From: Clostridiales bacterium
GTDB lineage: Bacteria; Bacillota; Clostridia; Oscillospirales; CAG-382
Reading direction: 5' to 3'
NCBI GenBank assembly: GCA_004553575.1
Contig: SFLA01000001.1
Span: 30,521-94,520 of the forward strand
DNA length: 64,000 nt
Part shown: positions 1 through 64,000 of the stretch, piece after piece
Layout: each line of letters starts with the position of its first letter
Position numbering within the stretch: the first letter of the stretch is position 1
Notes under the pieces: generated by a model
What the model was told of the DNA's origin: nothing
Database searches by the model: none
The model's input: only the letters and a program-made list of their open reading frames with translations
Position numbers and translations under genes: made by a program

Positions 1-651
1 AAGCCGTTCCGCAGCGCAAGCGTAATCAAGCTGTTCATACTTTCTTACTGCATCGAATCCGGCGCGGACGAATCCGCGGTTCTTAAGGTAAACCCGCGCG
101 ACCGGGTCGGAAACAGCGTGCTTTCGGAGCTTAAATCGTCATCGGTTACGGTCGGCGACGCCATGACTTTTATGATCGCCTCATCGGACAACACCGCGAC
201 CAATCTGCTGATACGCGAATCCGGAATGGACGCAATTAACGCATATATAAAGTCAATCGGCTGCCGCGGCACCGTAATTTCCCGCAAGATGATGGATTTT
301 GCCGCGGCGGAGCGCGGAGAAGAGAATTACACCACGCTTTCCGACTGCTATACGGTAATGACCCGTCTTATGAAATCCGACAGGGCAAAAGAGATACTCT
401 CCGCCCAAAAAGACCGGGAGAGGCTTATGCGATATATATTCGGCGGTGTCGCCGGCTATACCAAAAGCGGCGACATACCCGGTGTCTTCAACGACGTCGG
501 AGTTATTGCCGCCGGCGGAAAAGAGGTCTTTGCCGGAGTGCTGACCGACGGATTTGACCGCGCGGCGGCAAAGCGGCTGTGCGGAAAGGTCGGACTTGCC
601 GCCTGCGGAGCGTGCTCCCCGGTAACCGGAAGGGAGGCGGAGCTCGGTTGA
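1..651 (+). CDS. class A beta-lactamase-family serine hydrolase (5' end outside window)
   Basis: Frame 1 is open from base 1. Translation carries S-x-x-K (SVIK, nt 19-30), SDN (ASSDNTA), an omega-loop-like ERGEEN and K-S-G (TKSGD) in class A order. Stop at 649-651. Confidence 0.7.
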   Translation, partial: KPFRSASVIKLFILSYCIESGADESAVLKVNPRDRVGNSVLSELKSSSVTVGDAMTFMIASSDNTATNLLIRESGMDAINAYIKSIGCRGTVISRKMMDFAAAERGEENYTTLSDCYTVMTRLMKSDRAKEILSAQKDRERLMRYIFGGVAGYTKSGDIPGVFNDVGVIAAGGKEVFAGVLTDGFDRAAAKRLCGKVGLAACGACSPVTGREAELG

Positions 652-662
652 ACGCACGGAGA

Positions 663-2423
663 ATGGCTGCGGCTTTTCGCAGCCACTGGCAGATAATCGC
701 GCTCTGCGCGGTTCTGCTGTTCGGAGTGGTAATACCGATGTGCAATGTCCAGACCATGCTCGGTCACGACGTATATTATCACATGACCCGCATGGAATCG
801 GTCGCACAGGAGCTGAAAAACGGCAACATTCCCACCCGGCTTTACTATTTCGTCTACGACGGCTACGGCTACGCTTCGCCGATGTTCTACGGCGATCTGT
901 TCCTTTATATACCGGCGGCGCTGATACTTATGGGAATGCCGATGCCGCTTGCCTACAAGGCGTTCATGATAATCTGCGTCTGCGCCTGCGCGCTTACCTC
1001 GTATTACTGCGGAAGAAAGATGTTCGGCAGCAGGACCGCCGCGCTCATCGTGTCAGTCTCGTACGCCTTTTCGTCGTATTTCGCGGTTGACACCTTTACC
1101 CGTGCCGCAAACGGAGAGATGCAGGCGTTCGTATTCGTACCGCTGGCGTTTCTCGGCCTGTACGGCATTATCGAGGAGGACGGCAAATACTGGTATTTTC
1201 TGCCTCTGGGGCTCGCCGCCGTTCTGGTATCACACCTGCTCACCGCGGCAATGCTGGTCTTCTTCCTGTTTGTTTACGCGCTGATAAGCCTGCCGAAGCT
1301 TATAAAAAAGCCGAAAGGCTTTATCCGCATAGCCGTATGCGCGGCAGTCTTCCTGCTCGTTGCGGCATGCTTCCTTATGCCTCTTGTCGAGCAGCTCGTA
1401 TCTGCCGAATTTCTTTCCACCGACGGAACCAGTGCAACCAAGTTCGGCACCATGGCGGAAAGGGCGCTCACTCCGATGCAGACGATATCGCTGCTTAATA
1501 TGAAAACCGACAACGACCCGTGGATTCCCAACGGTATCGGATACCTGCCGCTGGCACTTCTGCTGTTCCGGCTCGTAATGATAAACAAGATACGCTTCTG
1601 CCGGGGAGACGTCTTTCTGATACTGTCATTTTTCTGTTTGTTTGCCTCGTCGTCGCTGTTTCCCTGGGATCTGTTCCAGAGTCTGCTCGGAACACTGCAG
1701 TTCCCGTGGAGAATAATGCTGTTCGCAACCCTGTTCACCGCGCTGTCGGCGGGCGATTACTTCCGGCAGATACCCGCGGAATCCGCCGGCGCCTTTACCG
1801 CGGCGGTATGCGTGCTTTCGCTTTGCGCGTTCGGAAGCGTTTACGTGCCCAGAATGAGCACATATGCCGGATACGAGCAGAGCGGCTACGAAGTCGTATA
1901 CTATAAAGGGATAAATATCGGCGGAAATATCGGAGTCGGCGAATATCTGCCGTCCGGCACCGACCGCGGCAAAATGCTTAACCGCGGAAATGTTGTCACC
2001 TCCGACGGCACGGGGAATTACCGGGCGTATCAGGAGGACGGCGGCGATCTTTACGTCGCGGTCGAATACGGAGACGGTATGGGAACGTATCTCGATCTTC
2101 CGCTGATAATGTACAAAGGCTATTCAGCTTCGTTCATCACCGCCGCGGGCGCCGAGATACCGCTTGAAACGGACTATGGCGAGAACAACGTACTGCGGGT
2201 ATATCTCGGCAGCGTGACGGAGAGCGGCACCGTTTACGTCACCTATTCCGGCACCGCAGTCCAGCACGTCTCCGCGTGGATATCAGCGATAAGCTGTATC
2301 GCACTTGCAGCCGCCGGGATATATTTCAGCTGCAGGAAAGCAGCTCGGAAACGGTCACAAACCCGTACCCCTTCGCCAGAAGCGCCGGAATTATCTTCCG
2401 AAGCGCCTCGGGCGTATGACTGA
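663..2423 (+). CDS. polytopic membrane protein, GT-C-type glycosyltransferase-like (YfhO/ArnT-like)
   Basis: ATG 663 is the first start after the upstream stop at 651; ORF-track start 579 overlaps that gene. Many hydrophobic segments across the N-terminal ~430 aa, an early loop motif GHDVYYHMTRME, a soluble C-terminal domain and a final TM segment. Confidence 0.5.
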   Translation: MAAAFRSHWQIIALCAVLLFGVVIPMCNVQTMLGHDVYYHMTRMESVAQELKNGNIPTRLYYFVYDGYGYASPMFYGDLFLYIPAALILMGMPMPLAYKAFMIICVCACALTSYYCGRKMFGSRTAALIVSVSYAFSSYFAVDTFTRAANGEMQAFVFVPLAFLGLYGIIEEDGKYWYFLPLGLAAVLVSHLLTAAMLVFFLFVYALISLPKLIKKPKGFIRIAVCAAVFLLVAACFLMPLVEQLVSAEFLSTDGTSATKFGTMAERALTPMQTISLLNMKTDNDPWIPNGIGYLPLALLLFRLVMINKIRFCRGDVFLILSFFCLFASSSLFPWDLFQSLLGTLQFPWRIMLFATLFTALSAGDYFRQIPAESAGAFTAAVCVLSLCAFGSVYVPRMSTYAGYEQSGYEVVYYKGINIGGNIGVGEYLPSGTDRGKMLNRGNVVTSDGTGNYRAYQEDGGDLYVAVEYGDGMGTYLDLPLIMYKGYSASFITAAGAEIPLETDYGENNVLRVYLGSVTESGTVYVTYSGTAVQHVSAWISAISCIALAAAGIYFSCRKAARKRSQTRTPSPEAPELSSEAPRAYD

Positions 2424-3720
2424 CCGGCGACGCATAATCGTGCAGCAGCACGATGTCACCCCCCGATGCGTTCGATATCACGGTATTCGCAATCACTTCG
2501 CTTCCCGGGCAGGACCAATCGCGCGAATCGGTTCTCCATGACCATAAGACATAGTCATAACCGAGTTTTTCCGCAACTTCGGCGGCGCGGGCATATCTCC
2601 CGCCTCCCGGAGGGCGGAACAGCACCGGAACGTATCCGAAGCTGTTCCTGAGGTAGTCTTCGGTGCGGGTTATTTCGGCTGCAAGCTCCTCGTCGGTAAG
2701 CTCCGCTACCGCGGAGTGTGACCACGTGTGATTGCCCACCTCGTGCCCCTCGGCGATTATCCGCTCAACTATGCCCGGGTACGTCTCCGCGTTTTTACCG
2801 ATAACGAAAAAAGTCGCCTTTACTCCGTATTCGGCGAGTATATCGAGTATCTCCACGGTGTATTCGGGATGCGGCCCGTCGTCGAAGGTAAGCGCCACGC
2901 TGTTGCCGGCATCCGGATTTCCCTGAATGAACCCGGAGCTTTCGGCGTCGGTGCCGTACTGCGATTCGCACAGCTCGTCAAGCGTGCCGAACCCGTAGCC
3001 CGCTTCCTCTATTGCCGTAAGCAGTCTGTCCATTACGGCGGCGTTCGTCGCAGAGGTCGGATGGAGCAGCAGTACCATTCCGTCGTGGAGGTTTGACAGT
3101 ATCTTATCCAGCGCCCATTCCGGGTCCTTTTGGGCGGAAGCGTCCCAATCCGCGTATGCAAACGACCAGAACACCGGACTGTACCCCAGCTCCCTGCAGT
3201 ATTCGAGCGTTTTAAGCGAGAACGAACCCTCCGGCGGCCGGAAATACTTTTTCATCTCAACACCGGTTTTTTCGAGACAGTGCGTTTCGAGCCTTTCAAG
3301 CTCGCTCCGGAGCTGATCGGGGTTCATACCCGATACGTTTGAATGGCTCCAGGTGTGATTGCAGATAAAGTGCCCGTCCGCATCAAGCGCCTTTACGAAT
3401 TCCGCATCGGAATTGACTACCGCGGGCAGTATAAAGAATGCGGCCTTTGCCGAATGACCGCGCAGCGTTTCCGCTATTGAATATACGTTATCGTTAAGAT
3501 ATCCCGCGTCGAAGGTAAGGTATACCTTTTTGTCTCCTTCGGCGCCGAGATAAAGCGTGCCGTATTCGTCCACCCGGCTGTCGCCGCCGTAGCAGACGGG
3601 CTGAGAATGCCCCGCCGCCTTGAAGAACCAGCCGTTGCCGGCGGAAGCGGCGCACGGAAGCAGACAGATTGCGGCAGCCGCGGCGGCGAGCAGGCACAGA
3701 GCTTTTTTGATTTTTATCAC
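2326..3720 (-). CDS. secreted polysaccharide deacetylase with two NodB domains
   Basis: Signal peptide MIKIKKALCLLAAAAAAICLLPCAASA. Domain 1 has LTFDAGY...NHTWSHS (PdaA-like, second Asp replaced). Domain 2 has LTFDDGP...NHTWSHS (canonical). Confidence 0.85.
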   Translation of the reverse strand: MIKIKKALCLLAAAAAAICLLPCAASAGNGWFFKAAGHSQPVCYGGDSRVDEYGTLYLGAEGDKKVYLTFDAGYLNDNVYSIAETLRGHSAKAAFFILPAVVNSDAEFVKALDADGHFICNHTWSHSNVSGMNPDQLRSELERLETHCLEKTGVEMKKYFRPPEGSFSLKTLEYCRELGYSPVFWSFAYADWDASAQKDPEWALDKILSNLHDGMVLLLHPTSATNAAVMDRLLTAIEEAGYGFGTLDELCESQYGTDAESSGFIQGNPDAGNSVALTFDDGPHPEYTVEILDILAEYGVKATFFVIGKNAETYPGIVERIIAEGHEVGNHTWSHSAVAELTDEELAAEITRTEDYLRNSFGYVPVLFRPPGGGRYARAAEVAEKLGYDYVLWSWRTDSRDWSCPGSEVIANTVISNASGGDIVLLHDYASPVSHTPEALRKIIPALLAKGYGFVTVSELLSCS

Positions 3721-3798
3721 TATCGTCTCCTTTCGTTATTATTTTCGGCGTATGCCGGTCCAAATAACCTTAGCAATTTTTAGAAAGGCGTTTTTAAA

Positions 3799-4548
3799 AT
3801 GACGATTTGCGTCCCCGCCGCCGATCTGTTTGTCTCGCCCGATGCTTTTTCGGAGCACACCGACGAAGCGCTGTTCGGGACGGGCTGCGAAATTATCGAT
3901 GAATTCGGCGGTTTTTACAGAATTAAAACATATTACGGCTATACCGGCTGGACGGAAAAACGCTGTGTAAGCGAGGAGCTTCACCCGCCGACGGCGTGCG
4001 TTGTATCCCCGTTTTCGGACCTGCTGCCCCGCGCCGAGAACAAATACGCTCCGGTAATGACCCTGCCCCGCGGCAGCATGATCGATTACGGAGCGCCTCA
4101 CCCGGGAGAACGCTGGGGGGTTGCGGTAATGCCGGACAAGAAGGGGCTGTTCATACACACCGAAACGGTTGCGCCGATTCCCGGAAAGCGCGCGGACTTC
4201 CGCGACAGGATCGTTTCGGCGGCAAGGAGCTATCTCGGCGTCCAATACCGCTGGGGCGGAAAAACGCCTGCTGGAATCGACTGCTCCGGTCTGGCCTTCA
4301 TGGCGTATTTCTTCGCCGGGATAACAATATGGAGGGACGCCGACCCCGAAAGAAACGACTGTCTTACGGGCGTGCCCCTCTCCGCCGCCGGAAAGGGCGA
4401 CCTTCTATTCTACCCGGGGCATGTCGCGATATATCTCGGCGGCGACCGGTTTATTCATTCCTGCGGAGCGCACGGGGTGTGCGAAGGCAGCTTCGCCGAG
4501 AGCCCTTCAATGAAAAACGACATTATTTACATCGGGACGGCAAAATGA
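3799..4548 (+). CDS. NlpC/P60 (C40) peptidase with N-terminal SH3b-like domain, no signal peptide (YkfC-like)
   Basis: Catalytic Cys context GIDCSGLAFMAY and His context GHVAIYLGGDRFIHS. The N-terminal ~120 aa are SH3b-like. Confidence 0.8.
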   Translation: MTICVPAADLFVSPDAFSEHTDEALFGTGCEIIDEFGGFYRIKTYYGYTGWTEKRCVSEELHPPTACVVSPFSDLLPRAENKYAPVMTLPRGSMIDYGAPHPGERWGVAVMPDKKGLFIHTETVAPIPGKRADFRDRIVSAARSYLGVQYRWGGKTPAGIDCSGLAFMAYFFAGITIWRDADPERNDCLTGVPLSAAGKGDLLFYPGHVAIYLGGDRFIHSCGAHGVCEGSFAESPSMKNDIIYIGTAK

Positions 4549-5954
4549 CAGAAGAGATTTTCGTTTCGCCCGCGGAGTCGGCAAGGCAATACGGCTTTAC
4601 CGAAAAGGTCCGGGGCATAATAAAAGAAAAATACGGCGACCCAAAGGTGTTTGTTATCACCTACGGCTGCCAGCAGAACGAGGCGGATTCCGAACGGCTT
4701 CTCGGAATTGCGCTCGAATGCGGCTATTCGCGTGCGGAAAAAGCAGAGGACGCAGATCTGATAATAATAAACACCTGCGCAATACGCGAGCATGCGGAAA
4801 AAAAGGCGCTTTCGGGCGCGGGGAGCTTTAAGAAGCTGAAGGAAGCGCGCGGCGACCGAGTGCTTGCCGTATGCGGCTGTATGCCGCAGCAGGAATACCG
4901 CGCCGACCAGATAGACAAGAGCTATCCGTATGTCGACCTCGTATTCGGAACCGACCGCGGACACCTGCTCGCGGAAATGCTTTACGAGGTGCTTATATCG
5001 GGCAAGCGCCGCCGCTTCGTATCCGACCTCCCGCACGACCGGCTCGGCGTTATTGCCGAGGACGTGCCCGTCTGCCGCGAAAGCTCATACAAGGCGTGGG
5101 TGTCGGTAATGTACGGCTGCAATAACTTCTGCACCTACTGTATCGTGCCGTCGGTGCGCGGACGCGAGCGGAGCCGCGACCCGGAGCGGATTATCGATGA
5201 GGTTAAATCGCTTGTTTCCGGCGGCTGCCGCGATATAACCCTGCTCGGGCAGAACGTCAACAGCTATTCCGGCGGAATCGGCTTTCCCGAACTGCTGGAC
5301 AAGCTCGCACGGATAGACGGGGATTTCCGTTTGCGGTTCATGACCAGCCACCCGAAGGACGCGTCCGACCGCCTTACAGACGTAATGGCGGCGCATCCGA
5401 AAAAAATCGCCCGGCACTTCCATCTGCCCGCACAGTCGGGGAGCGACCGCATATTAAAGGCAATGAACCGCCGCTACACCCGCGAAAAATATATGGGTAT
5501 AGTAAAAAAGATACGCGAAAAGCTTCCGGATGCGGCAATAACCACCGATATTATCTGCGGCTTCCCCGGAGAGACCGATGCGGATTTCGAAGATACGGTA
5601 TCGCTGATACGGGAAGTCGGGTTCGATATGATCTACACCTTCGTGTATTCGCCGCGCCCCGGCACTGCGGCGGCGGAGATGCCGGATCAGATACCGCACG
5701 AGATAAAAGTAAGCAGGTTTTCACGGCTTGCGGACATACAGAACGGCATTTCCGCCGGAATAAACGAGCGCTGTGTCGGGAAGACCTTCCGGGTGCTTTC
5801 GGACGGCGACGGTACCGGCAGAAGCAGCCAGAACAAAATAATATCTTACGATAAAGTACTTCCCGCCGGCGTATTCGCCGACGTAAAGATAACCGAGGCT
5901 CAGGCATACGCGCTGAAGGGAACCATAATTCTGAAAGGACAGGAAAAAGCATGA
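4545..5954 (+). CDS. miaB: tRNA methylthiotransferase MiaB (radical SAM)
   Basis: ATG 4545 overlaps the upstream stop (ATGA). N-domain ITYGCQQNEADSE, radical-SAM CNNFCTYC, C-terminal TRAM-like segment. ORF-track start 3996 is a stop-free extension over the previous gene. Confidence 0.9.
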   Translation: MTEEIFVSPAESARQYGFTEKVRGIIKEKYGDPKVFVITYGCQQNEADSERLLGIALECGYSRAEKAEDADLIIINTCAIREHAEKKALSGAGSFKKLKEARGDRVLAVCGCMPQQEYRADQIDKSYPYVDLVFGTDRGHLLAEMLYEVLISGKRRRFVSDLPHDRLGVIAEDVPVCRESSYKAWVSVMYGCNNFCTYCIVPSVRGRERSRDPERIIDEVKSLVSGGCRDITLLGQNVNSYSGGIGFPELLDKLARIDGDFRLRFMTSHPKDASDRLTDVMAAHPKKIARHFHLPAQSGSDRILKAMNRRYTREKYMGIVKKIREKLPDAAITTDIICGFPGETDADFEDTVSLIREVGFDMIYTFVYSPRPGTAAAEMPDQIPHEIKVSRFSRLADIQNGISAGINERCVGKTFRVLSDGDGTGRSSQNKIISYDKVLPAGVFADVKITEAQAYALKGTIILKGQEKA

Positions 5955-6343
5955 ACGAGATTACAAGAAAGGCAATAGCCGCACTTGCCGACGCGATAGA
6001 AGCGGACGAGACCGTAGTAACCTACAAGCTCGCACGGGAGGCATACTCCCGCGACCCGGAGCTCGCAACCAAGGTCAACGAATACAGCGTACAGCGGATG
6101 GTATACGAGCAGGAGGCCTCCAAGGAGGAGAAAGACGAAAAGCTGCTCTCCGATATCGACGCCAGAATGAAGGTGCTTTACGAGGAAGTCATGAACAACC
6201 CCGTAATGCTCGCCCTGGCAAAAGCCGAAAACGAGCTTAACGAGCTGTTGAACGAGCTTAATTCCACGCTCCGCTCCCGTATAATGCCCGAGAGCGAGCA
6301 TGTCTGCGGAGGAGACTGCTCCGCCTGCGGCGGCTGCCACTGA
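5951..6343 (+). CDS. ymcA: YlbF/YmcA (RicA-like) family protein with C-terminal Cys cluster
   Basis: 130-aa helical protein lying between miaB and mutS, the position of ymcA in Bacillus (ymcB-ymcA-...-mutS-mutL). C-terminus is CGGDCSACGGCH. Start overlaps the miaB stop (ATGA). Confidence 0.6.
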   Translation: MNEITRKAIAALADAIEADETVVTYKLAREAYSRDPELATKVNEYSVQRMVYEQEASKEEKDEKLLSDIDARMKVLYEEVMNNPVMLALAKAENELNELLNELNSTLRSRIMPESEHVCGGDCSACGGCH

Positions 6344-6378
6344 GCCGCGGCGCAACGTAACCGAAAAGAGGGACAGCG

Positions 6379-8931
6379 ATGGCGCTTTCACCGATGATGA
6401 AGCAATACCTGCGCGTTAAGGAGGAAAATCCGGACTGTATTGTTATGTTCCGGCTGGGCGATTTCTACGAAATGTTCTTCGAGGACGCCGTAACCGCCTC
6501 CGGCGTGCTGGATATAGTGCTCACCGGTCGCGACTGCGGCGAGGAGGAGCGCGCTCCCATGTGCGGCGTGCCCTATCATGCCGCGGACAGCTATATCTAC
6601 CGCCTTATAAAGGCGGGCTACCGTGTCGCCGTCTGCGAGCAGATGGAGGATCCGAAGTCCGTAAAGGGGATAGTAAGGCGCGAGGTTGTGCGCGTTATTA
6701 CGCCCGGCACCGTCACCGACGGCGAATACCTGCCGAGGGAAAAAAACAATTATATAATGTCGGTCTGGAAGGAACCGGACCGCTGCGGAGCGGCGTTCGC
6801 CGATGTTTCGACCGGCGAAATACGCGCATGCGGATTCGAGGGCAGCGACTGCGCGGAGCAGCTTGTGTCCGAGACCGCAGCCTACCGCCCCGCCGAGGCG
6901 CTGCTGCCCGACGATTGCCCGGTGATACGAACCGCACTTTCCGAACGATACGGCACCATGCTGACCGACTGTGATCCCGCTCTGTTCGACGAGGAGCGGT
7001 CGTTTTCCGAGGCCTCCGCGGCGGCGGAATGCGACCCGTCTCTCAAGGGCACTCCCGCCATGCGTGCCGCAGGAGCGCTTATCGGTCATCTGCGCACCGC
7101 ACAGAAGCTCAACATGAGCTTCGTGCGAAAGATAGACTTCTATTCCCCGTCGCTGTATCTCCGGCTGGATTCGTTTTCCCGCCGGAATCTCGAGTTGACC
7201 GAATCCGCCAACACCCGCGAAAAGCGAGGATCGCTTTTGTGGGTTATCGACCGCACCTGCACCTCGATGGGAGCGCGCGCATTGCGCCGCCGTATCGAAA
7301 CGCCTTTGCTCGACTGCGAGCGTATAAACCGCCGTCTCGATTCTGTCGGGGAGCTTAAAAACGACCGCGCCGGACGCGATGCGCTCCGCCGCGAGCTGTC
7401 CGCGCTGGTGGATATGGGGCGTCTCGCTTCACGTATTGCCTACGGCACCGCCAACCCGCGCGACCTTAAAGCGCTCGAGGGCTCCATGAGACGCCTGCCC
7501 GCAATTAAGGAACTGCTTTCGCACTGTTCGTCCGCGCCCCTTGCCGATATTTTCGGCAGGTTGGACACGCTCGACGATCTGTGTGCTTCGATAAACAAAT
7601 ACATTGTCGACGACCCGCCCGTATCCATACGCGAGGGCGGGATTATAAAGCCGGGCGCCAACCGGGACGCCGACGAGCTCCGCGACACGGTTCAGGGCGG
7701 CAGGGAATGGATAGCGCGTATCGAAAAAACCGAGCGCGAACTTACCGGCATAAAAACACTCCGCGTGGGCTACAACCGCGTTTTCGGATATTACATAGAG
7801 GTAAGCAAGTCCTTTTCGGATTCGGTGCCCGACCGGTATATCAGAAGACAGACGCTCGCCGACCGCGAGCGGTTCGTGACCCCCGAGCTTAAGGATATGG
7901 AAACCAGGGTGATAAACGCCCGCGGAAGACTGTACGATCTCGAAGCGGAGCTGTTCCTCGGGCTGAGCGATCACCTTAAGCTCAATCTGTTCAGGATACG
8001 CCGCACCGCCGATGCCGTCGCCGAGGCGGACGTGTTCCAATCGCTCGCCGCGATTGCCGACGAAAGCGGCTACTGCCGCCCCGATGTTGACGACGGCGAC
8101 GTGATAGACATCAGCGCCGGACGTCACCCCGTGGTTGAAAAGCTGTGCGGAGACGGATACTTCGTACCAAACGACTGTCTGCTCGACTGCGGCGAAAACC
8201 GGCTGCACATAATAACGGGACCGAACATGGCGGGAAAATCCACCTTTATGCGGCAGGTCGCCGATATAGTTCTGCTCGCCCAGTGCGGGTCGTTCGTACC
8301 GGCGGACAGGGCGCATATCGGCGTGGTGGACCGTATATTCACCCGGGTCGGAGCGTCGGACGATCTTTCGGGCGGAACCTCGACATTCATGCTCGAAATG
8401 AAGGAAGTGGCTGCAATACTCTCGTCGGCAACCGAAAAAAGTCTAATAATATACGACGAGATAGGGCGCGGAACCTCGACCTACGACGGAATGGCGATTG
8501 CACGGGCGGTGCTCGAACATACTGCCGTAAAAATACGCGCAAAGACGCTGTTCGCCACACACTATCACGAGCTGACCGAGCTCGAGGGACAGATAGAGGG
8601 CGTGCTTAATTATAACGTCGCCGCAAAAAAGCGCGGCGAAGAAGTGATATTCCTGCGCAGGATAGTCCGCGGTCACGCCGATGACAGCTACGGTATAGAG
8701 GTCGCATCGCTCGCGGGTGTCCCGAAGGAAGTCGTAAGGAGAGCGGGCGAGATACTGCGATCGCTCACCGGGCAGCTTCCGCTCCCCCGCGCCGCGTCCG
8801 TACCCGAAGGAGCTGCCGACGCGGAAAAAACGGCAAGGCTGAAAAAACTGCTCGAATGCACCGACATTAACACCGTTACCCCGATAGAAGCCATGAGCAT
8901 ACTCAACGAATTGCTGAATCTGGTGAAATAA
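6379..8931 (+). CDS. mutS: DNA mismatch repair protein MutS
   Basis: 850 aa. N-terminal mismatch-binding region (MMKQYLRVKEENPDCIVMFRLGDFYEMFF), Walker A GPNMAGKST, typical C-terminal domain. Confidence 0.95.
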   Translation: MALSPMMKQYLRVKEENPDCIVMFRLGDFYEMFFEDAVTASGVLDIVLTGRDCGEEERAPMCGVPYHAADSYIYRLIKAGYRVAVCEQMEDPKSVKGIVRREVVRVITPGTVTDGEYLPREKNNYIMSVWKEPDRCGAAFADVSTGEIRACGFEGSDCAEQLVSETAAYRPAEALLPDDCPVIRTALSERYGTMLTDCDPALFDEERSFSEASAAAECDPSLKGTPAMRAAGALIGHLRTAQKLNMSFVRKIDFYSPSLYLRLDSFSRRNLELTESANTREKRGSLLWVIDRTCTSMGARALRRRIETPLLDCERINRRLDSVGELKNDRAGRDALRRELSALVDMGRLASRIAYGTANPRDLKALEGSMRRLPAIKELLSHCSSAPLADIFGRLDTLDDLCASINKYIVDDPPVSIREGGIIKPGANRDADELRDTVQGGREWIARIEKTERELTGIKTLRVGYNRVFGYYIEVSKSFSDSVPDRYIRRQTLADRERFVTPELKDMETRVINARGRLYDLEAELFLGLSDHLKLNLFRIRRTADAVAEADVFQSLAAIADESGYCRPDVDDGDVIDISAGRHPVVEKLCGDGYFVPNDCLLDCGENRLHIITGPNMAGKSTFMRQVADIVLLAQCGSFVPADRAHIGVVDRIFTRVGASDDLSGGTSTFMLEMKEVAAILSSATEKSLIIYDEIGRGTSTYDGMAIARAVLEHTAVKIRAKTLFATHYHELTELEGQIEGVLNYNVAAKKRGEEVIFLRRIVRGHADDSYGIEVASLAGVPKEVVRRAGEILRSLTGQLPLPRAASVPEGAADAEKTARLKKLLECTDINTVTPIEAMSILNELLNLVK

Positions 8932-10752
8932 ATGGGAATAATCAATCTGCTCAGCGCCGAGACCGCCAACATGATCGCCGCAGGCGAGGTGGTGGACCGC
9001 CCGGCGTCGGCTCTTAAGGAGCTTATCGAAAACTCGGTGGATGCCGGCGCGACCCGGATATCCGTTGAAATACGGGGCGGCGGCACGGCAATGCTGAGGG
9101 TTATCGACAACGGCAGCGGGATTTCACGGGACGACCTGCCGAAGACGATACTGCGTCACGCCACCAGTAAAATACGCACGGGAAGCGACCTCGACGGCGT
9201 GCTTACGCTCGGATTCCGGGGCGAAGCGCTTGCCGCCCTGTCGTCGGTGTCCCGGCTTACCATAACCACCCGCCGCCGGGAGGATCCCGAAGGGACCTGT
9301 CTAGTTTCGGACGAAAACGGGGTCGAGCTGCGGCCCTGCGCTTCGCCTGACGGAACCGCGGTCTGCGCGGAGTCGCTGTTCTATAACCAGCCCGCACGCC
9401 GCAAATTCATGAAAAAAGACGTTACCGAATGCGCCGCCTGCGTTTCCGCGGCGGAAAAAGAAGCGCTTTCCCACCCGGAGATTGCCTTTACCGTGACCGC
9501 CGACGGAGAAAAACGGTTCAACACCTCCGGCGACGGCGACCCCGCGTCCGCCGTATACGCCGTATACGGCAGAGAGTTCGCATCCTCGCTGATACCGGTT
9601 TCCGGGTCGTCGGACGGGATAACGGTAAGCGGCTTTGTGTCACGTCCGGACTTCCCGGCAGGCTCCAGACGTAAGCAGGTGTTTTTCGTAAACAGACGTC
9701 TGGTGCAGAACAAAACCTTAACCGCCGCCCTCGAGCGCGGATTCGAGAGCTATATCCCGCGCGGCAAGTTCCCGTCCGCGGTGCTGTATATAACCGTCGA
9801 TCCGCTTTCGGTGGACGTGAACGTCCATCCCGCAAAGCTGGAGATAAAGTTTTCGGATGAGCGCAGGGTTTTCGAAGCGGTTTACTGCGCGGTCCGCGGT
9901 GCTCTTACCGCGCCCGTATCCTCCCCGGTTTCGGAGCGGAAGAGCTTTTCCGCCCCCGCGGCTGCTTACCGCATGCCCGAATACGTATTCGAATCCGAAG
10001 AAAACGCGCCTCTGCCCCTGAGCGAGGTTATATTACGGTCGGGAATAACCGTCCCGGAGCGGACGGATACGGTTCCGCCGCCTTCCGAGCCGGCGCCCGA
10101 AGAGCCCGTGTCTGCCGGACCCAAGCCCGCTGCGCCCGCATTTTCGCCGCGGGCGGCGGTAAACATGACGGTTCCGGGCAGCGAAAAGCCGGAATTCAGA
10201 TATGCGGGCAGTCTGTGGAATACATATGTGCTCGCCGAGACCGCCGATTCACTGCTGATTATCGACAAGCACGCCGCGCACGAACGTCTGATATACGAAC
10301 GTATGCGCAGAGGACGCGAGGGGAATTCGCAGGAGCTTATTACCGGAATACCGGTCACCGTCGGCACCGCCGAGGCGGCTGCGGCGGAGAGCGGCAATGA
10401 GCTGCTGCGGGAATACGGCTATGTCTGCGAAAGCTTCGGAAGCGATACGGTAATACTACGGGCAGTTCCGTCGGCAGTTGCTGGAACCGAACAGGAAACG
10501 GCGCTGTTCGTCGCCTTATGTGAGGCGCTCGCCGAGGGAAGCGCCGTCCCGCTGACCGAGCGGTGCGACCGCGCGGTTTACACCGCCGCATGTAAAGCGG
10601 CGGTAAAGGCAAACACACCCGCCGGGAGAGAAGAGGACGAGGCTCTCGTTTCGGAGCTGCTCTCGAATCCGGGAGCGAGGTACTGCCCTCACGGCAGACC
10701 GGTTATTCACGAAATAAAAAAGACCGGCATAGACCGGTTCTTTGACAGATAG
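8932..10752 (+). CDS. mutL: DNA mismatch repair protein MutL
   Basis: GHKL ATPase motifs (ELIENSVDAGA, DNGSGI, GFRGEAL) and a C-terminal dimerisation domain. Starts immediately after the mutS stop. Confidence 0.95.
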   Translation: MGIINLLSAETANMIAAGEVVDRPASALKELIENSVDAGATRISVEIRGGGTAMLRVIDNGSGISRDDLPKTILRHATSKIRTGSDLDGVLTLGFRGEALAALSSVSRLTITTRRREDPEGTCLVSDENGVELRPCASPDGTAVCAESLFYNQPARRKFMKKDVTECAACVSAAEKEALSHPEIAFTVTADGEKRFNTSGDGDPASAVYAVYGREFASSLIPVSGSSDGITVSGFVSRPDFPAGSRRKQVFFVNRRLVQNKTLTAALERGFESYIPRGKFPSAVLYITVDPLSVDVNVHPAKLEIKFSDERRVFEAVYCAVRGALTAPVSSPVSERKSFSAPAAAYRMPEYVFESEENAPLPLSEVILRSGITVPERTDTVPPPSEPAPEEPVSAGPKPAAPAFSPRAAVNMTVPGSEKPEFRYAGSLWNTYVLAETADSLLIIDKHAAHERLIYERMRRGREGNSQELITGIPVTVGTAEAAAAESGNELLREYGYVCESFGSDTVILRAVPSAVAGTEQETALFVALCEALAEGSAVPLTERCDRAVYTAACKAAVKANTPAGREEDEALVSELLSNPGARYCPHGRPVIHEIKKTGIDRFFDR

Positions 10753-10762
10753 GAACATAAAT

Positions 10763-11902
10763 ATGTCGAATTTCAGGCTTATCGCGACCGAGGGCAGCGC
10801 CCGGCGCGGCGTATTATCCACGGTGCACGGCGACATTCAGACTCCGGTTTTTATGAATGTCGGAACCTCCGCTGCAATAAAGGGCGGGGTTTCCACCTTC
10901 GACCTGCGGGAAATCAACTGCCAGGTCGAGCTTTCAAATACCTATCATCTTCACGTCCGTCCGGGTGAGGACGTCGTGTACGCGCTGGGCGGAATACACC
11001 GCTTTTTCAACTGGGACAAGCCGGTTCTTACCGACAGCGGAGGATTTCAGGTGTTTTCGCTCGCGCATCTGCGCAATATCAGGGAGGAAGGCGTTACCTT
11101 CCAGTCGCATATGGACGGCGCAAAGATTTTCATGTCGCCGGAAACTTCGATGTATATTCAGTCCCGCCTTGCCTCAACGATAGCGATGGCGTTCGACGAA
11201 TGTCCGTCGTCGGTCGCCGAACGGTCGTATATCCGTCAGAGCTGCGATCGCACCGTCCGCTGGCTCTACCGCTGCCGCGATGAGCTGAACAGACTGAACG
11301 GACTTGAAGAAACGATAAACCGTTCACAGCTCCTGTTCGGAATAAACCAGGGCGGTGTATACACCGATATACGGCGGGAGCATATGGAACGCATACGCGA
11401 GCTTGATCTTCCCGGTTATGCGATAGGCGGGCTGGCGGTAGGAGAGAAAACCGAGGTTATGTACGAGGTTATATCTCAGGTCGAGCGGTATATGCCGTCC
11501 GACCGTCCGCGCTATCTTATGGGAGTCGGCACCCCCGTGAACATACTCGAATCGGTCGCCCGCGGAATAGATTTCTTCGACTGCGTAATGCCTTCGCGCA
11601 ATGCGCGGCACGGCAATCTGTTTACCTCTCAGGGGCTTATGAACCTGAACAACAACAAATATCTCACCGACGACCGTCCCATAGACCCGAACTGCGGCTG
11701 CGAGGTCTGCCGCCGGTATTCGCGTGCGTATATCCGCCATCTGTTCAAGGCGAGAGAGCTGCTCGGAATGCGCCTGTGCGTGCTGCACAACCTGTATTTC
11801 TATAACGACCTTATGAGGCAGATACGCGAGCATATAGAGGACGGCAGCTTCACCGAATGGAAGAACAGACAAATACCGGTGCTCGGCGGCAGAGCGGAAT
11901 GA
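10763..11902 (+). CDS. tgt: queuine tRNA-ribosyltransferase
   Basis: TPVFMNVGT, TDSGGFQV, GLAVGE, and a Zn site CGCEVC...H. ATG 10763 lies just after the mutL stop (10752). Confidence 0.9.
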   Translation: MSNFRLIATEGSARRGVLSTVHGDIQTPVFMNVGTSAAIKGGVSTFDLREINCQVELSNTYHLHVRPGEDVVYALGGIHRFFNWDKPVLTDSGGFQVFSLAHLRNIREEGVTFQSHMDGAKIFMSPETSMYIQSRLASTIAMAFDECPSSVAERSYIRQSCDRTVRWLYRCRDELNRLNGLEETINRSQLLFGINQGGVYTDIRREHMERIRELDLPGYAIGGLAVGEKTEVMYEVISQVERYMPSDRPRYLMGVGTPVNILESVARGIDFFDCVMPSRNARHGNLFTSQGLMNLNNNKYLTDDRPIDPNCGCEVCRRYSRAYIRHLFKARELLGMRLCVLHNLYFYNDLMRQIREHIEDGSFTEWKNRQIPVLGGRAE

Positions 11903-11927
11903 CACATACATATTCGGAATATAAAAA

Positions 11928-11953
11928 AGAAGGCTTTGCAGGGAAAAGCCTTC
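11928..11953. terminator. bidirectional rho-independent terminator between tgt and proS
   Basis: AGAAGGCTTT-gcaggga-AAAGCCTTCT hairpin flanked by an A-run on the left and TTT on the right. Confidence 0.7.
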
Positions 11954-11967
11954 TTTGATGTAGACGT

Positions 11968-13689
11968 TTATTCCGAAATCTGCGATCTGCAGTATTCCAC
12001 AGCCGCGAGTATTTCCCCGACCGCGGCTTCCGAAGGGACGTTTTTCTTTACGGACTTGTCGCGTGTGGCGATCTCCACCTCGCCGGCGGCGAGATTCTTC
12101 GGGCTTACGACCGCTCTTACCGGGACTCCGAGCAGATCGGCGTCCGAGAACATAAAGCCCGCCGACACCTGACGGTCGTCGTACAGCACCTCTATACCGC
12201 GGCGCTCGAGCTCGGCCACCAGAGCCTCTGCAGCCTGACGCACGCCGCTCTCCTCCGAGCGGAGCGCGCACACCTCGACCTGCCACGGCGCAACCGATAT
12301 CGGCCATACCGGTCCGAATTCGTCGCGGCTCTCCTGGCATATACAGGCGCAAAGCCTGCCGATACCGATACCGTAGCATCCCATTACCGGCACCTTCTCC
12401 CTGCCGTCTGCGTCGAGATAGGTAAGTCCCATGGGCTCGGAATACTTTGTTCCGAGCTGGAATATGTTTCCGATCTCCACGCCCTTTTTGATTTTAAGCG
12501 AATGTCTGCCGCATACCGGGCATATACCGTCCTTGACGGCCTTTGCCACCGAAGCGTACTCCGCGCCGGGAAGATCCCTCTCCGGTTCGAAGCCGGTAAG
12601 GTGATACCCCTCGCGGTTGGCGCCGCAGATAAGATCGCGCGCACCGCAGAGCGAACGGTCGTACACGACGGTAACCTTGTCGCCGATGCCGACAGGACCT
12701 ATAAACCCGGGCGTGAGAAGCTCCTCGTCGATATCCGCTGCGGGATGAACATCCCTGCCGAGCAGGTTGCGGAGCTTGGTCTCGTTCACCTCGAGATCGC
12801 CGCGCAGAAACACCACGATATGTCCGTCGTCATCGTTGTAGCGGTAAACCACCGCCTTGCAGAAGGTCCTGGCCTTTCTGCCGGTCAGACGCGAAAGCTC
12901 CTCTATCGTTTTACAGCCGGGTGTGGCAAGCTCCGCAAGCGGAGCGGACGGCCTGTCCTCGTTTACGGTTACACAGTCAGCCGCCTCCATGTTGGAGCGG
13001 TAATCGCAGTCGGAACAGATAACGAGAGTATCCTCGCCTATATCGGTAAGGAGCATGAACTCGTGGCTTACACTGCCTCCCATCATACCGGAATCGGATT
13101 TGACGACGACGACATTTTTAAGCCCGACGCGGCGGAATATACGCTCGTAAGCGGCATATACGCGGCTGTAATACTCCTCGAGATCCTCCTGCGAGGTATG
13201 GAAGGAGTATGCGTCCTTCATTCTGAATTCGCGCACACGGATAAGACCGCCGCGGGCGCGAGGCTCGTCGCGGAACTTTGTCTGTATCTGGTAGATCATG
13301 AACGGATATTTGGCATACGACTGCGCGGCGTCCCGCACGAGCTGGACCGCGGCCTCCTCGTGAGTCATGCCCAGCACAAGGTCGTTTCCGCCCCTGTCCT
13401 TGAACCGTGCCATCTCGGAACCGATACTGTCGTACCTGCCGGATTCGCGCCAGAGCGACGCGGGCATTACCACCGGAAACAGTACCTCCTGTCCGTCAAC
13501 GGCGTCCATCTCCTGACGGATTATGTTCTCTATCTTATTCATAATGCGCTGGGCGGGGGTATAAAGCGAATAAATGCCGCTGCCGACCTGCTTTATATAA
13601 CCGCCGCGCACCATAAGCGCCTGGCTCTCGACTATACAGTCGGACGGCGCGTGCTTGAAACGCTCGCCGATCAATGCGGATACTTTCAT
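11968..13689 (-). CDS. proS: prolyl-tRNA synthetase (bacterial type with editing insertion)
   Basis: 573 aa. Class II motifs (FRDEPRARGGLIRVREF, GCYGIGIGR), an INS editing domain in the middle and a C-terminal anticodon-binding domain. Confidence 0.9.
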   Translation of the reverse strand: MKVSALIGERFKHAPSDCIVESQALMVRGGYIKQVGSGIYSLYTPAQRIMNKIENIIRQEMDAVDGQEVLFPVVMPASLWRESGRYDSIGSEMARFKDRGGNDLVLGMTHEEAAVQLVRDAAQSYAKYPFMIYQIQTKFRDEPRARGGLIRVREFRMKDAYSFHTSQEDLEEYYSRVYAAYERIFRRVGLKNVVVVKSDSGMMGGSVSHEFMLLTDIGEDTLVICSDCDYRSNMEAADCVTVNEDRPSAPLAELATPGCKTIEELSRLTGRKARTFCKAVVYRYNDDDGHIVVFLRGDLEVNETKLRNLLGRDVHPAADIDEELLTPGFIGPVGIGDKVTVVYDRSLCGARDLICGANREGYHLTGFEPERDLPGAEYASVAKAVKDGICPVCGRHSLKIKKGVEIGNIFQLGTKYSEPMGLTYLDADGREKVPVMGCYGIGIGRLCACICQESRDEFGPVWPISVAPWQVEVCALRSEESGVRQAAEALVAELERRGIEVLYDDRQVSAGFMFSDADLLGVPVRAVVSPKNLAAGEVEIATRDKSVKKNVPSEAAVGEILAAVEYCRSQISE

Positions 13690-13790
13690 GATATTTTACT
13701 CCTTTGGAGATAAATGACAGTCAAAACCCTTAAAAAACCGTTATTTCACGCTCATACGCGCCCGAAGGGGTGTTTTTTTGCATTGCGGTC

Positions 13791-13819
13791 TTGAAATTTT
13801 AACATACATAGTTTATAAT
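13791..13819 (+). promoter_or_regulatory. sigma-70-type promoter for the surface-protein gene
   Basis: TTGAAA (13791-13796), 17-nt spacer, TATAAT (13814-13819). GGAGGG RBS sits 7 nt before ATG 13917. Confidence 0.5.
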
Positions 13820-13841
13820 AGCCTTTACTGCCTCGGCACCA

Positions 13842-13870
13842 AGTATAACAAATCGCAGGAGCAAAGTCAA
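13842..13870 (-). promoter_or_regulatory. sigma-70-type promoter for proS
   Basis: On the minus strand: TTGACT (13870-13865), 17-nt spacer, TATACT (13847-13842). Confidence 0.5.
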
Positions 13871-13916
13871 GCGCCGTCGCAGGTCCTGCAACCACTTTTT
13901 TACGGAGGGAACATAT

Positions 13917-16169
13917 ATGAAAAAACGCAGACTGCTCGCCGTTGTTACGGCGGCGATACTGCTGCTTGCTTTAATACCGCAGGCTGTGCTCGCCGATCCG
14001 ACCGATCCCGGCACATCCGACGACGTCCCGACGGAGGTAAGCGAAACTTCCGGCACCGCCGAATCGTTTACCGTAACCGTGGCATGCTCCGCGGGCGGCG
14101 GATACTCGGTTTCCGGCAACGACGGGGGAAGACCCAGCCAGCACCAGTACTATTTCTTCAGCGGAGACACCGCGACCATAACCCTTAAGCCGCAGAGCGG
14201 ATACGAGATCGCCTCGGTCACCGTCGGAGGCAGCCCCGTTACCCCGACCGACGGAGTTATATCCTTCACGGTCAGCTCGGATGTTACGGTCGCCATTACC
14301 TATTCCGAAATACATATAGAGACCCATACCGTCTCCGTAACCGTGGTTGACGGCTCCGGAGCGCCGGTGGACGGCGCGGTTATAACCGTAAACGGCGCCG
14401 AGGTTTCCGGAAGCACGGATATCGCAGACGGCACCTCGATAACCGTCGCCTTCGCGGCAAAGCCCGGTTACGAGCTGGTAAAGACAAAAATGATTGTAGG
14501 CGGGGTCGAGCTTAACTGCACCAACCCCTATTCGACCGATCTTGACGGCGACATCACCTTCAAGGCCGTGGTAAACGAAATCGAGACCTATAACGCGGAA
14601 GTAACGGTCGGGGAAAACGGTTACCTTATGATAAACGGAATCTCCGTTACCGAATCCGGCACCGTGCTTATTCCGCAGAGCGGCGAGACCGTGATAACCC
14701 CCGTCCCGGCGGAGGGCTATATGCTGTCGTCGCTGACAGTCAACGGACACGAGGTTCCGGCAGGCTATTCCTTCACACCCGACGGCGACTGCACGATAGA
14801 GGTCAGCTTCGAGGTCGAGAAGGTTTACTGCAAGATCACCCTTTCGGCGGGCACCGGCGGTTCGATAACCGTTAAGGACAACGCCTACGAGATCGACGGC
14901 CGCTATGTATACGTGCCGCAGGGCGAAAGCATAACCTTCGTGTTCAAGCCCAATGTCAATTACGAGCTTAATACCGTAAAGGTGAGCGGAAAGACCGTAA
15001 CCGTTTCCGACGGCGAATACACGCTTGAATGCACCGAAACCGCCGCGACCGTGTCCGCGACCTTCAAAAGCGTCGGCGGAGACGAGCCCACGGTATACAC
15101 CATAACCGCTTACGCAGGCACCGGCGGTTCGATATCGCCGAGCGGTACCAACACGGTGGACGAGGGTGATTCCTTAACCTTCACCGTAACCGCTTCCGAG
15201 GGCTACGAGATATACTCCGTTCAGGTCAACGGCGAGGACGTCACTCTGTCCGGAGGCACCTACACCTTCAAAAACGTATCTGCCAACGCAGTGATATCCG
15301 CCTCGTTCAGGAAGAAGGCCACCTCCGACACCGCAAATCCGATAACGGTCGACGATATCGATTGGACGACCGACAAGATAACCATAGACGTAAGCGTTAA
15401 GCCGAATATAGAAAAAGCGGTGTTTGACTATGCGGCGCAGAACTTCCCCGAAAAGAACATAGTTATATCCGATACAGAATTCACTCTCACCATTCCCGCG
15501 GGAAGCGGATTTTCGGTCAGCGGAAACACCGTATCCTTCGATTTTTCCCGCAACGGCGGCAGTAATTTCCTTTCCATTCAGGACGCGGTGGCGATAGAAT
15601 ATCCCGACGCGGCGTTTTCGGTCATTTCCTGCTCGGCTCCCACCCTTCCGGCGGGCACCGTGCTCGACATATACCTGGGCTCCGATTTTTCAGGATATTC
15701 GCTGCTCCCCCTCTCGTATGCGGGCGGCAATCTGACGGTGTTCGGCGACGCGGTTGACGCCGACGACAAGGGATGGGTATCCGTGCCCTACTCCAACCAG
15801 ACCGACCTCGTACTGGTCGAGACCGAGAGCGATAAATTCACCCTTATCGTTACCTACAACACCGAGGGCGGAACCGTCGATCCCAGCGGCACCGTAAAGG
15901 TCGCCCCGGGCGAAACAAAGACATTTACCATAACCCCGAACGAAGGCTATAAGCTGTCCTCCTTCACCGTGGACGGAACGGATATGACCGGCAGCGCCGT
16001 TGACGGCGTATACAGCGTCGTTATGGACGCGGATCACACCGTAACTGTAGTCTTTACCGCTGTATCCTCCGGCAATGCCGGGCTGGTTGTTGCTCTCGTA
16101 ATAATCGCGCTGGCGATTATCGGCGGAGCCGCGCTGTTCGTGGTAAAATGGAGAAAGAACCAGTTCTGA
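13917..16169 (+). CDS. tail-anchored cell-surface protein with ~6 divergent InlB-B-type repeats
   Basis: Signal peptide MKKRRLLAVVTAAILLLALIPQAVLA. Repeated ~75-85-aa modules ending in ...GY(E/K)L..V.V(N/G)G......Y.F....D.T..V.F. C-terminal TM LVVALVIIALAIIGGAALFVV followed by KWRKNQF. No LPXTG motif. Confidence 0.7.
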   Translation: MKKRRLLAVVTAAILLLALIPQAVLADPTDPGTSDDVPTEVSETSGTAESFTVTVACSAGGGYSVSGNDGGRPSQHQYYFFSGDTATITLKPQSGYEIASVTVGGSPVTPTDGVISFTVSSDVTVAITYSEIHIETHTVSVTVVDGSGAPVDGAVITVNGAEVSGSTDIADGTSITVAFAAKPGYELVKTKMIVGGVELNCTNPYSTDLDGDITFKAVVNEIETYNAEVTVGENGYLMINGISVTESGTVLIPQSGETVITPVPAEGYMLSSLTVNGHEVPAGYSFTPDGDCTIEVSFEVEKVYCKITLSAGTGGSITVKDNAYEIDGRYVYVPQGESITFVFKPNVNYELNTVKVSGKTVTVSDGEYTLECTETAATVSATFKSVGGDEPTVYTITAYAGTGGSISPSGTNTVDEGDSLTFTVTASEGYEIYSVQVNGEDVTLSGGTYTFKNVSANAVISASFRKKATSDTANPITVDDIDWTTDKITIDVSVKPNIEKAVFDYAAQNFPEKNIVISDTEFTLTIPAGSGFSVSGNTVSFDFSRNGGSNFLSIQDAVAIEYPDAAFSVISCSAPTLPAGTVLDIYLGSDFSGYSLLPLSYAGGNLTVFGDAVDADDKGWVSVPYSNQTDLVLVETESDKFTLIVTYNTEGGTVDPSGTVKVAPGETKTFTITPNEGYKLSSFTVDGTDMTGSAVDGVYSVVMDADHTVTVVFTAVSSGNAGLVVALVIIALAIIGGAALFVVKWRKNQF

Positions 16170-16195
16170 TAATACGAACCGATATACCCGATTTT

Positions 16196-16234
16196 CCCCT
16201 GCAGACATACCTTGTCTGCGGGGGAAGCCTTTTT
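16196..16234 (+). terminator. rho-independent terminator after the surface-protein gene
   Basis: CCCCTGCAGAC-atacctt-GTCTGCGGGGG hairpin followed by a T5 run shortly downstream. Confidence 0.6.
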
Positions 16235-16296
16235 GAACGACCGCGCAAATGCGCCTGTATACGACCTTTTAAAACCGATTATATGCCGCCGTATTA

Positions 16297-16325
16297 TTGA
16301 CACGACGGCATTTATTTGTTATACT
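16297..16325 (+). promoter_or_regulatory. sigma-70-type promoter of the 16.3-29.6 kb operon
   Basis: TTGACA (16297-16302), 17-nt spacer, TATACT (16320-16325). Confidence 0.55.
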
Positions 16326-16340
16326 TGACAATGAGATTTT

Positions 16341-17570
16341 ATGCGGAACGGGGGCAATTTCGCTGTGAATGACTTCGGTCTTACGGACATACTCAGAGCT
16401 GTGGTCAGCGGCGGCGAAGCCGCTTTGCCTTCCGATACTTACGGCTGGGAGGAGCTGTACGACATGGCCGCGGCTCATTCGCTGCTTCCGGTCGTGTTCG
16501 CCGAGGCGGCGGACAAGCCCCGGTTCCTGGAGCTCGACGGGGCTCACCGTGCACGCTGGCGCGCCGATTCGCTTGCCGTGATAAGCGAGCAAACCAGGCG
16601 TACCGCCGAATATTCGCTTATAATACCGAGACTCGAAGCGTCCGGGATCCCGTATGTGCACGTGAAAGGCCTGATCTGCCGGTCTCTGTACCCGATTCCC
16701 GATTCCAGGTATTCCGGAGACGAGGACATTCTGGTGTCCGCCGAGCATGCGGAGGAATGCCGGAGGATATTCGAGGACTGCGGCATGGTTGCCGTCGGCC
16801 GTACCGACAGTTCGGTACTCACCTGGCTCGACCGGCGAAGCGGACTGCGTATCGAGCTTCATGCGGGAGAACTTTTCGCCGGGGGAATACTCGCAGAGTA
16901 TAACCGTTATTTCGTATCCATGCTCGATCGCCGAAAGCAGTATTCCGCATGCGGGATTACCCTTTCGACCCTGCCGGAGACCGTTCATCTGCTTTACCTC
17001 CTGCTGCATGCCTACAAGCATTTTCTCGGACCCGGGTTCGGTCTCAGGCAGATAACCGACATTTCGCTCTTTGCAAAGACCTTTGACGGCGTTATTGACT
17101 GGGACGGGCTTCTTATTCCGGTGGCAGGCACCCCGGCAGAGCGGTTCTGCCGCGCCGTTATCACCGTCTGTGTGAAAAAGACCGGGCTTACCGGCGGAGC
17201 GGAATCGATTGCGGACGAGCGCATATGCGCCGAGCTTTATTCGGACATACTCGATTCCGGTGTTTTCGGAAGATCCTCGCTGTCGAGAGCGCACTCCGCG
17301 GGAATGACCGTGTCCGCGTCGCTTTCAACGGGAAGTCCGCTGCTGTGTACGCTGTTCCCGCCTCTTTCGGCAATGCGCAAGCGGTACGCGTTTGTTGACA
17401 AATGCCCTTTTCTGCTCCCAGTGGGCTGGATATACAGAATGCTGTGCTATGCGGTGGAAATACACGCCGACCGCAGGCGCGGCACCGACAATTCCGCCGG
17501 AAAGAGCCTTAAACTCGGCAGGGCGAGAGTGAAAATGATGAGAAAATATGGATTTATCGACCGGAAGTAA
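16341..17570 (+). CDS. uncharacterised nucleotidyltransferase-family protein (PF14907/NTP_transf_5-like)
   Basis: 409 aa. An N-terminal ~120 aa precedes ...IPYVHVKGLICRSLYPIPDSRYSGDEDILV (G..D.D nucleotidyltransferase-fold signature). No TM segments. The start is uncertain: ATG 16341 has a weak RBS and GTG 16365 is an alternative. Confidence 0.55.
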   Translation: MRNGGNFAVNDFGLTDILRAVVSGGEAALPSDTYGWEELYDMAAAHSLLPVVFAEAADKPRFLELDGAHRARWRADSLAVISEQTRRTAEYSLIIPRLEASGIPYVHVKGLICRSLYPIPDSRYSGDEDILVSAEHAEECRRIFEDCGMVAVGRTDSSVLTWLDRRSGLRIELHAGELFAGGILAEYNRYFVSMLDRRKQYSACGITLSTLPETVHLLYLLLHAYKHFLGPGFGLRQITDISLFAKTFDGVIDWDGLLIPVAGTPAERFCRAVITVCVKKTGLTGGAESIADERICAELYSDILDSGVFGRSSLSRAHSAGMTVSASLSTGSPLLCTLFPPLSAMRKRYAFVDKCPFLLPVGWIYRMLCYAVEIHADRRRGTDNSAGKSLKLGRARVKMMRKYGFIDRK

Positions 17571-19221
17571 ACTGCCGCTTATAAAACAAATGTGGCGCGA
17601 GCTCAGATGGATGCTCGGATATGCGAAGGGATATCGCGGAGTTATTGTACTGACTCTGGCGCTCGGCGCCGTATCGGTGCTGTTCGGGCTCGGCTCGTCG
17701 CTCGCGTCCAAATATCTGCTCGACAGCGTTATCGGACGGAATCCGGGCTCGCTCGCCGTATTCGCCGCCGCAATGGGAGCCTGCATGCTCGCTTCGGTCG
17801 CGGTAAGAGCCGTTTCGTCACGCGTAAGCGGCGTTGCCGGCGTTAAGCTGAAGCAAAAGGTCCGCTCCGACGTGTTCCGCCGCATAATGGTGTCGCGCTG
17901 GGAGCCGCTGCACGAAAAGAAATCCGGCGATCTTCTTGCGCGGGTGCTGTCGGATTCGTCCTCGGTGTCCGGAACGGTACTGTCCTTCGTCCCGTCGGCC
18001 GGAGCCGCGGGAATACAGTTTACGGGAGCGTTCGTTCTGCTGCTCATATACGATCCGGTAATGGCGCTTATCGCGCTGCTCTGCGCGCCCGTATCGGTGC
18101 TGTTTTCGCGGCTGTGGATGCGGAGGATGCGGCGGTCGGACGACCTGCTCCGCAAAACCGACGGCGAGATTTCGGCATACTGCTCGGAAGCGCTCGCGGG
18201 GATAGACACGGTTAAGTCCTTCGGGATATACCGGCTGTTCGTCCGAGGTCTGGAAAAGCTGCACTCACGTTATTTTTCCTGCTATGAAGGGTATAACCGT
18301 CTTACCGTAACAGCCTCCGCCGCCATGTCGGTAATGGGCATACTGGTATACGCCGCATGCTTTGCCTGGGGAGTGTACCGTCTGTGGACGGATCCCGAGA
18401 TATACACCTACGGTACTTTTACACTGTTTCTGGGGCTGGCGTCGTCGCTCCGCGGATCGTTTTCGTCGCTCGTTTCGGCAGTGCCGTCACTGATATCCGC
18501 AACGGCGGGAGCAGGCAGAATAATGGAAATATTCGATCTTGACGCCGAGCCCGACCCGCACGAGATGACCGAAAGCACCTACGGAGTGCGGGCGGAGGGG
18601 GTTTGCTTTTCCTACGACGGACGGCGCAGGGTGCTTGACGGCTTTTCGCTTACTGCCGACCCCGGCGAGGCGATTGCGGTCACCGGGTCATCCGGCAGCG
18701 GAAAAACCACTCTTATGCGGCTTATGCTCGGACTGGCGGATTTCGAAGGCAGGATTGTACTCGTGACGCCCGACGGCACCGAGATACCCGTGTCCGCCGC
18801 GACGCGCCGGGCATTTGCGTACGTACCGCAGGGCAACACCGTGTTCGCCGGCACCGTCGCGGAGAATCTGCGCATGGTTAAGGAAGACGCTACCGACGAG
18901 GAGATAGTCTCGGCACTGAAAAAGGCGTGCGCCTACGGATTCGTTTCCGAAATGCCGGGCGGTATAAACGCGGTTATCGGCGAGAAGGGAGCAGGCATAT
19001 CCGAGGGACAGGCGCAGAGAATAGCCATTGCACGCGCGCTTCTGTGCGATGCCCCGGTAATACTGCTTGACGAGGCGACATCTGCACTGGATTCCGCGAC
19101 CGAGCGGAAGATCATGGATTCGATTGCGGCAGAGGGAGGACGCACCTGCATACTGTCGTCCCACCGCGGTCAGGTCATAGAAAGCTGCACCCGCACATAT
19201 AGAGTCGGAGAGCCGTTATGA
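17548..19221 (+). CDS. ABC exporter, fused permease/ATPase (type I exporter fold)
   Basis: Six-TM N-terminal half. Walker A GSSGSGKTT, signature ISEGQAQR, Walker B ILLDEATSALD, H-loop SSHR. No C39 peptidase domain. Overlaps the upstream gene by 23 nt. Confidence 0.85.
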   Translation: MDLSTGSKLPLIKQMWRELRWMLGYAKGYRGVIVLTLALGAVSVLFGLGSSLASKYLLDSVIGRNPGSLAVFAAAMGACMLASVAVRAVSSRVSGVAGVKLKQKVRSDVFRRIMVSRWEPLHEKKSGDLLARVLSDSSSVSGTVLSFVPSAGAAGIQFTGAFVLLLIYDPVMALIALLCAPVSVLFSRLWMRRMRRSDDLLRKTDGEISAYCSEALAGIDTVKSFGIYRLFVRGLEKLHSRYFSCYEGYNRLTVTASAAMSVMGILVYAACFAWGVYRLWTDPEIYTYGTFTLFLGLASSLRGSFSSLVSAVPSLISATAGAGRIMEIFDLDAEPDPHEMTESTYGVRAEGVCFSYDGRRRVLDGFSLTADPGEAIAVTGSSGSGKTTLMRLMLGLADFEGRIVLVTPDGTEIPVSAATRRAFAYVPQGNTVFAGTVAENLRMVKEDATDEEIVSALKKACAYGFVSEMPGGINAVIGEKGAGISEGQAQRIAIARALLCDAPVILLDEATSALDSATERKIMDSIAAEGGRTCILSSHRGQVIESCTRTYRVGEPL

Positions 19222-19670
19222 GCGGAAGAATATACGACCGCGAGACGATCGAGCCTCTTGCCAGATCGCTGTTTGAGCTCGGCGAGCCGTTCCAGCTTAC
19301 GGTAACGGGCGGAAGCATGCTTCCGTTTCTGGCTCCTCACCGCGACACCGTGCTGCTTTCGCCGCCGACCCGCCGACCGAGACGCGGCGACATCCTTCTG
19401 TTCACGAGGGAGGACGGGAGCTGGGTCCTCCACCGCGTAAGAAGGGTGAAAAAAGACGGACTGTATATGATAGGCGACGCCCAGACGGTTACCGAGGGTC
19501 CCGTGCCCGAGAACCGGGTGCTGGCGACGGTGACGCGGGCGCGCATTAAAGGTAGGATAGTAACCCCGAGCAGTCCGCGCTGGATATTCTACCGCACGGT
19601 CTGGCTTGCCGCAATACCGGCGAGAAGGCTTATTTTCCGGCTTCGCGCCGCAATCCGGAGGAAAAAATGA
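19218..19670 (+). CDS. S24/S26-family (signal-peptidase/LexA-like) serine peptidase, 150 aa
   Basis: Nucleophile motif VTGGSMLPFL, then RRGDILLF...WVLHRVRRVKKDG (candidate general-base Lys). ATGA overlaps at both ends. Amphipathic or hydrophobic C-terminal tail. Confidence 0.55.
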   Translation: MSGRIYDRETIEPLARSLFELGEPFQLTVTGGSMLPFLAPHRDTVLLSPPTRRPRRGDILLFTREDGSWVLHRVRRVKKDGLYMIGDAQTVTEGPVPENRVLATVTRARIKGRIVTPSSPRWIFYRTVWLAAIPARRLIFRLRAAIRRKK

Positions 19671-20446
19671 AACCGCGTTTTATAGATATACACGCTCATA
19701 TACTCCCCGGGCTGGACGACGGCGCCGAAACGATAGAGGATTCGATTGAGCTGGCGCGGATAGCCGAGTCCAACGGAGTTGCGATAATCATTGCCACTCC
19801 GCACAGCTACGATCACAATTACGAGGGCAGCGGATTCGCCGAAGAGGTATGCGCCGCCGCCGAATACACACAGGAATGCATTAACGAAGCCGGTATAAAC
19901 GTAAAGCTGCTTACCGGGATGGAGATATTCGCCGACCGCGATACGCCGCGGCTGCTTAGATCGGGCGATCTGCTTCCGCTTGCGGGGACAAGATACGCGC
20001 TTACGGAGTTTTCGTTTGACGAGGAGCCGATCTGGGTGACCGACGTCCTGCGCGAGACCATTGCCGCCGGCTATATTCCGGTGATAGCTCACCCCGAGCG
20101 GTACAATTACGTCCGCGAGAACCCCGGCATAGCCTACAACTGGGTAAGGGGCGGCTGTCTGCTTCAGATAAACCGCGGGAGCCTTATCGGACGCTTCGGC
20201 CCCGATGCCCGCAGTACCGCTCTGCGGCTGCTTCGCCACGGTCTGGTATCATTTACTGCGACCGACGCGCATTCCCCGGTCGCACGGACCACCACCATGT
20301 CCGACGCATATGCCGAGCTTAAAAGCCTGTTAGGCTCCGCCGCAGCCGAAGAGCTTACCTGTACCAACGCAATAAAGCTTATACGCGGCGAAATAATAAC
20401 TCTTCCGAACGCGCGTCCCTTTTACAGCGGGACCGAAATATTCTGA
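19667..20446 (+). CDS. cpsB: PHP-family protein-tyrosine phosphatase (CpsB/YwqE type)
   Basis: N-terminal IDIHAHILPGLDDG, later PHS, HPERY and TDAH metal-binding motifs. 259 aa. Confidence 0.85.
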   Translation: MKPRFIDIHAHILPGLDDGAETIEDSIELARIAESNGVAIIIATPHSYDHNYEGSGFAEEVCAAAEYTQECINEAGINVKLLTGMEIFADRDTPRLLRSGDLLPLAGTRYALTEFSFDEEPIWVTDVLRETIAAGYIPVIAHPERYNYVRENPGIAYNWVRGGCLLQINRGSLIGRFGPDARSTALRLLRHGLVSFTATDAHSPVARTTTMSDAYAELKSLLGSAAAEELTCTNAIKLIRGEIITLPNARPFYSGTEIF

Positions 20447-20469
20447 ATCAACGGGGGTATTACGGCAAA

Positions 20470-21324
20470 GTGAAAAGAAAAAGGCTGGTACGCTTATCAT
20501 GCGTTGCCGCCGCGGTGCTGCTTGCATTCGGCGGATACGTATACTATACGCTCACCTCGGATTCGGGCGAACGTCCGGTTATTTCAATGGATTCCGACAC
20601 GATTACGATAAGCATTTCCGACGGCGAAAGCGCGATTATTAACGGAATTACCGCTTACGACGCCGAGGACGGCGACATTACCGGCAGACTGATATACGAA
20701 GGGCTTTCGGCGTTTTCCGAAGAAGGGGTATGTACCGCAACCTTCACTGCGGTCGATTCGGACGGTAACGTAAGCAAGGCGCAGCGGACGGTATTATTCA
20801 GCGATTACACCCCGCCGGTCTTTGCACTTAAAGCGCCTCTGACCTTCAGCTACGGATCGACAATGAATCTTTCCGATTATATACGGGCTTACGACTGTAT
20901 CGACGGCGACATTTCCGGCGGCGTACGCATTACGGTGACGGGATCGTCGGGCTCGCTTTCCGAGATAGGGGTGCACCCGGTGACCGTAAGGGTTACCAAC
21001 TCGAAGGGCGATACCTCCGAGCTTACGCTCGACGTCACGGTCGCACAGATCGATTCCGCGCAGAAACGTTACGCGCCGACGATAGAGCTCGGCGATTATC
21101 TCATTTACGTTGACGAGGGCGGAGCCTTCTCTCCCTCGGAGCTTATCGTATCGGTTACCGACGGAGATGTAAAATACACCGATTCCGCCCATATTTCGGG
21201 CGTGTCCTTCAGCGGAAACGTGAATACCTCCCGCCCGGGAGTGTACAGCGTCGAATACGAATACACCGGCGAAAAGGGTTATACAGGCACCGCAACGCTC
21301 GTGGTTGTGGTAACGGGTGAATGA
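20470..21324 (+). CDS. membrane-anchored protein with three Ig-like (DUF5011/HYR-like) domains
   Basis: GTG start. N-terminal TM LSCVAAAVLLAFGGYVYY. Repeated (A/V)YD..DGDI(T/S)G motifs (ITAYDAEDGDITG, IRAYDCIDGDISG, VSVTDGDV). Confidence 0.6.
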   Translation: MKRKRLVRLSCVAAAVLLAFGGYVYYTLTSDSGERPVISMDSDTITISISDGESAIINGITAYDAEDGDITGRLIYEGLSAFSEEGVCTATFTAVDSDGNVSKAQRTVLFSDYTPPVFALKAPLTFSYGSTMNLSDYIRAYDCIDGDISGGVRITVTGSSGSLSEIGVHPVTVRVTNSKGDTSELTLDVTVAQIDSAQKRYAPTIELGDYLIYVDEGGAFSPSELIVSVTDGDVKYTDSAHISGVSFSGNVNTSRPGVYSVEYEYTGEKGYTGTATLVVVVTGE

Positions 21325-22766
21325 TTATGGCTGAGATCACTGCTCAAAGCGAAAGCTCCTCCGTAGATATACGGACAATAATACGTGATATCATATCCGG
21401 CTGGTGGATAATACTGCTCGCCGTCGTCATCGCCGGCATGGGCTCTTTTATTGCCGTTACCGAGCTCTATTCGCCGGTCTACACCTCTACCGCGACCTAT
21501 GTCGTATCCGCCACCGGAAACACCGCAACGGTATATACCAACCTTTCCGCCGCACAAACGCTTGCCGACGCCTTTTCGAACGTGCTCAGCAGCAACATTA
21601 TGCGGAGAATAGTCTGCGATGATCTGGGAATAAGCTCGTTTGACGGCAAGATTTCCGCCGAGGTCGTATCCGAGACGAATATCCTTACCCTTACCGTTAC
21701 CGCCTCGCGTCCGGACACGGCGTATCTCGTCTGCCGGTCGCTTATGGAGAACCATTCCGAGGTTACCGACGCGATAATGTCAAACGCAATACTTCAGGTG
21801 CTGAAAAGCCCGTCGGTGCCTTCCTCGCCTTCGAACAAGCTGAACCGCCGCGGCACCGTTACAAAAGTAATGATCGCAGCAGCGATAGCCGCCGCTGCGG
21901 CGCTCGGCGCGGTATCGTACCTTCGCGACACCTGCAAAACCGAAAAAGACTTCACCGGAAAAATAGACGGTCAGCTTCTGGTAACGGTACATCACGAGCA
22001 GAAATACAAAACCCTCATCTCACGGATAAAGCACCCAAAGAAGGGCTTGCTGATTACCGATCCCACCACCGGGTTCCTGTTTACCGAATCCTTCAAAAAG
22101 CTTCGCACCAAGATCGAATACCGTCTTGCAAAAGAGGGCAAAAAGGTTATCGCGATAGGCAGCGTGCTTGAGAACGAGGGGAAATCAACGGTAGCCGCCA
22201 ACATCGCTCTGGCGCTGGCACAGAAGCACAGGAACGTCGTGCTTTTGGACGCCGATATGCGGCGCCCCGCCATACACAAGCTGTTTTCGACAGGCACCGG
22301 AGCCTTAGACCTCGCCGCCGTACTGACGGGGCAGATAAGCGCGGAGCAGGCGACCGTTACCGAGCCGAAGACCGGCCTTAAGATACTCTGCTGCGAAAAA
22401 ACTCCTCCGCGTGCCTATGACCTCGTGTCGTCCGATGCTATGCGTGAGCTGATAAACAAGCTGAAATCCGAAAACGATTTCGTGATTATCGACACCCCGC
22501 CCATGGCGGTGGCGTCCGACGCCGAGGCGATAGCGTCCTACGCCGACACCTCGATTCTGACCGTACGTCAGGGTGTGACCTATATACGCGACATCAACGA
22601 CGCAATAGACAATCTCCGTGACGCCGGCGGACTGCTCGGCTGCGTGTTCAACGACGTAAGGTCGTCTGCGATATCCGCCGGCTACGGTTACGGATACGGC
22701 TACGGTTACGGAAAAGCCGGTTACGGCAAATACGGCTACGGTGACCGGACTGCCGTGCGGGACTGA
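21321..22766 (+). CDS. fused Wzz-domain / BY-kinase polysaccharide co-polymerase (tyrosine autokinase), copy 1
   Basis: TM1, extracellular Wzz-like segment, TM2 (VMIAAAIAAAAALGAVSYL). Walker A ENEGKST, A' VVLLDADMRRP, B FVIIDTPP. C-terminal Tyr cluster GYGYGYGYGYGKAGYGKYGYG. Confidence 0.85.
   Translation: MIMAEITAQSESSSVDIRTIIRDIISGWWIILLAVVIAGMGSFIAVTELYSPVYTSTATYVVSATGNTATVYTNLSAAQTLADAFSNVLSSNIMRRIVCDDLGISSFDGKISAEVVSETNILTLTVTASRPDTAYLVCRSLMENHSEVTDAIMSNAILQVLKSPSVPSSPSNKLNRRGTVTKVMIAAAIAAAAALGAVSYLRDTCKTEKDFTGKIDGQLLVTVHHEQKYKTLISRIKHPKKGLLITDPTTGFLFTESFKKLRTKIEYRLAKEGKKVIAIGSVLENEGKSTVAANIALALAQKHRNVVLLDADMRRPAIHKLFSTGTGALDLAAVLTGQISAEQATVTEPKTGLKILCCEKTPPRAYDLVSSDAMRELINKLKSENDFVIIDTPPMAVASDAEAIASYADTSILTVRQGVTYIRDINDAIDNLRDAGGLLGCVFNDVRSSAISAGYGYGYGYGYGKAGYGKYGYGDRTAVRD
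22680..22743 (+). repeat. imperfect hexanucleotide (GGNTAC)n tract encoding the Gly-Tyr tail of BY-kinase 1
   Basis: ggctac ggttac ggatac ggctac ggttac ... ggttac ggc aaa tac ggctac ggt. Confidence 0.8.
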
Positions 22767-22781
22767 GGGGGTGAGCTGACA

Positions 22782-24290
22782 ATGAACGAACATAACAACT
22801 CCTCCGACCGGTTATCTTTATTCGATTTTCAGGATGTATTCAAGGGCGTTAGAAAGCTGCTGCCGCTGTTTCTTGCGCTGCTCGTGCTGATTTCCGCGGT
22901 ACTGTGCGCATATACCTACTTCAGCTACGTCCCGTATTACACTTCGACCGCGACCTTTACCATAACGCTTTCGGGAAGCTACGGATCCTCGAACAGCTTT
23001 TATTATTCGACCACCGCCGCACAGCTCGCAAAGACATTTCCTTATATACTGCAAAGCGGTACGCTCGGCGATATGATAGCCGCCGATCTCGGCACCGATT
23101 CGGTTCCGGGCAGTATAAGCGTGCATTCCCTGGAAAATACGAACATCTTCACCATGACCGTATCCTCGTCCGACCCGGAGAACGCCTACAGGGTGCTGAT
23201 GTCGGCAATAGACAATTATCCCGATCTGGCGCGGTTTGTCGTCGGCGACACCGTGTTCACTCTAATAAACGAGCCGGAGATACCGTCCTCGCCCGCCAAT
23301 TCACGTTCCTACCGCAGCGCCGTCCGCAATGCGCTGCTTATCAGCCTCGTGCTGTACGCTCTGGCGGTAACGCTGTACGTACTGACCAGATCCACGGTAC
23401 GCCGGACGGAAGATATAAAACGGATGCTTAACGTAAAGTGCATCGGTACGGTGCCGTTTGTCAAGCTTAAAAAGCGCGGCAAAAACGGCAGGAGCGAACC
23501 GATACTTATAACCAACAAGAAGCTGCCGCACAGCTTTTCGGAAGGTATACGGCTTATCCGCACAAAGCTCGAGCGGGAGGGCAAGGGAAAAACCGTGCTC
23601 GTAACCAGCGCCTGCGAAAACGAGGGGAAATCGACCGTCGCGGTCAATCTGGCGCTGTCGCTTGCCGAGAAGGGGTATCAGACCCTGCTTATAGACTGCG
23701 ACCTCAGGAACCCCTCCTGCGCGAAGATACTCGGCATCGGCGAACCGCCGGCGGGGCTCGGCGATTATCTCGCGGGAAAGGCTCCGCTCAGCAAGCTCGG
23801 CTTCAAGCTTACGGCAATGTCGGGGCTTATGCTTATCCCCGGCAGGGGAAATCTCGCGTCGGCTGCGGAATCGCTCGACACTTCCGCCATGAAGAAGCTG
23901 ATAGACTCCATGCGGAACTACGTCGATTTCATAATACTCGATACCACCCCCTGCGCGGTGATAACCGACGCGGCGGTGCTCGCAAAGCAGGCTGACGAGG
24001 CGGTGTTCGTAGTGCGTCAGGACTACGCGAGCAAGGACAGAATACTCGACGGTGTTTCCACCCTGTCCGAAAGCGGCGTTCCGATACTCGGCTGTGTGTT
24101 TAACGCAATGCAAAGCGGCGGAAGCGGATACGGCGGCTACTACGGAAGATATTCGTATTCGCGGTATGCATACGGGAGCTACGGAAGCCATTACGGCAAA
24201 TACAACGAAGCCGACTCCTCTGCCGACACGGATGAGCAACCCACGGTCGGCAGACCGGACGCCGACGCGGCAAATAACAAAAACCAGTAA
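22782..24290 (+). CDS. fused Wzz-domain / BY-kinase (tyrosine autokinase), copy 2
   Basis: Same architecture as copy 1. Walker A ENEGKST, A' TLLIDCDLRNP, B FIILDTTP. Tyr cluster GYGGYYGRYSYSRYAYGSYGSHYGKY followed by an acidic tail. GGGGGTGAG RBS before ATG 22782. Confidence 0.85.
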   Translation: MNEHNNSSDRLSLFDFQDVFKGVRKLLPLFLALLVLISAVLCAYTYFSYVPYYTSTATFTITLSGSYGSSNSFYYSTTAAQLAKTFPYILQSGTLGDMIAADLGTDSVPGSISVHSLENTNIFTMTVSSSDPENAYRVLMSAIDNYPDLARFVVGDTVFTLINEPEIPSSPANSRSYRSAVRNALLISLVLYALAVTLYVLTRSTVRRTEDIKRMLNVKCIGTVPFVKLKKRGKNGRSEPILITNKKLPHSFSEGIRLIRTKLEREGKGKTVLVTSACENEGKSTVAVNLALSLAEKGYQTLLIDCDLRNPSCAKILGIGEPPAGLGDYLAGKAPLSKLGFKLTAMSGLMLIPGRGNLASAAESLDTSAMKKLIDSMRNYVDFIILDTTPCAVITDAAVLAKQADEAVFVVRQDYASKDRILDGVSTLSESGVPILGCVFNAMQSGGSGYGGYYGRYSYSRYAYGSYGSHYGKYNEADSSADTDEQPTVGRPDADAANNKNQ

Positions 24291-24306
24291 CGAATCGGGA
24301 CCTGAA

Positions 24307-26277
24307 ATGAATGCAAAAAAAGCCGGAACGTCCACGCGGCGTCCCATCAACGCGCGCACAACGCGAATAATACTTCTTATGATCGCGGATGCCGCGATTG
24401 TAAACCTGGCAGCGTTCCTTTCGCTTATGCTGCGAATGGAATTCAATTTATCCGAGCTTGTCGAATGCGGATTCCTTGACAGTATGCTGTCATACGCACC
24501 GCTGAACACCGTAACGGCTCTGATTATAATACTGCTGTTCGGGCTTTACGACAGCATGTGGGAGTTCGCCGGGGTGGACGAGCTTATTAACTCAATCTTT
24601 GCGGCGCTCTGTATTTCCGCCTCGAACCTTGTCGGTATGTTCTGCTTCGGAATGATCCGCGGCAGCAAGCTGTTCGAAAGCCCCGTAACCTCCGCATGGG
24701 ACCTTATCACGAAGGTGTTCACCGTCGCGGAGATGCCGAAAAGCTTCCCGGCGATCTACATACTGGTGCTTATTGCCGGTATCGGCGGGGCGAGACTTTC
24801 CTACCGGCTTATACGGCGCAAAAAGCATATGCTGGGTCAGAACGTCGTGCGCACCATGGTAATCGGTGCGGGCAGAGCGGGCGCGATAGTCATACGCGAC
24901 CTTACGAGCAGCTCGCTGAGCGACAACCGCGTGGTGTGCATTATCGACGACGACCCCTCCAAGCTGGGCGCAAAAATCTACGGCGTTAAGGTGGTCGGCG
25001 GCAGCGATACGATAAAAGAGAACGTAAAAAAATACGGTGTCGACGAGATTCTGTTTGCAATACCCACGGCGAGCGCGTCCCGCCGCAGGGAGATACTCGG
25101 CATCTGCTCCGAGACGGGATGTCAGCTTAAAATCCTCCCGGGACTGTACCAGCTTGCCAGCGGAGAAGTCCGCATTGAGAAGCAGCGTGAGGTACGTATT
25201 GAAGACCTGCTCGGGCGGGACAGCGTTAAAATCGACCCTGCCGGTGTAAGCAGCACAATATGCGGCATGACTGCGCTGGTCACCGGAGGCGGCGGCTCCA
25301 TCGGCAGCGAGCTCTGCCGGCAGATAGCCGCTTGCTCGCCGAAAAAGCTGATCGTTTTCGATATTTACGAAAACAACGCCTATGCGATACAGCAGGAGCT
25401 GCTCCACGCTTATCCTAATCTGGATCTTACGGTGCTTATCGGATCGGTAAGAGACGTCAACAGGGTTAACGAGGTGTTTTCGCTCTACCGTCCGGATCTC
25501 GTCTTCCACGCCGCCGCGCACAAGCACGTTCCGCTTATGGAAAGCAGTCCGCTCGAGGCGGTCAAAAACAACGTCTTCGGAACGCTTACGGTCGCCCGCG
25601 CCGCCGATAAATACGGCACCCGCAGAATGTGTCTTATATCGACGGACAAGGCGGTCAATCCGACCAACGTAATGGGCGCCACCAAGCGGATATGCGAAAT
25701 GATTGTCCAATACATGGACGGAATCAGCAAAACCGATTATGTGGCGGTGCGGTTCGGAAACGTGCTCGGCAGCAACGGAAGCGTTATCCCGCTGTTCCGC
25801 CGGCAGATAGCCTACGGCGGTCCGGTCACGGTCACGCACAAGGATATAACCCGTTTCTTTATGACCATTCCCGAGGCGGTTTCACTTATACTCCAGGCGG
25901 GCGCCTTTGCGCAGGGCGGCGAAATATTCGTGCTTGACATGGGCGAGCCGGTTAAAATCGATACTCTTGCGCGCAATATGATACGGCTTTCGGGATATGA
26001 GCCGGACGTGGATATAAAAATCGTCTATACAGGTCTCCGCCCGGGAGAGAAGCTGTACGAAGAGGTGCTGATATCGGGCGAGGGCAACAAAAAGACCGAA
26101 AACGAGCTGATATTTATACGGGAGCCGCTGCAGTTCAGCTCCGAAAAGCTGCTCGACGGGCTTGACAAGCTGCATTCGCTGTCAGATACCGCACCCGTGT
26201 CGGAGGTAAAGCATGCGCTCGCCGATCTGGTCGATACCTACACGCCGGACGAGCGCGAAGAATCGGCGGCAAAATGA
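24307..26277 (+). CDS. membrane-bound CapD/PglF/WbpM-type nucleotide-sugar 4,6-dehydratase
   Basis: ATG 24307; ORF-track start 24052 overlaps the kinase gene. Four N-terminal TM segments. Rossmann motifs VIGAGRAG and VTGGGGSIGSE, plus the conserved STDKAVNPTNVMGATKR segment. Confidence 0.85.
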   Translation: MNAKKAGTSTRRPINARTTRIILLMIADAAIVNLAAFLSLMLRMEFNLSELVECGFLDSMLSYAPLNTVTALIIILLFGLYDSMWEFAGVDELINSIFAALCISASNLVGMFCFGMIRGSKLFESPVTSAWDLITKVFTVAEMPKSFPAIYILVLIAGIGGARLSYRLIRRKKHMLGQNVVRTMVIGAGRAGAIVIRDLTSSSLSDNRVVCIIDDDPSKLGAKIYGVKVVGGSDTIKENVKKYGVDEILFAIPTASASRRREILGICSETGCQLKILPGLYQLASGEVRIEKQREVRIEDLLGRDSVKIDPAGVSSTICGMTALVTGGGGSIGSELCRQIAACSPKKLIVFDIYENNAYAIQQELLHAYPNLDLTVLIGSVRDVNRVNEVFSLYRPDLVFHAAAHKHVPLMESSPLEAVKNNVFGTLTVARAADKYGTRRMCLISTDKAVNPTNVMGATKRICEMIVQYMDGISKTDYVAVRFGNVLGSNGSVIPLFRRQIAYGGPVTVTHKDITRFFMTIPEAVSLILQAGAFAQGGEIFVLDMGEPVKIDTLARNMIRLSGYEPDVDIKIVYTGLRPGEKLYEEVLISGEGNKKTENELIFIREPLQFSSEKLLDGLDKLHSLSDTAPVSEVKHALADLVDTYTPDEREESAAK

Positions 26278-27152
26278 AAAAAGGAGCAGAAATGACCGCG
26301 TTTTTAACAGTCGTATTAATACTGCTCGTATATGCGGTTTTCTCGGTCGCCGTTTCGTACGCTTCGGTCGAGACTTCACGAAACGAGCTTACGCTTAAGG
26401 GCATTACCGACGAAGCAGTCATCGTTCTTATCAGCGATCTTCACGGCAGAGAAGTCGGGCGCGGGAATTCAAAGCTTATATCGGCGGTAAAAGCCGCCGG
26501 TCCTGACGCCGTCTGTCTTACCGGAGACTTTATAGACGTCGGCGACAGCGAACGGGATATAGATGAATTCTGCAGTCTGGTAAGCGCTCTGTGCGGGATC
26601 GCGCCGGTATATTACAGCTACGGCAACCATGAGATGCGCCGTATCGCAAACGGCGGGGACGACTTTTCGGACAAAATATCCGCCGCAGGTGCCAAATTGC
26701 TCGAATGCTCATACACGGACGTGAATATCAACGGTCAGACGGTGCGTATCGGCGGAATGTACGGAAGCGGATTCGTTACGGAAAACGAGCCTGAGGGATC
26801 GGACGAGGCGAGACGATACTGCTTTCTTACCGAATTCACCGCATGCGAGTACCCGACTTTGCTTCTGTCGCACTGCCCGGATTCCTTCGTTATCGGCTCC
26901 GAAGAGGCGGACTGGGAGATAGGACTGATATTATCGGGTCACGTTCACGGAGGACTGTGGCGTCTGCCGATCGTCGGCGGGCTGGTATCGCACTCCGAAG
27001 GGCTGTTTCCCGTGCACGATAAGGGAATGTTTGCGCTCGGGCGCTCACACATGGTTATAACATCGGGTCTTGCGGGGAGCGGGTGGATACCGCGGCTCGG
27101 CAACCCCGGAGAGATTACCGTAATAACACTGAAACCGGAGAACACAAAATGA
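26274..27152 (+). CDS. membrane-anchored metallophosphoesterase (calcineurin-like)
   Basis: N-terminal TM. Motifs ISDLHG, TGDFID, GNHE, SGHVHGG. ATGA overlap with the upstream gene. Confidence 0.8.
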   Translation: MKKGAEMTAFLTVVLILLVYAVFSVAVSYASVETSRNELTLKGITDEAVIVLISDLHGREVGRGNSKLISAVKAAGPDAVCLTGDFIDVGDSERDIDEFCSLVSALCGIAPVYYSYGNHEMRRIANGGDDFSDKISAAGAKLLECSYTDVNINGQTVRIGGMYGSGFVTENEPEGSDEARRYCFLTEFTACEYPTLLLSHCPDSFVIGSEEADWEIGLILSGHVHGGLWRLPIVGGLVSHSEGLFPVHDKGMFALGRSHMVITSGLAGSGWIPRLGNPGEITVITLKPENTK

Positions 27153-29536
27153 AAAAACTTTTATCCGCAATACTTTTAACCGCAATTATCGGAGGAATTC
27201 TTATGACCGGCTGCAGCAATACCGGAAAAACCGTTAACGCCGCCCTCGGGGCTCCCTGCTTCACCGGAAGCGGATGCGTATACGAGGGCAGTCTGTCCGC
27301 GATTACCGACGGAAACGAAAAAACCTCCGCCGTTATCCGCCCCGACCCGGATTACGCATCCGAGCTGACCTTCGGCGATTGGTACGGAAATTCGCATACC
27401 GAGGCGCTTCCCGCAGGAAGAATTGCCGTCACCGTCGATCTCGGCTTTATCACCGCCGCGGAGAAGATAACCGTAACCGGCGAATATTCCGGAGCCGTAA
27501 AGGTTTATCTGTCCGACGACGGATACAATTTCACAAAATATCTCGGTGAATTCGGCGAAAAGACCATACCGGTCAATTCGGATGTCAAGGCGGTAATGCT
27601 TACCTTCGAATCCGGCGAAATCACTTTAAGCGAAATCGCGGTTACCGGAATCCGTACCGCCGAGAAGGTGCTGCTGTCGTCCGGCTGTTCGTATGAGTGG
27701 GAGGGCACCCGAATGACCGCTTACTCGGATGCCGGCACCGAGCTTACCGACGGTATATACTTTGAGAAGAACGACGATGAAAACACCGATGCGCTTTCCG
27801 GCCGCACCTCTCACGAGGAGGACGGGCTGACCGGAAAATACGGCAATGTTATAACCGTCGATCTCGGAAGTATAAAGAACGTGTCCGAAGTGTCCTTCGG
27901 CGCATATCTCGCACGGGGCGGAAAATCGCTCGTTCCCGACCGCATTGACGTAAGATATTCGGCTGACGGAGAAGCCTGGACGGATTTCGGGCAGAGCTTT
28001 CTGGTTTCGCGCTCCGGGGCGTCCGAGGATTGCTCAAACCGTTATTTCGTAACACGCGCATATACGGTCGAGGCAAGATACATAAGAATCTTCACTTATG
28101 CAGACGGACTTTTCTGCACCGATGAAATCGAGATTTACGGCTGCAAAACCGCGGTGGCCGAGCCCGGATACAGCCGCCCCGCCGCCGTCGAAAGCCTTAC
28201 CGACACCGCCGCCGGCTGCGAAGCGCTGATCAACGGCACCCCCGCCTCCGCGCTTACGGATCTGATCTTCACTGCCGGAGTTCCCGCCGGAGGCAGTTCG
28301 ACCGTTAAAATCAACCTCGGAAAGACTACCGGTATAACCGGAGTCTGTGTAGTATGCGACGGCGAAATAACGGGAATATCCTCAGCCGCGGAGGGCAAAG
28401 CCCTTTACACCGAGGCGGCGGGAATATACACCGCCTACCTGCTGTTCGGCGAAGCCGTAACCGCCGACGAAATAGAGATATCCTTCAACTGCAGCGGAAA
28501 CGTGCTTGAGGCGGAGGCGTTCTCCGGCGCCGCACAGCTTCCCGCAGTGAGCGGCGGATTCTTCCAGCTACCCACCAACGGAGGCGGTAACGTCGCCGCG
28601 CAGAACAGCGAATACAGCTGGTTCCTGCAGCTCAAGGGAATGCACGATCTCGGAATGAGCGTGGTTGTAATACAGTATTCCACCCACTTTATTGCCAAAA
28701 CGACCCTTATAAACGGCAGGCATCTTGCCGACGCAGGATACACCTACACGGCGACCTACGGCTGTGAGGACGTTTGCCGGGCGGTGCTCGACGCCGCGGC
28801 GAAGCTCGGAATGAAGGTATATATCGGCACAATACACGACGCCGATTTCACCGATCCTGCGGCAAACACCGCTCAGTACAAAGCGATAGTCGAGGATTCA
28901 AAAGCGTCGATAAACGACATTTACGAGCTTTATTCCTCGCACCCGGCGTTCGGCGGCTATTACCTGTCCGACGAGACCTGTGATCACTGGCTCAACCTGA
29001 ACGGCGGAGTCGAGGCATGCCGATCGGTATACGAGGGGCAGTCCGAATACATCCGCTCGATCGACGGCGACGCTTCGATAATGATCGCCCCCGCAATCTG
29101 GCGTTCCGGCGATCCCGCTGCCGGTGCGGACAATCTGTACGAAATGCTTAAGCCGTCCGAGGAAGGCGGTAAGCCGGTGGTCGACATCGTCGCCGTGCAG
29201 GACTGCCTCGGCAGAGAGCTTTCGCTTACGGTAAGCGACGAGGCTTACTCCGCATGGCTCGAACGCTGCGAGCTCTGGGCAAAGGCGATAAGAAAAGCGG
29301 GAGCCGAGTTCTGGCACGACGCCGAGGTGTTCGAAATCACCTCAACCTCAAAGCGCTTCCCGGAGATAAAAAAATCGCTTGCGCTCCAGGCGCCGATATC
29401 CGGCGGGATAATCGTCTTTGATATTCCGCACTACTTCTCTCCCTGCCCCATGACCGGGATAAACGATCCGTACGGCGATTACAAGCGCCGCATTATGACG
29501 GAATATATCGAGTATTATTCGTCGCTCACCGAATAA
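27149..29536 (+). CDS. lipoprotein with discoidin (F5/8 type C)-like domains and a C-terminal DUF4434-like glycoside-hydrolase-type domain
   Basis: ATG 27149 overlaps the upstream stop (ATGA). Lipobox ILMTGC. Two regions resemble carbohydrate-binding discoidin domains (..ITDGNEKT.., ..LTDGIYFE..). C-terminal ~330 aa (WFLQLKGMHDLGMSVVVIQYS...) resemble DUF4434. Domain calls are from memory of these families. Confidence 0.5.
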   Translation: MKKLLSAILLTAIIGGILMTGCSNTGKTVNAALGAPCFTGSGCVYEGSLSAITDGNEKTSAVIRPDPDYASELTFGDWYGNSHTEALPAGRIAVTVDLGFITAAEKITVTGEYSGAVKVYLSDDGYNFTKYLGEFGEKTIPVNSDVKAVMLTFESGEITLSEIAVTGIRTAEKVLLSSGCSYEWEGTRMTAYSDAGTELTDGIYFEKNDDENTDALSGRTSHEEDGLTGKYGNVITVDLGSIKNVSEVSFGAYLARGGKSLVPDRIDVRYSADGEAWTDFGQSFLVSRSGASEDCSNRYFVTRAYTVEARYIRIFTYADGLFCTDEIEIYGCKTAVAEPGYSRPAAVESLTDTAAGCEALINGTPASALTDLIFTAGVPAGGSSTVKINLGKTTGITGVCVVCDGEITGISSAAEGKALYTEAAGIYTAYLLFGEAVTADEIEISFNCSGNVLEAEAFSGAAQLPAVSGGFFQLPTNGGGNVAAQNSEYSWFLQLKGMHDLGMSVVVIQYSTHFIAKTTLINGRHLADAGYTYTATYGCEDVCRAVLDAAAKLGMKVYIGTIHDADFTDPAANTAQYKAIVEDSKASINDIYELYSSHPAFGGYYLSDETCDHWLNLNGGVEACRSVYEGQSEYIRSIDGDASIMIAPAIWRSGDPAAGADNLYEMLKPSEEGGKPVVDIVAVQDCLGRELSLTVSDEAYSAWLERCELWAKAIRKAGAEFWHDAEVFEITSTSKRFPEIKKSLALQAPISGGIIVFDIPHYFSPCPMTGINDPYGDYKRRIMTEYIEYYSSLTE

Positions 29537-29551
29537 ACCCGCAAAACGACG

Positions 29552-29596
29552 CCCGCCGCGTAAAGCCTTTAACGGCTCTCCGCGGCGGAGTTTTTA
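29552..29596 (+). terminator. rho-independent terminator of the 16.3-29.6 kb operon
   Basis: CCGCCGCG-taa-AGCC-tttaac-GGCT-ctc-CGCGGCGG followed by AGTTTTT. Confidence 0.6.
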
Positions 29597-29644
29597 TAAC
29601 TTTGTCTTTCGCGGCTTCAGCAGGAGCGGCCTTATTCAAAGCTT

Positions 29645-31651
29645 TTACCGACTCCTTTTCCGCCCTTTATCCTTAACAAACCATCCCCTCGTAAAAGCTC
29701 CCTCCGGCGCGCGGTGCGTCAGATAAGCCTTTATCACCGGGAGCGGATCCTTTTCGGTGGTGAAAAACAGTATTTCCGCGTCCGCTCCGGTATCAAGATC
29801 GGTAAGCACGGTCGGAACGCTGTTGTATATAATGCTTCGGTGTCCGTATTCACGCATAACCGGGAAGGAGGCTCCTGTGCGGTCCGTAAGCAAAGCCGAA
29901 CAGCCTTTCCCGCAGCCCCGGTTTATGTTGCGTACAATACAGTTTTCGGTATGCATAAGCGGCTGTGCGCCGTATACGATATATTCCCGTGTAAGGCGGG
30001 TTTTTACTGCGCCGGGAAAGCTTTCGGGCGACACGCATATGCTCGAAAACCCGTTTGCATCGGCTGTGGCCGCAGAAAGCGAATTGGTTATGTTAAGCGT
30101 GTAGTCGCCGTGGAGTATCATACCCCGGCAGAGCCGCAGCATACCGATTCCCGGCACGGTCGCGTGGTTTACTCCGATCTCCCGCACCCTTTCCAGCATT
30201 TCCGAAACTCGTTCCTCCTCGGAACCGAACACGGTGCGCGGAAGCACTGCGGAGATACGGGAAGCATGCTCCGCGGCGTACGGCAGGCTATCGATTTCCC
30301 AGAGCGGGAGATCGATACGGTCAGCGTATTCAAACCCTGAGTCGGTGCGGGGCGCGTGCGCGAACCGAAGCACGGTTTTCCCTTTCCATACCTCCGCTCC
30401 CTTTCCGTAATCCGGTATCAAACAGCTCCCGGCGGGACGGTTCTTTTCCAGAAGCGCGGCGGAAAGCGAAGAGAGCGCGGCACGCCGGAGCGAATTTACC
30501 TCCGAAGCCCGCACGAATATACCGTTTTCCGACGTTACCGTAACTTCTTCTGCCGTAAATCCGCTTTCCCCGGTGCGGGACAGACGGGAAACGAGCTCCT
30601 CGCTGTCGGTTCCCTTTCCGGTTGCGGGGAGCGGAGATGCGCCGGCAACCGTTACCGTAACCCCGCCCGCCGAGGCGGTCAGCGACGATCCGGAAAGCGA
30701 AAAACTTCCGTGCATATTCACCGGGATATCCGGCAGCGGAGCGGGAGGCGGAGATGAGCGTGAAAGCTCCTTGTCGTGTTCGGAGCGTATACCGAACATA
30801 CCGGCGCCCGTGTTCCCGGTATAATACCCGTCGCTGAACCCCCCGCGTGAAAACAGCGCGGCAAGCCGGCTCATTTCGTCCGCAGAGGCGGCGCGGTGAC
30901 CGTCAATAAGGCGGCGGTATATGTCGGTAACTCCGTAAACGTATTCCGGAGACTTCATTCTTCCTTCGATTTTGAACGAACACACACCCATATCCATAAG
31001 CTCGGGTATATGCGGAGCGAGGCACATGTCCTTAAGCGAAAGCGGGTAGCCGTTCCCGTATGCAAGCCGGCAGGGCTGTGCGCATTCGCCGCGGTTGCCG
31101 CTGCGCTTCCCGATAAACGATGACATAAGGCAGCCTCCGCTCTGCGAAACGCATACCGCTCCGTGAATGAACACTTCCGTTTCGATTCCGGTTTCCGCGC
31201 ATTTCTTTATCTCGTCCCTGCCGCATTCTCGCGCCATTACCACCCGGTCGAACCCGAGCGAGCGGGCGGCAACGGCTCCCGCGGCGGAATGAATGCACGC
31301 CTGCGTCGATGCGTGCAGCACCGAATCCGGCCGCAGCTCCTTTATAAGTCTTGCCAGCCCGAGATCCTGCACTATAAACGCGTCGCAGTATCCGGCGTCC
31401 CAGACGGAGGCGGCCAGTTCTGCCAGCTCGCGCACGGTACGGTCGGTTGCAAGTATGTTGAGCGTAAGATACAGCTTTTTGCCGCGCAGATGAAGCTTCC
31501 CGGATGCCGCTTCAAGCCCTTCGGTATCGAAGTTTTCGGCGAAGGCGCGTGCGCCTCCCCTGCGGAGCCCGAGATATACCGCGTCTGCGCCTCCGGCTAT
31601 CGCCGCATCGAGCGCGGCCATGCTCCCGGCGGGAGAAAGCAGCTCTGCCAT
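29645..31651 (-). CDS. U32-family peptidase (PrtC/collagenase-like), long form
   Basis: N-terminus MAELLSPAGSMAALDAAIAGGADAVYLG, conserved E.F.HGA.C...SG.C (EVFIHGAVCVSQSGGC). Start taken at ATG 31651, preceded by a GAGGTG RBS. Confidence 0.8.
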   Translation of the reverse strand: MAELLSPAGSMAALDAAIAGGADAVYLGLRRGGARAFAENFDTEGLEAASGKLHLRGKKLYLTLNILATDRTVRELAELAASVWDAGYCDAFIVQDLGLARLIKELRPDSVLHASTQACIHSAAGAVAARSLGFDRVVMARECGRDEIKKCAETGIETEVFIHGAVCVSQSGGCLMSSFIGKRSGNRGECAQPCRLAYGNGYPLSLKDMCLAPHIPELMDMGVCSFKIEGRMKSPEYVYGVTDIYRRLIDGHRAASADEMSRLAALFSRGGFSDGYYTGNTGAGMFGIRSEHDKELSRSSPPPAPLPDIPVNMHGSFSLSGSSLTASAGGVTVTVAGASPLPATGKGTDSEELVSRLSRTGESGFTAEEVTVTSENGIFVRASEVNSLRRAALSSLSAALLEKNRPAGSCLIPDYGKGAEVWKGKTVLRFAHAPRTDSGFEYADRIDLPLWEIDSLPYAAEHASRISAVLPRTVFGSEEERVSEMLERVREIGVNHATVPGIGMLRLCRGMILHGDYTLNITNSLSAATADANGFSSICVSPESFPGAVKTRLTREYIVYGAQPLMHTENCIVRNINRGCGKGCSALLTDRTGASFPVMREYGHRSIIYNSVPTVLTDLDTGADAEILFFTTEKDPLPVIKAYLTHRAPEGAFTRGWFVKDKGRKRSR

Positions 31652-31689
31652 ACACACACCTCGCAATCAAAAAATCGTTCTTTCACGTG

Positions 31690-31719
31690 ATTATATCTCA
31701 CCCCGCTCCGCTTTGTCAA
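31690..31719 (-). promoter_or_regulatory. sigma-70-type promoter for the U32 peptidase gene
   Basis: On the minus strand: TTGACA (31719-31714), 18-nt spacer, TATAAT (31695-31690). Confidence 0.5.
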
Positions 31720-31721
31720 GG

Positions 31722-31750
31722 TTGACAAAGCTTGTGCGGAATGCTATAAT
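31722..31750 (+). promoter_or_regulatory. consensus sigma-70 promoter of the atp operon
   Basis: TTGACA (31722-31727), 17-nt spacer, TATAAT (31745-31750). Both hexamers match the consensus exactly. Confidence 0.7.
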
Positions 31751-31790
31751 GCTTACCGTCAACATGCCTGTTATATCGGGGGTTTATTGC

Positions 31791-32234
31791 ATGAAACTTT
31801 CTCCGGCGGTAAAGCAGACCACCGCGCTGACGGCCGTCGGTACGGCGGTATGCGCGGTGATAATGACCGTTGTCTATCTGCTTATCGGAAAATGGAATAC
31901 CCGGGTGCTGTTCGGCACGCTGCTCGGCAGTGCGGTCGCGGTGCTCAACTTCTTTCTTATGGCGGTATCCGTACAGCAGTCGGTCGAATGCGGCGACGCG
32001 GACAGCGCAAAAATTAAAATGCGTTCCTCTCGCATGACCCGTACGCTCATAATGACGGCGGCGGCTGTCGCCGCTTACTTTTTGAGCGGCGTTATCGATA
32101 TTATTCCCCTGCTTATATGTTATATTTTCCCGCGTGTGACCATAACCGCAAAGGCGGTTTTAGACCGGATATTCCGCCGCGACCGGTCCGATGCGGATAC
32201 GGATGTCGAAAATAATCAGGAAAAGGCAGATTAA
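31791..32234 (+). CDS. atpI: ATP synthase protein I-like small membrane protein
   Basis: 147 aa with four hydrophobic segments. First gene of the atp operon. ATG 31791; ORF-track start 31620 overlaps the divergent gene. Confidence 0.6.
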   Translation: MKLSPAVKQTTALTAVGTAVCAVIMTVVYLLIGKWNTRVLFGTLLGSAVAVLNFFLMAVSVQQSVECGDADSAKIKMRSSRMTRTLIMTAAAVAAYFLSGVIDIIPLLICYIFPRVTITAKAVLDRIFRRDRSDADTDVENNQEKAD

Positions 32235-32237
32235 ACA

Positions 32238-32978
32238 TTGGATATAAGTATAAACGGCGCCAGAATTCTGTTCATAATACCTATATTCGGCGGAATAACC
32301 GTTACCGAAACGCAGGTCAACAGCGTACTCGTGCTGATTCTCGTGTTCGCACTGTGTAAATTCCTTACCCACGATATGCGGGTGCGCGACATATCGAAGC
32401 GTCAGATTATAGCCGAATATATCGTAACAAAGGTGCAATCGCTCGTAGAGGCCAACATGGGCGGTAAGTTTATGAACTTCACCCCCTTCATCATAACGAT
32501 TCTGGCGGCTTCCGTCTTCTCGAGCTTTATATCGCTGATAGGTCTTTACCCGCCGACTGCGGATCTCAACACGCTTATCGGCTGGTCGCTGGCGGTATTT
32601 GTGCTTATAACCGCCCAGAAGATGAAGACCGGATTCTTCAGGTATCTGCGCGGATTTACCCGGCCATACGCCGTGCTTACTCCGTTCAACATAATAAGTG
32701 AAGTATCGACGCCGGTATCGATGGCGTTCCGTCATTTCGGCAATACCACCTCCGGAGTCGTAATATCGACAATGCTTTATGCGGCGCTCGCGGTGCTTTC
32801 CAACCTGCTGCTCGGCTGGCTGCCGGGTGCTCTCGGAAGCATACCGTTGCTTCAGGTCGGGCTTCCCGCAGTGTTTTCAATCTACTTCGATCTGTTCAGC
32901 GGCTGTCTTCAGGCGTTCCTGTTCGCAATGCTGACCATGCTGTATATAGCGACTGCCGACCCGACCGCGGAGCAGTGA
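32238..32978 (+). CDS. atpB: F0 ATP synthase subunit a
   Basis: TTG start. Polytopic. Conserved ...SMAFRHFGNTTSGVV... (essential Arg) near the C-terminal helices. Confidence 0.9.
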   Translation: MDISINGARILFIIPIFGGITVTETQVNSVLVLILVFALCKFLTHDMRVRDISKRQIIAEYIVTKVQSLVEANMGGKFMNFTPFIITILAASVFSSFISLIGLYPPTADLNTLIGWSLAVFVLITAQKMKTGFFRYLRGFTRPYAVLTPFNIISEVSTPVSMAFRHFGNTTSGVVISTMLYAALAVLSNLLLGWLPGALGSIPLLQVGLPAVFSIYFDLFSGCLQAFLFAMLTMLYIATADPTAEQ

Positions 32979-33003
32979 GACGTTAAAACTTAAAAGATAT
33001 TAA

Positions 33004-33291
<288 letters not shown>

Positions 33292-33330
33292 TAACTCAAA
33301 GCCGCAATTCCCGAAAGGGGGAAATAACGA

Positions 33331-33858
33331 ATGAGCATCGGTGAATATCTCCAGCTCATCTCTATTGATCCGTGGCATATCGCCGCATCGGTACTGAATC
33401 TTATAATTCTGTTCTTCATAGTAAAGCGGTTTCTTTACAAGCCGGTGGTAAAAATACTGAACGAGCGTAATCAGCAGGTTCGGGACATTTACTCCGACGC
33501 CGAGAAGGCGCGTGCCGACGCGGAGCACGACAAGGCGGAGTACTCCGCCGCGCTCGCTTCGGCTCATGAAAAGAGCGCGGAGATTGTTCGCGCCGCTTCG
33601 GAAGAAGCCAGAAAGAGCGGCGAGGAGATTATCGCCGGCGCAAAGACCGAGGCGGACAGGCTGCGCCGCAAGGCGGACGAGGACATAGCGAACGAGCGCC
33701 GCAAGGCGGTAAGCGAGCTTAAAGGCGAAATCGGAAGTCTTTCGGTCGAGCTTGCCGGTAAGGTTATAGACCGCGAAATCAATCCCGAAGATCACAAGCG
33801 TCTGGTTGACGACTTCATAGACGGGCTCGGTGACGGCAATGACGACGAGAGCCGATAA
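33331..33858 (+). CDS. atpF: F0 ATP synthase subunit b
   Basis: Single N-terminal TM followed by a long charged helix rich in A/E/K/R. Operon position fits. Confidence 0.85.
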   Translation: MSIGEYLQLISIDPWHIAASVLNLIILFFIVKRFLYKPVVKILNERNQQVRDIYSDAEKARADAEHDKAEYSAALASAHEKSAEIVRAASEEARKSGEEIIAGAKTEADRLRRKADEDIANERRKAVSELKGEIGSLSVELAGKVIDREINPEDHKRLVDDFIDGLGDGNDDESR

Positions 33859-34390
33859 GGAGTACGGCGGAGCGCTGTACGCACTCGCACGGGAGGAAGG
33901 GCTGGAAGATTCAATACTTGCCGACTGCGGGCTGATATCGGCAATGCTGCGCGAGAATCCCGACTATGTTAAGCTGATGTCCGCGCCGGGCATACCGACT
34001 GAGCGTAAGATCGCTCTTATCGAAAAGGCTTTTGCGGAATCGGTCACACCGTATACCATGAATTTCCTGTCGCTGCTTGTATCGCGCGGGAGGTTTTATT
34101 GCTGTGCGGGCAGCCTTGATGAATTCCGCAGACTGTACGACGGGGAGCACGATATCGTTACCGCATATGCGGCGTCGGCAGAGCCGATAACGCCGGAGCA
34201 GGAGGAAGCGCTTGTAAAGAGCCTCGAAAAGCGCACCGGAAAGAGAATCCGGCTCGAAAAGCGCACAGATCCGTCTCTTATCGGCGGAATGACCGTAAAG
34301 TGCGGCGAAAGACTGTACGACGGTTCTGTCCGCGGACGGATAGAGAATATTAAAAATGCAATTACTTCACGGGAGGGTGTGGATAAGTGA
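33830..34390 (+). CDS. atpH: F1 ATP synthase subunit delta (OSCP)
   Basis: [13 protein letters not shown] start region and ...[25 protein letters not shown] end typical of delta. The start could be 33830 or 33839; either overlaps atpF. Confidence 0.85.
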
Positions 34391-35895
34391 ATCTGAACCC
34401 CGGAGAAATAAGCGGAATAATTAAGCAGGAAATAAAGAATTACCGCAACGAAATCGAACAGGCCGAGGTCGGCACCGTGATTACGGTCGGCGACGGCATT
34501 GCACACGCATGCGGGCTCGAAAAGTGTATGGCAAACGAGCTGCTCGAATTCGACGACGGCTCCTTCGGCATCGCCTTCAACCTCGAGGAACGCACTGTTT
34601 CGATAATTATGCTGTCCTCGGCGTCCGACGTTAAGGAAGGATCAACAGTTAAGCGCACGGGAAGAGTCGTTTCGGTTCCGGTCGGCGAGGGACTGCTCGG
34701 ACGTGTCGTTGACGCGCTGGGACAGCCGATCGACGGCAAGGGCCCGATAAGCTATTCCGGGTCGCGCCCCATCGAATCCGAAGCGCCGGGAATTATAAAA
34801 CGTCAGAAGGTTTCCGTGCCGCTTCAGACCGGAATAAAGGCGATCGACAGTATGATACCGATCGGACGCGGTCAGCGAGAGCTGATTATCGGAGACCGCC
34901 AAACGGGAAAAACGGCGATAGCCGTTGATGCCATACTGAACCAGAAGGATACCGGCGTTATATGCATATACGTTGCGATCGGTCAGAAGAGCTCGACCGT
35001 CGCCCAGCTCGTCGAAACTCTGACGGTATCCGGCGCGATGGATTACACCATCGTCGTATCGGCAACCGCTTCGGAGCCGGCGCCGCTGCTGTATATATCT
35101 CCGTATTCCGGCTGCGCAATGGCGGAATACTTCATGGAGCAGGGCAAGGACGTGCTTATAGTGTACGACGACCTTTCCAAGCACGCCGTTGCATACCGCG
35201 CGCTTTCGCTGCTTATCCGACGCCCGCCGGGACGCGAAGCGTTCCCCGGAGACGTGTTTTATCTTCATTCCCGTCTGCTCGAGCGGGCTGCCAGAGTATC
35301 GCCCGAATACGGCGGCGGAAGCATTACCGCTCTCCCGATAATCGAAACCCAGGCGGGCGACGTTTCCGCATATATACCGACCAACGTTATATCCATTACC
35401 GACGGCCAGATATTCCTCGAAACGGAGCTGTTCCATTCCGGAATACTTCCCGCGGTAAACCCGGGAATATCCGTAAGCCGTGTCGGCGGCGACGCCCAGA
35501 TAAAGGCGATGAAAAAGGTCGCCGGGACCTTAAAACTTATATACTCGCAGTATCTCGAGCTGAAGAGCTTTGCACAGTTCGGGTCCGATCTCGACCAGGA
35601 CACCCGCGACAGGCTCGCGGCAGGCGAACGAATAGTCGAGGTGCTTAAGCAGGATAAGCATTCGCCGGTGGCGGTCGAATACCAGGTAGCGATAATCTAT
35701 GCGGCGACACACGGATATCTCCGCGATGTCGCGGTAGAGGACGTACGCCGTTACGAAAGCGGGCTGTACCCCTTCCTCGATGCCTCCTGTCCGGAGCTGC
35801 TCCGCAATATACGCGGCACCGGAAATCTGTCCGATGAGGACGTGGCGCTGCTGGAAGAGGCTCTGGACAGATATACACAGAATTTTATCGCGTAA
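34387..35895 (+). CDS. atpA: F1 ATP synthase subunit alpha
   Basis: GTG start overlapping the atpH stop (GTGA). Walker A GDRQTGKT; conserved alpha-subunit blocks throughout. Confidence 0.95.
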
Positions 35896-35913
35896 AAGTG
35901 TGGTGAAAACGGC

Positions 35914-36756
35914 GTGGGTATTAACGAAAAAGCGCTGAAAAACCGAATAAAAACGGTCGGCGCGACCATGCACATCACAAAGGCGATGGAGCTTGTGGCG
36001 GCGTCCAAGCTGAGAAAGGCCACCGAGCGCATGCAGGGCGCGAGAGCGTTCTCGCACGAGCTGGAAGAAGCGTTTTCCGCGCTGATTAAACGGAATTCCG
36101 AAACCGATTCGGTTTTTCTCCGCCCCGGAAGCTCGGATTCAACCTGCTTCGTGGTAATTGCGGGAGACCGCGGTCTTGCCGGAGGCTACAACTCCAATAT
36201 CTTCCGGCTGGCGGAAAGCGTACCGCACGGCGACAGGATTATACTTCCCATAGGCAAAAAAGCCTGCGAGCATTTCGCGGCACGCGGAGACACGCTGCTT
36301 ACAGACAAATATTCGCTTATCGGCGAGGTCACGCTTGCCGACTGCGGCGATATCGGACGGCTGCTGGCGGAAGGATTCCGCAGCGGAGCGTTCGGAGAGG
36401 TATATATAATTCATACCCGGTTCCGCTCGCTGCTTTCCCAAATTCCCTCGTCCGACCGGCTGCTTCCGCTTACCGTAAAGGAAAGCGAAACGCCGGAAAA
36501 GGGATTCGTGCTGTACGAGCCTGACAGCGTTTCCGTGTTTGAATCGATAGTGCCGGAATATCTCGGCGGCGTCGTTTACGGCGGAATATGCGAATCCTTT
36601 GTGTGCGAAAACGCCGCACGGCGCATGGCAATGGACGCGGCAACCCGCAACGCGACCGATATGATAGATTCGCTCACCCTGAAATACAACCGGGCGCGGC
36701 AGGCGTCCATAACCCAGGAGATCACCGAGATTATCGGCGGCGCGGGCGAAAACTGA
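35914..36756 (+). CDS. atpG: F1 ATP synthase subunit gamma
   Basis: GTG start. N-terminal ...ITKAMELVAASKLRKA and C-terminal ...YNRARQASITQEITEIIGGA helices. Confidence 0.9.
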   Translation: MGINEKALKNRIKTVGATMHITKAMELVAASKLRKATERMQGARAFSHELEEAFSALIKRNSETDSVFLRPGSSDSTCFVVIAGDRGLAGGYNSNIFRLAESVPHGDRIILPIGKKACEHFAARGDTLLTDKYSLIGEVTLADCGDIGRLLAEGFRSGAFGEVYIIHTRFRSLLSQIPSSDRLLPLTVKESETPEKGFVLYEPDSVSVFESIVPEYLGGVVYGGICESFVCENAARRMAMDAATRNATDMIDSLTLKYNRARQASITQEITEIIGGAGEN

Positions 36757-38432
<1,676 letters not shown>

Positions 38433-38450
38433 AATATATACAAAACAATT

Positions 38451-38477
38451 CCGCCCGCACGCATGCGGGCGGTTTTA
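38451..38477. terminator. atp operon terminator (usable in both directions)
   Basis: CCGCCCGCA-cgcA-TGCGGGCGG followed by TTTTA. The opposite strand also has a T-rich tract after the hairpin. Confidence 0.75.
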
Positions 38478-38531
38478 TCTGCAGAATACCATGTCAGCCG
38501 CGGGATTCTTCCGCTGTCGAACAGAATAACT

Positions 38532-38566
38532 GCGGGCGGCACCGTAAATGCCGCCCGCTTTTGTTT
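38532..38566 (+). terminator. second hairpin plus T-run downstream of the atp operon
   Basis: GCGGGCGGCA-ccgtaaa-TGCCGCCCGC followed by TTTTGTTTG. Confidence 0.55.
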
Positions 38567-38573
38567 GCGTAAA

Positions 38574-39605
38574 TCAATCGGGATATATGTATATACCCAA
38601 TATATCGGCGTAGTTACCGCCGGGAGTATCAAAATTAACCTCGTAAAATGCCGATATTCCGACCTTTCCGTTTTTAACAAAGCAAACTGCCGACTTCAGT
38701 TCTATACCGGTAATCATTTCGTTTTCGTCGAGTCCGGGTTCCCAGAATTCAAACGCCGTAGCGATAAGCGCGTCTTCGGTAATACCCGACAGCAGTTCTT
38801 TCTGCTCCGCAGTCAGCTCCGGCGGGTCGATAACCTGCACGATAACCGAGCCCCGGGAAGAAAAAACCACTTCCGCGCCCGCACTGATTTTTAACCGTTC
38901 GACCGAAAAGCCGTAAACAATTCTGTATCGCCGTATAACCTCGTTTTCGTTTTCGGCGACAGCAAAGCCCTCGCGGGTCCAGCCGCTCATCCCGTTTTCG
39001 GAATATGACCACCCGGCGGTATAAACCGTGCATTCGGCGCCGGAAAGGTCTATATCCGAAATCCCGGATATGTATTCGATTGCCTTTGCACGCAGCTCCG
39101 ATTCGCTTGTACGGGTAATATCGATTGCGGAAGTCGGATATCCGACCGTCCTGAACACCTTACCGGTGTCTCTCCGTACACACACAAAACTGCCTGTGTC
39201 TTTATCCGGGTTATCCGACTCGTAGATATCAAAAACGAAATCCCGGTACGGAAGATCCGCAGTGCTCCGGTAGGTCATATTCGTCGGTACGCCGTACAGT
39301 TCGAAGACTGCGCTTTTTTCGTTTACGGCGTTATCGGTATATTCCTCCGGCTCAATATACATGCCGGCATCCCCGGATACGGAGTCCGTACCTTCGGAAG
39401 CTATTTCCAACACGGTGCCGGAGATCTTTTCTGCGTCCGGCGGGACGAAAGCGCCGGGACCGCTGTCGGTAACGTCTCCGGAATAATCGGAATAAAGGCT
39501 GCCGTCGGATCCGTCCCCCGGAATATCGTTCCCAACCGCGCAGGAAGCAAGACATGCGGCACATACCGCCGCGGCAAGCAAAAGTGCAATAAACGTTTTT
39601 CTCAT
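38574..39605 (-). CDS. hypothetical lipoprotein
   Basis: Lipobox ...AACLASC after MRKTFIALLLAAAV. AAGGGAGG RBS. No recognisable domain. Confidence 0.6.
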   Translation of the reverse strand: MRKTFIALLLAAAVCAACLASCAVGNDIPGDGSDGSLYSDYSGDVTDSGPGAFVPPDAEKISGTVLEIASEGTDSVSGDAGMYIEPEEYTDNAVNEKSAVFELYGVPTNMTYRSTADLPYRDFVFDIYESDNPDKDTGSFVCVRRDTGKVFRTVGYPTSAIDITRTSESELRAKAIEYISGISDIDLSGAECTVYTAGWSYSENGMSGWTREGFAVAENENEVIRRYRIVYGFSVERLKISAGAEVVFSSRGSVIVQVIDPPELTAEQKELLSGITEDALIATAFEFWEPGLDENEMITGIELKSAVCFVKNGKVGISAFYEVNFDTPGGNYADILGIYIYPD

Positions 39606-39672
39606 ATTTACCTCCCTTTTTTACCGCCCTTTGATTTTTCTGTTTCATTAAGGTATATCTGCATCTACGTGT

Positions 39673-39701
39673 AATATATCATACCTTTATCATGCCGTCA
39701 A
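39673..39701 (-). promoter_or_regulatory. sigma-70-type promoter for the lipoprotein gene
   Basis: On the minus strand: TTGACG (39701-39696), 17-nt spacer, TATATT (39678-39673). Confidence 0.45.
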
Positions 39702-39752
39702 CACTTTGCCCAAAATAATGCCGATTTCGTAACGATTTTTGTATATACTCAC

Positions 39753-39792
39753 AAAAAGTCCCTTGCGGCCGGTTATATCGCCGCAAGGGACC
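39753..39792 (-). terminator. rho-independent terminator of the PadR/lipid operon
   Basis: Minus strand reads GGTCCCTTGCGGC-gatataac-cGGCCGCAAGGGAC followed by TTTTTG, about 20 nt after the last stop codon (39814). Confidence 0.8.
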
Positions 39793-39813
39793 CTTTGTAT
39801 ATTATTCAGGAGG

Positions 39814-41445
39814 CTACTGTCGTTTAATCTTGTTAGAGGTCGTCTTTTCGAACGGGGAATCGCGCAGGATAACACGCGACACGTTTTTATATGCAGGCAG
39901 ACAGGAAAGCATCTCCTGCACATCGGCAAGCACCTTTTCCTCGTCGGTCCGCTCGGGGCAGTATATCTCTGCCTCAAGCCCGACTTCGTCGCCGCGCGAA
40001 TTCTTTATACCGCGCACCACGCACTCGGAAACGTATTCGATACGCGCTATATACTTTTCTATTTCCTCGGGGTATACGTTCTTTCCGTTGGACATTACCA
40101 CGATATTCTTTTTCCTGCCCGTTATAATAAGGCGGTCGTCGGGGGTGATAATACCGTAGTCGCCGGTGCGGAAGAATCCGTCCTCGGTGAAGACCTCGGC
40201 GGTCTTCTCCGGCTGCTTGTAGTAGCCCTTCATGACCACATCGCCCTTTACGAGCACCTCGCCCGCGCCGTCGGAATCCGGTGAATCGATCTTCCATTCG
40301 ATACAGCGGAGACGTGTTCCGCAGGTGTCGAAATCGTTGCGGGTCAGCTCGTCGTTGACACAGACCAGCGGCGAACACTCGGTTATCCCGTAGCCGCCGA
40401 CGAGCGTAAGTCCGACCGTATCGAAAAACCTGCCGACTTCGGGGCGTATCGGTGCGCCGCCGCAGACGATCTTTTTAAGTCTTCCGCCGAAGTTCTTCTG
40501 AATTTCGGCAAACAGCTTCGGACGAAGATCGATCCCGACCTTACGCATTGAATCGGAAAGCAGTACAGCCGTTCCGAACTTCTTTTCCTTGCCGCTCTTG
40601 CGTATCTGACGGCGTATGGCCGCATAGAACACATCGGCGAAGGCGGGAACGAGATAAATATATGACGGCTTGTAAAACTGCATTTCCTGCACTACGTTTT
40701 TAAGCGATTCGCTTATGCAGAGCGTAGAGCCGAAATGAAGGGAAACGAGAATATCGCAAACCGCCTCGTACGCATGATGATACGGAAGCACAGAAAGTCC
40801 GCAGTCATATATCTGCGACACCTCGAGCCCGCAGCATACCGAAGAAACGAGATTATGCTCGGTCAGCATTACGCCTTTGGCTATTCCGGTAGTGCCGGAG
40901 GTGTATATCAGTAGCTTGGTTTTGTCCGGTCGGTAATCAAACTCACGACGCGGAAGATCCTTTCCGCGCTCCGCGAGCGAGTAAATCGTTTCCGCCGAAT
41001 CACATTCGGGCTCGAGCGAGAAAACATATTTTATCCCCGGCAGCTTGTCTGAATTCTCCAGCACCGTGCCGATATTCTTCTCGTCGCAGAACACCGCCTC
41101 GCTGTCGCTGTCGGAAAGCAGATGCAGCTTTTCCTCCGGCGTAAGCTCCTTGTCGATGGGAACGAAGGTTCCGTTTCCGCCGAGCACCGTAAGATATGCG
41201 GCAATATACTCGAAGCTGTTCCGTCCGATACATGCGATATGAGCGCGGTCAAGCCCCATCTCCGCCAGAGCCGCGCCGATATTATCGGTAAATACACGGA
41301 ACTGCTCGAAGGAAACGTCCTTCACCTCGCCGCCCGCCTTGTAGCGGTATGCCGTTTTTTCGCCACCGCGCCCGGCGGCGCCGTCGATAAGCTCGCGTAT
41401 GCTGTTAACCGGAGGCGGGCACTCCCGTCTTATGTTCTTACGCAT
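39814..41445 (-). CDS. AMP-dependent synthetase/ligase (long-chain acyl-CoA/acyl-ACP synthetase-like), copy 2
   Basis: AMP-binding motif IYTSGTTGIAKGV, later GYGITE and ...FRTGDYG.... Start taken at ATG 41445 (8-nt overlap with the ACP gene); 41472 is also possible. Confidence 0.8.
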   Translation of the reverse strand: MRKNIRRECPPPVNSIRELIDGAAGRGGEKTAYRYKAGGEVKDVSFEQFRVFTDNIGAALAEMGLDRAHIACIGRNSFEYIAAYLTVLGGNGTFVPIDKELTPEEKLHLLSDSDSEAVFCDEKNIGTVLENSDKLPGIKYVFSLEPECDSAETIYSLAERGKDLPRREFDYRPDKTKLLIYTSGTTGIAKGVMLTEHNLVSSVCCGLEVSQIYDCGLSVLPYHHAYEAVCDILVSLHFGSTLCISESLKNVVQEMQFYKPSYIYLVPAFADVFYAAIRRQIRKSGKEKKFGTAVLLSDSMRKVGIDLRPKLFAEIQKNFGGRLKKIVCGGAPIRPEVGRFFDTVGLTLVGGYGITECSPLVCVNDELTRNDFDTCGTRLRCIEWKIDSPDSDGAGEVLVKGDVVMKGYYKQPEKTAEVFTEDGFFRTGDYGIITPDDRLIITGRKKNIVVMSNGKNVYPEEIEKYIARIEYVSECVVRGIKNSRGDEVGLEAEIYCPERTDEEKVLADVQEMLSCLPAYKNVSRVILRDSPFEKTTSNKIKRQ

Positions 41446-41677
41446 TCTTGCAGACCGCCTTGTTCTCGACATAATCCACTATATCGCCGACGGTCACAAG
41501 TCCGTCAAGATCGTTTTCGTCAAATGAAATGCCGAATTCGTCCTCGAAGGCTATTACCGCATTAAGAAATTCAAGGCTGGATATGCCGAGATCGTTGCGG
41601 AGATCCGCATCGGGCTTTACATCCGATTCGTCCCTGCCCAGCTCCTCGACAATAATTTTGCGTACTCTTTCAAACAT
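41438..41677 (-). CDS. acyl carrier protein (stand-alone, 79 aa)
   Basis: Four-helix-size acidic protein with the phosphopantetheine attachment motif DLGISSLEFLN. Confidence 0.85.
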   Translation of the reverse strand: MFERVRKIIVEELGRDESDVKPDADLRNDLGISSLEFLNAVIAFEDEFGISFDENDLDGLVTVGDIVDYVENKAVCKNA

Positions 41678-41697
41678 GTCTGATCATTACTCCCCGA

Positions 41698-42489
41698 TTA
41701 TTTTGAATATATGGCTCCTATAAGACGGTTGAGCGCCCGCGCCGGAAGCAGTTTGGTAAGCAGCACCGCGCATTTATACCCGAAGCCTATTGTGTAAAGC
41801 GGCTTGTGTCCGTTCTTCGTTGCAACGGAGGCGATAAAGCGCCCGGCCTTCGAAGCGGGCATTCCTCCGCGCTCGTCCTTTTCCATTGTACTTACCGATC
41901 TGGATATCCTGCCTCCGTATTCGGAATCTCCCGCCGTGTTCTTATTGCGCGAATCCGTAAATCCGGTGCGTATATCGCCCGGCATAACCCCGCAGACGGT
42001 TATACCGTAAGGTCTTACCTCGTTGGCAAGCGCCATAACGAAGGAATTAACGGCGGCCTTTGATACCGAATAATAAGTCTGGAAGGGTATCGGCACGACC
42101 GCCGCGACCGAAGAAGTGCAGACTATCCGTCCGCACCCGGCGGCACGCATATACGGAAGCACCGCATGAACGGTACGTATGCATCCGAAAAGGTTGACGT
42201 TCAGTTGCTTTTCCGCGTCGGCAACATCGGTAAACTCGACCGCACCCGATATACCGTATCCGGCATTGCTTACGAGTATATCTATTCTGCCCTCGCGGTC
42301 GAACACCGCTTTTACCGCAGCATTTACCGCGTCTTCGTCGGTTACGTCGCAGCTTATGTGCTTAACTCCGGGCAGATCCGCACCTCGGCGGGAAAAATCG
42401 TAAACGCTTACGCCGCGCGCGGCGAGCTCTCTCGCGCACTCCAGCCCGATACCCGAGCTTGCGCCGGTGACAACGGCGACCTTACCCAT
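41698..42489 (-). CDS. classical short-chain dehydrogenase/reductase (SDR)
   Basis: TGASSGIG cofactor motif, NAG, catalytic S...YSVSK. 8-nt overlap with the upstream alpha-oxoamine synthase (AOS) gene. Confidence 0.85.
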   Translation of the reverse strand: MGKVAVVTGASSGIGLECARELAARGVSVYDFSRRGADLPGVKHISCDVTDEDAVNAAVKAVFDREGRIDILVSNAGYGISGAVEFTDVADAEKQLNVNLFGCIRTVHAVLPYMRAAGCGRIVCTSSVAAVVPIPFQTYYSVSKAAVNSFVMALANEVRPYGITVCGVMPGDIRTGFTDSRNKNTAGDSEYGGRISRSVSTMEKDERGGMPASKAGRFIASVATKNGHKPLYTIGFGYKCAVLLTKLLPARALNRLIGAIYSK

Positions 42490-43654
42490 TTGTTATGACC
42501 GAAGCTATTATCCCTACCGCCTCGTCGATAAGCGGCTCGGTCAGAGACGCCATATAGCTGGTGCGCAGCAGACATCCGCCCTCCGGGCAGGCGGGAGGAA
42601 GCACCGGGTTAAGATATACTCCGCGGTCGTAAATCTCGCGGGATTTTTCAAGCGTATTGTAAACGTCGTCGGTATAAATCGGAACTATCGGCGTGGGGGA
42701 TTCGATAATCTTTACCCCGGCTGCCTTAAGTCCGCGGCGGGCGTGATCGGCAAGTCTGCCGAGACGAACCGGAAGCTCCGGATCGTCTTCGAGCACACGC
42801 AGCGCCGCCAGCGCCGTCGCGCAGGAAGCGGGTGTTATCGACGCGGAGAAAATAAACGGGCGGGATGCGTGCCGCACGTAATCCACCACTTCCTCGTCGG
42901 CGGCCATATAACCGCCGAGGCTTGCGAGCGACTTCGAGAAGGTACCCATGTAAATATCGGTTTCCGCTTCAAGCCCGAAGTAGCTTGCCGTACCTCTGCC
43001 GCCCTCTCCGAGCACGCCGAGTCCGTGTGCGTCGTCCACCATAACGCGTGCGCCGTACTTCTTTGCCAGCCTGACTATTTCGGGCAGACGGCATATGTCG
43101 CCGCTCATGGAGAACACGCCGTCGGTAACAATAAGTATACCGCCCTTGCCCTCACAGCTTATAAGCAGCCGTTCGAGATCCTCCATGTCGCTGTGCTTGT
43201 ATACATAGGTGCGGGCGTACGAAAGACGGCAGCCGTCGTAAATGCTTGCGTGATTCTCACGGTCGCAGAGTATGTAATCGCCGTGTCCGGCTATCGCGGA
43301 GATAATTCCCAGATTCGACTGAAATCCGGTGGAAAAGGTGGTAACCGCACCCTTGCGGAGAAACTTCGCAAGCTCCGCCTCAAGCTCGAGATGCAGGTTA
43401 AGAGTTCCGTTAAGAAACCTCGACCCGGAACAGCCCGTGCCGTATTTTTCCACCGCCTTCACGCCCGCCTCGATAACCGCGGGGTGAACGGTAAGCCCGA
43501 GATAATTGTTGCTCCCGAGCATTATCCGGCGCTTGCCCTCCATTATAACCTCGGTATCCTGCCGGCTCTCGAGCGCGTGAAAATACGGGTATATACCCTT
43601 TTCCTTAACCTCCTTCACGAGCGAAGGGGCATAGCACTTTTCAAATAAATCCAT
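42482..43654 (-). CDS. PLP-dependent alpha-oxoamine synthase, serine-palmitoyltransferase-like
   Basis: SNNYLGL, DDAHGLGVLG, PLP-Lys GTFSKSLASLGGY, C-terminal GVYLNPVLPPACPEGGCLLRTS. Colinear by eye with Sphingomonas and Bacteroides SPT sequences as I recall them. Confidence 0.75.
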   Translation of the reverse strand: MDLFEKCYAPSLVKEVKEKGIYPYFHALESRQDTEVIMEGKRRIMLGSNNYLGLTVHPAVIEAGVKAVEKYGTGCSGSRFLNGTLNLHLELEAELAKFLRKGAVTTFSTGFQSNLGIISAIAGHGDYILCDRENHASIYDGCRLSYARTYVYKHSDMEDLERLLISCEGKGGILIVTDGVFSMSGDICRLPEIVRLAKKYGARVMVDDAHGLGVLGEGGRGTASYFGLEAETDIYMGTFSKSLASLGGYMAADEEVVDYVRHASRPFIFSASITPASCATALAALRVLEDDPELPVRLGRLADHARRGLKAAGVKIIESPTPIVPIYTDDVYNTLEKSREIYDRGVYLNPVLPPACPEGGCLLRTSYMASLTEPLIDEAVGIIASVITNG

Positions 43655-43656
43655 CT

Positions 43657-45378
43657 TTACACCGCCGTTTTGTTATTTTCTTTTTCCAGTTCCTCCTGCT
43701 CAAGCTCGCGGTAGGCGACCTTGCCGACAAGAGTCTTGGGAAGGGACTTGCGGAATTCAATCTCCTTGGGAACGGCATAACGCGCCATGTTCTTGCGGCA
43801 GTATTCGATAAGTATCTGACGGTTCTCCTCGCTCGGCTGTACGCCGGGCTTAAGCATTACGAACGCCTTTACACGCTGCATCTTAACCGGGTCCTTAACC
43901 CCGATAACACAGCTCATGTGTACGAGCTCATGCGCGTCAAGTATATTCTCGAGCTGCGACGGATAGACATTATAGCCGCTCGTGATTATCATACGCTTAA
44001 TACGCTGGCGGAAATACACGAAGCCCTCCTCGTCCATAACGCCGAGATCTCCGGTATGTACCCAGGTTTTGCCGTCGTCGTGCACCCTAAGAGTGTTCGC
44101 GGTCTCCTCCGGGTGGTTTACGTATTCCATCATGACGGTGGGTCCGGCAATGCAGATTTCGCCCTCCTCGCCGTAAGGAACCTCCTCGGTCGTGCCGACG
44201 CGAACTATCTTGAAGAAGGTGTCGGGAAACGGCTGGCCAATACTGCCCTCCTTGGCAAGATGCAGCGGGGTAAGGCAGCAGGCGGTAACCGTCTCGGTCG
44301 TGCCGTAGCCCTCGCGCACTTTTATCGGGGCGCCGTGCTCGGCAAGGAACCGGTCGAACCTCTTTTTCAGCTCTACCGAAAGCGAATCCCCGCCGCTGAA
44401 CACACCCTTAAGGCAGGACAGGTCGGCGCCCTCCATGGACGGCAGGCGCAGAAGCGCCTCGTAGAGGGTGGGAACTCCGGCAATAAAGTTACAGCGGTGC
44501 TTTACAAGCAGCTTTGCGTAGCTTTCTGCGGTAAATCTCGGCACAAGTATGCATCTTCCGCCGTTGGCAAGCATCGAATGAATGCTTACCCCCAGACCGA
44601 AGCCGTGGAATATCGGCATGACGGCAAGCATCTTGTCGCCGGGGCGGAACATCGGGTTGGTCGCGATAATCTGCTCCGCAAGCGCGTTGAAGTTAAGGTT
44701 GGAAAGCAATATCCCCTTGGTTACTCCCGTGGTTCCGCCGCTGTACAGCACCACCGCGGGGTCGGCAGCCCTGCGCTGCACGAGATACTGCGAAGGATAG
44801 TTCTTACCGAGTGCGATAAAATCGTTCCAGTATACCACCGGAGCGTCCTTCGGCATCTTCGGCACCTTGCGGGCGGAAGTAAGCTCGTAGCCGACCTTCA
44901 TAATCGGAGACAGTTCGTCTTTTATCGTTGCGATAATAAGATGCGGAAGATCCACCTCGGCACGTATGGCGGCAAACTTGGGGTAAAACTGATCGAGCGT
45001 TATTGCCGCTACGCTTCCGGATTCCTTTAAGTAGAATTTTATCTCGTTCTCGCCGGATAGCGGATGCACCATATTGGCTATGGCGCCGACTCCGTTTATC
45101 GCATAGAACATCACGACAGCCTGCGGACAGTTGGGCATGCACACGGTTACCTTATCGCCCTCGCGAACGCCGAGTGTCTTAAGCGCTTTTGCGCAGGAAT
45201 CGAGCTTGACGGAAAGCTCGGCGTAGGTGGTCGTCTTTCCCATAAAGTCGTATGCTATGTTGTCGGGATACTTCTCGCAGATAGATTTTATCCTTTCCCA
45301 CATCGACCCGTCCGGATAATCCAGAGTCGGAGGAACCTCGCCGTAATTGTTAAGCCACGGAGTTTTTACGGTATTCAT
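43657..45378 (-). CDS. AMP-dependent synthetase/ligase (acyl-ACP/acyl-CoA synthetase-like), copy 1
   Basis: LYSGGTTGVTKGI, GYGTTE, ...VHTGDLG.... 573 aa. 2-nt gap to the AOS gene. Confidence 0.8.
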   Translation of the reverse strand: MNTVKTPWLNNYGEVPPTLDYPDGSMWERIKSICEKYPDNIAYDFMGKTTTYAELSVKLDSCAKALKTLGVREGDKVTVCMPNCPQAVVMFYAINGVGAIANMVHPLSGENEIKFYLKESGSVAAITLDQFYPKFAAIRAEVDLPHLIIATIKDELSPIMKVGYELTSARKVPKMPKDAPVVYWNDFIALGKNYPSQYLVQRRAADPAVVLYSGGTTGVTKGILLSNLNFNALAEQIIATNPMFRPGDKMLAVMPIFHGFGLGVSIHSMLANGGRCILVPRFTAESYAKLLVKHRCNFIAGVPTLYEALLRLPSMEGADLSCLKGVFSGGDSLSVELKKRFDRFLAEHGAPIKVREGYGTTETVTACCLTPLHLAKEGSIGQPFPDTFFKIVRVGTTEEVPYGEEGEICIAGPTVMMEYVNHPEETANTLRVHDDGKTWVHTGDLGVMDEEGFVYFRQRIKRMIITSGYNVYPSQLENILDAHELVHMSCVIGVKDPVKMQRVKAFVMLKPGVQPSEENRQILIEYCRKNMARYAVPKEIEFRKSLPKTLVGKVAYRELEQEELEKENNKTAV

Positions 45379-45379
45379 A

Positions 45380-46078
45380 TTACTTACTACCTTTCTCTTC
45401 TTTCTTTCGGTTTGTATACGCCACAGTCATTGCGGCGAGACGCTTACCGACCTTGCACAGCAACAGTAATCCGCCGAAGATCAGCAGCCAAACCGGCAGC
45501 AGAATCGTAATTTTATATCCGTAACCGGTCACAAAGGTACCGGAAAGCAGATCCATTGCAACGAAAACGAACACGACCGCCGCAAGATACACCGTTACCA
45601 CGAGCTTGCGGGAACGGTATGCGGCTAACCGCATAAGCACCAGCCCGATGACAAGTGTCATTGCAACCGTGCAGTATTTCAGAACAAACGGCACCGGAGC
45701 CGTAAGCCGCAGACCGTCGATTACCGCCGGAGACATATTCCCGAACGCGAGCTTGACCAGATATAATATCGGAACGACCGCCGCGAGCGCATACCAGATA
45801 TACTGAACCGAATCAAGCACCCGTTCTATCGGAGTCTGCCGCGGGATGTTCTGAATAAGCGCACGGCAGAATTCTCGGTAATCGGTACCTATAGCGGACG
45901 AGAACGGCTCGCCGCGATGCTGACACTCGAGCGCCATACCGACAAGATCCGATATCGTCTCCTCGTACGCGACTTCGTTAAGATAATGAGCCTGAAGATA
46001 CACAGCCATACGCCTTATCTCGCGCCTGTTTTCCGCGCTAAGTCTTGACGCTGCCGTCTTCAACTCTCTGTTCGACAT
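45380..46078 (-). CDS. PadR-associated membrane protein (N-terminal helical HAAS/DUF1700-like domain plus multiple TM segments)
   Basis: Soluble helical N-terminus (~85 aa), then about four hydrophobic segments. Overlaps the 3' end of the PadR gene. The family call is tentative. Confidence 0.45.
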   Translation of the reverse strand: MSNRELKTAASRLSAENRREIRRMAVYLQAHYLNEVAYEETISDLVGMALECQHRGEPFSSAIGTDYREFCRALIQNIPRQTPIERVLDSVQYIWYALAAVVPILYLVKLAFGNMSPAVIDGLRLTAPVPFVLKYCTVAMTLVIGLVLMRLAAYRSRKLVVTVYLAAVVFVFVAMDLLSGTFVTGYGYKITILLPVWLLIFGGLLLLCKVGKRLAAMTVAYTNRKKEEKGSK

Positions 46079-46409
46079 GCGGTGCCTCCTTTACGATTAT
46101 TTCCGCGGCAGCCGTATTCAGGTTTATCCAGCAATCCGTGAACTCGTTAAGATACTGCCTGCCGTAATCGGTTATCGTGTAGTATTTGCGCTTGGGCCCG
46201 AGCGGAGACGAACGAAGCTCCGAAGAGATGATGTTTTGCTTTTCCAGCCGGAGCAGCAGGGGATAAATCGTCCCCTCGGAAACGTCCCTGAATCCGCTGC
46301 CGCGCAGATATTCGATTATTTCGTAGCCGTATGTCGTCTCGCGGGAAATGATTTTTAGTATACATCCCTCCAGCGTTCCGCGCATAAGCTGTGACCTGTC
46401 AAAAAGCAT
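46038..46409 (-). CDS. PadR-family transcriptional regulator
   Basis: Winged-helix signature LEGCILKIISRETTYGYEIIEYL....SEGTIYPLLLRLEKQN...KRKYYTIT. ATG 46409 is preceded by an AAGGAGA RBS; ORF-track start 46451 lacks one. Confidence 0.85.
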   Translation of the reverse strand: MLFDRSQLMRGTLEGCILKIISRETTYGYEIIEYLRGSGFRDVSEGTIYPLLLRLEKQNIISSELRSSPLGPKRKYYTITDYGRQYLNEFTDCWINLNTAAAEIIVKEAPHVEQRVEDGSVKT

Positions 46410-46461
46410 TCCCTGTCTCCTTGCCTGCGCATGGGTACTATGCCGTACCAAGTACTGCTAC

Positions 46462-46490
46462 ATTGTATCGCAAAGTAGAGCGCGTGTCAA
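46462..46490 (-). promoter_or_regulatory. sigma-70-type promoter of the PadR/lipid operon
   Basis: On the minus strand: TTGACA (46490-46485), 17-nt spacer, TACAAT (46467-46462). Confidence 0.55.
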
Positions 46491-46589
46491 TAGTATATTA
46501 ACACAAAATACAAAAATCGCATTCCGCCGTAATAAATTTTCGTCAAACACTTCACTCGGTGCAGCTTACCGGACTTTTGAAGATGCACA

Positions 46590-46627
46590 TAAAAATAAGC
46601 CCCCGCGAAGCTGTCGCTTCGCGGGGC
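46590..46627 (-). terminator. rho-independent terminator after recN
   Basis: Minus strand reads CCCCGCGAAGC-gaca-GCTTCGCGGGG followed by CTTATTTTTA. Confidence 0.8.
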
Positions 46628-46648
46628 GTCCGTACTGTTTCGTATTTG

Positions 46649-48316
46649 TTACTGCTTTGACGAATCCAGCAGCGCTTCCGCGGCGGAAAGCGCTGCGGAT
46701 CCGGGTGATATACCTCCAATAATCCGGGCAAGCTCGTTTATCCGTCCCTCGCGGTCCAGGTTCGTAACCGTGGTTTCGGTTCTTCCGCCGGATTCCCGCT
46801 TTGCAATAAGCATATGAGTTCCGGCGAAGGCGGCTATCTGCGCGGAATGCGTAACGCAGAATACCTGTTCTCCGTCCGAAGCCAGCGAGGCGAGTTTTTT
46901 GCCGATACGGGCGCTGGTCGCGCCGGAGATGCCGGTGTCGATCTCGTCAAAAATCATGGTTCCGACAGCGGAGCCTGACAAAACGCTTTTTACGGCAAGC
47001 ATTATGCGGGAAAGCTCGCCGCCCGAAGCGATACGGGCTACGGGGCGCGGAATCTCGCCCGCATTTGCGGATACAAGAAACTCAACGGCGTCCGCTCCGT
47101 CGGACGAGAAGGGCTTTTCGGTAAACCCGGCAACAAAGCTGACCGACGGCATATCAAGGTCTTTCAGCTCGTCCCGTATGCGCTTTTCCAGATCGGCGGC
47201 CGCGGTTCTGCGGCGTTCGGAAAGCCGCGAGGCAGCAGAAGACAGTTCCGCTTCCTTCTTCTCAAGTTCCTTTTTTATCTCGGCCCGGCGGGAATCGCCG
47301 TTTTGTATGCCCGATATCTCGCGTCCGGCTTCCTCGGCAATCGCAAGCAGCCCCTTTTCGTCGGTGCGGTATTTGCGCTTGAGCGAGTTTATCAGCTGAA
47401 GCCTGCTCTCGACCCGGTCGAGCGCGGCGGCAGGGTCGCCCTCTCCGGGGTCGGTATATGAATACAGCGATTCCGCTATATCCGCAAGCTCTATTCTCGC
47501 CGAATCCAGACGCTCCGCAAGCAATGCGCACTCGGGTACCGCGTCGGCGAGAGACCTGACCTCCCGCAGGGCGGAATCCGCAAGGGACACCGCGGAAATA
47601 TCCGCACCGTAGAGCCGCGAATATGCTTCTCCGCAGCCGGAAATTATACGCTCGCGGTTGGCGAGCAGGCTCCGCTTTGCGGTGAGCTCCTCCTCCTCGC
47701 CCTCGGTTATATGCGCGGATTCTATTTCGTGCAGGCGGTAAGCGAGCATATCCAGCCGCTCGGCGCGGTCGGATTCCGATTCTTCCAGCCTGCGCAGCTC
47801 GTTCTTAAGCGATATATAATCGGAATAAACCCGTGAATACGCCGATTTTTCCGCCTCGTCGCGTGCAAAGGTGTCGAGCATACCCAGATGTGCCGAAACG
47901 TCAGCGAGCTTCATGGTATCCTGCTGTCCGTGTATGTCGATAAGCAGTGACGCGGCGGAGCGCAGAAGCCCGGTCGGCACGGAACGCCCGTTAATCCGCG
48001 CAGTGCTTCGTCCGTCGGCGGTTATCCTGCGCGAAAGCAGCAGGCTTCCGTCGCCGTCCGGCTCTATACCGATACCGGCAAGAGCGGCAACCGCATCTTC
48101 GGTGAGCGCGCCGAAAAAGCCCTCGGCAGCCGCGTAGGCTTCTCCCGTCCGGATAATGCTCCGGTCGGTGCGGGCGCCGCAAAGCAGGGCTATTGAATCG
48201 ATAAGTATACTTTTGCCCGCGCCGGTCTCGCCGGTGAAGACGGTCAGCCCTCCGGACAGATCGAGGTCAAGCGAGCGGAGCAGCGCGACATTCTCGACGT
48301 GCAGCGAAAAGAGCAT
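46649..48316 (-). CDS. recN: DNA repair protein RecN
   Basis: SMC-like. N-terminal Walker A GETGAGKS, long coiled coil, C-terminal SGGELSR signature and DEIDTGISG Walker B. Confidence 0.95.
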   Translation of the reverse strand: MLFSLHVENVALLRSLDLDLSGGLTVFTGETGAGKSILIDSIALLCGARTDRSIIRTGEAYAAAEGFFGALTEDAVAALAGIGIEPDGDGSLLLSRRITADGRSTARINGRSVPTGLLRSAASLLIDIHGQQDTMKLADVSAHLGMLDTFARDEAEKSAYSRVYSDYISLKNELRRLEESESDRAERLDMLAYRLHEIESAHITEGEEEELTAKRSLLANRERIISGCGEAYSRLYGADISAVSLADSALREVRSLADAVPECALLAERLDSARIELADIAESLYSYTDPGEGDPAAALDRVESRLQLINSLKRKYRTDEKGLLAIAEEAGREISGIQNGDSRRAEIKKELEKKEAELSSAASRLSERRRTAAADLEKRIRDELKDLDMPSVSFVAGFTEKPFSSDGADAVEFLVSANAGEIPRPVARIASGGELSRIMLAVKSVLSGSAVGTMIFDEIDTGISGATSARIGKKLASLASDGEQVFCVTHSAQIAAFAGTHMLIAKRESGGRTETTVTNLDREGRINELARIIGGISPGSAALSAAEALLDSSKQ

Positions 48317-48320
48317 TTTA

Positions 48321-48779
48321 TCAGATCGCTCCTATCTGTTCCCTCATCATTTGGCAGATGCGGTCGGCATCTTCCTCGTTTTTGGTAATAAGTACTATCG
48401 TATCGTCACCGGCTATCGACCCGAGTATGCCCTCAAAGCACATAGCATCGATGGTGGCGCAAGCCGCCGACGCCATTGCCACATAGGTGTGAAGCACAAC
48501 GAGATTCATTGCGCTGTCGACGCTCTTTACGGTATCGGCAAGCATCTTTGAAAACTTCAAGGCGATATGCTCGGCGGTCGGCACGGTGGCGGAAACATAG
48601 CGGTAACTCCCTTTTCCGTTTGACGCCTTCACGATCTTCAGCTCGCGTATATCGCGGGATACGGTCGCCTGAGTGCATTCAAAGCCCGACTCCCGCAAAA
48701 GCCGAAGCAGCTCCTCCTGTGTATCGATCTCCCGGGTTCTGATGAGCTCCATGATCTTGGTCTGTCTTTTAAGTTTCAT
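48321..48779 (-). CDS. argR: arginine repressor
   Basis: N-terminal winged helix (QATVSRDIRELK), C-terminal oligomerisation domain with the GTIAGDDT-type motif (GSIAGDDT). Confidence 0.9.
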   Translation of the reverse strand: MKLKRQTKIMELIRTREIDTQEELLRLLRESGFECTQATVSRDIRELKIVKASNGKGSYRYVSATVPTAEHIALKFSKMLADTVKSVDSAMNLVVLHTYVAMASAACATIDAMCFEGILGSIAGDDTIVLITKNEEDADRICQMMREQIGAI

Positions 48780-48790
48780 CGGCCTTCCCC

Positions 48791-49579
48791 TTACAGATTG
48801 AATTTTTTATGTACCACGGAATAGAAGCATCCCGGTTTTATGCGTATAAGCGCCAGCTTTTCCGCACTTCTGCGTATCCGGACGGTGTCATCCGGATAAA
48901 TGTGAACGCACTCGCGCGAATCCAGCGTAAGGCAGGTGGTTCCGCCCTTATGGGCGCGCGCGGTAAGGGTCAGCACCGAATCTGCGGGAAATACTATGGA
49001 TCTCGCCGCCGCGAGACGGTGCGGGCATACGGGAGTGGCGATTATCGCCTCCATACACGGGTCGAGCAGCGGTCCTCCCGCCGAGAGCGAATATGCGGTC
49101 GACCCGGTCGGGGTGGCGCAGATAAGCCCGTCCGCCGAATAACTGCTGACCGGAGCTCCCCCGCAGGAAAGCGTTATATCCACTATCTTGGACACCTCTC
49201 CGCGTGACACGAGCGCTTCGTTGAGCACTGTATGCCGCTCGCTCACACCGTCGGCACGCAGTATCTCGGCGTCCAGCATCATCAGCCCCTCCGTGCGGTA
49301 TTCGCCCGTTTTAAGCCGCGAAAGCAGCCCGATATCCTCAGGCTCGATGTCGTTCAGATATCCGAGTGTGCCGCAGTTGATACCGAGCACCGGAATCCCC
49401 AGGGGAGCCGCCTCGGCAGCCGCTCTCAGTACGGTGCCGTCGCCGCCCACCGATATTATAAGCTCCGGCGCTTCGTCCGAAACGGTAAAGCCCAGGCGCG
49501 AAAGCTCGCGCGCGGCGGCAACGGCAGTCTCCTGCGCGAAAGGCTTTGAGGTGTTTATAAGCAGCTTGACCCGTTCCAT
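48791..49579 (-). CDS. nadK: NAD+ kinase
   Basis: GGDGT motif (SVGGDGTVL), NxGxLGFL-type motif (NCGTLGYL), and ...TPTGSTAYSLSAGGP.... Confidence 0.9.
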   Translation of the reverse strand: MERVKLLINTSKPFAQETAVAAARELSRLGFTVSDEAPELIISVGGDGTVLRAAAEAAPLGIPVLGINCGTLGYLNDIEPEDIGLLSRLKTGEYRTEGLMMLDAEILRADGVSERHTVLNEALVSRGEVSKIVDITLSCGGAPVSSYSADGLICATPTGSTAYSLSAGGPLLDPCMEAIIATPVCPHRLAAARSIVFPADSVLTLTARAHKGGTTCLTLDSRECVHIYPDDTVRIRRSAEKLALIRIKPGCFYSVVHKKFNL

Positions 49580-49584
49580 TTAAG

Positions 49585-50310
49585 TCATACCCTTTCAAAC
49601 AGTGCGAGATATTCGCGGTTTCCGTCCCCTCCCGGGATCGGCGAATCGGCAATGCGGATAAGCGAAAGCCCGTTTTCCGCCGCAGAGAGCGACAGCCGTG
49701 TGATTACGGCGGCGGCAACACTTCCGTCGGGGTCGCGCAGTATACCGCCCTTCCCGATATGCTCCCTGCCCGCCTCGAACTGCGGCTTTACAAGAGATAT
49801 AAAATAGCCTTTTTCAAGCACCCTGGATACTGCGGGATATACCAGCGACTGCGATATGAACGAAAGGTCGGCGGTAACAAGCTGAGGCTCAAACGGCAGA
49901 TCGGAGAGATTAAGATATCTCGCGTTGAAGCCCTCGATAACCGTGACCCTGCCGTCGGCGGCGAGCGAAGGGTCGATCTGACCGCGCCCGACGTCAAGCG
50001 CGCACACCCTCGCCGCTCCGTGCTTAAGAAGGCAGTCCGTAAATCCCCCGGTCGAAGCGCCTATGTCCAGCACCGAAAGCCCCTCCGGCGAAACGCCGAA
50101 CACCTCAAGCGCCCGCTCGAGCTTTTCGCCCGCGCGGGAAACGAAACGGCAGGGGGAAAGCACGGATATCTCCGCGCCCTCGCGTACCTCCTCGCCCGGC
50201 TTGCGTGCGGGCACTCCGTTTACCGTTACCCTTCCCGAAATTATATATTCTCTCGCCTGACTCCGGCTGCGCACACAGCCGGCGGCGACCAGATAATTGT
50301 CTAACCGCAT
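49585..50310 (-). CDS. tlyA: TlyA-family rRNA 2'-O-methyltransferase
   Basis: ATG 50310 (MRLDNYL...). S4-like N-terminus and SAM motif DIGASTGGFTD. ORF-track start 50610 is a stop-free extension into dxs. Confidence 0.9.
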   Translation of the reverse strand: MRLDNYLVAAGCVRSRSQAREYIISGRVTVNGVPARKPGEEVREGAEISVLSPCRFVSRAGEKLERALEVFGVSPEGLSVLDIGASTGGFTDCLLKHGAARVCALDVGRGQIDPSLAADGRVTVIEGFNARYLNLSDLPFEPQLVTADLSFISQSLVYPAVSRVLEKGYFISLVKPQFEAGREHIGKGGILRDPDGSVAAAVITRLSLSAAENGLSLIRIADSPIPGGDGNREYLALFERV

Positions 50311-52133
50311 ATTTTTCTGAGTATCGAATCGGCGTCGATTCCGGCGGCGGCGCGCAGCTCGGCAATCGTGCCCTGCGGCAAAAAGCCGTCGGCGGCAAGA
50401 ATCTCGACCCGGCGGCGGGTTCGGTCGGCGGCGCAGAGCGCCGCTATCTCTTCGCCGATACCGCCGCTCTTCATACCCTCCTCGGCGACCACGACAAGCG
50501 GCGCGGAGCGGATAAGGCCGGAAATGTCCGGCAGCGGCTTTATTTTTATAAGCCTTATAAGGCGTATGTTCATACCGTTGGCACGGGCGGTGACGCACGC
50601 CTTTTCGCACTCGGAGGTCTCGCTCCCATAGGTCACCACCGCGGCATTGGGAAACTCTCCGGAACCGTAATCGGTAACGGCATAGTCGCCGTCCGAAACG
50701 GATTTACCCTCCGGAACCGCTCCGCGCGGGTAGCGGACGGCGCAAGGAGCGTCCATATCCAGCGCAGCCTTAAGACAAACGCGAAGCTCGGATTCGGTGT
50801 ACGGCGAAAACACGGTAAGCCCGGGCACAGCGTTCATAAACGAAACGTCAAACATTCCGTGATGGGTGGGCCCGTCCGCGCCGACAATTCCGGCGCGGTC
50901 TATTGCAAGCACGACCGGAAGCGACTGCAGTGCGACGTCGTGTATAAGTTGATCGTAGGCGCGCTGTGCAAACGTGGAATACAGAGCCAGCACCGGCTTT
51001 TTTCCGCCGGCGGCAAGTCCCGCCGAAAAGGTCATGGCGTGCTCCTCGGCAATGCCCACATCGAAGAATCTTTCGGGAAACCTGGAAGCAAAGCCGACAA
51101 GTCCGGTGCCGTCCTTCATGGCCGCGGTCACCGCGCAGATACGGTCGTCGAGCTCGGCGAGCCTGCAAAGCTCGTCGCCGAATACATCGGAACAGCTCCG
51201 TGCGCCGTTGATTATATTGCCGGTTTCTATATCAAAGCCGGATACGCCGTGGTAAAGGTCGGGCTCGCGCTCGGCGGGAGGATATCCCTCGCCCTTGCGG
51301 GTGCATATGTGTACGACCGAGCAGACCCCGTCGTTTTTCGCCTCGCGAAGTACGTCCTCGATCTTTGCAATGTCTTTACCGTCTATCGGTCCGAAGTAAT
51401 GAAGCCCGAGCTGCTCGAAGAAATTCTCGCGTACGAAGACTCTCTTTACACAATTCTTCAGCCTGCGCGCGCCCTTAACGAGATACTTTCCGATTCCGGG
51501 CACCGCTCCGAACAGCTTCTCCGTAAAGCTCTTGAACCTGAAATACCGTTTGCTGGTGCGTATCCTGGCGAGATGCCGTGAATTGCCGCCGACATTGCGG
51601 GAAATCGACATTCCGTTATCGTTAAGCACGATAATCAGATTGTCGTACTTTGCGCAGTTATTAAGCGCCTCGTAAGCCATTCCGCCGGTAAGCGCTCCGT
51701 CTCCTATCACCGCGACGGTGCAGGAATCGCTGCCCGACAGCTTGTCCGCGGCGGCAAAGCCCACCGCCGCCGACACCGACGTGGAGGCGTGTCCGCTCCC
51801 GAAGGCGTCGCAATCGCTCTCCGACCGCTTCTGAAAACCGGATATTCCGCCGTAGGTGCGCAGCGCAGCCGCCATTCCGTCCTTCCTGCCGGTGATTATT
51901 TTATGTACGTAGCTCTGATGGCTAACATCGAAAATAATTCTGTCATGAGGACAGTCGAACACGCGGTGCAGTGCCAGAGTAAGCTCTACCACTCCCAGAT
52001 TCGAGGCGAGATGCCCTCCGCGCTCCGACGTAACTTTTATAAGAAATTCGCGTATCTCCGCCGAAAGCACCCTGAGCTGCTCCGGCGACAGAGCTTTTAC
52101 GTCCTCGGGAGAATTAACATTTTCGAGTATCAA
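50301..52133 (-). CDS. dxs: 1-deoxy-D-xylulose-5-phosphate synthase
   Basis: 610 aa. ThDP motif GDGALTGGMAYEALN and the transketolase-like domain order. Confidence 0.95.
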   Translation of the reverse strand: MILENVNSPEDVKALSPEQLRVLSAEIREFLIKVTSERGGHLASNLGVVELTLALHRVFDCPHDRIIFDVSHQSYVHKIITGRKDGMAAALRTYGGISGFQKRSESDCDAFGSGHASTSVSAAVGFAAADKLSGSDSCTVAVIGDGALTGGMAYEALNNCAKYDNLIIVLNDNGMSISRNVGGNSRHLARIRTSKRYFRFKSFTEKLFGAVPGIGKYLVKGARRLKNCVKRVFVRENFFEQLGLHYFGPIDGKDIAKIEDVLREAKNDGVCSVVHICTRKGEGYPPAEREPDLYHGVSGFDIETGNIINGARSCSDVFGDELCRLAELDDRICAVTAAMKDGTGLVGFASRFPERFFDVGIAEEHAMTFSAGLAAGGKKPVLALYSTFAQRAYDQLIHDVALQSLPVVLAIDRAGIVGADGPTHHGMFDVSFMNAVPGLTVFSPYTESELRVCLKAALDMDAPCAVRYPRGAVPEGKSVSDGDYAVTDYGSGEFPNAAVVTYGSETSECEKACVTARANGMNIRLIRLIKIKPLPDISGLIRSAPLVVVAEEGMKSGGIGEEIAALCAADRTRRRVEILAADGFLPQGTIAELRAAAGIDADSILRKICG

Positions 52134-52146
52134 GACAGTTTCCCCC

Positions 52147-52707
52147 TCAGCTCTTCTTTTTTCTGCCGAATACGCAGAGCACGCGCGCGCAGAAGTGGGT
52201 TATTTCGCGGCTTTTCTCCATTGCAATACGCTTGCCGAGCGCCTTTCCGCCGACGGTTACCGAAGCGACCATAGAGGTCATGGCGAGAGTAAGCCAGAAC
52301 GCCGCGGCGGCGGAAAGCTCGGAAAACAGCACGGCGGCGATCGATGCGGCGGACGCTCCGCTCACGACTCCGCAAATATCCCCGACAATATCGTTACAGA
52401 ATGACGCGACCTTTTCGGCGTTGGTTATAAGCCAAACCGCCTTTTTGCCGGCAGGGTCCTTCTTCGCCGCCATCGCGTTGAAGGCGGACATCTCCGCCGT
52501 TGCAACCGCAAGGCCGAACACATCGAACAGTATTCCCAGCAACACAAACAAGAGCAGCACGATGAGTGCTGCCCACACAGGTAGATCCTCGAGCGTCTCT
52601 CCGGATAGAATAGACAGCAACGCGGTCATGATAAAACTGAACAGAAACGCGAAGCCGATCCACAGCCGACGGGCGCGGCGCCGGACTTTTTCTTTGTCGT
52701 TTTTCAT
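52147..52707 (-). CDS. oapA: four-TM DUF21-like membrane protein in the OapA (OLE-associated protein A) position
   Basis: ATG 52707 (MKNDKEK...). Four hydrophobic helices. Lies directly between the long noncoding gap and dxs, as oapA does in OLE loci. Confidence 0.65.
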   Translation of the reverse strand: MKNDKEKVRRRARRLWIGFAFLFSFIMTALLSILSGETLEDLPVWAALIVLLLFVLLGILFDVFGLAVATAEMSAFNAMAAKKDPAGKKAVWLITNAEKVASFCNDIVGDICGVVSGASAASIAAVLFSELSAAAAFWLTLAMTSMVASVTVGGKALGKRIAMEKSREITHFCARVLCVFGRKKKS

Positions 52708-52729
52708 TAAAAAATATCCCCGTTTGAAA

Positions 52730-53360
52730 TAAAGCGAATGAAAAAATGGCGGCACGGAGCGTAGACCTTGCGGCTTACGGTCAAGTAGGGTTTCCCCGCG
52801 GCCTGCTTCTCGTCGCCGATAAAGCGGTTCCCCATTAAAGGCCGGGTCGGAGCGTTACCGCATCCGCGACTTGATTGCCTATGAGTCCGCACTGTAATCC
52901 GTCCCATGCCAGTTCCCCCAGCGGGAACAACAGTCTAGGAGATTTCCTCAATAGCAGCAGAACATTCTTTTATCCTCTTTTGCAGACATGATTTCAAGCG
53001 CTATTATTCGGGACAGTTAGCTACACTCCCCCGACCTGAACGCTATCCGCCATGCCCACTCAAGGCCGGCTACATCTATCCACAGCATCAGTCTATGGTC
53101 TGTACCGCATGATAGGTCTAATCTTAATCCCGTAGCCCCGCGCCAGTATAACCGCGGTCGGCCACAGGAAAAAGCCTCCAAGGAAAGAGGGACGCTTGCC
53201 CCATGCCATTGGGGTCGCCCGCAGTCCTATATCTCCCAGCACCCACCCTGCACTGGGCGTACAAAGCAAGCACCAGAAGCTTCATCGATTTGCCGTTCGA
53301 CGTATTTTTAGGCACGCCTTCAAAAATGCAGTGCTAACTAGAATACTGCGCCATTCCGAT
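52730..53360 (-). ncRNA. ole: probable OLE (ornate, large, extremophilic) RNA; boundaries approximate
   Basis: 745-nt gap (52708-53452) without a credible ORF inside an otherwise tightly packed operon. Dense GC-rich hairpins on the minus strand. Context ispA-gap-4TM protein-dxs-tlyA-nadK-argR-recN matches the published OLE context. No covariance-model search was run. Confidence 0.65.
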
Positions 53361-53452
53361 TATTAATATACCATACTTCTGCATAAAATCAAGGGGATAG
53401 GCAAAAAAATATTCAGCATATCCCCGCTATATTCAGTATTTATCGTATTTTT

Positions 53453-54316
53453 TCACTTTTTTCTCACCGCCGTCGAGGCGCACAGCTCTATAAGGCGGTC
53501 CCTGCCTTCGCAGTCCGGCAGAGGCGAAAGCAGCTTCTGCGCACGGGCGCAGAGAGCGCTCACCGCATCGCGCGTTTTTTTCTCGCCGAGAAGGGTCACG
53601 AAGGTCGCCTTATGATCCCGCTCGTCCTTCCCGCGCGACTTCCCGGTTTCGGCCGTTCCGTCGCAATCCAAAAGATCGTCGGTCATCTGGAACAGCAGTC
53701 CGTAGACGTCGCCGAAGGACTCGGCAACATCGGTCGGGTACCCCGCGGCAAGGCTCCCGAGCATGCACGAAAGCGAAAGCAGGCAGCCGGTCTTAAGCGA
53801 CTGAAGCCGTATAAGCTCGCGCTCGGTCGCGGTAAACACGCTTGAAAGCAGGTCTGTCTGCTGTCCCGCCATCATTCCGCATGCCTTTCGGGCGGTAAGC
53901 GCGGCGGCGGCGGAATTTACGGAATCCGTCATATACGGGTTGGACGCGGCGGTCTCGCACCCCTTAAGCAGCAGAGTGTCCCCCGCAAGTATCGCGGTCG
54001 CCACGCCGTACACCATGTGATTGGTCGGCTTCCCTCGGCGAAGCACGTCGTTGTCCATCGCCGGAAGGTCGTCATGTATCAGCGACGAGGTATGTATCAT
54101 CTCGACCGCGGCGGCATACGGAAGCGCCGGAGAAAAATCGCTTTTTCCGGAGCAGATCATATAAAACTCCGCGCAGAGATACGGCCGTATCCGCTTTCCG
54201 CCGGACAGCGCCGAATACCTCATCGCCTCGTAAAGCTTGGCGTAGGGCGCATCCTTCGGGCAGGAAAGCAGCCTGTCAAGCTCGGCGTTTACCGCCGAAG
54301 CAACCTTATTTATCAT
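53453..54316 (-). CDS. ispA: (2E,6E)-farnesyl diphosphate synthase / polyprenyl synthetase
   Basis: First Asp-rich motif LIHDDLPAMDND and second FQMTDDLLD. Confidence 0.9.
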   Translation of the reverse strand: MINKVASAVNAELDRLLSCPKDAPYAKLYEAMRYSALSGGKRIRPYLCAEFYMICSGKSDFSPALPYAAAVEMIHTSSLIHDDLPAMDNDVLRRGKPTNHMVYGVATAILAGDTLLLKGCETAASNPYMTDSVNSAAAALTARKACGMMAGQQTDLLSSVFTATERELIRLQSLKTGCLLSLSCMLGSLAAGYPTDVAESFGDVYGLLFQMTDDLLDCDGTAETGKSRGKDERDHKATFVTLLGEKKTRDAVSALCARAQKLLSPLPDCEGRDRLIELCASTAVRKK

Positions 54317-54533
54317 TGAAGTCTTCCTCTTTTACTCCGGTTGCGGTTTCGGTGAGTATTTTCACGCGCTGCTCCGCGGAGTCCAGCTTTTCCGTGCAGT
54401 ACTTCACCAGCGAAGTGCCCTCCTCGAACAGCTCGATGGACTTATCAAGCTCAAGCGATCCGCTTTCCAGCCCCCGCACTATCTCCGCAAGCCGCGCAAG
54501 CGCCTGCTCAAAGGTAAGCTCGTTTTCGTTCAT
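54306..54533 (-). CDS. xseB: exodeoxyribonuclease VII small subunit
   Basis: 75-aa helical protein (FEQALARLAEIVRGLESG...LELDKSIELFEEG) following xseA with a 4-nt overlap. Confidence 0.9.
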   Translation of the reverse strand: MNENELTFEQALARLAEIVRGLESGSLELDKSIELFEEGTSLVKYCTEKLDSAEQRVKILTETATGVKEEDFNDK

Positions 54534-55723
54534 ATCTTTTCCGCCTCCATGGTTCCGTCGGACAGTCTGAGCGAAAACCTCTCGCCCGACGGTATGTCGT
54601 CAACGCTTTTTATAAGCTTCCCGTCTTTCCCGAACGCCGCCCCGTATCCGCGTGCAAGTATCGCAAGCGGATTAAGCGGAGCAAGCGCCGCGCTTTTTGT
54701 TTCAAGCGCTCCGCGTGCGCGCATAACCGCGGTTTCCGCGGCGCGCACCAGCTTGTCGTCCAGTCTTGCTACCGCCATGCGCTTTTCATCAACCGCCGTG
54801 CGCGGGGTTGACATTGCGCGGGAGGATGCAAGAAGCTCCAGCCGGTGCCTGTGTCCGGCGAGCACGCTTCCGAGCAGCGAGCAGAGACGGGTCTGCACGT
54901 TGCGGAGCTGACGCGCCGTATCCTTCGAATCCGGAACGGCTATCTCTGCGGCGGCGGACGGCGTGGGCGCCCGGACATCCGCCACAAAATCGGCTATGGT
55001 AAAATCGGTCTCGTGACCGACCGCAGAGATTACGGGTATACGGCAGTCGTAGATGCGCCGTGCGAGCTTCTCGTCGTTAAACGCCCACAGATCCTCGATC
55101 GAACCGCCCCCGCGGCCGATGATAATAAGATCGCATTTGCCCTCGCGGTCAAAGAAGTCCACCGCGCGTATAAGATTCTGCGCCGCGGATTCGCCCTGAA
55201 CGAGCGAAGGATACAGCCGTATCTCGGCGGCGGGGAAACGGCGGCGGGTAACGGTTATCATATCCCGCACGGCCGCTCCGGTCGGCGCCGTGATTATTCC
55301 GATATGCAGCGGAATCTTCGGGAGCGGCTTCTTATGCGCGTCGTCGAACAGACCCTCCGCCGCCAGTCTCTTTTTAAGCTGCTCGAACGCGACATACAGC
55401 GACCCCACTCCGTCGGGTATCATTTCGGAAACGTAGAGCTGATACTTTCCCTGCGCGGCGTAAAGGGATATCCGCCCGCGGCAGATCACCTTCATGCCGT
55501 CGGACGGCACGAAAGCCAGCCGGGACAGCTCGCCCCGGAACATGACCGACGGGAGCAGACTGCCCTCGTCCTTGAGCGTAAAGAACAGATGCCCGGTGCG
55601 GTTGGGAGAATAGTTGCTTATTTCGCCCTTCACCCAAACGTCGCGCAGCGGCGGTACGTTCTCCAGAATCTCTTTTATAAAGCTGTTAAGCTGGGTTACG
55701 GTTATTGCCGATGAACTGTCCAT
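54530..55723 (-). CDS. xseA: exodeoxyribonuclease VII large subunit
   Basis: N-terminal OB fold (VWVKGEISNY...GHLFFTLKD), then a catalytic region and coiled coil. 397 aa. Confidence 0.9.
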   Translation of the reverse strand: MDSSSAITVTQLNSFIKEILENVPPLRDVWVKGEISNYSPNRTGHLFFTLKDEGSLLPSVMFRGELSRLAFVPSDGMKVICRGRISLYAAQGKYQLYVSEMIPDGVGSLYVAFEQLKKRLAAEGLFDDAHKKPLPKIPLHIGIITAPTGAAVRDMITVTRRRFPAAEIRLYPSLVQGESAAQNLIRAVDFFDREGKCDLIIIGRGGGSIEDLWAFNDEKLARRIYDCRIPVISAVGHETDFTIADFVADVRAPTPSAAAEIAVPDSKDTARQLRNVQTRLCSLLGSVLAGHRHRLELLASSRAMSTPRTAVDEKRMAVARLDDKLVRAAETAVMRARGALETKSAALAPLNPLAILARGYGAAFGKDGKLIKSVDDIPSGERFSLRLSDGTMEAEKI

Positions 55724-55728
55724 TCCGA

Positions 55729-56130
55729 TCAGCCGTTTCTATCGGCGGCGATACGCCCGAGCACGCCGTTTACGAAGGCGGGCGCTTTGTCGTCGTCGTA
55801 TCTGCGGGCAAGCTCGATCGCCTCGTTAACGATTATCTCGGTGTCGGTTCCCTCTCCGAACAGCAGCTCAAACGAAGCGAGCCGGAGCACCGCCAGCGAT
55901 ACCCGCGATATGCGGGATATCGACCAGTTGTCCGCCGCGGCGGATATACGCACGTCGATCTCCTTCTCGTGCGCACACGCACCCTCGAACAGGCTCTTTG
56001 CGAACGCCGAATACTTCTCCTCGCGCATTTCCTTCGCGCGCTCCATTATCTCCTCCGGAGCTTCTTCCGGTGAAAACCCGTGCTCGAAAAGGAGACAGAG
56101 CGCCGCTTCGCGTGATTCACGTCTTGTCAT
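55729..56130 (-). CDS. nusB: transcription antitermination factor NusB
   Basis: ATG 56130 (MTRRESREAALCLLFE...). Conserved ...NEAIELARRY....FVNGVLG near the C-terminus. Confidence 0.9.
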   Translation of the reverse strand: MTRRESREAALCLLFEHGFSPEEAPEEIMERAKEMREEKYSAFAKSLFEGACAHEKEIDVRISAAADNWSISRISRVSLAVLRLASFELLFGEGTDTEIIVNEAIELARRYDDDKAPAFVNGVLGRIAADRNG

Positions 56131-56160
56131 AAAAACTCTCCGGTCATAATTTTTCATTTT

Positions 56161-56189
56161 ATTATATCATTCCGCGCCGAAAAATGCAA
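56161..56189 (-). promoter_or_regulatory. sigma-70-type promoter of the nusB...recN operon
   Basis: On the minus strand: TTGCAT (56189-56184), 17-nt spacer, TATAAT (56166-56161). Confidence 0.55.
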
Positions 56190-56201
56190 CCGGAAAATAT
56201 A

Positions 56202-56229
56202 TAAAAACCGCCCCGCAGAAGCGGGGCGG
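56202..56229 (-). terminator. rho-independent terminator after the S-component gene
   Basis: Minus strand reads CCGCCCCGC-ttct-GCGGGGCGG followed by TTTTTAT. Confidence 0.8.
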
Positions 56230-56236
56230 ACGCGGA

Positions 56237-56761
56237 TTACACATGAGCCTTGAGCCTGCCGAGCAGCTTTATAAGCGGCGGCGCGAGAAAGCCGCAGGCG
56301 AAGTTTCCGGCGGCGTGTATCGCATCGAACGGAAGTCCGGCGGCTATCCAAGCCAGAGTTTGCGAAAGGCCGAATCCCGCAAGAATCGCCTGCGCGGGCG
56401 CGTAAAGCGTACCGAACGCGAGCCCGAACAGCCCGGACACGAGCGGGCAGAAAATATAAGCCCTTTTCCCTTCGAACAGACTGCGGGGCAGCAGCATGAC
56501 CGCCCCCCAAAGCACCGTCCAGACATAAAGATACGGTATCCACCATATGCCGAACCCGTCGAACAGACCGCATAAAAACACGAAGACATATACCGGCGCG
56601 AGCGCCTTCACACGGTATACGACGGTGAACGCCACGATGAACGTTCCGATAAGATGTATGTTCGGCAGCATCTGCATAACCAGCTTCGAAACATACATCA
56701 GAGCGCCGAACATGGCAAACAACACATATTCGGCAATGCGGTTATTCCGCTTTGAGCTCAT
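56237..56761 (-). CDS. ECF-transporter S-component-like membrane protein (possible cobalamin-specific, CbrT-like)
   Basis: 174 aa with about six hydrophobic helices. Overlaps the DUF4430 gene by 20 nt and lies downstream of a putative B12 riboswitch. Confidence 0.5.
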   Translation of the reverse strand: MSSKRNNRIAEYVLFAMFGALMYVSKLVMQMLPNIHLIGTFIVAFTVVYRVKALAPVYVFVFLCGLFDGFGIWWIPYLYVWTVLWGAVMLLPRSLFEGKRAYIFCPLVSGLFGLAFGTLYAPAQAILAGFGLSQTLAWIAAGLPFDAIHAAGNFACGFLAPPLIKLLGRLKAHV

Positions 56762-57197
56762 ACACCTTTGCGGAATCTATGTTTTCACCGTCAACGCCGG
56801 TCATGGCATATTCGCCGTCGATATAGAACGCCCAGTACATTCCGTCGGTATCGTAATCAAGCGTCATTCCGTTTACCGTTTTTACGTACAGGCCGTAATC
56901 GCCCTCCTCGCCGGCAATAAGTCCGGCGGCGACCAGCGCGTCGCCGAGCACGGCTTCGTCGGTGGATACGGTAACGGTTATAGTCCTGTCCTCGGCGGTT
57001 ATCTTAAGTGTAAATACGGTGCCGCCCTCCCCGACCGAAACGTCGGAGTTGTATACGGCGGAAGCCCATATCCCGGATTCCTGCACACTCTCGTTTCCGT
57101 TCGATGTTTCCGGAGTCTCCGGAGCGGTGCAGGCACAGAAGAGCATCGTGACGGTGAGTATCGCAGCAAGCAGCAGCGAAAGCTTTTTGAGATTCAT
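56742..57197 (-). CDS. DUF4430-domain lipoprotein (transcobalamin-like fold family)
   Basis: ATG 57197 with an AAAGGAGAAAA RBS. Lipobox MLFCAC. C-terminal ...GLYVKTVNGMTLDYDTDGMYWAFYIDGEYAMTGVD... is typical of DUF4430. Confidence 0.6.
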   Translation of the reverse strand: MNLKKLSLLLAAILTVTMLFCACTAPETPETSNGNESVQESGIWASAVYNSDVSVGEGGTVFTLKITAEDRTITVTVSTDEAVLGDALVAAGLIAGEEGDYGLYVKTVNGMTLDYDTDGMYWAFYIDGEYAMTGVDGENIDSAKVYELKAE

Positions 57198-57214
57198 TTT
57201 TTGTTTTCTCCTTT

Positions 57215-57480
57215 GTTTTGTTTTTTTGCGCGGAGAAAAGGCGCCCGGTCTCCCCCACGCCGCGGAATGCGCTTCCCGTCCCCGCGCCGGCGGGACAAGG
57301 ACAAACACGGGCGGCGATCTGCCCGGGAGCCGGGCGTGTTTCACGGCATCGCAGGTATTCCGGCTGTCACGGCAATGGCTGTTGCGGCGGGATCACACCG
57401 CGCTTTCCCTGCGGTCGTACGGGGCGCCGGCTGCGCCTTCTCCGTACGGCTCTGTTATAACAAATCGAATGCCGTCGATT
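57215..57480 (-). promoter_or_regulatory. probable cobalamin riboswitch (translational, RBS-sequestering)
   Basis: Minus strand carries cAGGGAAagcgcGGTGtgATCCCGCcGCAAC, then a B12-box-like AGCCGGAATACCTGC (57365-57351). A TTTTCTCC segment is complementary to the GGAGAAAA RBS of the downstream gene. Confidence 0.55.
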
Positions 57481-57499
57481 TTCTCTTGCCACGGAGGTG

Positions 57500-57528
57500 A
57501 TTATACCTTCTTTTTTTCCGCAAGTCAA
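57500..57528 (-). promoter_or_regulatory. sigma-70-type promoter upstream of the riboswitch
   Basis: On the minus strand: TTGACT (57528-57523), 17-nt spacer, TATAAT (57505-57500). Confidence 0.55.
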
Positions 57529-57558
57529 TCCGGGCGGGCGGAATTTTCCGGCTTCCTC

Positions 57559-57587
57559 TTGATTAATTGAAGGATATGTATTATAAT
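57559..57587 (+). promoter_or_regulatory. sigma-70-type promoter for gpmI
   Basis: TTGATT (57559-57564), 17-nt spacer, TATAAT (57582-57587). GGGAGA RBS before ATG 57640. Confidence 0.55.
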
Positions 57588-57639
57588 ATTTCGAATAATG
57601 GAGTTCTGTATCCAAATAATCAATACGGGAGAATGAAAT

Positions 57640-59274
57640 ATGACAGACGTACGCACCGGAAAAGCAAAAACGCCGGTAGTAACTATAGTAATGGACGGCG
57701 TCGGGCTCTGCCCGCGCACCGAGGGAAATGCGGTCGCGGAGGCCGCGACTCCCACGCTCGATATGCTTATGGAGAAATACCCCACCTTCAGCCTTAAGGC
57801 TCACGGAACCGCGGTCGGGCTTCCCACCGACGACGACATGGGCAACAGCGAGGTCGGCCACAATGCCCTGGGCTCCGGCCAGATATTCGCGCAGGGCGCA
57901 AAGCTGGTTTCAAATGCGATCAATTCCGGCAGGCTGTTCGAATCCGACACCTGGAACGAGCTTACGGGTAATGTTAAAAAGACCGGCGGAACCCTTCACT
58001 TCATAGGGCTGTTTTCCGACGGCAACGTGCATTCGCACATAGACCATCTCCGTGCGATGATTGCCGAATGTAAAAAAGAAGGGGTCAAAAACGTAAGAAT
58101 ACATGTCCTGCTTGACGGAAGAGACGTCGGCGAGACGAGCGCGCTCGAATATATCGACCCGTTCGAGGAGTTCCTGTCCTCGCTGCGCGGAGACGGATTC
58201 GACGCCCGTATAGCGTCCGGAGGCGGAAGAATGGTAATAACCATGGACCGCTACGAAGCGAACTGGGGCATGGTGGAGCTCGGCTGGAAAACTCATGTGC
58301 TCGGCGAGGGCAGAGCCTTTGCTTCGGCTCACGAAGCGGTCGAGACCTACCGCGCCGAGACCGGAAAGATCGACCAGGACCTCCCTCCCTTCGTAATTGC
58401 CGAGAACGGCGCTCCGATAGGCAGAATAGAGGACGGCGACAGCGTTATATTCTATAATTTCCGCGGCGACAGAGCGATCGAGATTTCGCGCGCGTTTGAC
58501 GATAAGAATTTCGATAAGTTCGACCGTGTGAGATACCCTTCGGTGGTGTACGCAGGAATGCTTGAGTACGACGGCGACACGCATATCCCGAGCCGGTATC
58601 TCGTGTCCCCGCCCGAGATTTCGAACACGCTCGGCGAATATCTGGTAAGCCTGGGGCTTTCCCAGTACGCGCTGTCCGAAACGCAGAAGTACGGACATGT
58701 CACCTACTTCTGGAACGGAAACCGCAGCGGAAAGTTTTCGGAATCGCTCGAAACCTATGTTGAGATACCGTCGGATACGGTACCGTTCGAGCAGCGCCCG
58801 TGGATGAAGTGCGCCGAGATAACCGATGCTCTTATAGCCGCAATCGAGAGCGGCAGATACGATTTTCTTAGGGTGAATTTCCCCAACGGCGATATGGTCG
58901 GACACACCGGGTCGCTCCGCGCCACCGAGATTGCAATGGAAGCGCTCGACATCTGTCTTGCCCGTATATTAAAAGCCGTAGACAAGGCGGGCGCGGTGGC
59001 GATAATCACCGCCGACCACGGAAATGCCGACGAAATGTACGAATACAACAAAAAGAAGGGCTGCGTGTCGCTCAATGCCGACGGCACCCCCAAGGCAAAG
59101 ACCAGCCATACGCTCAACCCCGTGCCCTGCATTATATACGACAACACGGGCAGAGACGACTATGTCTGCGTGCCGGGCAGCTACGGACTCGCCAACGTTG
59201 CGGCAACCGTGGTGACACTGCTCGGATTCGAACCGAAGTCCATGTGGGAAAAGCCGATGGTACAGCCCAAATAA
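57640..59274 (+). CDS. gpmI: 2,3-bisphosphoglycerate-independent phosphoglycerate mutase
   Basis: 544 aa. N-terminal ...IVMDGVG... and DDDMGNSEVGHNALGSG (catalytic Ser), C-terminal ...ITADHGNAD.... Confidence 0.9.
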   Translation: MTDVRTGKAKTPVVTIVMDGVGLCPRTEGNAVAEAATPTLDMLMEKYPTFSLKAHGTAVGLPTDDDMGNSEVGHNALGSGQIFAQGAKLVSNAINSGRLFESDTWNELTGNVKKTGGTLHFIGLFSDGNVHSHIDHLRAMIAECKKEGVKNVRIHVLLDGRDVGETSALEYIDPFEEFLSSLRGDGFDARIASGGGRMVITMDRYEANWGMVELGWKTHVLGEGRAFASAHEAVETYRAETGKIDQDLPPFVIAENGAPIGRIEDGDSVIFYNFRGDRAIEISRAFDDKNFDKFDRVRYPSVVYAGMLEYDGDTHIPSRYLVSPPEISNTLGEYLVSLGLSQYALSETQKYGHVTYFWNGNRSGKFSESLETYVEIPSDTVPFEQRPWMKCAEITDALIAAIESGRYDFLRVNFPNGDMVGHTGSLRATEIAMEALDICLARILKAVDKAGAVAIITADHGNADEMYEYNKKKGCVSLNADGTPKAKTSHTLNPVPCIIYDNTGRDDYVCVPGSYGLANVAATVVTLLGFEPKSMWEKPMVQPK

Positions 59275-59298
59275 ACCGCTATACAAAGGATTGCCGAC

Positions 59299-60009
59299 AT
59301 GATAATCGATATCATACAAACCGTATTGAGCGGCGGCGACGTCGTTCCCCTTATACTGATGCTGCTGCTTATGGTTCCTCTGCTGCTCATATCGCTCAGT
59401 GTGCACGAGGCGGCGCACGGCTGGATGGCGCACAAATGCGGGGACGATACCGCATATATCAGCGGAAGAGTGTCGCTGAACCCTCTGGCACATCTCGATC
59501 CGATCGGCTTTCTTATGCTCATAACCGTCGGATTCGGCTGGGCGAAGCCGGTTCCGGTCAACTACCGCTATCTGCGCAACCCCAAGCGCGACATCGCGCT
59601 GGTATCGCTGGCGGGGCCGGTGTCCAATATCATACTCTGCTTTTTGTGCACCGGCGTTTATGTTGCGGCCGAGCGGTTTCTCGGCGGGACGGTCGTCGGC
59701 ATGGTGCTTCGCCTGGCGTTTATGATTTCGGCAACCCTTAACGCCGGACTTGCCGTATTCAACCTTATTCCTCTGCCCCCGCTTGACGGATCGAAGGTGC
59801 TGTCCTGTCTGCTTCCCCCGAACACTGCGGCGAAATATCTTATGCTCGAGCGCTACTTCCGCTATATCATGCTCGCGCTGATATTCGCTTCGTATGTTCC
59901 GGTGCTCGGCAGGATCGCCGACATTATATGGACTCCGATATCGCTGGTCAGGCAGTTGCTGACGGGAGGGTTCTATTCCCTGTTCTCGTTTATCTTCGGT
60001 CTGTTCTGA
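59299..60009 (+). CDS. site-2 protease-family (M50) membrane metalloprotease
   Basis: HEAAHGWMAH (HExxH) inside a TM helix, a later NLIPLPPLDGSK motif, multiple TM segments. Confidence 0.8.
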   Translation: MIIDIIQTVLSGGDVVPLILMLLLMVPLLLISLSVHEAAHGWMAHKCGDDTAYISGRVSLNPLAHLDPIGFLMLITVGFGWAKPVPVNYRYLRNPKRDIALVSLAGPVSNIILCFLCTGVYVAAERFLGGTVVGMVLRLAFMISATLNAGLAVFNLIPLPPLDGSKVLSCLLPPNTAAKYLMLERYFRYIMLALIFASYVPVLGRIADIIWTPISLVRQLLTGGFYSLFSFIFGLF

Positions 60010-60011
60010 TT

Positions 60012-60728
60012 ATGGAGGAAAAAATTGTCCGTATAGAGCAGTACGAGGGTCCGCTCGACCTGCTGCTCGCGCTTATACAGAAGCATAAAATAGATATACT
60101 CGATATACCCATTGCCGATATATGTACCCAGTACATGGAGTATATAGACACCCTGCGGGAGCATGCAATGGAGGTCACCGGCGAGTTTATAGTAATGGGC
60201 GCACAGCTTATGCTTATAAAATCGCGGATGCTGCTTCCGCGCGACGAGGAGGACGAAGATCCGCGGCGCGAGCTGGTGGACGCGCTGCTCGAGCACCGCA
60301 GGGCGGTACTGGCGGCACAGCTCCTGCGCGAGCGCGCCGAGACATACTTCGACCGCTTTACAAAAGAACCCGACGAGCTCCCGCCCGAGAGCTATTCGCG
60401 TCTGCACCCGGTTTCGCTGCTTACCGAGGCGTTCGCACGGCTGGCAAGCAGAATGTCGGAAGCAGAACTGCCCGAGCCCGAGCTTTTTGAAAAGCTGGAA
60501 TCCGAGCGGTATTTTACGGTGGACGAGAAGGTCCTGCACATTTCAAAAAGGCTTTCGCGCCTGCGCAGCTGCCGGTTTTCGGTAATGTTCGACGATTGCC
60601 GCAGCCGGGGCGAGATAGTTGCTACCTTTCTCGCACTGCTCGAAATGGTTAAAAGCGGGTCGGTGTCGGTCCTGCGCGAGGGCGACGAGACCTATCTCGA
60701 AATGCAACCCGAGGAGATGCAGATATGA
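60012..60728 (+). CDS. scpA: segregation and condensation protein A
   Basis: ATG 60012 (MEEKIVRIEQYEGPLDLLLALIQKHKIDILDIPIA...). ORF-track start 59928 overlaps the protease gene. Confidence 0.9.
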   Translation: MEEKIVRIEQYEGPLDLLLALIQKHKIDILDIPIADICTQYMEYIDTLREHAMEVTGEFIVMGAQLMLIKSRMLLPRDEEDEDPRRELVDALLEHRRAVLAAQLLRERAETYFDRFTKEPDELPPESYSRLHPVSLLTEAFARLASRMSEAELPEPELFEKLESERYFTVDEKVLHISKRLSRLRSCRFSVMFDDCRSRGEIVATFLALLEMVKSGSVSVLREGDETYLEMQPEEMQI

Positions 60729-61285
60729 ATATTTCCGCGCTTACTGCCTTGCTCGAGGCGGTGCTGTTCGCCTGCGGAAGTCCGGTCACCGACGAAAGAC
60801 TTTCCGAGGTGCTGGAGGTATCGCGGACGGATATAGCCGCGGCGGCGGAGGAGCTTAAGAAAAAAACCGATTCTCCCGACAGCGGCATACAGCTTATATA
60901 CCTTGACGGCGCTTACCAGCTTTGTACCAAAAGCTGCACCGCCGATGTGGTGCGTAAGGCTCTCGAGCTCCGGAAAACGCCTCCGCTGTCAAAGGCGGCG
61001 CTCGAGGTGCTTGCGATAGTCGCATACAATCAGCCGGTAACCCGTTCCTTTATCGAAACGGTGCGCGGAGTGGATTCGGCATATGTGGTAGGCTCTCTGC
61101 TCGATAAGGGTCTGCTCTGCGAAAAGGGAGTGCTTGACGCGCCCGGCAAACCGACTCTGCTCGGCACCGGCGAGGGATTCCTGCGCTGCTTCGGACTTGA
61201 AAGTCTTTCGGATTTGCCCGACGCTTCGCTTCTGTGCGAATCCGCCGAAACGGTCGGCAGTCTTATCCCGGAGGACGAACAGTGA
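60725..61285 (+). CDS. scpB: segregation and condensation protein B
   Basis: ATGA overlap with scpA. Tandem winged-helix pattern (ALLEAVLFACGSPV...; LSKAALEVLAIVAYNQPVTRSFIETVRG). Confidence 0.9.
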   Translation: MNISALTALLEAVLFACGSPVTDERLSEVLEVSRTDIAAAAEELKKKTDSPDSGIQLIYLDGAYQLCTKSCTADVVRKALELRKTPPLSKAALEVLAIVAYNQPVTRSFIETVRGVDSAYVVGSLLDKGLLCEKGVLDAPGKPTLLGTGEGFLRCFGLESLSDLPDASLLCESAETVGSLIPEDEQ

Positions 61286-61911
61286 CCGCCCTGTATATCA
61301 TTCTCGGGGTTATTGGCTTTATACTGCTTATCACGGCGGCGGTGCTCGCAGCAAAGGTGACCGTAGGCGTTTCCTGGTGCGGAGATTTTGTGTTTTCGCT
61401 TTCGGTAGGCGGGATATTCCGCAAAAGCTTTACTGCCGGCGATATAAAAAGCATTACGTCAAAGCAGCCGGAAAAACCGGCAGCAAAAAAGAAAGAAAAA
61501 AAGAAAAAGAAGAAGCCGGCAGAGCCCGGGGAGAGCAGGCTGCCGCTCACCGAACAGCTCGAGATATACAAAAGAGTTATCGCCGCCGCGGTAAAGCACG
61601 TCGGGAAGAAGCTTGTAATCGAAAAATACGTGCTTAAGCTCCGCATAGGGACCGAGGATCCGGCGGCATGCGCCGTTATATACGGCGCCGCATGCGGTAC
61701 GGCGGCGGAGCTGCTGCGGCTGGTGCTTTCGCTGAGGCGGGCAGGAGGAGCCGAGATATATTCCGAGTGTATACCGGACTTCCTTTCGGGAGAGACCGAC
61801 GTATATGCCGACGCGGCGCTTTCGCTCCGGGTGATATACGGAGCAGTCGCCTTCCTTAAGATAATCAGAATTCTGAATACCGACCCAAAAGCTAAGGAGA
61901 AAACGAAATGA
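61282..61911 (+). CDS. DUF2953-family sporulation membrane protein (YtfI-like)
   Basis: GTG 61282 overlaps the scpB stop (GTGA). N-terminal TM LYIILGVIGFILLITAAVLAA and a Lys-rich linker. Followed by a ytfJ/gerW homologue, as in Bacillus ytfI-ytfJ. Confidence 0.6.
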   Translation: MTALYIILGVIGFILLITAAVLAAKVTVGVSWCGDFVFSLSVGGIFRKSFTAGDIKSITSKQPEKPAAKKKEKKKKKKPAEPGESRLPLTEQLEIYKRVIAAAVKHVGKKLVIEKYVLKLRIGTEDPAACAVIYGAACGTAAELLRLVLSLRRAGGAEIYSECIPDFLSGETDVYADAALSLRVIYGAVAFLKIIRILNTDPKAKEKTK

Positions 61912-62375
61912 ACGATATCCCGCTTAAACAAATCATCGAATCGACCCTCGCAAAAATCGGATCCGTCGCCGATGTCAACACGGTAATAGGCGACCCGATA
62001 ACCATCGACGGAGGGATAACCGTCGTACCGTTTTCAAAGGTATCTGTCGGCTTCGCCTCGGGCGGAGTCGATTACGACGGCAAGAACCCGTCTCCGGACA
62101 AGGCGCCGCACTTCGCCGGCGGCAACGGCGCAGGCGTGTGCGTAACACCGCTCGGCTTCCTGCTTATACAGAACGGAGAGGTTCGTCTGCTCGACCTTAA
62201 AAACCCCGCGTCGTACGATTATCCGCCGCAGGATCCGGTAAGCAAAACCATTACGGCTATCAATTCTCTTGTGGACCGCGCTCCCGAGCTTGTGCTGAAG
62301 GTAAAAGACATGATAAAAAAGCAGCCCGGGGAGCAGGACGACCCGGCCGCCGAATCGGACGCCGAAGCGGAATAA
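61908..62375 (+). CDS. ytfJ: GerW/YtfJ-family sporulation protein
   Basis: ...VIGDPITIDGGITVVPFSKVSVGFASGG... and ...GGNGAGVCVTPLGFLLI... are typical of the GerW family. ATGA overlap with the upstream gene. Confidence 0.8.
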   Translation: MNDIPLKQIIESTLAKIGSVADVNTVIGDPITIDGGITVVPFSKVSVGFASGGVDYDGKNPSPDKAPHFAGGNGAGVCVTPLGFLLIQNGEVRLLDLKNPASYDYPPQDPVSKTITAINSLVDRAPELVLKVKDMIKKQPGEQDDPAAESDAEAE

Positions 62376-62426
62376 GTAATTTTCGTGCCGCCCGCGCACA
62401 TATAATTGTTCGGGTGAAACGAAAAT

Positions 62427-63575
62427 ATGAAAAAAATATTCGCTCTCATGCTCGTGTGGGCAGTGCTTTCGCTGCCGCTGTTTCCCGCCGCAGACAGCCG
62501 GCCGGCGTTCGCGGCGGAATCGCGCACATACAATCCGCGTGCCTATTGCATATCCGGCACGCTGGGGATCTCGGCATCGTCCGCGGTGCTTATCTGCTCG
62601 GACGGAACTGTGCTGTATTCCCAATCCGACGGAGTGCGTATGGGCTGTGCGAGCACTACCAAATTAATGACGGCGCTGGTAGCATGCGATCTGCTTTACC
62701 CGGACACGACGGTAACCGTCCCTAAGGAAGCATGCGGAATCGAGGGCAGTTCGATATATCTCACCGAAGGTGAGCGTCTTACCGTGCGGGAGCTGCTGCT
62801 CGGACTTATGCTCGAATCCGGAAACGACTGCGCCGCCGCTCTGGCTTATGCCGCCTGCGGAAGTATCGAGGCTTTTACCGACGAGATGAACGCGAAGGCG
62901 GAAGCTATCGGTCTCGGGGACACACACTTTGTCAATCCGCACGGGCTCCCGGACGAAAACCATTATACCACCGCCTACGACCTGGCGCTCATCACCGCCG
63001 AGGCAATAAAGATCCCGCTTATCCGAGATACGATTTCCACGCAAAAGGCGTATATACCCTACCGGGGAATCGAGCGCGGCAGACTGCTTATCAATCATAA
63101 CCGGCTGCTCGGCAGCTACGACGGAATGATCGGCGGAAAGACCGGCTTTACCCGCGCGGACGGGAGATGTCTCGCAACCGCGGCGGAGAGAAACGGTCTT
63201 ACGCTTATTGCCGTCACCCTGTCCGCCCCGAACGACTGGCAGGATCACCGCATACTGTTGGATTACGGTTTTTCCGGATTCGCGGCGGTCACGCTTGCCG
63301 CCGACGGAGAATATTCGTTTTCGCTTCCGGTTGCCGGAACGGAAAAAACCGTCCGTGTATCCTGCGGCGAGCTTACCGTCTGTCTGCCGTCGGGAACGGT
63401 CGCAGAGACCGCGGTATCCCTGCCGAGATTCCTGTACGCGCCGGTTTGCGCGGGGGATATCGTCGGGCAGGTGGTGTTCACCGCAGGCGGGAACGAATAC
63501 GCGGTTCCGCTCAGGGCGGAATACGGTGTCGATGCTCCGCGAAGATCGCTTATCGACCGCCTGTTCGGAGGATGA
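62427..63575 (+). CDS. D-alanyl-D-alanine carboxypeptidase (peptidase S11, DacB/DacF-like)
   Basis: Signal peptide. SxxK (ASTTK), SxN (ESGND), KTG (GKTGFT), and a C-terminal beta-sandwich domain. Confidence 0.85.
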   Translation: MKKIFALMLVWAVLSLPLFPAADSRPAFAAESRTYNPRAYCISGTLGISASSAVLICSDGTVLYSQSDGVRMGCASTTKLMTALVACDLLYPDTTVTVPKEACGIEGSSIYLTEGERLTVRELLLGLMLESGNDCAAALAYAACGSIEAFTDEMNAKAEAIGLGDTHFVNPHGLPDENHYTTAYDLALITAEAIKIPLIRDTISTQKAYIPYRGIERGRLLINHNRLLGSYDGMIGGKTGFTRADGRCLATAAERNGLTLIAVTLSAPNDWQDHRILLDYGFSGFAAVTLAADGEYSFSLPVAGTEKTVRVSCGELTVCLPSGTVAETAVSLPRFLYAPVCAGDIVGQVVFTAGGNEYAVPLRAEYGVDAPRRSLIDRLFGG

Positions 63576-63596
63576 CGAAAGGATAAGACTGAAAAT

Positions 63597-64000
63597 TTGG
63601 AAAGAATACAGAAGTACGTGTCCGCCTGCGGACTTATGTCGCGCAGAGCGGCGGAAAAAGAGATAAAGAACGGAGCGTTTACGGTTAACGGGAAAACCGC
63701 CGTAATAGGACAGCCGGTCGGCAGGAACGACGCGGTGTGCTATAAAGGAACTCCGGTTCTGCCCCAAAAGAAGTTCACCACCGTACTGCTCAACAAGCCC
63801 GCCGGATACGTTACCACGCTTTCGGACGAAAAGGGCAGAAAAACGGTCGCCGAGCTGATCGATCTCCCGGAGAGGCTGTACCCGGCAGGCAGGCTGGACA
63901 TGGACAGCGAGGGAATGCTTATAATGACCAACGACGGCGAGCTGGCAAACCGCATCACACACCCTTCGGGCGAAAAGAAAAAGGTTTACCACGTCTGGCT
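63597..64000 (+). CDS. rluB: pseudouridine synthase RluB/RsuA family (3' end outside window)
   Basis: Not in the ORF track because no stop falls in the window. The frame opens after TGA 63573-63575, with a candidate TTG start at 63597. Translation ERIQKYVSACGLMSRRAAEKEIKNGAFTVNG (S4 domain) ...LNKPAGYVTT...YPAGRLDMDSEGMLIMTNDGELANRITHP (catalytic Asp motif). Confidence 0.8.
   Translation, partial: MERIQKYVSACGLMSRRAAEKEIKNGAFTVNGKTAVIGQPVGRNDAVCYKGTPVLPQKKFTTVLLNKPAGYVTTLSDEKGRKTVAELIDLPERLYPAGRLDMDSEGMLIMTNDGELANRITHPSGEKKKVYHVW

Follow-up and report, generated by a model that had tools for sequence, protein, structure and literature searches.

Linear polyphosphorylated peptides (LPPs) are RiPPs produced from clusters such as lppAKBSDN of Paenibacillus alginolyticus (Popov et al., Nat Commun 2026, PMC13381572). 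The LPP core set, found within capsule loci, comprises an SpI peptidase, an RRE, an HprK kinase, an NTP transferase, plus a pump of the MsbA-like kind (PMC13381572). Linkage to BY-kinase genes has been noted for LPP/paeninodin clusters of Bacilli, and the LPP authors could only note the capsule-locus setting; LPP clusters also often lie beside paeninodin-like lasso clusters (PMC13381572). The leader peptidase LppS is inactive when mutated at S29, H68, or D93, and its cleavage in vitro depends on its RRE, while LppN was inactive in a heterologous host (PMC13381572). In pseudomycoidin biosynthesis, the PF14907-type enzyme PsmN is required for hexose addition onto phospho-Ser, and its DxD motif is essential (PMC6993621).

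Here we describe a locus in a 64-kb stretch of DNA (the window) in which an SpI-like peptidase, an NTP transferase, and also an exporter of the MsbA-like kind are encoded together by overlapping genes at 16341-19670 (Table 1). The initial annotation had reported these three genes to be linked by overlaps and preceded by a promoter. The ORF coordinates agree: genes 1 and 2 overlap by 23 nt, gene 2 and the peptidase gene by ATGA, and the peptidase and CpsB genes by a further ATGA. The promoter-like site was found inside the sole sizeable intergenic gap. Upstream of it, the terminator-like hairpin, the top such site between 13.5 and 27 kb, closes a surface-protein gene (13917-16169). With just 15 nt separating the end of the -10 box from the ATG (16341), the mRNA leader is expected to be very short, leaving the transcript nearly leaderless. 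The gene order recurs in an independent metagenome contig (L090) of 99% identity, which rules out an assembly artifact.

Table 1. Features of the locus, in window coordinates.
Feature	Position	Strand	Basis or remark
Intrinsic-terminator-like hairpin	16193..16227	+	15-pair stem, 8 GC pairs, T-rich tail
Sigma-70-type promoter-like site, TTGACA-17-TATACT, TG extension	16297..16325	+	11/12 match
PF14907 nucleotidyltransferase, LppN/PsmN-like, 409 aa (gene 1)	16341..17570	+	Pfam E 1.3e-39
MsbA-like half-size ABC exporter, LppD-like, 557 aa (gene 2)	17548..19221	+	PF00664 + PF00005
Soluble SipW/Sec11-type (S26B) peptidase, LppS-like, 150 aa (gene 3)	19218..19670	+	PF00717 E 1.5e-6
CpsB-type PHP phosphotyrosine phosphatase	19667..20446	+	PF19567 E 2.4e-58
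Membrane-anchored Ig-like domain protein	20470..21324	+	PF16403 E 1e-16
Fused Wzz-like/BY-kinase 1, Tyr-rich tail	21321..22766	+	TIGR01007 136.9 bits, above cutoff; PF02706
Fused Wzz-like/BY-kinase 2, Tyr-rich tail	22782..24290	+	TIGR01007 140.4 bits
CapD-like polysaccharide biosynthesis dehydratase/epimerase	24307..26277	+	PF02719 E 4e-119; start inferred as first ATG after kinase 2
Calcineurin-like metallophosphoesterase	26274..27152	+	PF00149 E 1.3e-11; overlaps CapD-like gene
DUF4434/F5_F8 type C protein	27083..29536	+	final gene of strand before convergent U32 peptidase gene

The first protein had been proposed to be a PF14907-like nucleotidyltransferase, and this assignment was confirmed. 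Its match to PF14907 (NTP_transf_5) scores 136.8 bits against a gathering cutoff of 31.2 and covers profile positions 4-245 of 249. Seven residues (K109, G110, S125, D127, D129, E172, and H174) show no variation across 30 homologs, with S125, D127, and D129 forming part of the nucleotidyltransferase motif YSGDEDILV. The AF2 model (pLDDT 85.7) has a Pol-beta NTase fold, matches LnuA, ANT(2''), TM1012, MenT3, and FKRP, and accompanies a Pol-beta-type G[GS]…DxD metal-binding motif. The association of PF14907 with lasso and RiPP clusters, given in the initial annotation, is also correct (PMC6993621). The second protein is, as proposed, an exporter without a C39 domain: Pfam gave no C39 match at its N terminus, and its transmembrane domain starts at residue 35. 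The Walker A, signature, and Walker B motifs are intact.

The third protein required a change of class. The initial annotation had described an S24/S26 peptidase with a Ser/Lys dyad and no membrane anchor. The nucleophile, Ser33, and the missing anchor stood, with no hydrophobic 19-mer above KD 1.07. The proposed lysine did not: K78 and K79 of RVRRVKKDG are variable, and no other Lys is invariant among 85 peptidase family members. A Ser-Lys enzyme of the S24 LexA/UmuD type or the S26A class was rejected for lack of a conserved Lys. The enzyme is instead of the Ser-His(-Glu) S26B/SipW type. S33 (85/85) and H72 (84/85) align with SEC11A and LppS, and together with D87 and E93 they are invariant in 84 to 85 of the 85 members. 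In a profile search of the PDB the best match was SEC11A/C, with Ser and His aligned. Comparison with LppS (E 6e-11; hhalign 97.8%; 23% identity) pairs Ser33 with S29, His72 with H68, and Glu93 with the third catalytic acid, D93, making Ser33, His72, and Glu93 the candidate catalytic residues. The AF2 model (pLDDT 89.7) has the LexA/signal-peptidase fold, and the C-terminal helix (residues 120-149) is basic and amphipathic. Bacillus subtilis SipW and eukaryotic SEC11 share the SGSM(E/L)P nucleophile box and the (V/L)HR(V) His box with this protein but differ from it in having a transmembrane anchor. Its score against TIGR02228, the archaeal-type signal peptidase I, is 29.9 bits versus a cutoff of 51.85; given this score and the absence of a transmembrane segment, it is a homolog rather than a housekeeping signal peptidase, and the missing anchor places the catalytic domain in the cytoplasm.

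The three genes might alternatively be unrelated operon-mates: an NTase of generic type, an ABC exporter for lipids or drugs, and either a self-cleaving Ser-Lys regulator resembling LexA/S24 or a housekeeping signal peptidase. The Pfam match of the peptidase is indeed "Peptidase S24-like" (28.4 bits versus a cutoff of 23.3), and the best NCBIfam matches of the ABC protein are MsbA-related (MsbA/CydDC-type), every one below cutoff. However, the Lys is unconserved, the peptidase has neither a DNA-binding domain nor a transmembrane anchor, and the three families are linked across many gene orders and by recurrent domain fusions. The synteny and fusions described below contradict this explanation, which is extremely improbable.

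Consistent with the initial annotation, which had seen no precursor, PqqD, or radical-SAM gene, searches of the whole 64 kb found no PqqD-like RRE (tblastn and HMM), no HprK-like kinase, no SPASM radical-SAM maturase, and no precursor-like ORF with a YxxP…FET leader (HMM and regex). Because LppS cleaves in vitro only with an RRE, the trio, lacking one, may be inactive or work differently. Split clusters have precedent, however, in LppS genes whose RRE and precursor are encoded elsewhere in the genome (dataset of PMC13381572). The substrate of the trio is most likely a precursor whose gene lies elsewhere in this genome. Could these genes instead be accessories of a paeninodin/pseudomycoidin-type lasso-peptide cluster? 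Paeninodin-like clusters, which LPP clusters often adjoin, typically contain PF14907 genes and ABC pumps. Nevertheless, the window ORFs annotated with Pfam include neither a macrolactam synthetase nor a B2 cysteine protease or a B1 RRE, lasso genes are absent from the recurrent neighbor families of 80 loci, and a SipW-type leader peptidase defines the non-lasso LPP branch. We regard a lasso origin as very unlikely.

We then compared neighborhoods within ±10 kb across 40 related loci flanked by 8 kb or more on each side (the full-flank set). CpsB/BY-kinase genes are present in 32 of the 40, and a PqqD element, HprK-like kinase, radical-SAM/SPASM enzymes, or candidate precursors in 23. By component, the 40 loci contain ABC exporters (32), NTases (23), PqqD (23), HprK-like kinases (22), radical-SAM/SPASM enzymes (22), and candidate precursors (16), and the same gene set is kept together in at least five different orders. 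The Ig-like protein gene is likewise a conserved member of the module (29/40). Among loci having both genes, the ABC ortholog adjoins the peptidase gene in 44 of 55, and the CpsB gene lies within 400 nt of it in 38 of 57. The HprK-like family has a P-loop, and its best PDB match is HPr kinase. Candidate precursors have an LppA-like [Y/W]xxP…FE leader and a C-terminal Ser, and one family begins MKPYVKP…FE, as does Paenibacillus LppA; putative precursors of the Clostridial relatives contain Cys and are 80-150 aa long. Complete cassettes occur in the isolate genomes of Merdimonas faecis BR31 and Dorea sp. YH-dor226. The BY-kinase coupling, first judged unusual, is a conserved trait. Metallophos genes, like the metallophosphoesterase gene of the window, also recur in published LPP neighborhoods (supplement of PMC13381572).

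These results suggest, with a probability of roughly 0.6, that the trio supplies components N, D, and S of a RiPP cassette related to LPP and joined to an operon for CpsB, an Ig-like protein, two Wzz-BY-kinases, and CapD. In gut Clostridia the cassette is syntenic with that CpsB-to-CapD operon, and here it is translationally coupled to it. This reading is based on homology, conservation of catalytic residues, synteny, and domain fusions. The initial annotation had proposed tailoring, export, and leader cleavage without a visible substrate gene, and the related loci supply PqqD, kinase, radical-SAM, and precursor genes beside the trio. Its peptide-system interpretation gains further from fusion proteins that link the parts and from the LPP system, which uses exactly this enzyme set (PMC13381572). 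Fusions found among the 149 best family representatives were NTase-peptidase (16), peptidase-ABC (2), and HprK-like-peptidase (1). That this organism has a peptide substrate at all, in what order the enzymes act, and what chemistry they perform we infer from the published work on LPPs and pseudomycoidin. Phosphorylation on Ser of a precursor bearing a [Y/W]xxP…FE leader would come first, and the PF14907 enzyme would decorate the phosphate further. The cytoplasmic, membrane-proximal peptidase, predicted to use Ser33/His72/Glu93, would then cut after the leader, and the ABC exporter would release the product, the cassette presumably being coexpressed with the capsule/EPS regulators.

The trio could also act on the polysaccharide machinery, as the initial annotation had allowed. 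RiPP markers are absent within 10 kb of 11 of the 32 EPS-linked loci, some of which have the peptidase only, so that a function in the EPS module fits these loci at least as well. In one form of this idea, the genome encodes no peptide substrate, and the peptidase, alone or together with the exporter and NTase, survives in the service of the CpsB/BY-kinase module; the peptidase might process a component of the module, or the BY-kinases and CpsB might provide the phosphorylation and dephosphorylation for which other loci have the HprK-like kinase. The peptidase-CpsB pairing is the most persistent of all, and ATGA coupling of the two genes occurs both in the window and in L005, a locus devoid of ABC, NTase, and RiPP-marker genes within 8-10 kb. 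In L082, too, the peptidase stands alone beside CpsB. One protein (P0235) fuses the peptidase to CpsB. Loci with an intact peptidase but no RiPP markers beside it are polyphyletic, and the candidate catalytic residues remain invariant in them. On the other hand, no candidate cleavage target emerged, a frameshift across an ATGA overlap could account for the one CpsB fusion, and marker absence in the related loci covers ±10 kb only. Fusions of the peptidase with NTase, ABC, and kinase partners link it to RiPP enzymes, and split clusters are documented for LPPs (PMC13381572). We therefore consider such a retasked or relic module possible but rather unlikely. Either the trio serves a peptide encoded elsewhere or it has been retained for the capsule-regulation module.

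A bolder and rather improbable reading is that the trio persists without an RRE, kinase, and precursor of its own because it has been absorbed into tyrosine phosphoregulation. The BY-kinases and CpsB, whose gene is ATGA-coupled to that of the peptidase, would take over the control of phosphorylation, and the product would be a phospho-glycosylated peptide for EPS signaling or priming, or else the peptidase would process a component of the kinase module. If so, LPP/paeninodin-type RiPPs would gain a long-missing role in the control of capsule or biofilm. The window and about 80 related loci reveal a sister-clade leader peptidase hard-wired to CpsB/BY-kinase genes in gut Clostridia by translational coupling, conserved adjacency, and one fusion. 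This peptidase can persist at those genes after loss of the remaining cassette, and the question of why RiPPs occur in capsule loci becomes testable. The family is also extended by radical-SAM/SPASM enzymes, unusually large putative precursors, and an S26-ABC fusion analogous to the C39 PCATs.

Comparison with known systems places the locus among several described assemblies. Expanded sister loci share two radical-SAM/SPASM enzymes, PqqD homologs, and a ScmC-like protein with the SynChlorMet cassette (ScmC-F, TIGR04248-04251), whose precursor is not known either, although all matches are far below cutoff and the window has none of its genes. PCATs likewise couple leader removal to export, and in the two S26-ABC fusions (P0199) the S26 domain occupies the place of C39, N-terminal to the exporter. 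The window exporter, in contrast, has no fused peptidase, and the protease of the trio belongs to the serine S26B class, whereas that of PCATs is a cysteine (C39) enzyme. With the CpsB/CpsC/CpsD regulation of Streptococcus pneumoniae, the window shares the PHP phosphatase CpsB and BY-kinases that carry both Walker A/A'/B motifs and Tyr-rich tails, in the same operon directly downstream. Unlike in S. pneumoniae, modulator and kinase are fused and duplicated (31% identity between the two copies), an Ig-like membrane protein is inserted, and the locus lacks glycosyltransferase, flippase, and polymerase genes. Paeninodin and pseudomycoidin lasso clusters (PadeK/PsmK, PsmN, PsmD; PMC6993621) share the PF14907-type enzyme and ABC exporter. 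Their C-terminal Ser is phosphorylated, as the candidate precursors of related loci suggest for these too, with a PsmN-dependent hexose on the phosphate of pseudomycoidin (PMC6993621). They differ in having a macrolactam synthetase and B2 protease, and where they use a cysteine protease to remove the leader, the window has a serine enzyme of the S26B type. The closest system is LPP, which shares all three enzyme families (an NTP transferase, a pump resembling MsbA, and a soluble Ser-His leader peptidase, ~150 aa long, of the archaeal/SipW type), the putative catalytic positions and Ser-to-His spacing of the peptidase, and the capsule/EPS setting; related Clostridial loci add the RRE, HprK-like kinase, and YxxP…FE leaders. 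The window differs in its divergent peptidase, with Glu rather than Asp at the acid position, and in lacking the RRE, kinase, and precursor. The peptidase clade (SSN cluster 4) lay outside the analysis of Popov et al., where the RREs beside the closest published relatives of the window peptidase were classed as "other," not LPP, and no precursor was found (PMC13381572). Clostridial relatives gain one or two radical-SAM/SPASM enzymes, their putative precursors have a C-terminal Ser where LPP uses Ser3 of the core, and their linkage is specifically to CpsB, the Ig-like protein, and two fused Wzz-BY-kinases.

Sequence comparisons indicate that the nucleotidyltransferase (NTase), ABC exporter and peptidase genes immediately upstream of cpsB form the N-D-S part (transferase, pump and peptidase) of a cassette related to that of the linear polyphosphorylated peptides (LPPs), a RiPP family described by Popov et al. 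(Nat Commun, May 2026; PMC13381572). The genes are joined as the initial annotation had read them, by a 23-nt overlap between the first two and by ATGA overlaps between the exporter and peptidase genes and between the peptidase gene and cpsB. The gene order is the same on L090, an independent metagenome contig 99% identical to the window. The promoter-like sequence that had been noticed ahead of the trio is present and carries a TG extension, and a terminator-like hairpin stands between the trio and the upstream gene, which encodes a secreted surface protein in which InlB B-repeat (Flg_new_2) domains recur and a transmembrane segment anchors the C terminus. Because the -10 hexamer ends only 15 nt 5' of the ATG, leaving room for a leader of ~7 to 9 nt, a near-leaderless transcript would be expected; a clear Shine-Dalgarno sequence is absent from 16320-16343. 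The alternatives are a near-leaderless mRNA and a true promoter located elsewhere. Small ORFs in 16100-16400 span the terminator or the promoter and carry no leader motif. An Rfam scan found no leader RNA or riboswitch 5' of the trio; its sole match, far from the trio, was to OLE (Ornate Large Extremophilic) RNA, present at full length between a polyprenyl synthetase gene and a DXP synthase gene and scoring 399 bits (threshold 50 bits).

Features of the window and of related loci (L0xx, peptidase homologue or, for L091/L092, NTase homologue with flanks; coordinates relative to each)
Feature	Position	Strand	Remarks
750-aa surface protein gene	13917-16169	+	directly 5' of trio
Terminator-like hairpin	16193-16227	+	top-ranking such site of the region
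Promoter-like TTGACA-17-TATACT, TG-extended	16297-16325	+	3' of hairpin, 5' of trio
ORF 1 (protein 1, NTase)	16341-17570	+	409 aa
ORF 2 (protein 2, ABC exporter)	17548-19221	+	557 aa
ORF 3 (protein 3, peptidase)	19218-19670	+	150 aa
CpsB gene	19667-20446	+
"Capsule" operon	19667-29536		regulatory and peripheral genes only
DXP synthase gene	50301-52133		flanks OLE RNA
OLE RNA	52730-53370	-
Polyprenyl synthetase gene	53453-54316		flanks OLE RNA
Exonuclease VII large subunit gene	54530-55723
Leader-regex match	58452-58703	-	dismissed
Candidate precursors, L035	1184-8525		four paralogues (maximum per locus), three rSAM genes
Candidate precursors, L038	2895-3413, 5573-5965
Candidate precursors, L061	2950-3405, 5515-5928
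Candidate precursor, L024	17676-17927
Candidate precursor, L067	15266-15499
Candidate precursor, L078	15315-15563
NTase homologues, L091/L092	10001-11734
Peptidase then exporter, L023, L030, L033, L039, L051	~10001-12300 each
Lone peptidase homologue, L002	7874-10447		also L003, L004

Protein 1 is an unambiguous member of PF14907 (E 1.3e-39), the family to which it had been assigned from its signature. When 30 homologues are aligned, all of them keep K109, G110, S125, D127, D129, E172 and H174. Its AlphaFold2 model (pLDDT 85.7) matches Pol-beta-fold NTases such as LnuA, ANT(2''), TM1012, MenT3 and FKRP at a generic level (E ~1e-3), and a search of PDB sequences with the NTase profile returned no close solved relative. 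At ~34% identity, most homologues (P0047-P0151 and those at L091/L092) carry a fused VanZ-like domain (PF04892). These fusions lie in unrelated contexts beside mobile-element and restriction genes and were uninformative; VanZ is listed in the published LPP co-occurrence table (PMC13381572). Protein 2 is, as previously described, a half-size type I ABC exporter lacking a C39 domain, and its Walker A, signature and Walker B motifs are all intact; its top curated-family matches are MsbA-like, all far under the cut-off.

Protein 3 scores above the Pfam Peptidase_S24 threshold, and its model is a LexA/signal-peptidase barrel (pLDDT 89.7). The Ser/Lys dyad initially proposed for it was ruled out: K78/K79 vary among 28 close and 85 wider homologues, and His72 is conserved, being invariant in both sets together with S33, D87 and E93. 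The best solved-structure match of the family profile is human SEC11A/C, with Ser33 paired with the SEC11 nucleophile and His72 with the SEC11 His; a profile was required, as the single sequence returned only noise against the PDB. The variable Lys and the invariant, SEC11-aligned Ser and His identify protein 3 as a predicted S26B (SipW/Sec11-type) Ser-His enzyme. Hydropathy peaks at 1.07 over 19 residues, so the protein lacks a transmembrane segment, in line with the initial annotation, which saw no N-terminal membrane anchor; its C terminus is a basic amphipathic helix in which W122, W129 and R136 are invariant.

The genes 3' of the trio, in the same direction, encode CpsB (PF19567), a membrane-anchored Ig-like protein, two tandem Wzz/BY-kinase fusion paralogues whose tails are rich in Tyr, a CapD-like enzyme, a metallophosphoesterase and a DUF4434 protein. 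Beyond them lie a U32 peptidase gene in convergent orientation and the operon for ATP synthase. Fusion of Wzz to the kinase and its duplication are atypical of Firmicutes. Genes for glycosyltransferases, a flippase or a polymerase are absent from this operon. The remaining window genes are housekeeping (MiaB-like rSAM, MutS, MutL, TGT, ProRS and others). Searches of the 64 kb by tblastn, with family HMMs built from related loci and with a leader regex revealed no PqqD, HprK-like kinase, SPASM rSAM or precursor-like ORF; none of these families scored better than E 0.2, and the sole regex match was dismissed for want of supporting features.

The peptidase family comprises 364 representatives (50% identity) at E <= 1e-30. 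A genome scan located 183 peptidase loci, 80 of which were fetched, mostly from MAGs of Oscillospiraceae, Ruminococcus and Lachnospiraceae with a few isolates; the best matches in the genome collection, from which the source species is absent, are 46-48% identical. Family HMMs were run on six-frame translations. Among the 40 loci with >=8 kb on both sides, BY-kinase or CpsB genes occur in 32/40 and the orthologous exporter in 32/40, followed by the PF14907 NTase (23/40), PqqD (23/40), a ~296-aa HprK-like protein (22/40), rSAM/SPASM enzymes (22/40) and candidate precursors (16/40). The HprK-like family carries the P-loop LHS…G.AILF.GPSG.GKST, and its top PDB matches, though weak, are HPr kinases. 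The fullest loci, such as L061, read LuxR, NTase, 151-aa protein, rSAM/SPASM, PqqD, PqqD, 137-aa protein, rSAM/SPASM, ScmC/HprK-like, ABC, S26 peptidase, CpsB, Ig, BYK, BYK. Complete sister cassettes include L064 (Merdimonas faecis BR31) and L054 (Dorea sp. YH-dor226). Whether homologous trios always accompany cpsB and BY-kinase genes or RiPP genes had been asked at the outset; EPS and RiPP markers occur together in 21/40 loci and EPS genes without any RiPP marker in 11/40, three of which (L072, L047, L015) have the NTase, exporter and peptidase set of the window. The peptidase lies <=400 nt from CpsB in 38 of the 57 loci having both and <=400 nt from the exporter in 44 of 55. This linkage withstands rearrangement, since it is kept in at least five gene orders (e.g., NTase-Ig-BYK-BYK-S26-CpsB in Ruminococcus).

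Two smaller arrangements were also seen. Five loci in MAGs labelled Prevotella, Prevotellaceae or Bacteroidaceae have a peptidase followed by the exporter alone, with no EPS-regulatory or RiPP markers within 10 kb; they are either minimal pairs or mis-binned Clostridial contigs. At L002, L003 and L004, a lone peptidase homologue without ABC, NTase or EPS genes is divergent to genes for a 555-aa protein, a SCIFF peptide and its radical-SAM maturase.

Candidate precursors adjoin the PqqD, rSAM/SPASM and HprK-like genes and share [Y/W]xxP…FE leaders and variable, Cys-containing cores over 80-150 aa. Members of two families (130-150 aa) open with M..K.W..P....VQ.FE.NEYVAAC and, after a variable middle, end in Ser (16/16 members of one; …HPNRS in the other). 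The third (~80 aa) has MKPYVKPEL..ESFEL at its N terminus and …INS at its C terminus. None of the three matches a Pfam or NCBIfam model.

Fusions among the best 149 peptidase-family representatives join the peptidase to PF14907 (16/149, e.g., P0164, P0169, P0178, P0188, P0261), to the exporter (2/149, P0199 and P0190), to an HprK-like domain (1/149, P0179; hhalign probability 100%) and to CpsB (1/149, P0235, which could be a frameshift artefact across an ATGA overlap). In P0199 (peptidase, TMD, NBD) the S26 domain occupies the position of C39 in PCATs, the ABC transporters with a fused C39 peptidase. The fusions are strong evidence that NTase, kinase, peptidase and exporter act on one substrate.

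Retention of the trio for a role inside the CpsB/BY-kinase module, which we regard as unlikely, is supported by the very persistent peptidase-CpsB pairing, by loci that have the peptidase alone (L005, L082) and by a polyphyletic pattern in which RiPP genes are missing next to intact peptidases with conserved catalytic residues. We favor action of the trio in trans on a substrate encoded elsewhere (probability about 0.6) as the explanation for the missing RRE, kinase and precursor; this has precedent, as the published LPP dataset includes LppS genes with RRE and precursor elsewhere in the genome (PMC13381572).

The LPP core set consists of the SpI peptidase LppS, the RRE LppB, the HprK-like kinase LppK, the MsbA-like pump LppD and LppN, an uncharacterized NTP transferase; precursors follow YxxPxVLxHQxIxFET|xxS, LppK polyphosphorylates Ser3, and LppN is silent in the heterologous host (PMC13381572). 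In pseudomycoidin, addition of hexose onto phosphate needs the PF14907-type PsmN, whose DxD is essential (PMC6993621). Homology, conserved residues, synteny and fusions are demonstrated by the comparisons above. By analogy, we infer that a substrate is present in this organism and that, most likely, a leader-bearing peptide would be phosphorylated, the NTase would decorate that phosphate, the cytoplasmic peptidase with its candidate Ser-His-Glu triad, probably docked on the exporter, would take off the leader, and the product would be exported, with co-expression of the EPS regulators.

Both the set of enzymes and its placement in capsule loci have already been published. Targeted literature searches found no publication on rSAM, HprK and NTase RiPPs or on signal peptidase with PqqD and tyrosine kinase, nor on the Clostridial sister clade with its rSAM/SPASM enzymes and large putative precursors, the Glu-for-Asp substitution, the fusions, the tight CpsB/BY-kinase wiring or the recurrent reduced trio. 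Leader removal by LppS depends on LppB and is abolished by S29A, H68A or D93A (PMC13381572). The window peptidase is 23% identical to LppS (E 6e-11; hhalign 97.8%), and its S33, H72 and E93 align with these residues, Glu replacing Asp. It is 41% identical to an Anaerocolumna member of published SSN cluster 4, for which the authors recorded only "other" RRE and no precursor (PMC13381572). One Paenibacillus LppA starts MKPYVKP…FET, resembling the ~80-aa Clostridial candidate precursors.

Follow-up and report, generated by a model that had tools for sequence, protein, structure and literature searches.

Organization of the operon

Seven tightly spaced open reading frames occupy the minus strand from 39814 to 46451 of the window, the whole 64-kb stretch of DNA analysed, and all seven were confirmed. 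They run in the order PadR, four-TM protein, AMP-ligase 1 (Lig1), alpha-oxoamine synthase (AOS), SDR, ACP and AMP-ligase 2 (Lig2), and the junctions along this order, taken between the longest ORFs, are −41, +1, +2, −8, +20 and −35 nt. The coordinates of genes and control elements are collected in Table 1. The promoter is the top promoter-like site within 38.5–47.5 kb. The relative L084 has both of its hexamers in the corresponding position ahead of padR, and L087 has the −35 hexamer. At the other end, the stretch 39745–39800 folds with a dG of −34.8 kcal/mol (z −7.8), and none of 200 shuffles folds equally well; this terminator is missing from the consensus-scan output because its loop is 10 nt long. 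Since recN has its own terminator, the operon is isolated on the upstream side. Promoter, terminator and junctions support a single transcription unit of seven genes. Independent assemblies from this or a closely related species (L172–L174) have the identical gene order, so the arrangement is not due to chance. The preliminary description of this locus had given the same gene set with junctions ranging from a 41-nt overlap to a 20-nt gap, and both are reproduced. Its bracketing of the unit by promoter and strong terminator is borne out by the promoter scan and by folding against shuffles, and every motif that it quoted for the AOS, ACP and SDR is located in the translations.

Table 1. Genes and control elements of the operon, from the upstream to the downstream boundary
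Feature	Position	Strand	Description
recN terminator	46601..46626	-	5' boundary of the unit, outside the pathway; 11-bp stem, 9 G-C pairs, T-run
Sigma-70-type operon promoter	46462..46490	-	TTGACA-17-TACAAT, 11/12 positions match
Candidate PadR operator	46434..46461	-	conserved box with short GTAC-N3-GTAC dyad
PadR-family transcription regulator	46038..46409	-	123 aa from ATG 46409; longest ORF to TTG 46451
PadR-linked membrane protein	45380..46078	-	~90-aa soluble helical domain, then ~4 TM helices
AMP-ligase 1 (Lig1)	43657..45378	-	573 aa; FadD-like long-chain acyl-CoA-synthetase-type ANL enzyme
SPT-like AOS	42482..43654	-	390 aa, PLP-Lys241; Pfam Aminotran_1_2
Classical SDR	41698..42489	-	263 aa; candidate 3-keto long-chain-base reductase
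Stand-alone ACP	41438..41677	-	79 aa; attachment serine within DLGISSLE (29)
AMP-ligase 2 (Lig2)	39814..41445	-	543 aa from ATG 41445; longest ORF to 41472; ANL enzyme with AMP-binding_C_3 tail
Intrinsic terminator, operon end	39753..39792	-	20-bp stem, 10-nt loop, U5 tail

PadR matches PF03551 with 81.5 bits (Pfam cut-off 27) and is 64–69% identical to the PadR proteins of L084 and L087. Translation most likely starts at ATG 46409 rather than TTG 46451: an AAGGAGA Shine-Dalgarno sequence lies 7 nt ahead of this ATG, and the 123-aa protein is also called in the near-identical contigs L172–L174. Directly 3' of the −10 hexamer lies the box GTAGCAGTACTTGGTACGGCATAGTACC, common to the window, L084 and L087. 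Its GTAC-N3-GTAC dyad makes it a candidate operator for PadR; a repeat finder with a 6-nt seed reported no dyad in the box, GTAC-N3-GTAC being too short for it. The membrane protein gene overlaps padR by 41 nt. Its product has hydrophobic segments at about 90–116, 128–154, 155–186 and 187–216 and matches no Pfam family at E ≤ 0.001, and its orthologue in L084 matches DUF1048 weakly, below the cut-off (E 0.007). This gene always adjoins PadR in L084, L087, L092, L095 and L172. In L087 the two genes precede AOS-SDR alone, an arrangement that links these regulators to the core enzymes. PadR and its membrane partner probably autoregulate the operon.

The alpha-oxoamine synthase and its partner reductase

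The AOS contains the motifs SNNYLGL (48), DDAHGLG (207), GTFSKSLASLGG (237) and GVYLNPVLPPACPEGGCLLR (345). Its top family model is NF047600 SerpalmtaseCFB with 501.8 bits, below the NCBI cut-off of 640. For calibration, the SPT of E. coli B, which has been verified by experiment, reaches just 340 bits with the same model. The top PDB match is the S. multivorum SPT (3a2b/8guh) with 391 bits, gapless over 380 aa, followed by Sphingomonas SPT (281), KBL (250), cysteate acyltransferase (225), BioF (213) and CqsA (122 bits). The colinearity with bacterial SPTs first noticed by eye holds in an alignment to the Sphingobacterium enzyme that has no gaps and 48.4% identity. N52, Y54, G80, S81, F83, H138, S185, D210, H213, T241, S243 and K244 are retained in the AOS, as are the acyl-pocket residues Y25, Y27 and F28. 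Every residue in contact with PLP or serine is conserved, including those to which the hydroxyl and carboxylate of serine bind in Sphingobacterium SPT (residue roles from PMC10196870). A79 of that enzyme, which touches the substrate side chain through water, is Ser in the AOS. The neighbor-joining tree had one KBL and one BioF of E. coli as outgroups, with ALAS, CqsA and SulA sequences left out. SPTs and the AOS clade together exclude KBL and BioF with 97% bootstrap, and the nearest branch to the AOS clade, its sister with 98%, is the CFB-type SPT of Sphingobacterium. This places the AOS inside the SPT radiation, and the earlier view of it as SPT-like, rather than BioF, KBL or CqsA, agrees with family models, PDB scores and tree.

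Some records of close relatives are titled '8-amino-7-oxononanoate synthase' or 'glycine C-acetyltransferase', and the AOS still scores 367 bits on the BioF and KBL models. However, we give almost no weight to a housekeeping BioF of biotin synthesis or KBL of threonine catabolism with unrelated neighbor genes. The scores lie below the cut-offs (426 and 460 bits) and about 135 bits beneath the SPT model, and the AOS gene overlaps the SDR gene and has fatty-acid ligases and the ACP as further neighbors. None of bioA, bioB, bioD and tdh is next to the AOS gene in the window. Identity with BioF or KBL was ruled out by model scores, the tree split and these absent neighbors.

In another reading the product would not be a sphingoid base derived from serine. 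The same enzyme logic with alanine, glycine, threonine, homoserine or cysteate would yield an amino-lipid of specialised function, or else a signal that diffuses as an amino-ketone or amino-alcohol, and PadR would switch it on under particular conditions. The AOS scores under the equivalog cut-off for SPT and has a well-supported clade to itself (98%), apart from characterised SPTs; Ser replaces A79 at a position that touches the substrate side chain through water; and specialised metabolism typically has such dedicated regulation and patchy accessory genes. Ala, Gly and homoserine are further substrates of known SPTs (PMC10196870). We nevertheless consider this reading possible but unlikely: the residues for the serine hydroxyl and carboxylate are all conserved, cysteate acyltransferase and CqsA are far more distant than SPTs, and genes like bCerS stand near AOS-SDR in five relatives.

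The SDR matches PF00106 (adh_short) with 165 bits and carries TGASSGIG (8), NAG (75) and YSVSK (140). Its best NCBIfam model is NF049977 KdsR, the Bacteroides 3-ketodihydrosphingosine reductase, at 217 bits; this is below the cut-off of 400, and generic SDR models nearly equal it with 197 bits. PDB matches are uninformative. The KdsR match agrees with the earlier proposal of a 3-keto reductase. The SDR and AOS genes overlap by 8 nt, and the pairing that had been pointed out is conserved, the two genes adjoining in 52 of 80 related species. Carriers of AOS-SDR include a Paludibacteraceae clade nested within the Clostridial tree.

The acyl carrier protein and the two AMP-ligases

The ACP matches PF00550 (PP-binding, 54.6 bits) and NF002148 (78.3 bits, cut-off 71). 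Orthologues come after AOS-SDR in L003, L084, L103 and L138; L003 has AOS-SDR-ACP without any ligase and L138 has AOS-SDR-ACP-Lig2. These arrangements suggest that the ACP serves the AOS, for which there is precedent in the SPTs of Rhodobacteria, which prefer acyl-ACP from a dedicated synthetase (PMC9386255).

Both ligases are complete ANL enzymes whose closest matches are long-chain fatty-acid ligases. Lig1 matches PF00501 (265.8 bits) and PF13193 (66.7 bits), aligns end-to-end with the long-chain-fatty-acid--CoA ligase model NF006181 (388 bits, below the cut-off of 705) and has 3g7s FadD-1 as best PDB match. Lig2 matches PF00501 (201.6 bits), PF23562 (weakly, 20.4 bits) and NF004837 (207 bits, below cut-off). 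Neither belongs to the FAAL family, one of the classes named in the preliminary description. The most likely start of Lig2 is ATG 41445, in agreement with gene calls of near-identical contigs, so that its gene overlaps the end of the ACP gene by 8 nt. It shares 56–59% identity with the ligases in the cassettes of L084 and L103, and its family is stand-alone, with ACP and AOS absent nearby, in 66 of 80 metagenomic relatives. By adjacency only, Lig2 is a candidate acyl-ACP synthetase that loads the ACP, and with a mostly stand-alone family the assignment of ligases to steps is guesswork.

Lig2 and ACP could instead activate fatty acids from the diet so that they form amides with an amine, for which AOS-SDR would be no more than the source. 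In the fatty-acid-amide clusters of other gut Clostridia, adenylation is by a stand-alone enzyme that works with an ACP and with a CAT-fold condensation enzyme, also free-standing (PMC13310621), and a CAT/E2-fold acyltransferase occurs in cassette relatives. However, Pfam finds a condensation domain in none of the seven proteins. The acyltransferase of the relatives is PF00198 rather than an NRPS C domain and travels with Lig1, not with ACP-Lig2, and L003 has the ACP with AOS-SDR but neither ligase nor acyltransferase. We regard such a pathway as very improbable.

Gene neighborhoods in related species

The neighborhood survey does not show the seven genes as one conserved cassette. They comprise a conserved core pair, AOS-SDR, and three accessory modules that some relatives have and others lack, namely the PadR-membrane protein pair, Lig1, and the ACP-Lig2 pair. 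These add-on modules are restricted to one subclade. In relatives Lig1 constantly has a PF00198 (CAT/E2-fold) acyltransferase as its partner, directly upstream in all six carriers of that gene (L081, L084, L091, L092, L095 and L103), and it is absent beside Lig1 in the window. Five other relatives have a homologue of the ceramide synthase YghO/bCerS no more than 5 kb from AOS-SDR, which links the pair to ceramide synthesis; they are L053, L057, L061, L065 and L068, and in L068 the gene comes directly after the SDR gene on the same strand. No YghO/bCerS-type GNAT is detectable across the window, as the preliminary description had stated for ceramide synthases of this type, and the operon encodes no N-acyltransferase, head-group enzyme or transporter.

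That description had turned to the second ligase for an ATP-dependent N-acylation, by which the operon alone would make an N-acylated, ceramide-like product. Amide-forming ANL enzymes exist in other systems, an acyltransferase is not detectable in the window, and there are two ligases for a single obvious acyl-activation step. Yet the constant PF00198 gene beside Lig1 points to a division of labor between ligase and acyltransferase, Lig1 aligns throughout with acyl-CoA synthetase models, Lig2 comes from a widespread stand-alone family, and both have ordinary ANL motifs with no feature specific to amide synthetases found. Amide formation by a ligase is unsupported and appears improbable. With PF00198 paired to Lig1 and a YghO-like GNAT in other relatives, ordinary acyltransferases are the likelier N-acylating enzymes, and in the relatives one or the other of these two types probably performs this step.

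Proposed pathway

The gene content, operon signals, homologies and synteny are established, and on them we propose the chemistry. We put at roughly 60% the probability that the operon converts free fatty acids into a long-chain amino alcohol resembling sphinganine. An ANL ligase would adenylate a long-chain fatty acid. The start of the Lig2 gene overlaps the stop codon of the ACP gene, and Lig2 may load the operon's own ACP; the FadD-like Lig1 may produce acyl-CoA. By homology, the substrates of the AOS would be the acyl thioester and L-serine, or else some other small amino acid, which it would join in a decarboxylative Claisen condensation to a 3-keto long-chain base. The SDR, given its conserved pairing, would then reduce the 3-ketone to the 3-hydroxy base with NAD(P)H. 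Reduction before acylation is the order of Bacteroides and eukaryotes. N-acylation is not encoded within the operon, and the product would be the free base or be acylated by an unlinked enzyme.

In Bacteroides, sphingolipid synthesis begins with enzymes to which the core pair of the operon is closely related. The comparison with Caulobacter and sphingomonads made earlier stands for function but not for homology. In the E. coli BL21 homologue of the Caulobacter Spt-AcpR-AasR cluster only the SPT is homologous to the operon (40%), so the architectures are analogous, not orthologous. AasR belongs to the FAAL family, unlike either ligase here, and is only 22% identical to Lig1; AcpR is 32% identical to the ACP. 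The two reductases are SDRs of different kinds, and bCerS is missing from the operon. A literature search found no paper on such a pathway, or on sphingolipids, from Clostridia, in keeping with the earlier remark that no characterised equivalent was known there. As a self-contained unit in a gut bacterium of Clostridium type, the operon suggests, short of proof, that lipids resembling sphingosine are built from scavenged fatty acids by some Gram-positive anaerobes of the gut.

Organization and regulation of the operon

Seven co-directional ORFs on the minus strand of region 39753-46490 probably specify a pathway to a sphinganine-like long-chain base, and from sequence comparison we give this reading a probability of roughly 0.6. 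The junctions of the genes, in order from PadR to AMP-ligase 2 (Lig2), are -41, +1, +2, -8, +20 and -35 nt. Two starts are revised because of Shine-Dalgarno placement, orthologue alignment and the gene calls in near-identical contigs. PadR probably begins at ATG 46409 (123 aa) and Lig2 probably begins at ATG 41445 (543 aa), giving an 8-nt overlap with the ACP gene. The membrane protein matches no family in a Pfam search, and its orthologue in L084, a contig locus of a relative, gives only a weak match to DUF1048 (E = 0.007). The sequence motifs quoted for these proteins in the preliminary description are all found in the window proteins.

The promoter and a box just 3' of the -10 hexamer, which includes a short GTAC-N3-GTAC dyad, are conserved between the window and L084. 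In the related locus L087 the -35 hexamer and the box are retained and the -10 hexamer differs. The box is a candidate operator for PadR; a longer inverted repeat was not found by the repeat finder with a 6-nt seed. The operon terminator was missed by a consensus scan because of its 10-nt loop.

The independent assemblies L172-L174 have the whole seven-gene unit as well, again with recN on one side and the ATP-synthase operon on the other, and their AOS (SPT-like alpha-oxoamine synthase, where SPT is serine palmitoyltransferase) falls in the same 90%-identity cluster as that of the window. The flanking order is ispA-dxs-tlyA-nadK-argR-recN, which we take to be the Bacillus/Clostridium arrangement and which identifies the host as a Firmicute. 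Horizontal acquisition, judged by base composition, was rejected, as the GC content of the cassette (0.52–0.57) is the same as that of the flanks. The ORF directly downstream of the operon keeps its position in L172-L174. Elsewhere in the window, a capsule or exopolysaccharide cluster encodes a CpsB/CapC phosphatase, a Polysacc_synt_2 dehydratase, a DUF4434/F5_F8-type-C protein and two tandem Wzz/ParA-type chain-length or tyrosine-kinase proteins of 481 and 502 aa. The block of CpsB and the double ParA-type genes is also present just downstream of AOS in the relatives L081-L083.

Coordinates of the features in the window and, where an L-number is given, in contig loci of relatives or the reference genome
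Feature	Position	Strand	Description
PadR	46038-46451	-	137 aa from TTG; Pfam PadR PF03551, 81.5 bits (cut-off 27)
Membrane protein	45380-46078	-	232 aa
AMP-ligase 1 (Lig1)	43657-45378	-	573 aa; Pfam AMP-binding and AMP-binding_C
AOS	42482-43654	-	390 aa; Pfam Aminotran_1_2
SDR	41698-42489	-	263 aa; Pfam adh_short PF00106, 165 bits
ACP	41438-41677	-	79 aa; Pfam PP-binding PF00550, 54.6 bits
AMP-ligase 2 (Lig2)	39814-41472	-	552 aa; Pfam AMP-binding and weak AMP-binding_C_3
Operon promoter	46490-46462	-	TTGACA-17-TACAAT; top sigma-70-like site in the 9 kb scanned
Operon terminator	39753-39792	-	20-bp stem and U5; dG -34.8 kcal/mol, z -7.8
recN terminator	46626-46601	-	separate; just upstream of the operon
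Downstream ORF	38574-39605	-	343 aa; lipoprotein-type signal (…LASCAV…), no Pfam family
Promoter-like site of downstream ORF	39701-39673		TG-extended
Terminator of downstream ORF	38532-38558		bidirectional, common to this ORF and atpC
Capsule or exopolysaccharide cluster	19667-29536
PF00198 acyltransferase	L084 5268-6152		accession CDC72006.1
PF00198 acyltransferase	L081 4821-5714
PF00198 acyltransferase	L091 4120-5013
PF00198 acyltransferase	L103 1544-2428
YghO/bCerS-like GNAT	L053 11271-12395	-
YghO/bCerS-like GNAT	L061 2100-3230	-
YghO/bCerS-like GNAT	L057 ~2087-3214	-
YghO/bCerS-like GNAT	L065 13564-14691	-
YghO/bCerS-like GNAT	L068 7058-7527	+	contig end
Lig2-family tandem pair	L158 7073-10632
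Lig2-family tandem pair	L160 7072-10635
Lig2-family tandem pair	L165 230-3789
MarR-family regulator	L005 7549-7989		directly upstream of AOS-SDR
AOS, Bacteroidales-clade loci	~8001-9170 in most		L022, L033, L034, L046, L051, L052, L054, L055, L057-L063, L065, L067, L072
E. coli BL21(DE3) reference locus	L176 17283-22886		NC_012971.2 2989282-2994885, between glcC and the lptG/lptF pair

The synthase groups with serine palmitoyltransferases

The AOS scores highest with the CFB-type SPT model NF047600, at 501.8 bits with an equivalog cut-off of 640 that is not reached, and its Clostridial and Paludibacteraceae relatives give 499–514 bits on the same model. The scores are lower for the beta-proteobacterial SPT model (386 bits, cut-off 500), the BioF/Kbl-related subfamily TIGR01825 (372 bits, cut-off 535), BioF itself (TIGR00858, 367.3 bits, cut-off 426) and KBL (NF005394, 367.3 bits, cut-off 460). 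For calibration, the experimentally verified SPT of E. coli B gives 599 bits with its own model, 340 with the CFB model and 333 with BioF. The ranking against PDB entries has the same top: Sphingobacterium multivorum SPT (391 bits) is followed by Sphingomonas SPT (281), Thermus BioF/KBL (265), KBL (250), cysteate-C-fatty acyltransferase (28eh, 225), BioF (213) and CqsA (122).

A neighbour-joining tree of 32 sequences (300 bootstraps) was computed with a small reference set, which comprises E. coli BL21 Spt, Kbl and BioF and the Sphingomonas and Sphingobacterium SPTs and is without ALAS, CqsA and SulA. The clade of the window AOS is monophyletic (98%) and sister to Sphingobacterium SPT (98%), and together with the characterised SPTs it excludes E. 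coli KBL and BioF at 97% bootstrap. On the model scores, the PDB ranking and the tree we reject a BioF or KBL identity of the enzyme; a position inside the BioF or KBL clade, which would have told most strongly against the preliminary description, is not what the tree gives. No bio or tdh genes were found near the AOS gene. The match to autoinducer synthases of the CqsA/LqsA type is also weak, with 187.9 bits on the CqsA-type model NF005526 (cut-off 428) and the low PDB score of CqsA.

The alignment with Sphingobacterium SPT is gapless over 380 residues with 48.4% identity. Residues K244, H138, D210, H213, T241, S243, N52, G80, S81 and S185 (S. multivorum SPT numbering; the window numbering is smaller by 3) are identical. 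Thus, with the residue roles described for the Sphingobacterium enzyme (PMC10196870), the PLP-lysine, the PLP-stacking and carboxylate-binding histidine, the Asp/His pair and the phosphate-binding residues are retained. The aromatic wall of the acyl pocket is retained too, and so are the residues holding the serine hydroxyl by way of water. The active site differs at two positions, where A79 is replaced by Ser and M271 by Ile. By homology, the AOS would catalyse the condensation of serine, or of another small amino acid, with a long-chain acyl thioester, giving a 3-keto base. A pathway of the same chemistry that takes a different amino acid, or ends in a signalling product, is an unlikely alternative. 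The chance left for any other explanation is small.

The candidate reductase

The SDR is the candidate 3-keto long-chain-base reductase. Its best model is KdsR (NF049977) with 217.3 bits, where the cut-off of 400 is not reached; the generic PRK06179 model gives 197 bits, and relatives of the SDR score 196–251 bits on NF049977. The motifs TGASSGIG at residue 8, NAG at 75 and YSVSK at 140 are common to all classical SDRs and are not specific, and the PDB matches are generic FabG and ribitol dehydrogenase. Coupling of the SDR to the AOS is based on synteny, with an 8-nt gene overlap in the window. The SDR is therefore only proposed, from homology and gene order, to reduce the 3-keto base made by the AOS.

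The core pair in related genomes

The conservation of the operon was surveyed with one genome per species, taking the 80 best AOS matches, all at least 59% identical. Most come from Clostridia MAGs (Oscillospiraceae, Christensenellaceae, Ruminiclostridium, Anaerofustis and others) and about 18 from Paludibacteraceae or other Bacteroidales MAGs. An SDR orthologue adjoins the AOS in 52 of these best-matching loci. PadR, the membrane protein, Lig1 and Lig2 are found beside the AOS in none of the 80. The sole Lig1 homologue (L041) is about 2.5 kb off on the opposite strand, behind a topoisomerase gene, and an ACP is near the AOS in two loci only (L003 and L019). We therefore reject the seven genes as a single conserved cassette, since only AOS-SDR is conserved across the species representatives. 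Clustering of all neighbouring ORFs in the 80 loci gave no other recurrent partner of the AOS; the neighbour clusters obtained are unrelated (malate dehydrogenase, a TPR protein, LD-carboxypeptidase, and MarR in four loci). The MarR-family regulator is directly upstream of AOS-SDR in L005 and three other loci, with no PadR/membrane-protein pair there, suggesting that the core pair is under different regulators in different lineages.

The Bacteroidales AOS copies form one clade (100% bootstrap) nested inside the Clostridial diversity. They are 64–67% identical to the window AOS and only 47–49% identical to Sphingobacterium SPT, and on the SPT and KdsR models the scores of the Bacteroidales AOS and SDR equal those of the Clostridial proteins. 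Because these copies make up a single nested clade, the tree suggests a single transfer of the AOS-SDR pair from Clostridia to Paludibacteraceae/Bacteroidales.

Accessory modules

The closest AOS relatives, with 76–80% identity, give a modular picture of the cassette. Their AOS sequences make one subclade with 98% support.

Gene order in the closest relatives of the window AOS
Loci	Gene order
L084-86, L092, L095	PadR - membrane protein - acyltransferase - Lig1 - AOS - SDR - ACP - Lig2
L087	PadR - membrane protein - AOS - SDR
L081, L091	acyltransferase - Lig1 - AOS
L003	AOS - SDR - ACP
L138	AOS - SDR - ACP - Lig2
L103	acyltransferase - Lig1 - AOS - ACP - Lig2

The carrier of the eight-gene form is a very common human-gut organism, whose AOS is present in 589 blocks of the assembly collection. 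Its proteins P0030 and P0133 (L084-L086) are named 'Firmicutes/Bacillota bacterium' in some records and 'Candidatus Colimorpha enterica' in another, which NCBI taxonomy places in Bacteroidales incertae sedis, so that the records conflict over the carrier's phylum.

The ACP gives 78.3 bits with NF002148 (cut-off 71), and its phosphopantetheine-attachment serine is in DLGISSLE (residues 29–36). It is two genes from the AOS, and orthologous ACPs follow AOS-SDR in L003, L084, L103 and L138. The identity to E. coli AcpR is 32%, the level of a generic ACP. The 25 best NCBIfam matches listed for Lig1 or Lig2 include no FAAL model. Relatives of Lig2 with 46–55% identity are abundant in metagenomes, and 66 of 80 such loci are stand-alone, with neither ACP nor AOS; no recurrent neighbour was found in the 80 loci. 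The family as a whole is therefore not one of dedicated ACP loaders, and Lig2 has been recruited from a ligase family that is common. Tandem pairs of Lig2-family genes are present in some metagenomic contigs (L158, L160 and L165). For the window we propose Lig2 as the loader of the ACP, because the two genes are adjacent and the stop codon of one overlaps the start of the other.

Acyltransferases of the relatives

The acyltransferase of the relatives (294–297 aa) belongs to PF00198, the 2-oxoacid-dehydrogenase catalytic domain of CAT-like fold, with 45.7 bits (cut-off 23), and is annotated in databases as '2-oxo acid dehydrogenase subunit E2'. In PDB its only match is E2 (E = 0.005). It has two invariant motifs, TIDERIADG, with Glu in place of the usual catalytic His, and YHHLxNWGTNS. 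The gene is immediately upstream of Lig1 wherever it is present. The protein has no similarity to YghO, which in the proteobacterial cluster is the ceramide synthase, of bCerS type (PMC9386255).

The operon contains no genes for N-acylation, head groups or export. A hidden acyltransferase elsewhere in the window was considered and rejected: tblastn with the L084 acyltransferase, with E. coli YghO and with three YghO-like proteins found no homologue in the window, and Pfam matches of 20 other large window ORFs are to housekeeping and capsule genes only. The preliminary description suggested that a ligase might form the amide. That idea finds no support here, and the fact that Lig1 is consistently paired with the acyltransferase in the relatives lowers its likelihood.

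Three Paludibacteraceae loci and a Clostridiales locus (L053) have a YghO-like gene within 5 kb of the AOS-SDR pair, and in L068 one comes directly after the SDR on the same strand. These genes are 27–32% identical to E. coli BL21 YghO (E = 1e-21 to 1e-36), and their position gives independent genomic support for a role of the pair in ceramide-type lipid synthesis.

Comparison with known systems

By sequence, the Bacteroidota route with CFB-type SPT and KdsR is closest to the window pair. The window reductase is likewise a classical SDR of about 260 aa with KdsR as its best model, and the implied order of condensation, reduction and acylation is the same. The differences are several. The window AOS (502 of 640 bits) and SDR (217 of 400 bits) are both under the equivalog cut-offs, and the host is a Gram-positive-type Clostridium by its dxs-tlyA-nadK-argR-recN order. 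The window operon also adds its own ACP, two ligases and the PadR/membrane-protein regulator pair. Moreover, AOS and SDR are joined in one operon, while BT_0870, the SPT of B. thetaiotaomicron, would by locus number lie far from BT_0972. The latter is the Bacteroides 3-ketosphinganine reductase KdsR (PMC9278070), and Bacteroidota sphingolipid genes are described as not clustered (PMC11334938).

The Rhodobacterial cluster Spt-AcpR-AasR-CerR(epi)-bCerS(YghO) is known from Caulobacter, Sphingomonas and E. coli B (PMC9386255). In this system Spt uses acyl-AcpR made by the dedicated synthetase AasR (PMC9386255), and an epimerase-type reductase and a GNAT-type N-acyltransferase follow (PMC9386255, PMC11087976). 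The window shares with it a dedicated ACP near the SPT, a reductase in the cluster and, as proposed here, a ligase that channels free fatty acids. However, when all proteins of the E. coli BL21(DE3) yghO-aasR-epi-acpR-spt locus (L176) were compared with the window, the AOS and Spt (39.8% identity) were the only homologous pair of the cluster. AasR is a fatty-acyl-AMP ligase (E. coli AasR, 870 bits with NF006624), to which Lig1 is 22% identical by blastp and Lig2 matches over 76 aa only. CerR is an epimerase-type extended SDR, and the window SDR matches E. coli Epi with E = 0.002 in the Rossmann region only. A YghO-type ceramide synthase is not present in the window. Orthology with the Caulobacter/E. 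coli B cluster is therefore rejected; the resemblance is in logic, not ancestry, and the cassette looks to have been assembled independently.

A fatty-acid-amide pathway of Clostridia consists of the adenylating OaaA, OaaACP and OaaC, which is a condensation domain that stands free (Chang et al. 2021, as outlined in PMC13310621). The likeness to the window includes the gut Clostridia, a stand-alone ligase and stand-alone ACP as feed line for exogenous fatty acid, and a downstream enzyme that uses acyl-ACP (PMC13310621). Unlike the Oaa type, the seven operon proteins contain no condensation domain by Pfam, and the acyl acceptor proposed for the window is a PLP-bound amino acid, with formation of a C-C bond instead of an amide. 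For SulA, the cysteate acyltransferase of sulfonolipid synthesis, the acyl donor is reportedly acyl-ACP. SulA/CapB and the 3-ketocapnine reductase CapC of the sulfonolipid (capnine) route are also an AOS-plus-SDR two-step system leading to a long-chain amino alcohol (PMC11211663). The window AOS, however, scores 225 bits with cysteate-C-fatty acyltransferase 28eh and 391 bits with SPT, and no cysteate-synthesis gene is among the window genes scanned.

Proposed pathway and its meaning

In the proposed pathway, which is drawn from homology and gene adjacency, Lig2 would load the ACP for the AOS, the AOS would join the acyl thioester to serine or another small amino acid, and the SDR would reduce the resulting 3-keto base. 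Lig1 may supply acyl-CoA, in the relatives to the neighbouring acyltransferase, and PadR with its membrane partner may control transcription. The chemistry is of a known kind; the gene architecture, the host phylum, the feed line and the regulator are new. The operon would be a compact case of SPT feeding in a bacterium mostly without acyl-CoA metabolism, and its own ACP and ligases would be parallel to, not homologous with, the Proteobacterial AcpR/AasR solution.

Bacterial sphingolipids of the gut are credited almost entirely to Bacteroidota; they enter host tissues and modulate immunity and lipid metabolism. According to a recent gut-lipid preprint, E. coli and B. thetaiotaomicron were the only bacteria in which it detected SPT. 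In the full-text literature, with most subscription journals outside the search, we found no description of an SPT pathway or of sphingolipids in Clostridia. Metagenomic surveys with canonical SPT models alone would miss the Clostridial AOS, because these proteins score too low for the NCBI cut-off and carry annotations as generic aminotransferases, BioF or KBL.

A broader proposal is put forward tentatively, as we hold it to be doubtful in its full extent. Sphingoid bases or ceramide-like lipids might be made, so far unrecognised, by many Clostridia of the gut and rumen (Oscillospiraceae, Christensenellaceae and relatives), with a pathway assembled independently of both known bacterial versions. 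It would have its own SPT clade, later passed once to Paludibacteraceae, and a KdsR-like SDR in the same operon. In one subclade scavenged fatty acids would enter by a private feed line of ACP and ligase, and the CAT/E2-fold acyltransferase, with catalytic His changed to Glu, would be a third type of bacterial ceramide synthase, not homologous to the others; a PadR/membrane-protein switch would act over the whole unit. The His-to-Glu E2-like protein of the relatives offers a concrete candidate for a ceramide synthase of a new type. At least 52 of the 80 species with the best matches have the pair, and the protein of one carrier alone is in 589 blocks of the assembly collection. If the Clostridial AOS-SDR makes sphingoid bases, the sphingolipid pool would be fed by a second gut phylum that is large and abundant.

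Follow-up and report, generated by a model that had tools for sequence, protein, structure and literature searches.

The window, the whole 64 kb stretch of DNA that was analysed, carries on its minus strand a compact cluster ordered nusB-xseA-xseB-ispA-X-dxs-tlyA-nadK-argR-recN. The nine genes flanking X match NCBIfam and/or Pfam models, in agreement with the names given to them in an earlier note made from the letters of this DNA. The cluster is laid out as follows.

55729-56157, minus strand: nusB (NCBIfam/Pfam)
54530-55723, minus strand: xseA (NCBIfam/Pfam)
54306-54533, minus strand: xseB (NCBIfam/Pfam)
54306-56157, minus strand: upstream block formed by nusB, xseA and xseB
53453-54316, minus strand: ispA, next gene upstream of ole, encoding farnesyl diphosphate synthase (Pfam polyprenyl_synt, 1e-48; NCBIfam FPPsyn, 223 bits)
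52147-52707, minus strand: oapA (X), a 186-aa membrane protein with four helices, whose homologues have OLE upstream
50301-52133, minus strand: dxs (NCBIfam/Pfam)
ATG at 50310, ending at 49585, minus strand: tlyA (NCBIfam/Pfam)
48791-49579, minus strand: nadK (NCBIfam/Pfam)
48321-48779, minus strand: argR (NCBIfam/Pfam)
46649-48316, minus strand: recN (NCBIfam/Pfam)
46649-52133, minus strand: downstream block of dxs, tlyA, nadK, argR and recN, usual for ole loci

Gene junctions in the cluster are tight on both sides of X. Upstream, nusB and xseA are 5 nt apart, xseA and xseB overlap by 4 nt, and xseB and ispA overlap by 11 nt; downstream, X and dxs are separated by 13 nt, dxs and tlyA overlap by 10 nt (with the tlyA ATG at 50310), and gaps of 5, 11 and 4 nt follow at tlyA-nadK, nadK-argR and argR-recN. 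The gap between ispA, whose stop codon ends at 53453, and X, whose ATG lies at 52707, measures 745 nt (52708-53452); that this junction stands apart from all others, which overlap or span 13 nt or less, had been pointed out earlier, and the coordinates were confirmed. No open reading frame longer than 66 aa is found within the 745-nt gap. The two short frames already described, of 63 aa (53124-53315) and 66 aa (52707-52907), both exist; three more frames are present in the gap, two on the minus strand (54 and 58 aa) and one on the plus strand (56 aa). The genes ispA, dxs, tlyA, nadK, argR and recN form the published context of ole, and the same neighbours are present here (PMC12265935). In public annotation the region is either empty or given a spurious frame of 41-42 aa inside the OLE RNA, and oapA appears there as hypothetical, CorB or hemolysin-like.

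The OLE RNA and its conserved fold

In an Rfam 15 scan of the whole 64 kb, OLE (RF01071) was the sole family over threshold, with a match at 53370-52730 on the minus strand scoring 399.3 bits (E 8.3e-114; gathering score 50). The match spans model positions 1-616 of 616, is not truncated and is free of large deletions relative to the model, and 138 of the 154 model pairs having residues on both sides are canonical in the window copy, whose row in the model alignment agrees letter for letter with the window. Folding of the gap gave z = -4.0 on the minus strand, with none of 20 shuffles as stable, and z = -1.07 on the plus strand. The earlier note had identified an OLE/OapA locus and proposed a covariance-model search as a check; the full-length RF01071 match (E 8e-114), the covariation and the hallmarks of the downstream protein all bear the identification out. 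Its estimate of an RNA of about 630 nt is also close to the 641 nt of the Rfam match and the 611 nt of the core bounded by helix P1. The RNA and the elements recognised in and before it are these.

53393-53425, minus strand: hairpin GGGGAUA-n19-UAUCCCC, followed by UUGAUUUUAU and abutting the -35 box
53365-53392, minus strand: predicted ole promoter of sigma-70 type, TTGATT, 16-nt spacer, TGg (extended -10) and TATATT
52730-53370, minus strand: OLE RNA, full Rfam RF01071 match, 641 nt
52745-53355, minus strand: structured core bounded by P1, 611 nt, from P1 covariation
53299-53318, minus strand: P4 hairpin with A-rich loop CCUAAAAAU, the loop invariant in the alignment
53226-53288, minus strand: P5/P5.1 hairpin with the flanking putative OapC k-turn strands, loop GCCCA at 53258-53254
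53199-53214, minus strand: P6.1 hairpin with loop AAUGGCAU; helix 100% paired, 4 of 5 pairs covarying, loop invariant
53076-53174, minus strand: P7 (53174-53124) and P8 (53115-53076), both present
52973-53066, minus strand: P9 long arm with self-complementary apex UAGCUA at 53023-53018
52847-52867, minus strand: P13 hairpin, putative OapB-binding site by signature (bulged U at 52862, 3 bp, GUAA at 52858-52855)
52813-52816, minus strand: P14.1 GCGA tetraloop, putative weak second OapB site by signature (PMC7936274)

Comparative evidence was drawn from a search of protein X against one genome per species, which yielded 80 loci, all from uncultured Bacillota (Clostridia, Eubacteriales, Oscillospiraceae, Ruminococcus, some Bacilli and Halanaerobiales; best protein identities 73-78%). 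The Rfam scan was run on 40 of the 80, and in every one of these 40 (protein identities 32-78%) an OLE match of 226-492 bits preceded the X homologue on the same strand. MAFFT was then used to align 39 of these OLE copies with the window copy from sequence only, without fitting to the model, and the Rfam structure was projected onto the alignment through the window row, with controls in which the 3' partners were slid by 1-3 columns. Standard pairs occupy 86.8% of cells in the 40 copies (36-46% in the slid controls), changes on both sides are seen in 120 of 154 pairs (54-77 in the controls), and the covariation score is 0.432 (0.09-0.12 in the controls); none of 500 column shuffles equalled any of the observed measures of pairing or covariation. 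Conservation and covariation of the gap, likewise suggested beforehand as a check, are thus seen across 40 OLE copies. Members of the class measure some 600 nt and have many invariant positions, and the 40 sequences contain 119 invariant and about 110 near-invariant columns. OLE RNAs, named as ornate, large and extremophilic, typically belong to anaerobic or extremophilic Bacillota; the closest loci here come from gut metagenome-assembled genomes (MAGs) of Clostridia, Eubacteriales and Oscillospiraceae, inside that phylum.

Further helices were sought among columns left unpaired in the Rfam model. The terminal helix P1 was found there, joining 53355-53350 (AAUGGC) with 52750-52745 (GCCAUU); 97.5% of its cells are paired and five of its six pairs have changed on both sides, with 9-60% of cells paired in the slid controls. 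A near-invariant long-range helix resembling P2/P3 pairs CAGU..CUAG with CUAGACUG in 99.7% of cells. The local helices described in the earlier note map only in part onto this fold: CCCCA/UGGGG is the P6.1 hairpin and CCGCG/CGCGG the apex of P7, whereas a CCCAG..CUGGG helix would take up the conserved GCCCA loop of P5.1 in pairing, and the consensus has no GACC..GGUC helix.

Several of the conserved elements coincide with published contact sites. The A-rich loop of P4 is a dimer contact in the cryo-EM models, and the P6.1 loop is the kissing partner of the P5.1 loop in the second RNA of the dimer (PMC12265935). The loops of P4, P5.1 and P6.1 are invariant or nearly so across the alignment, and at the level of sequence signatures all dimerisation loops, CCUAAAAAU, GCCCA, AAUGGCAU and UAGCUA, are present in the window. 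At the apex of P9 the palindrome varies by lineage while keeping the same position (GGCC, AGCU, CAGCUG, GGCGCC or GGGCCC), a pattern that would fit a symmetric kissing loop of a homodimer; switching between GGCC, AGCU and GAUC has been reported (PMC12286853). A longest-palindrome test on the apex was uninformative, since shuffled sequences gave palindromes of that length in 36% of cases on average, and the argument for a kissing loop therefore rests on the fixed apical position and the published covariation (PMC12286853). Determinants of OapB binding are a single-nucleotide bulge and a GNRA tetraloop in P13, with P14.1 as a weak second site (PMC7936274), and these are matched by the signatures listed above. 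Since P7, P8, the long P9 arm and the OapB site are all present, the published criterion assigns the RNA to the full-length type and sets it apart from variants 1 and 2 (PMC11332333); a truncated or variant OLE was rejected on the same grounds.

Four assemblies (L081-L084) carry strain-level copies of the locus that are near-identical to the window, with two SNPs in OLE, and are too alike to inform on structure; the differences in L081 lie on either side of a stretch of Ns and appear to stem from the assembly.

Transcription signals and the downstream protein

Just 3' of ispA, the hairpin noted earlier at 53425-53393 is present. It is possibly a weak terminator for nusB-ispA transcripts; a simple terminator scan omitted it because its loop exceeds 8 nt, and stronger terminator hairpins stand at the equivalent place in some relatives (L001, L004 and L036). 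The TTGATT-16-TATATT element at 53392-53365 that follows had been called weak, yet its position is conserved: about 33 of 39 related loci have a box of the same architecture at the matching distance, as TTGnnn, a spacer of 16-17 nt and TGnTATAAT ending 13-16 nt before the invariant GCAGUAU, and the position is kept even where the surrounding sequence has diverged. The predicted start of ole is at about 53358, 2-3 nt ahead of P1. In Bacillus halodurans, a proximal promoter of its own drives strong transcription of OLE, with 5' ends at the start of P1 (PMC3413148); by sequence and placement, the predicted promoter in the window corresponds to that experimentally proven one (PMC3413148). OLE would therefore, to judge from position and conservation, be made mainly from its own extended -10 promoter with a start 2-3 nt before P1, and some read-through from nusB-ispA and into oapA-dxs may occur. 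In the window P1 is followed by six consecutive U, which are not conserved among the relatives in the 40-sequence alignment, so that read-through into oapA is treated as likely but unproven.

The protein encoded downstream starts at the ATG at 52707 (186 aa), preceded at 9 nt by GGGGA; this start was preferred over a GTG at 52755 because homologues begin MKN(I/D)KEK and the frame from the GTG would overlap P1. Four hydrophobic segments (residues 17-35, 46-64, 107-129 and 134-152) are flanked by basic termini, with a net charge of +6 at the N-terminus (KEKVRRRARR) and +7 at the C-terminus. A DxxxD motif is present as DIVGD (D106-D110, encoded at 52378-52392), within a block, FCNDIVGD, that all 26 OLE-linked homologues share unchanged, even at 30% identity. 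A further trait listed for OapA is the lack of the proline conserved in CNNM domains; in the family alignments no proline column is invariant. The Pfam CNNM family (PF01595) matches with 20 bits (E 5.7e-4), under its cut-off of 28.4, and such a sub-threshold match is the published behaviour of OapA (PMC11332333). No CBS, CorC or other domain was found in the 186 residues.

An AlphaFold2 model built on 32 sequences is all-helical and confident (pLDDT 87.7, pTM 0.76). When the PDB is searched with this model in Foldseek, CNNM/CorB/CorC transmembrane domains take the top four places (7m1t, 7m1u and 7cfg); TM-scores reach 0.52 by query and 0.60 by target, and the E-values are weak (0.026-1.2). 7M1U is also the reported top structural match of H. 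halodurans OapA (PMC11332333). Searches of all PDB sequences with phmmer and a profile HMM of OapA gave no meaningful relative, and an OapA structure is either not deposited there or beyond the reach of sequence. Four transmembrane helices, basic clusters, DxxxD, a distant CNNM-like fold and a place downstream of ole are the hallmarks of OapA (PMC11332333, PMC12265935), and the DxxxD motif is absent from CNNM domains (PMC11332333). Protein X is OapA. The earlier description of X as a 186-aa protein with four transmembrane helices resembling DUF21 is upheld by the four hydrophobic segments and the CNNM/DUF21-like fold found with Foldseek, and the comparison with OapA that it called for revealed the DxxxD block, helices and fold expected of that protein. 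An identical OapA protein occurs in 259 indexed blocks of public assemblies.

Interpretation and likeness to known systems

Taken together, the 745-nt gap is read as a full-length OLE RNA of about 611-641 nt with its OapA partner encoded by the adjoining downstream gene, at a probability of about 97%. For the window, the analysis establishes that the RNA belongs to the family, that its fold is conserved and covaries, that the partner gene is present and that published interaction sites can be recognised by their sequence signatures; nothing was found to argue against membership in the OLE family.

In the working model developed for other species (PMC3413148, PMC10898510, PMC12265935, PMC12286853), two OLE RNAs would form a dimer by way of the A-rich P4 loop, kissing between P5.1 and P6.1, and the P9 apex, and the RNA would be bound by OapA dimers that keep it at the cell membrane or possibly across it. 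OapB would dock on the P13 GNRA hairpin, and OapB, OapC and bS21 would be further partners of a particle that would help the cell withstand cold, poor carbon sources, excess Mg2+ and short-chain alcohols. All of this, from expression and stability of the RNA to its dimerisation, its place at the membrane and its function, would apply to the window OLE by extrapolation from those species. The best guess, in line with the published view, is that the particle acts as a membrane-embedded sensor or regulator, tied to Mg2+ and membrane homeostasis through the CNNM-like OapA.

Among other readings, the least improbable takes the RNA to be a genuine OLE in a reduced particle that has lost the binding of OapC and perhaps of other partners. 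A precedent has been reported in gut clades with reduced genomes, whose OLE RNAs are variants (PMC11332333). OapC binds a k-turn made of a C helix, a 3-nt bulge and tandem sheared G·A pairs between J4a/5 and J5/6 (PMC9723947). The 5' strand of this k-turn, UC-GAU-GAAG at 53288-53280, is conserved in the window, and the 3' strand at 53232-53226 is AUAUAGG, against a consensus of UUAAGG, with one extra nucleotide and with A·U at the second position (U for A/G). By its sequence the window k-turn appears atypical, which would favour a reduced particle, as would the closest clade (L001-L008), where U or G replaces the required A next to the GG of the C helix. No L7Ae-type (OapC/YbxF) or KOW-type (OapB) gene was noticed in a non-exhaustive look through the 64-kb gene calls, a point on the same side; however, both genes are normally unlinked to ole, and absence of oapB and oapC from one window therefore says nothing. 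Against the loss of partners, the window copy keeps the critical G·A pair beside the bulge (A next to GG), and P7, P8, the long P9, the P13 bulge with its GNRA loop and the P14.1 GCGA loop are all present. A reduced particle is considered unlikely.

An insertion of about 1.7 kb, IS200/RAYT-like, lies between ole and oapA in three sister species. Because of these insertions, and because the 3' strand of the window k-turn is atypical and the essential A is replaced in eight sister species, it was also considered whether this gut Clostridia lineage, which is not genome-reduced, has lost the OapC/k-turn interaction and has ole and oapA transcriptionally uncoupled. This combined proposal is rather improbable; if true, the lineage would show, as an experiment of nature, which partners a full-length OLE RNA can do without.

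The same insertions bear on whether the structured region could be a long cis-acting leader of oapA-dxs, riboswitch-like or an attenuator, in place of a stand-alone stable RNA. OLE ends only 22-37 nt ahead of the oapA start on the same strand, the six-U run follows P1, and ole is co-transcribed with neighbouring genes in B. halodurans (PMC3413148). However, the separation of ole from oapA in three sister species means that tight cis coupling is not required, the six-U run is not conserved in relatives, and OLE of the model organism is a single, very stable and abundant RNA acting in trans with proteins (PMC3413148, PMC9723947). A leader is accordingly very improbable. That the gap is a decayed protein-coding gene between ispA and X, to which only its short frames of 54-66 aa could point, has a negligible probability, given the full-length covariance-model match (E 8e-114), substitutions over 40 lineages that keep base pairs and not codons, fold stability confined to one strand, and spacing and sequence conserved down to loop nucleotides; the gap is unlike such a gene, the outcome under which the earlier note would have abandoned its identification.

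The OLE/OapA reading places the locus among already known, ordinary members of a published class, as the earlier note held in stating that no new RNA class was at hand. The family, the partner, the neighbourhood, the promoter arrangement, the AGCU-type P9 palindrome and the P13 GNRA loop with its bulge are all published, and 2,822 OLE genes have been counted across Bacillota (PMC11332333). Since the window copy, apart from its atypical k-turn, fits the published family in fold, partner gene, gene neighbourhood, promoter placement and interaction-site signatures, it opens no new question, and it sheds no light on the biochemical activity of OLE. OLE is among the largest and best-conserved bacterial non-coding RNAs lacking a known biochemical function, and any copy marks an interesting locus. 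The practical value of this one is in annotation; it also shows that a full-length OLE/OapA locus belongs to a gut anaerobe present in many public assemblies.

The experimental model for comparison is Halalkalibacterium (Bacillus) halodurans C-125. Its OLE belongs to the same Rfam family and has the same fold, with a DxxxD-bearing oapA immediately downstream, and the two loci share the neighbourhood of isoprenoid, DNA-repair, nadK and argR genes, a proximal promoter starting the RNA at P1, the P13 bulge and GNRA loop, and the P14.1 GCGA loop. They differ in host, H. halodurans being an alkaliphilic Bacillus and the host here an uncultured anaerobic gut member of Clostridia (Oscillospiraceae-like MAGs) whose OLE is known from sequence alone. 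The P9 apex is UAGCUA here and GGCC in H. halodurans, and the 3' strand of the k-turn is longer here by one nucleotide.

The transmembrane domains of the CNNM Mg2+ transporters MpfA, CorB and CorC are closest to the predicted OapA fold (7M1T, 7M1U, 7CFG), in keeping with the weak PF01595 match. Unlike these transporters, OapA is without a CBS-pair or CorC domain and has four rather than three transmembrane helices, and unlike CNNM domains it carries DxxxD (PMC11332333).

Variant 1 (TANB77) and variant 2 (RF39) OLE RNAs are likewise known only from metagenomes of uncultured gut Bacillota (PMC11332333); unlike them, the window copy retains P7, P8, the long P9 and the OapB site. OLE from a Bacilli MAG (L071), in contrast, is 488 nt long and scores 226 bits. 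With the OLE homodimers of C. acetobutylicum and C. botulinum resolved by cryo-EM, the window copy shares all dimer-bridge loops (PMC12286853, PMC12265935), and its palindrome is of the AGCU type, a variant already on record (PMC12286853). At 641 nt the window OLE is somewhat longer than the 577 nt of the clostridial cryo-EM OLE, with insertions in P7, in P8 and in the junction before P10.

Ends of the operon and other genes of the window

The operon to which recN belongs probably closes at 46649, and the gap from recN to the next downstream gene is 197 nt. At the other end, upstream of nusB, two overlapping ORFs (56154-56573 and 56237-56761) matched no family and are followed by a gene for a DUF4430 protein. 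An Asp23-family gene often lies ahead of nusB in Bacillota; none was found upstream of nusB between 56154 and 57640. Features adjoining the operon ends are:

45380-46078, membrane-protein ORF downstream of recN, without a Pfam match
46038-46451, PadR-family regulator gene downstream of recN
56742-57344, minus strand, DUF4430 protein beyond the two overlapping ORFs

Further genes of the window were recognised from their translations, with Pfam confirmation for a few only:

6379-13689, mutS-mutL-tgt and proS
19218-29536, S24 peptidase followed by a capsule/exopolysaccharide cluster (a pair of genes resembling Wzz/tyrosine kinases, one PHP-type phosphatase gene and one CapD-like gene)
31620-38432, F-type ATP synthase operon, in which Pfam confirmed atpI and atpC
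57640-61285, gpmI and scpA-scpB

An Rfam scan of the whole 64 kb revealed no tRNA and, above threshold, no Rfam family other than OLE. Among the related loci, a Clostridiales isolate genome carries a c-di-AMP riboswitch (RF00379, 91 bits; L069:830-957) about 1.3 kb upstream of its OLE RNA.

The closest relatives: ole-oapA spacing and the OapC k-turn

The distance between ole and oapA, the gene of the OLE membrane partner, is 22 nt in the window but ~1.6-1.7 kb in three of its nearest sister species. The inserts are located as follows:

L002:1328-3000, ole-oapA insert
L005:1361-3000, ole-oapA insert
L006:779-2396, ole-oapA insert

Two ORFs lie in the L002 insert: one of 157 aa that is membrane-like, and one of 238 aa with a weak match to IS200/Y1 transposases (PF01797, 20 bits, E 6.6e-4). 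Peptide motifs repeat across several frames, which suggests REP-like repeats. The shorter inserts (0.3-0.55 kb) of L001, L003, L004 and L010 show no clear gene.

Alignment of 40 OLE copies by sequence (A1, columns 142-160) showed that in the eight closest species (L001-L008) the 3' strand of the k-turn, the OapC protein site, is AGUGGA or AAUGGA, with the 5' strand unchanged. A U or G adjoins the C-helix GG in place of the A required for the sheared G·A pair; this may indicate that the constraint on OapC binding is relaxed in the clade.

Annotation and variant copies of OLE RNA in other loci

OLE RNA appears to be unannotated in the assemblies of the near-identical loci L082-L084, where the public annotation has a 41-42-aa ORF within its 3' part:

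L082:2873-3001, called ORF (~52707-52835 in the window)
L083:2876-3001 and L084:2876-3001, called ORF (same window region)

Public labels for the OapA homologues are absent, or read hypothetical, CorB, hemolysin-like and similar. In the NCBI MAG copy (L081:2880-2905, ~52790-52830 in the window) ten consecutive Ns and clustered mismatches fall within P14/P14.1; these differences most likely arose as an artefact of scaffolding or assembly rather than from a real variant.

Most of P7 is missing from the L026 OLE, and those of L033 and L038 are without the distal P9 arm and its palindrome and have a long P8 insertion. A Bacilli MAG contains a short OLE of 488 nt (L071:2511-2998, 226 bits), which looks like the published variant 2, the OLE type of RF39 (PMC11332333).
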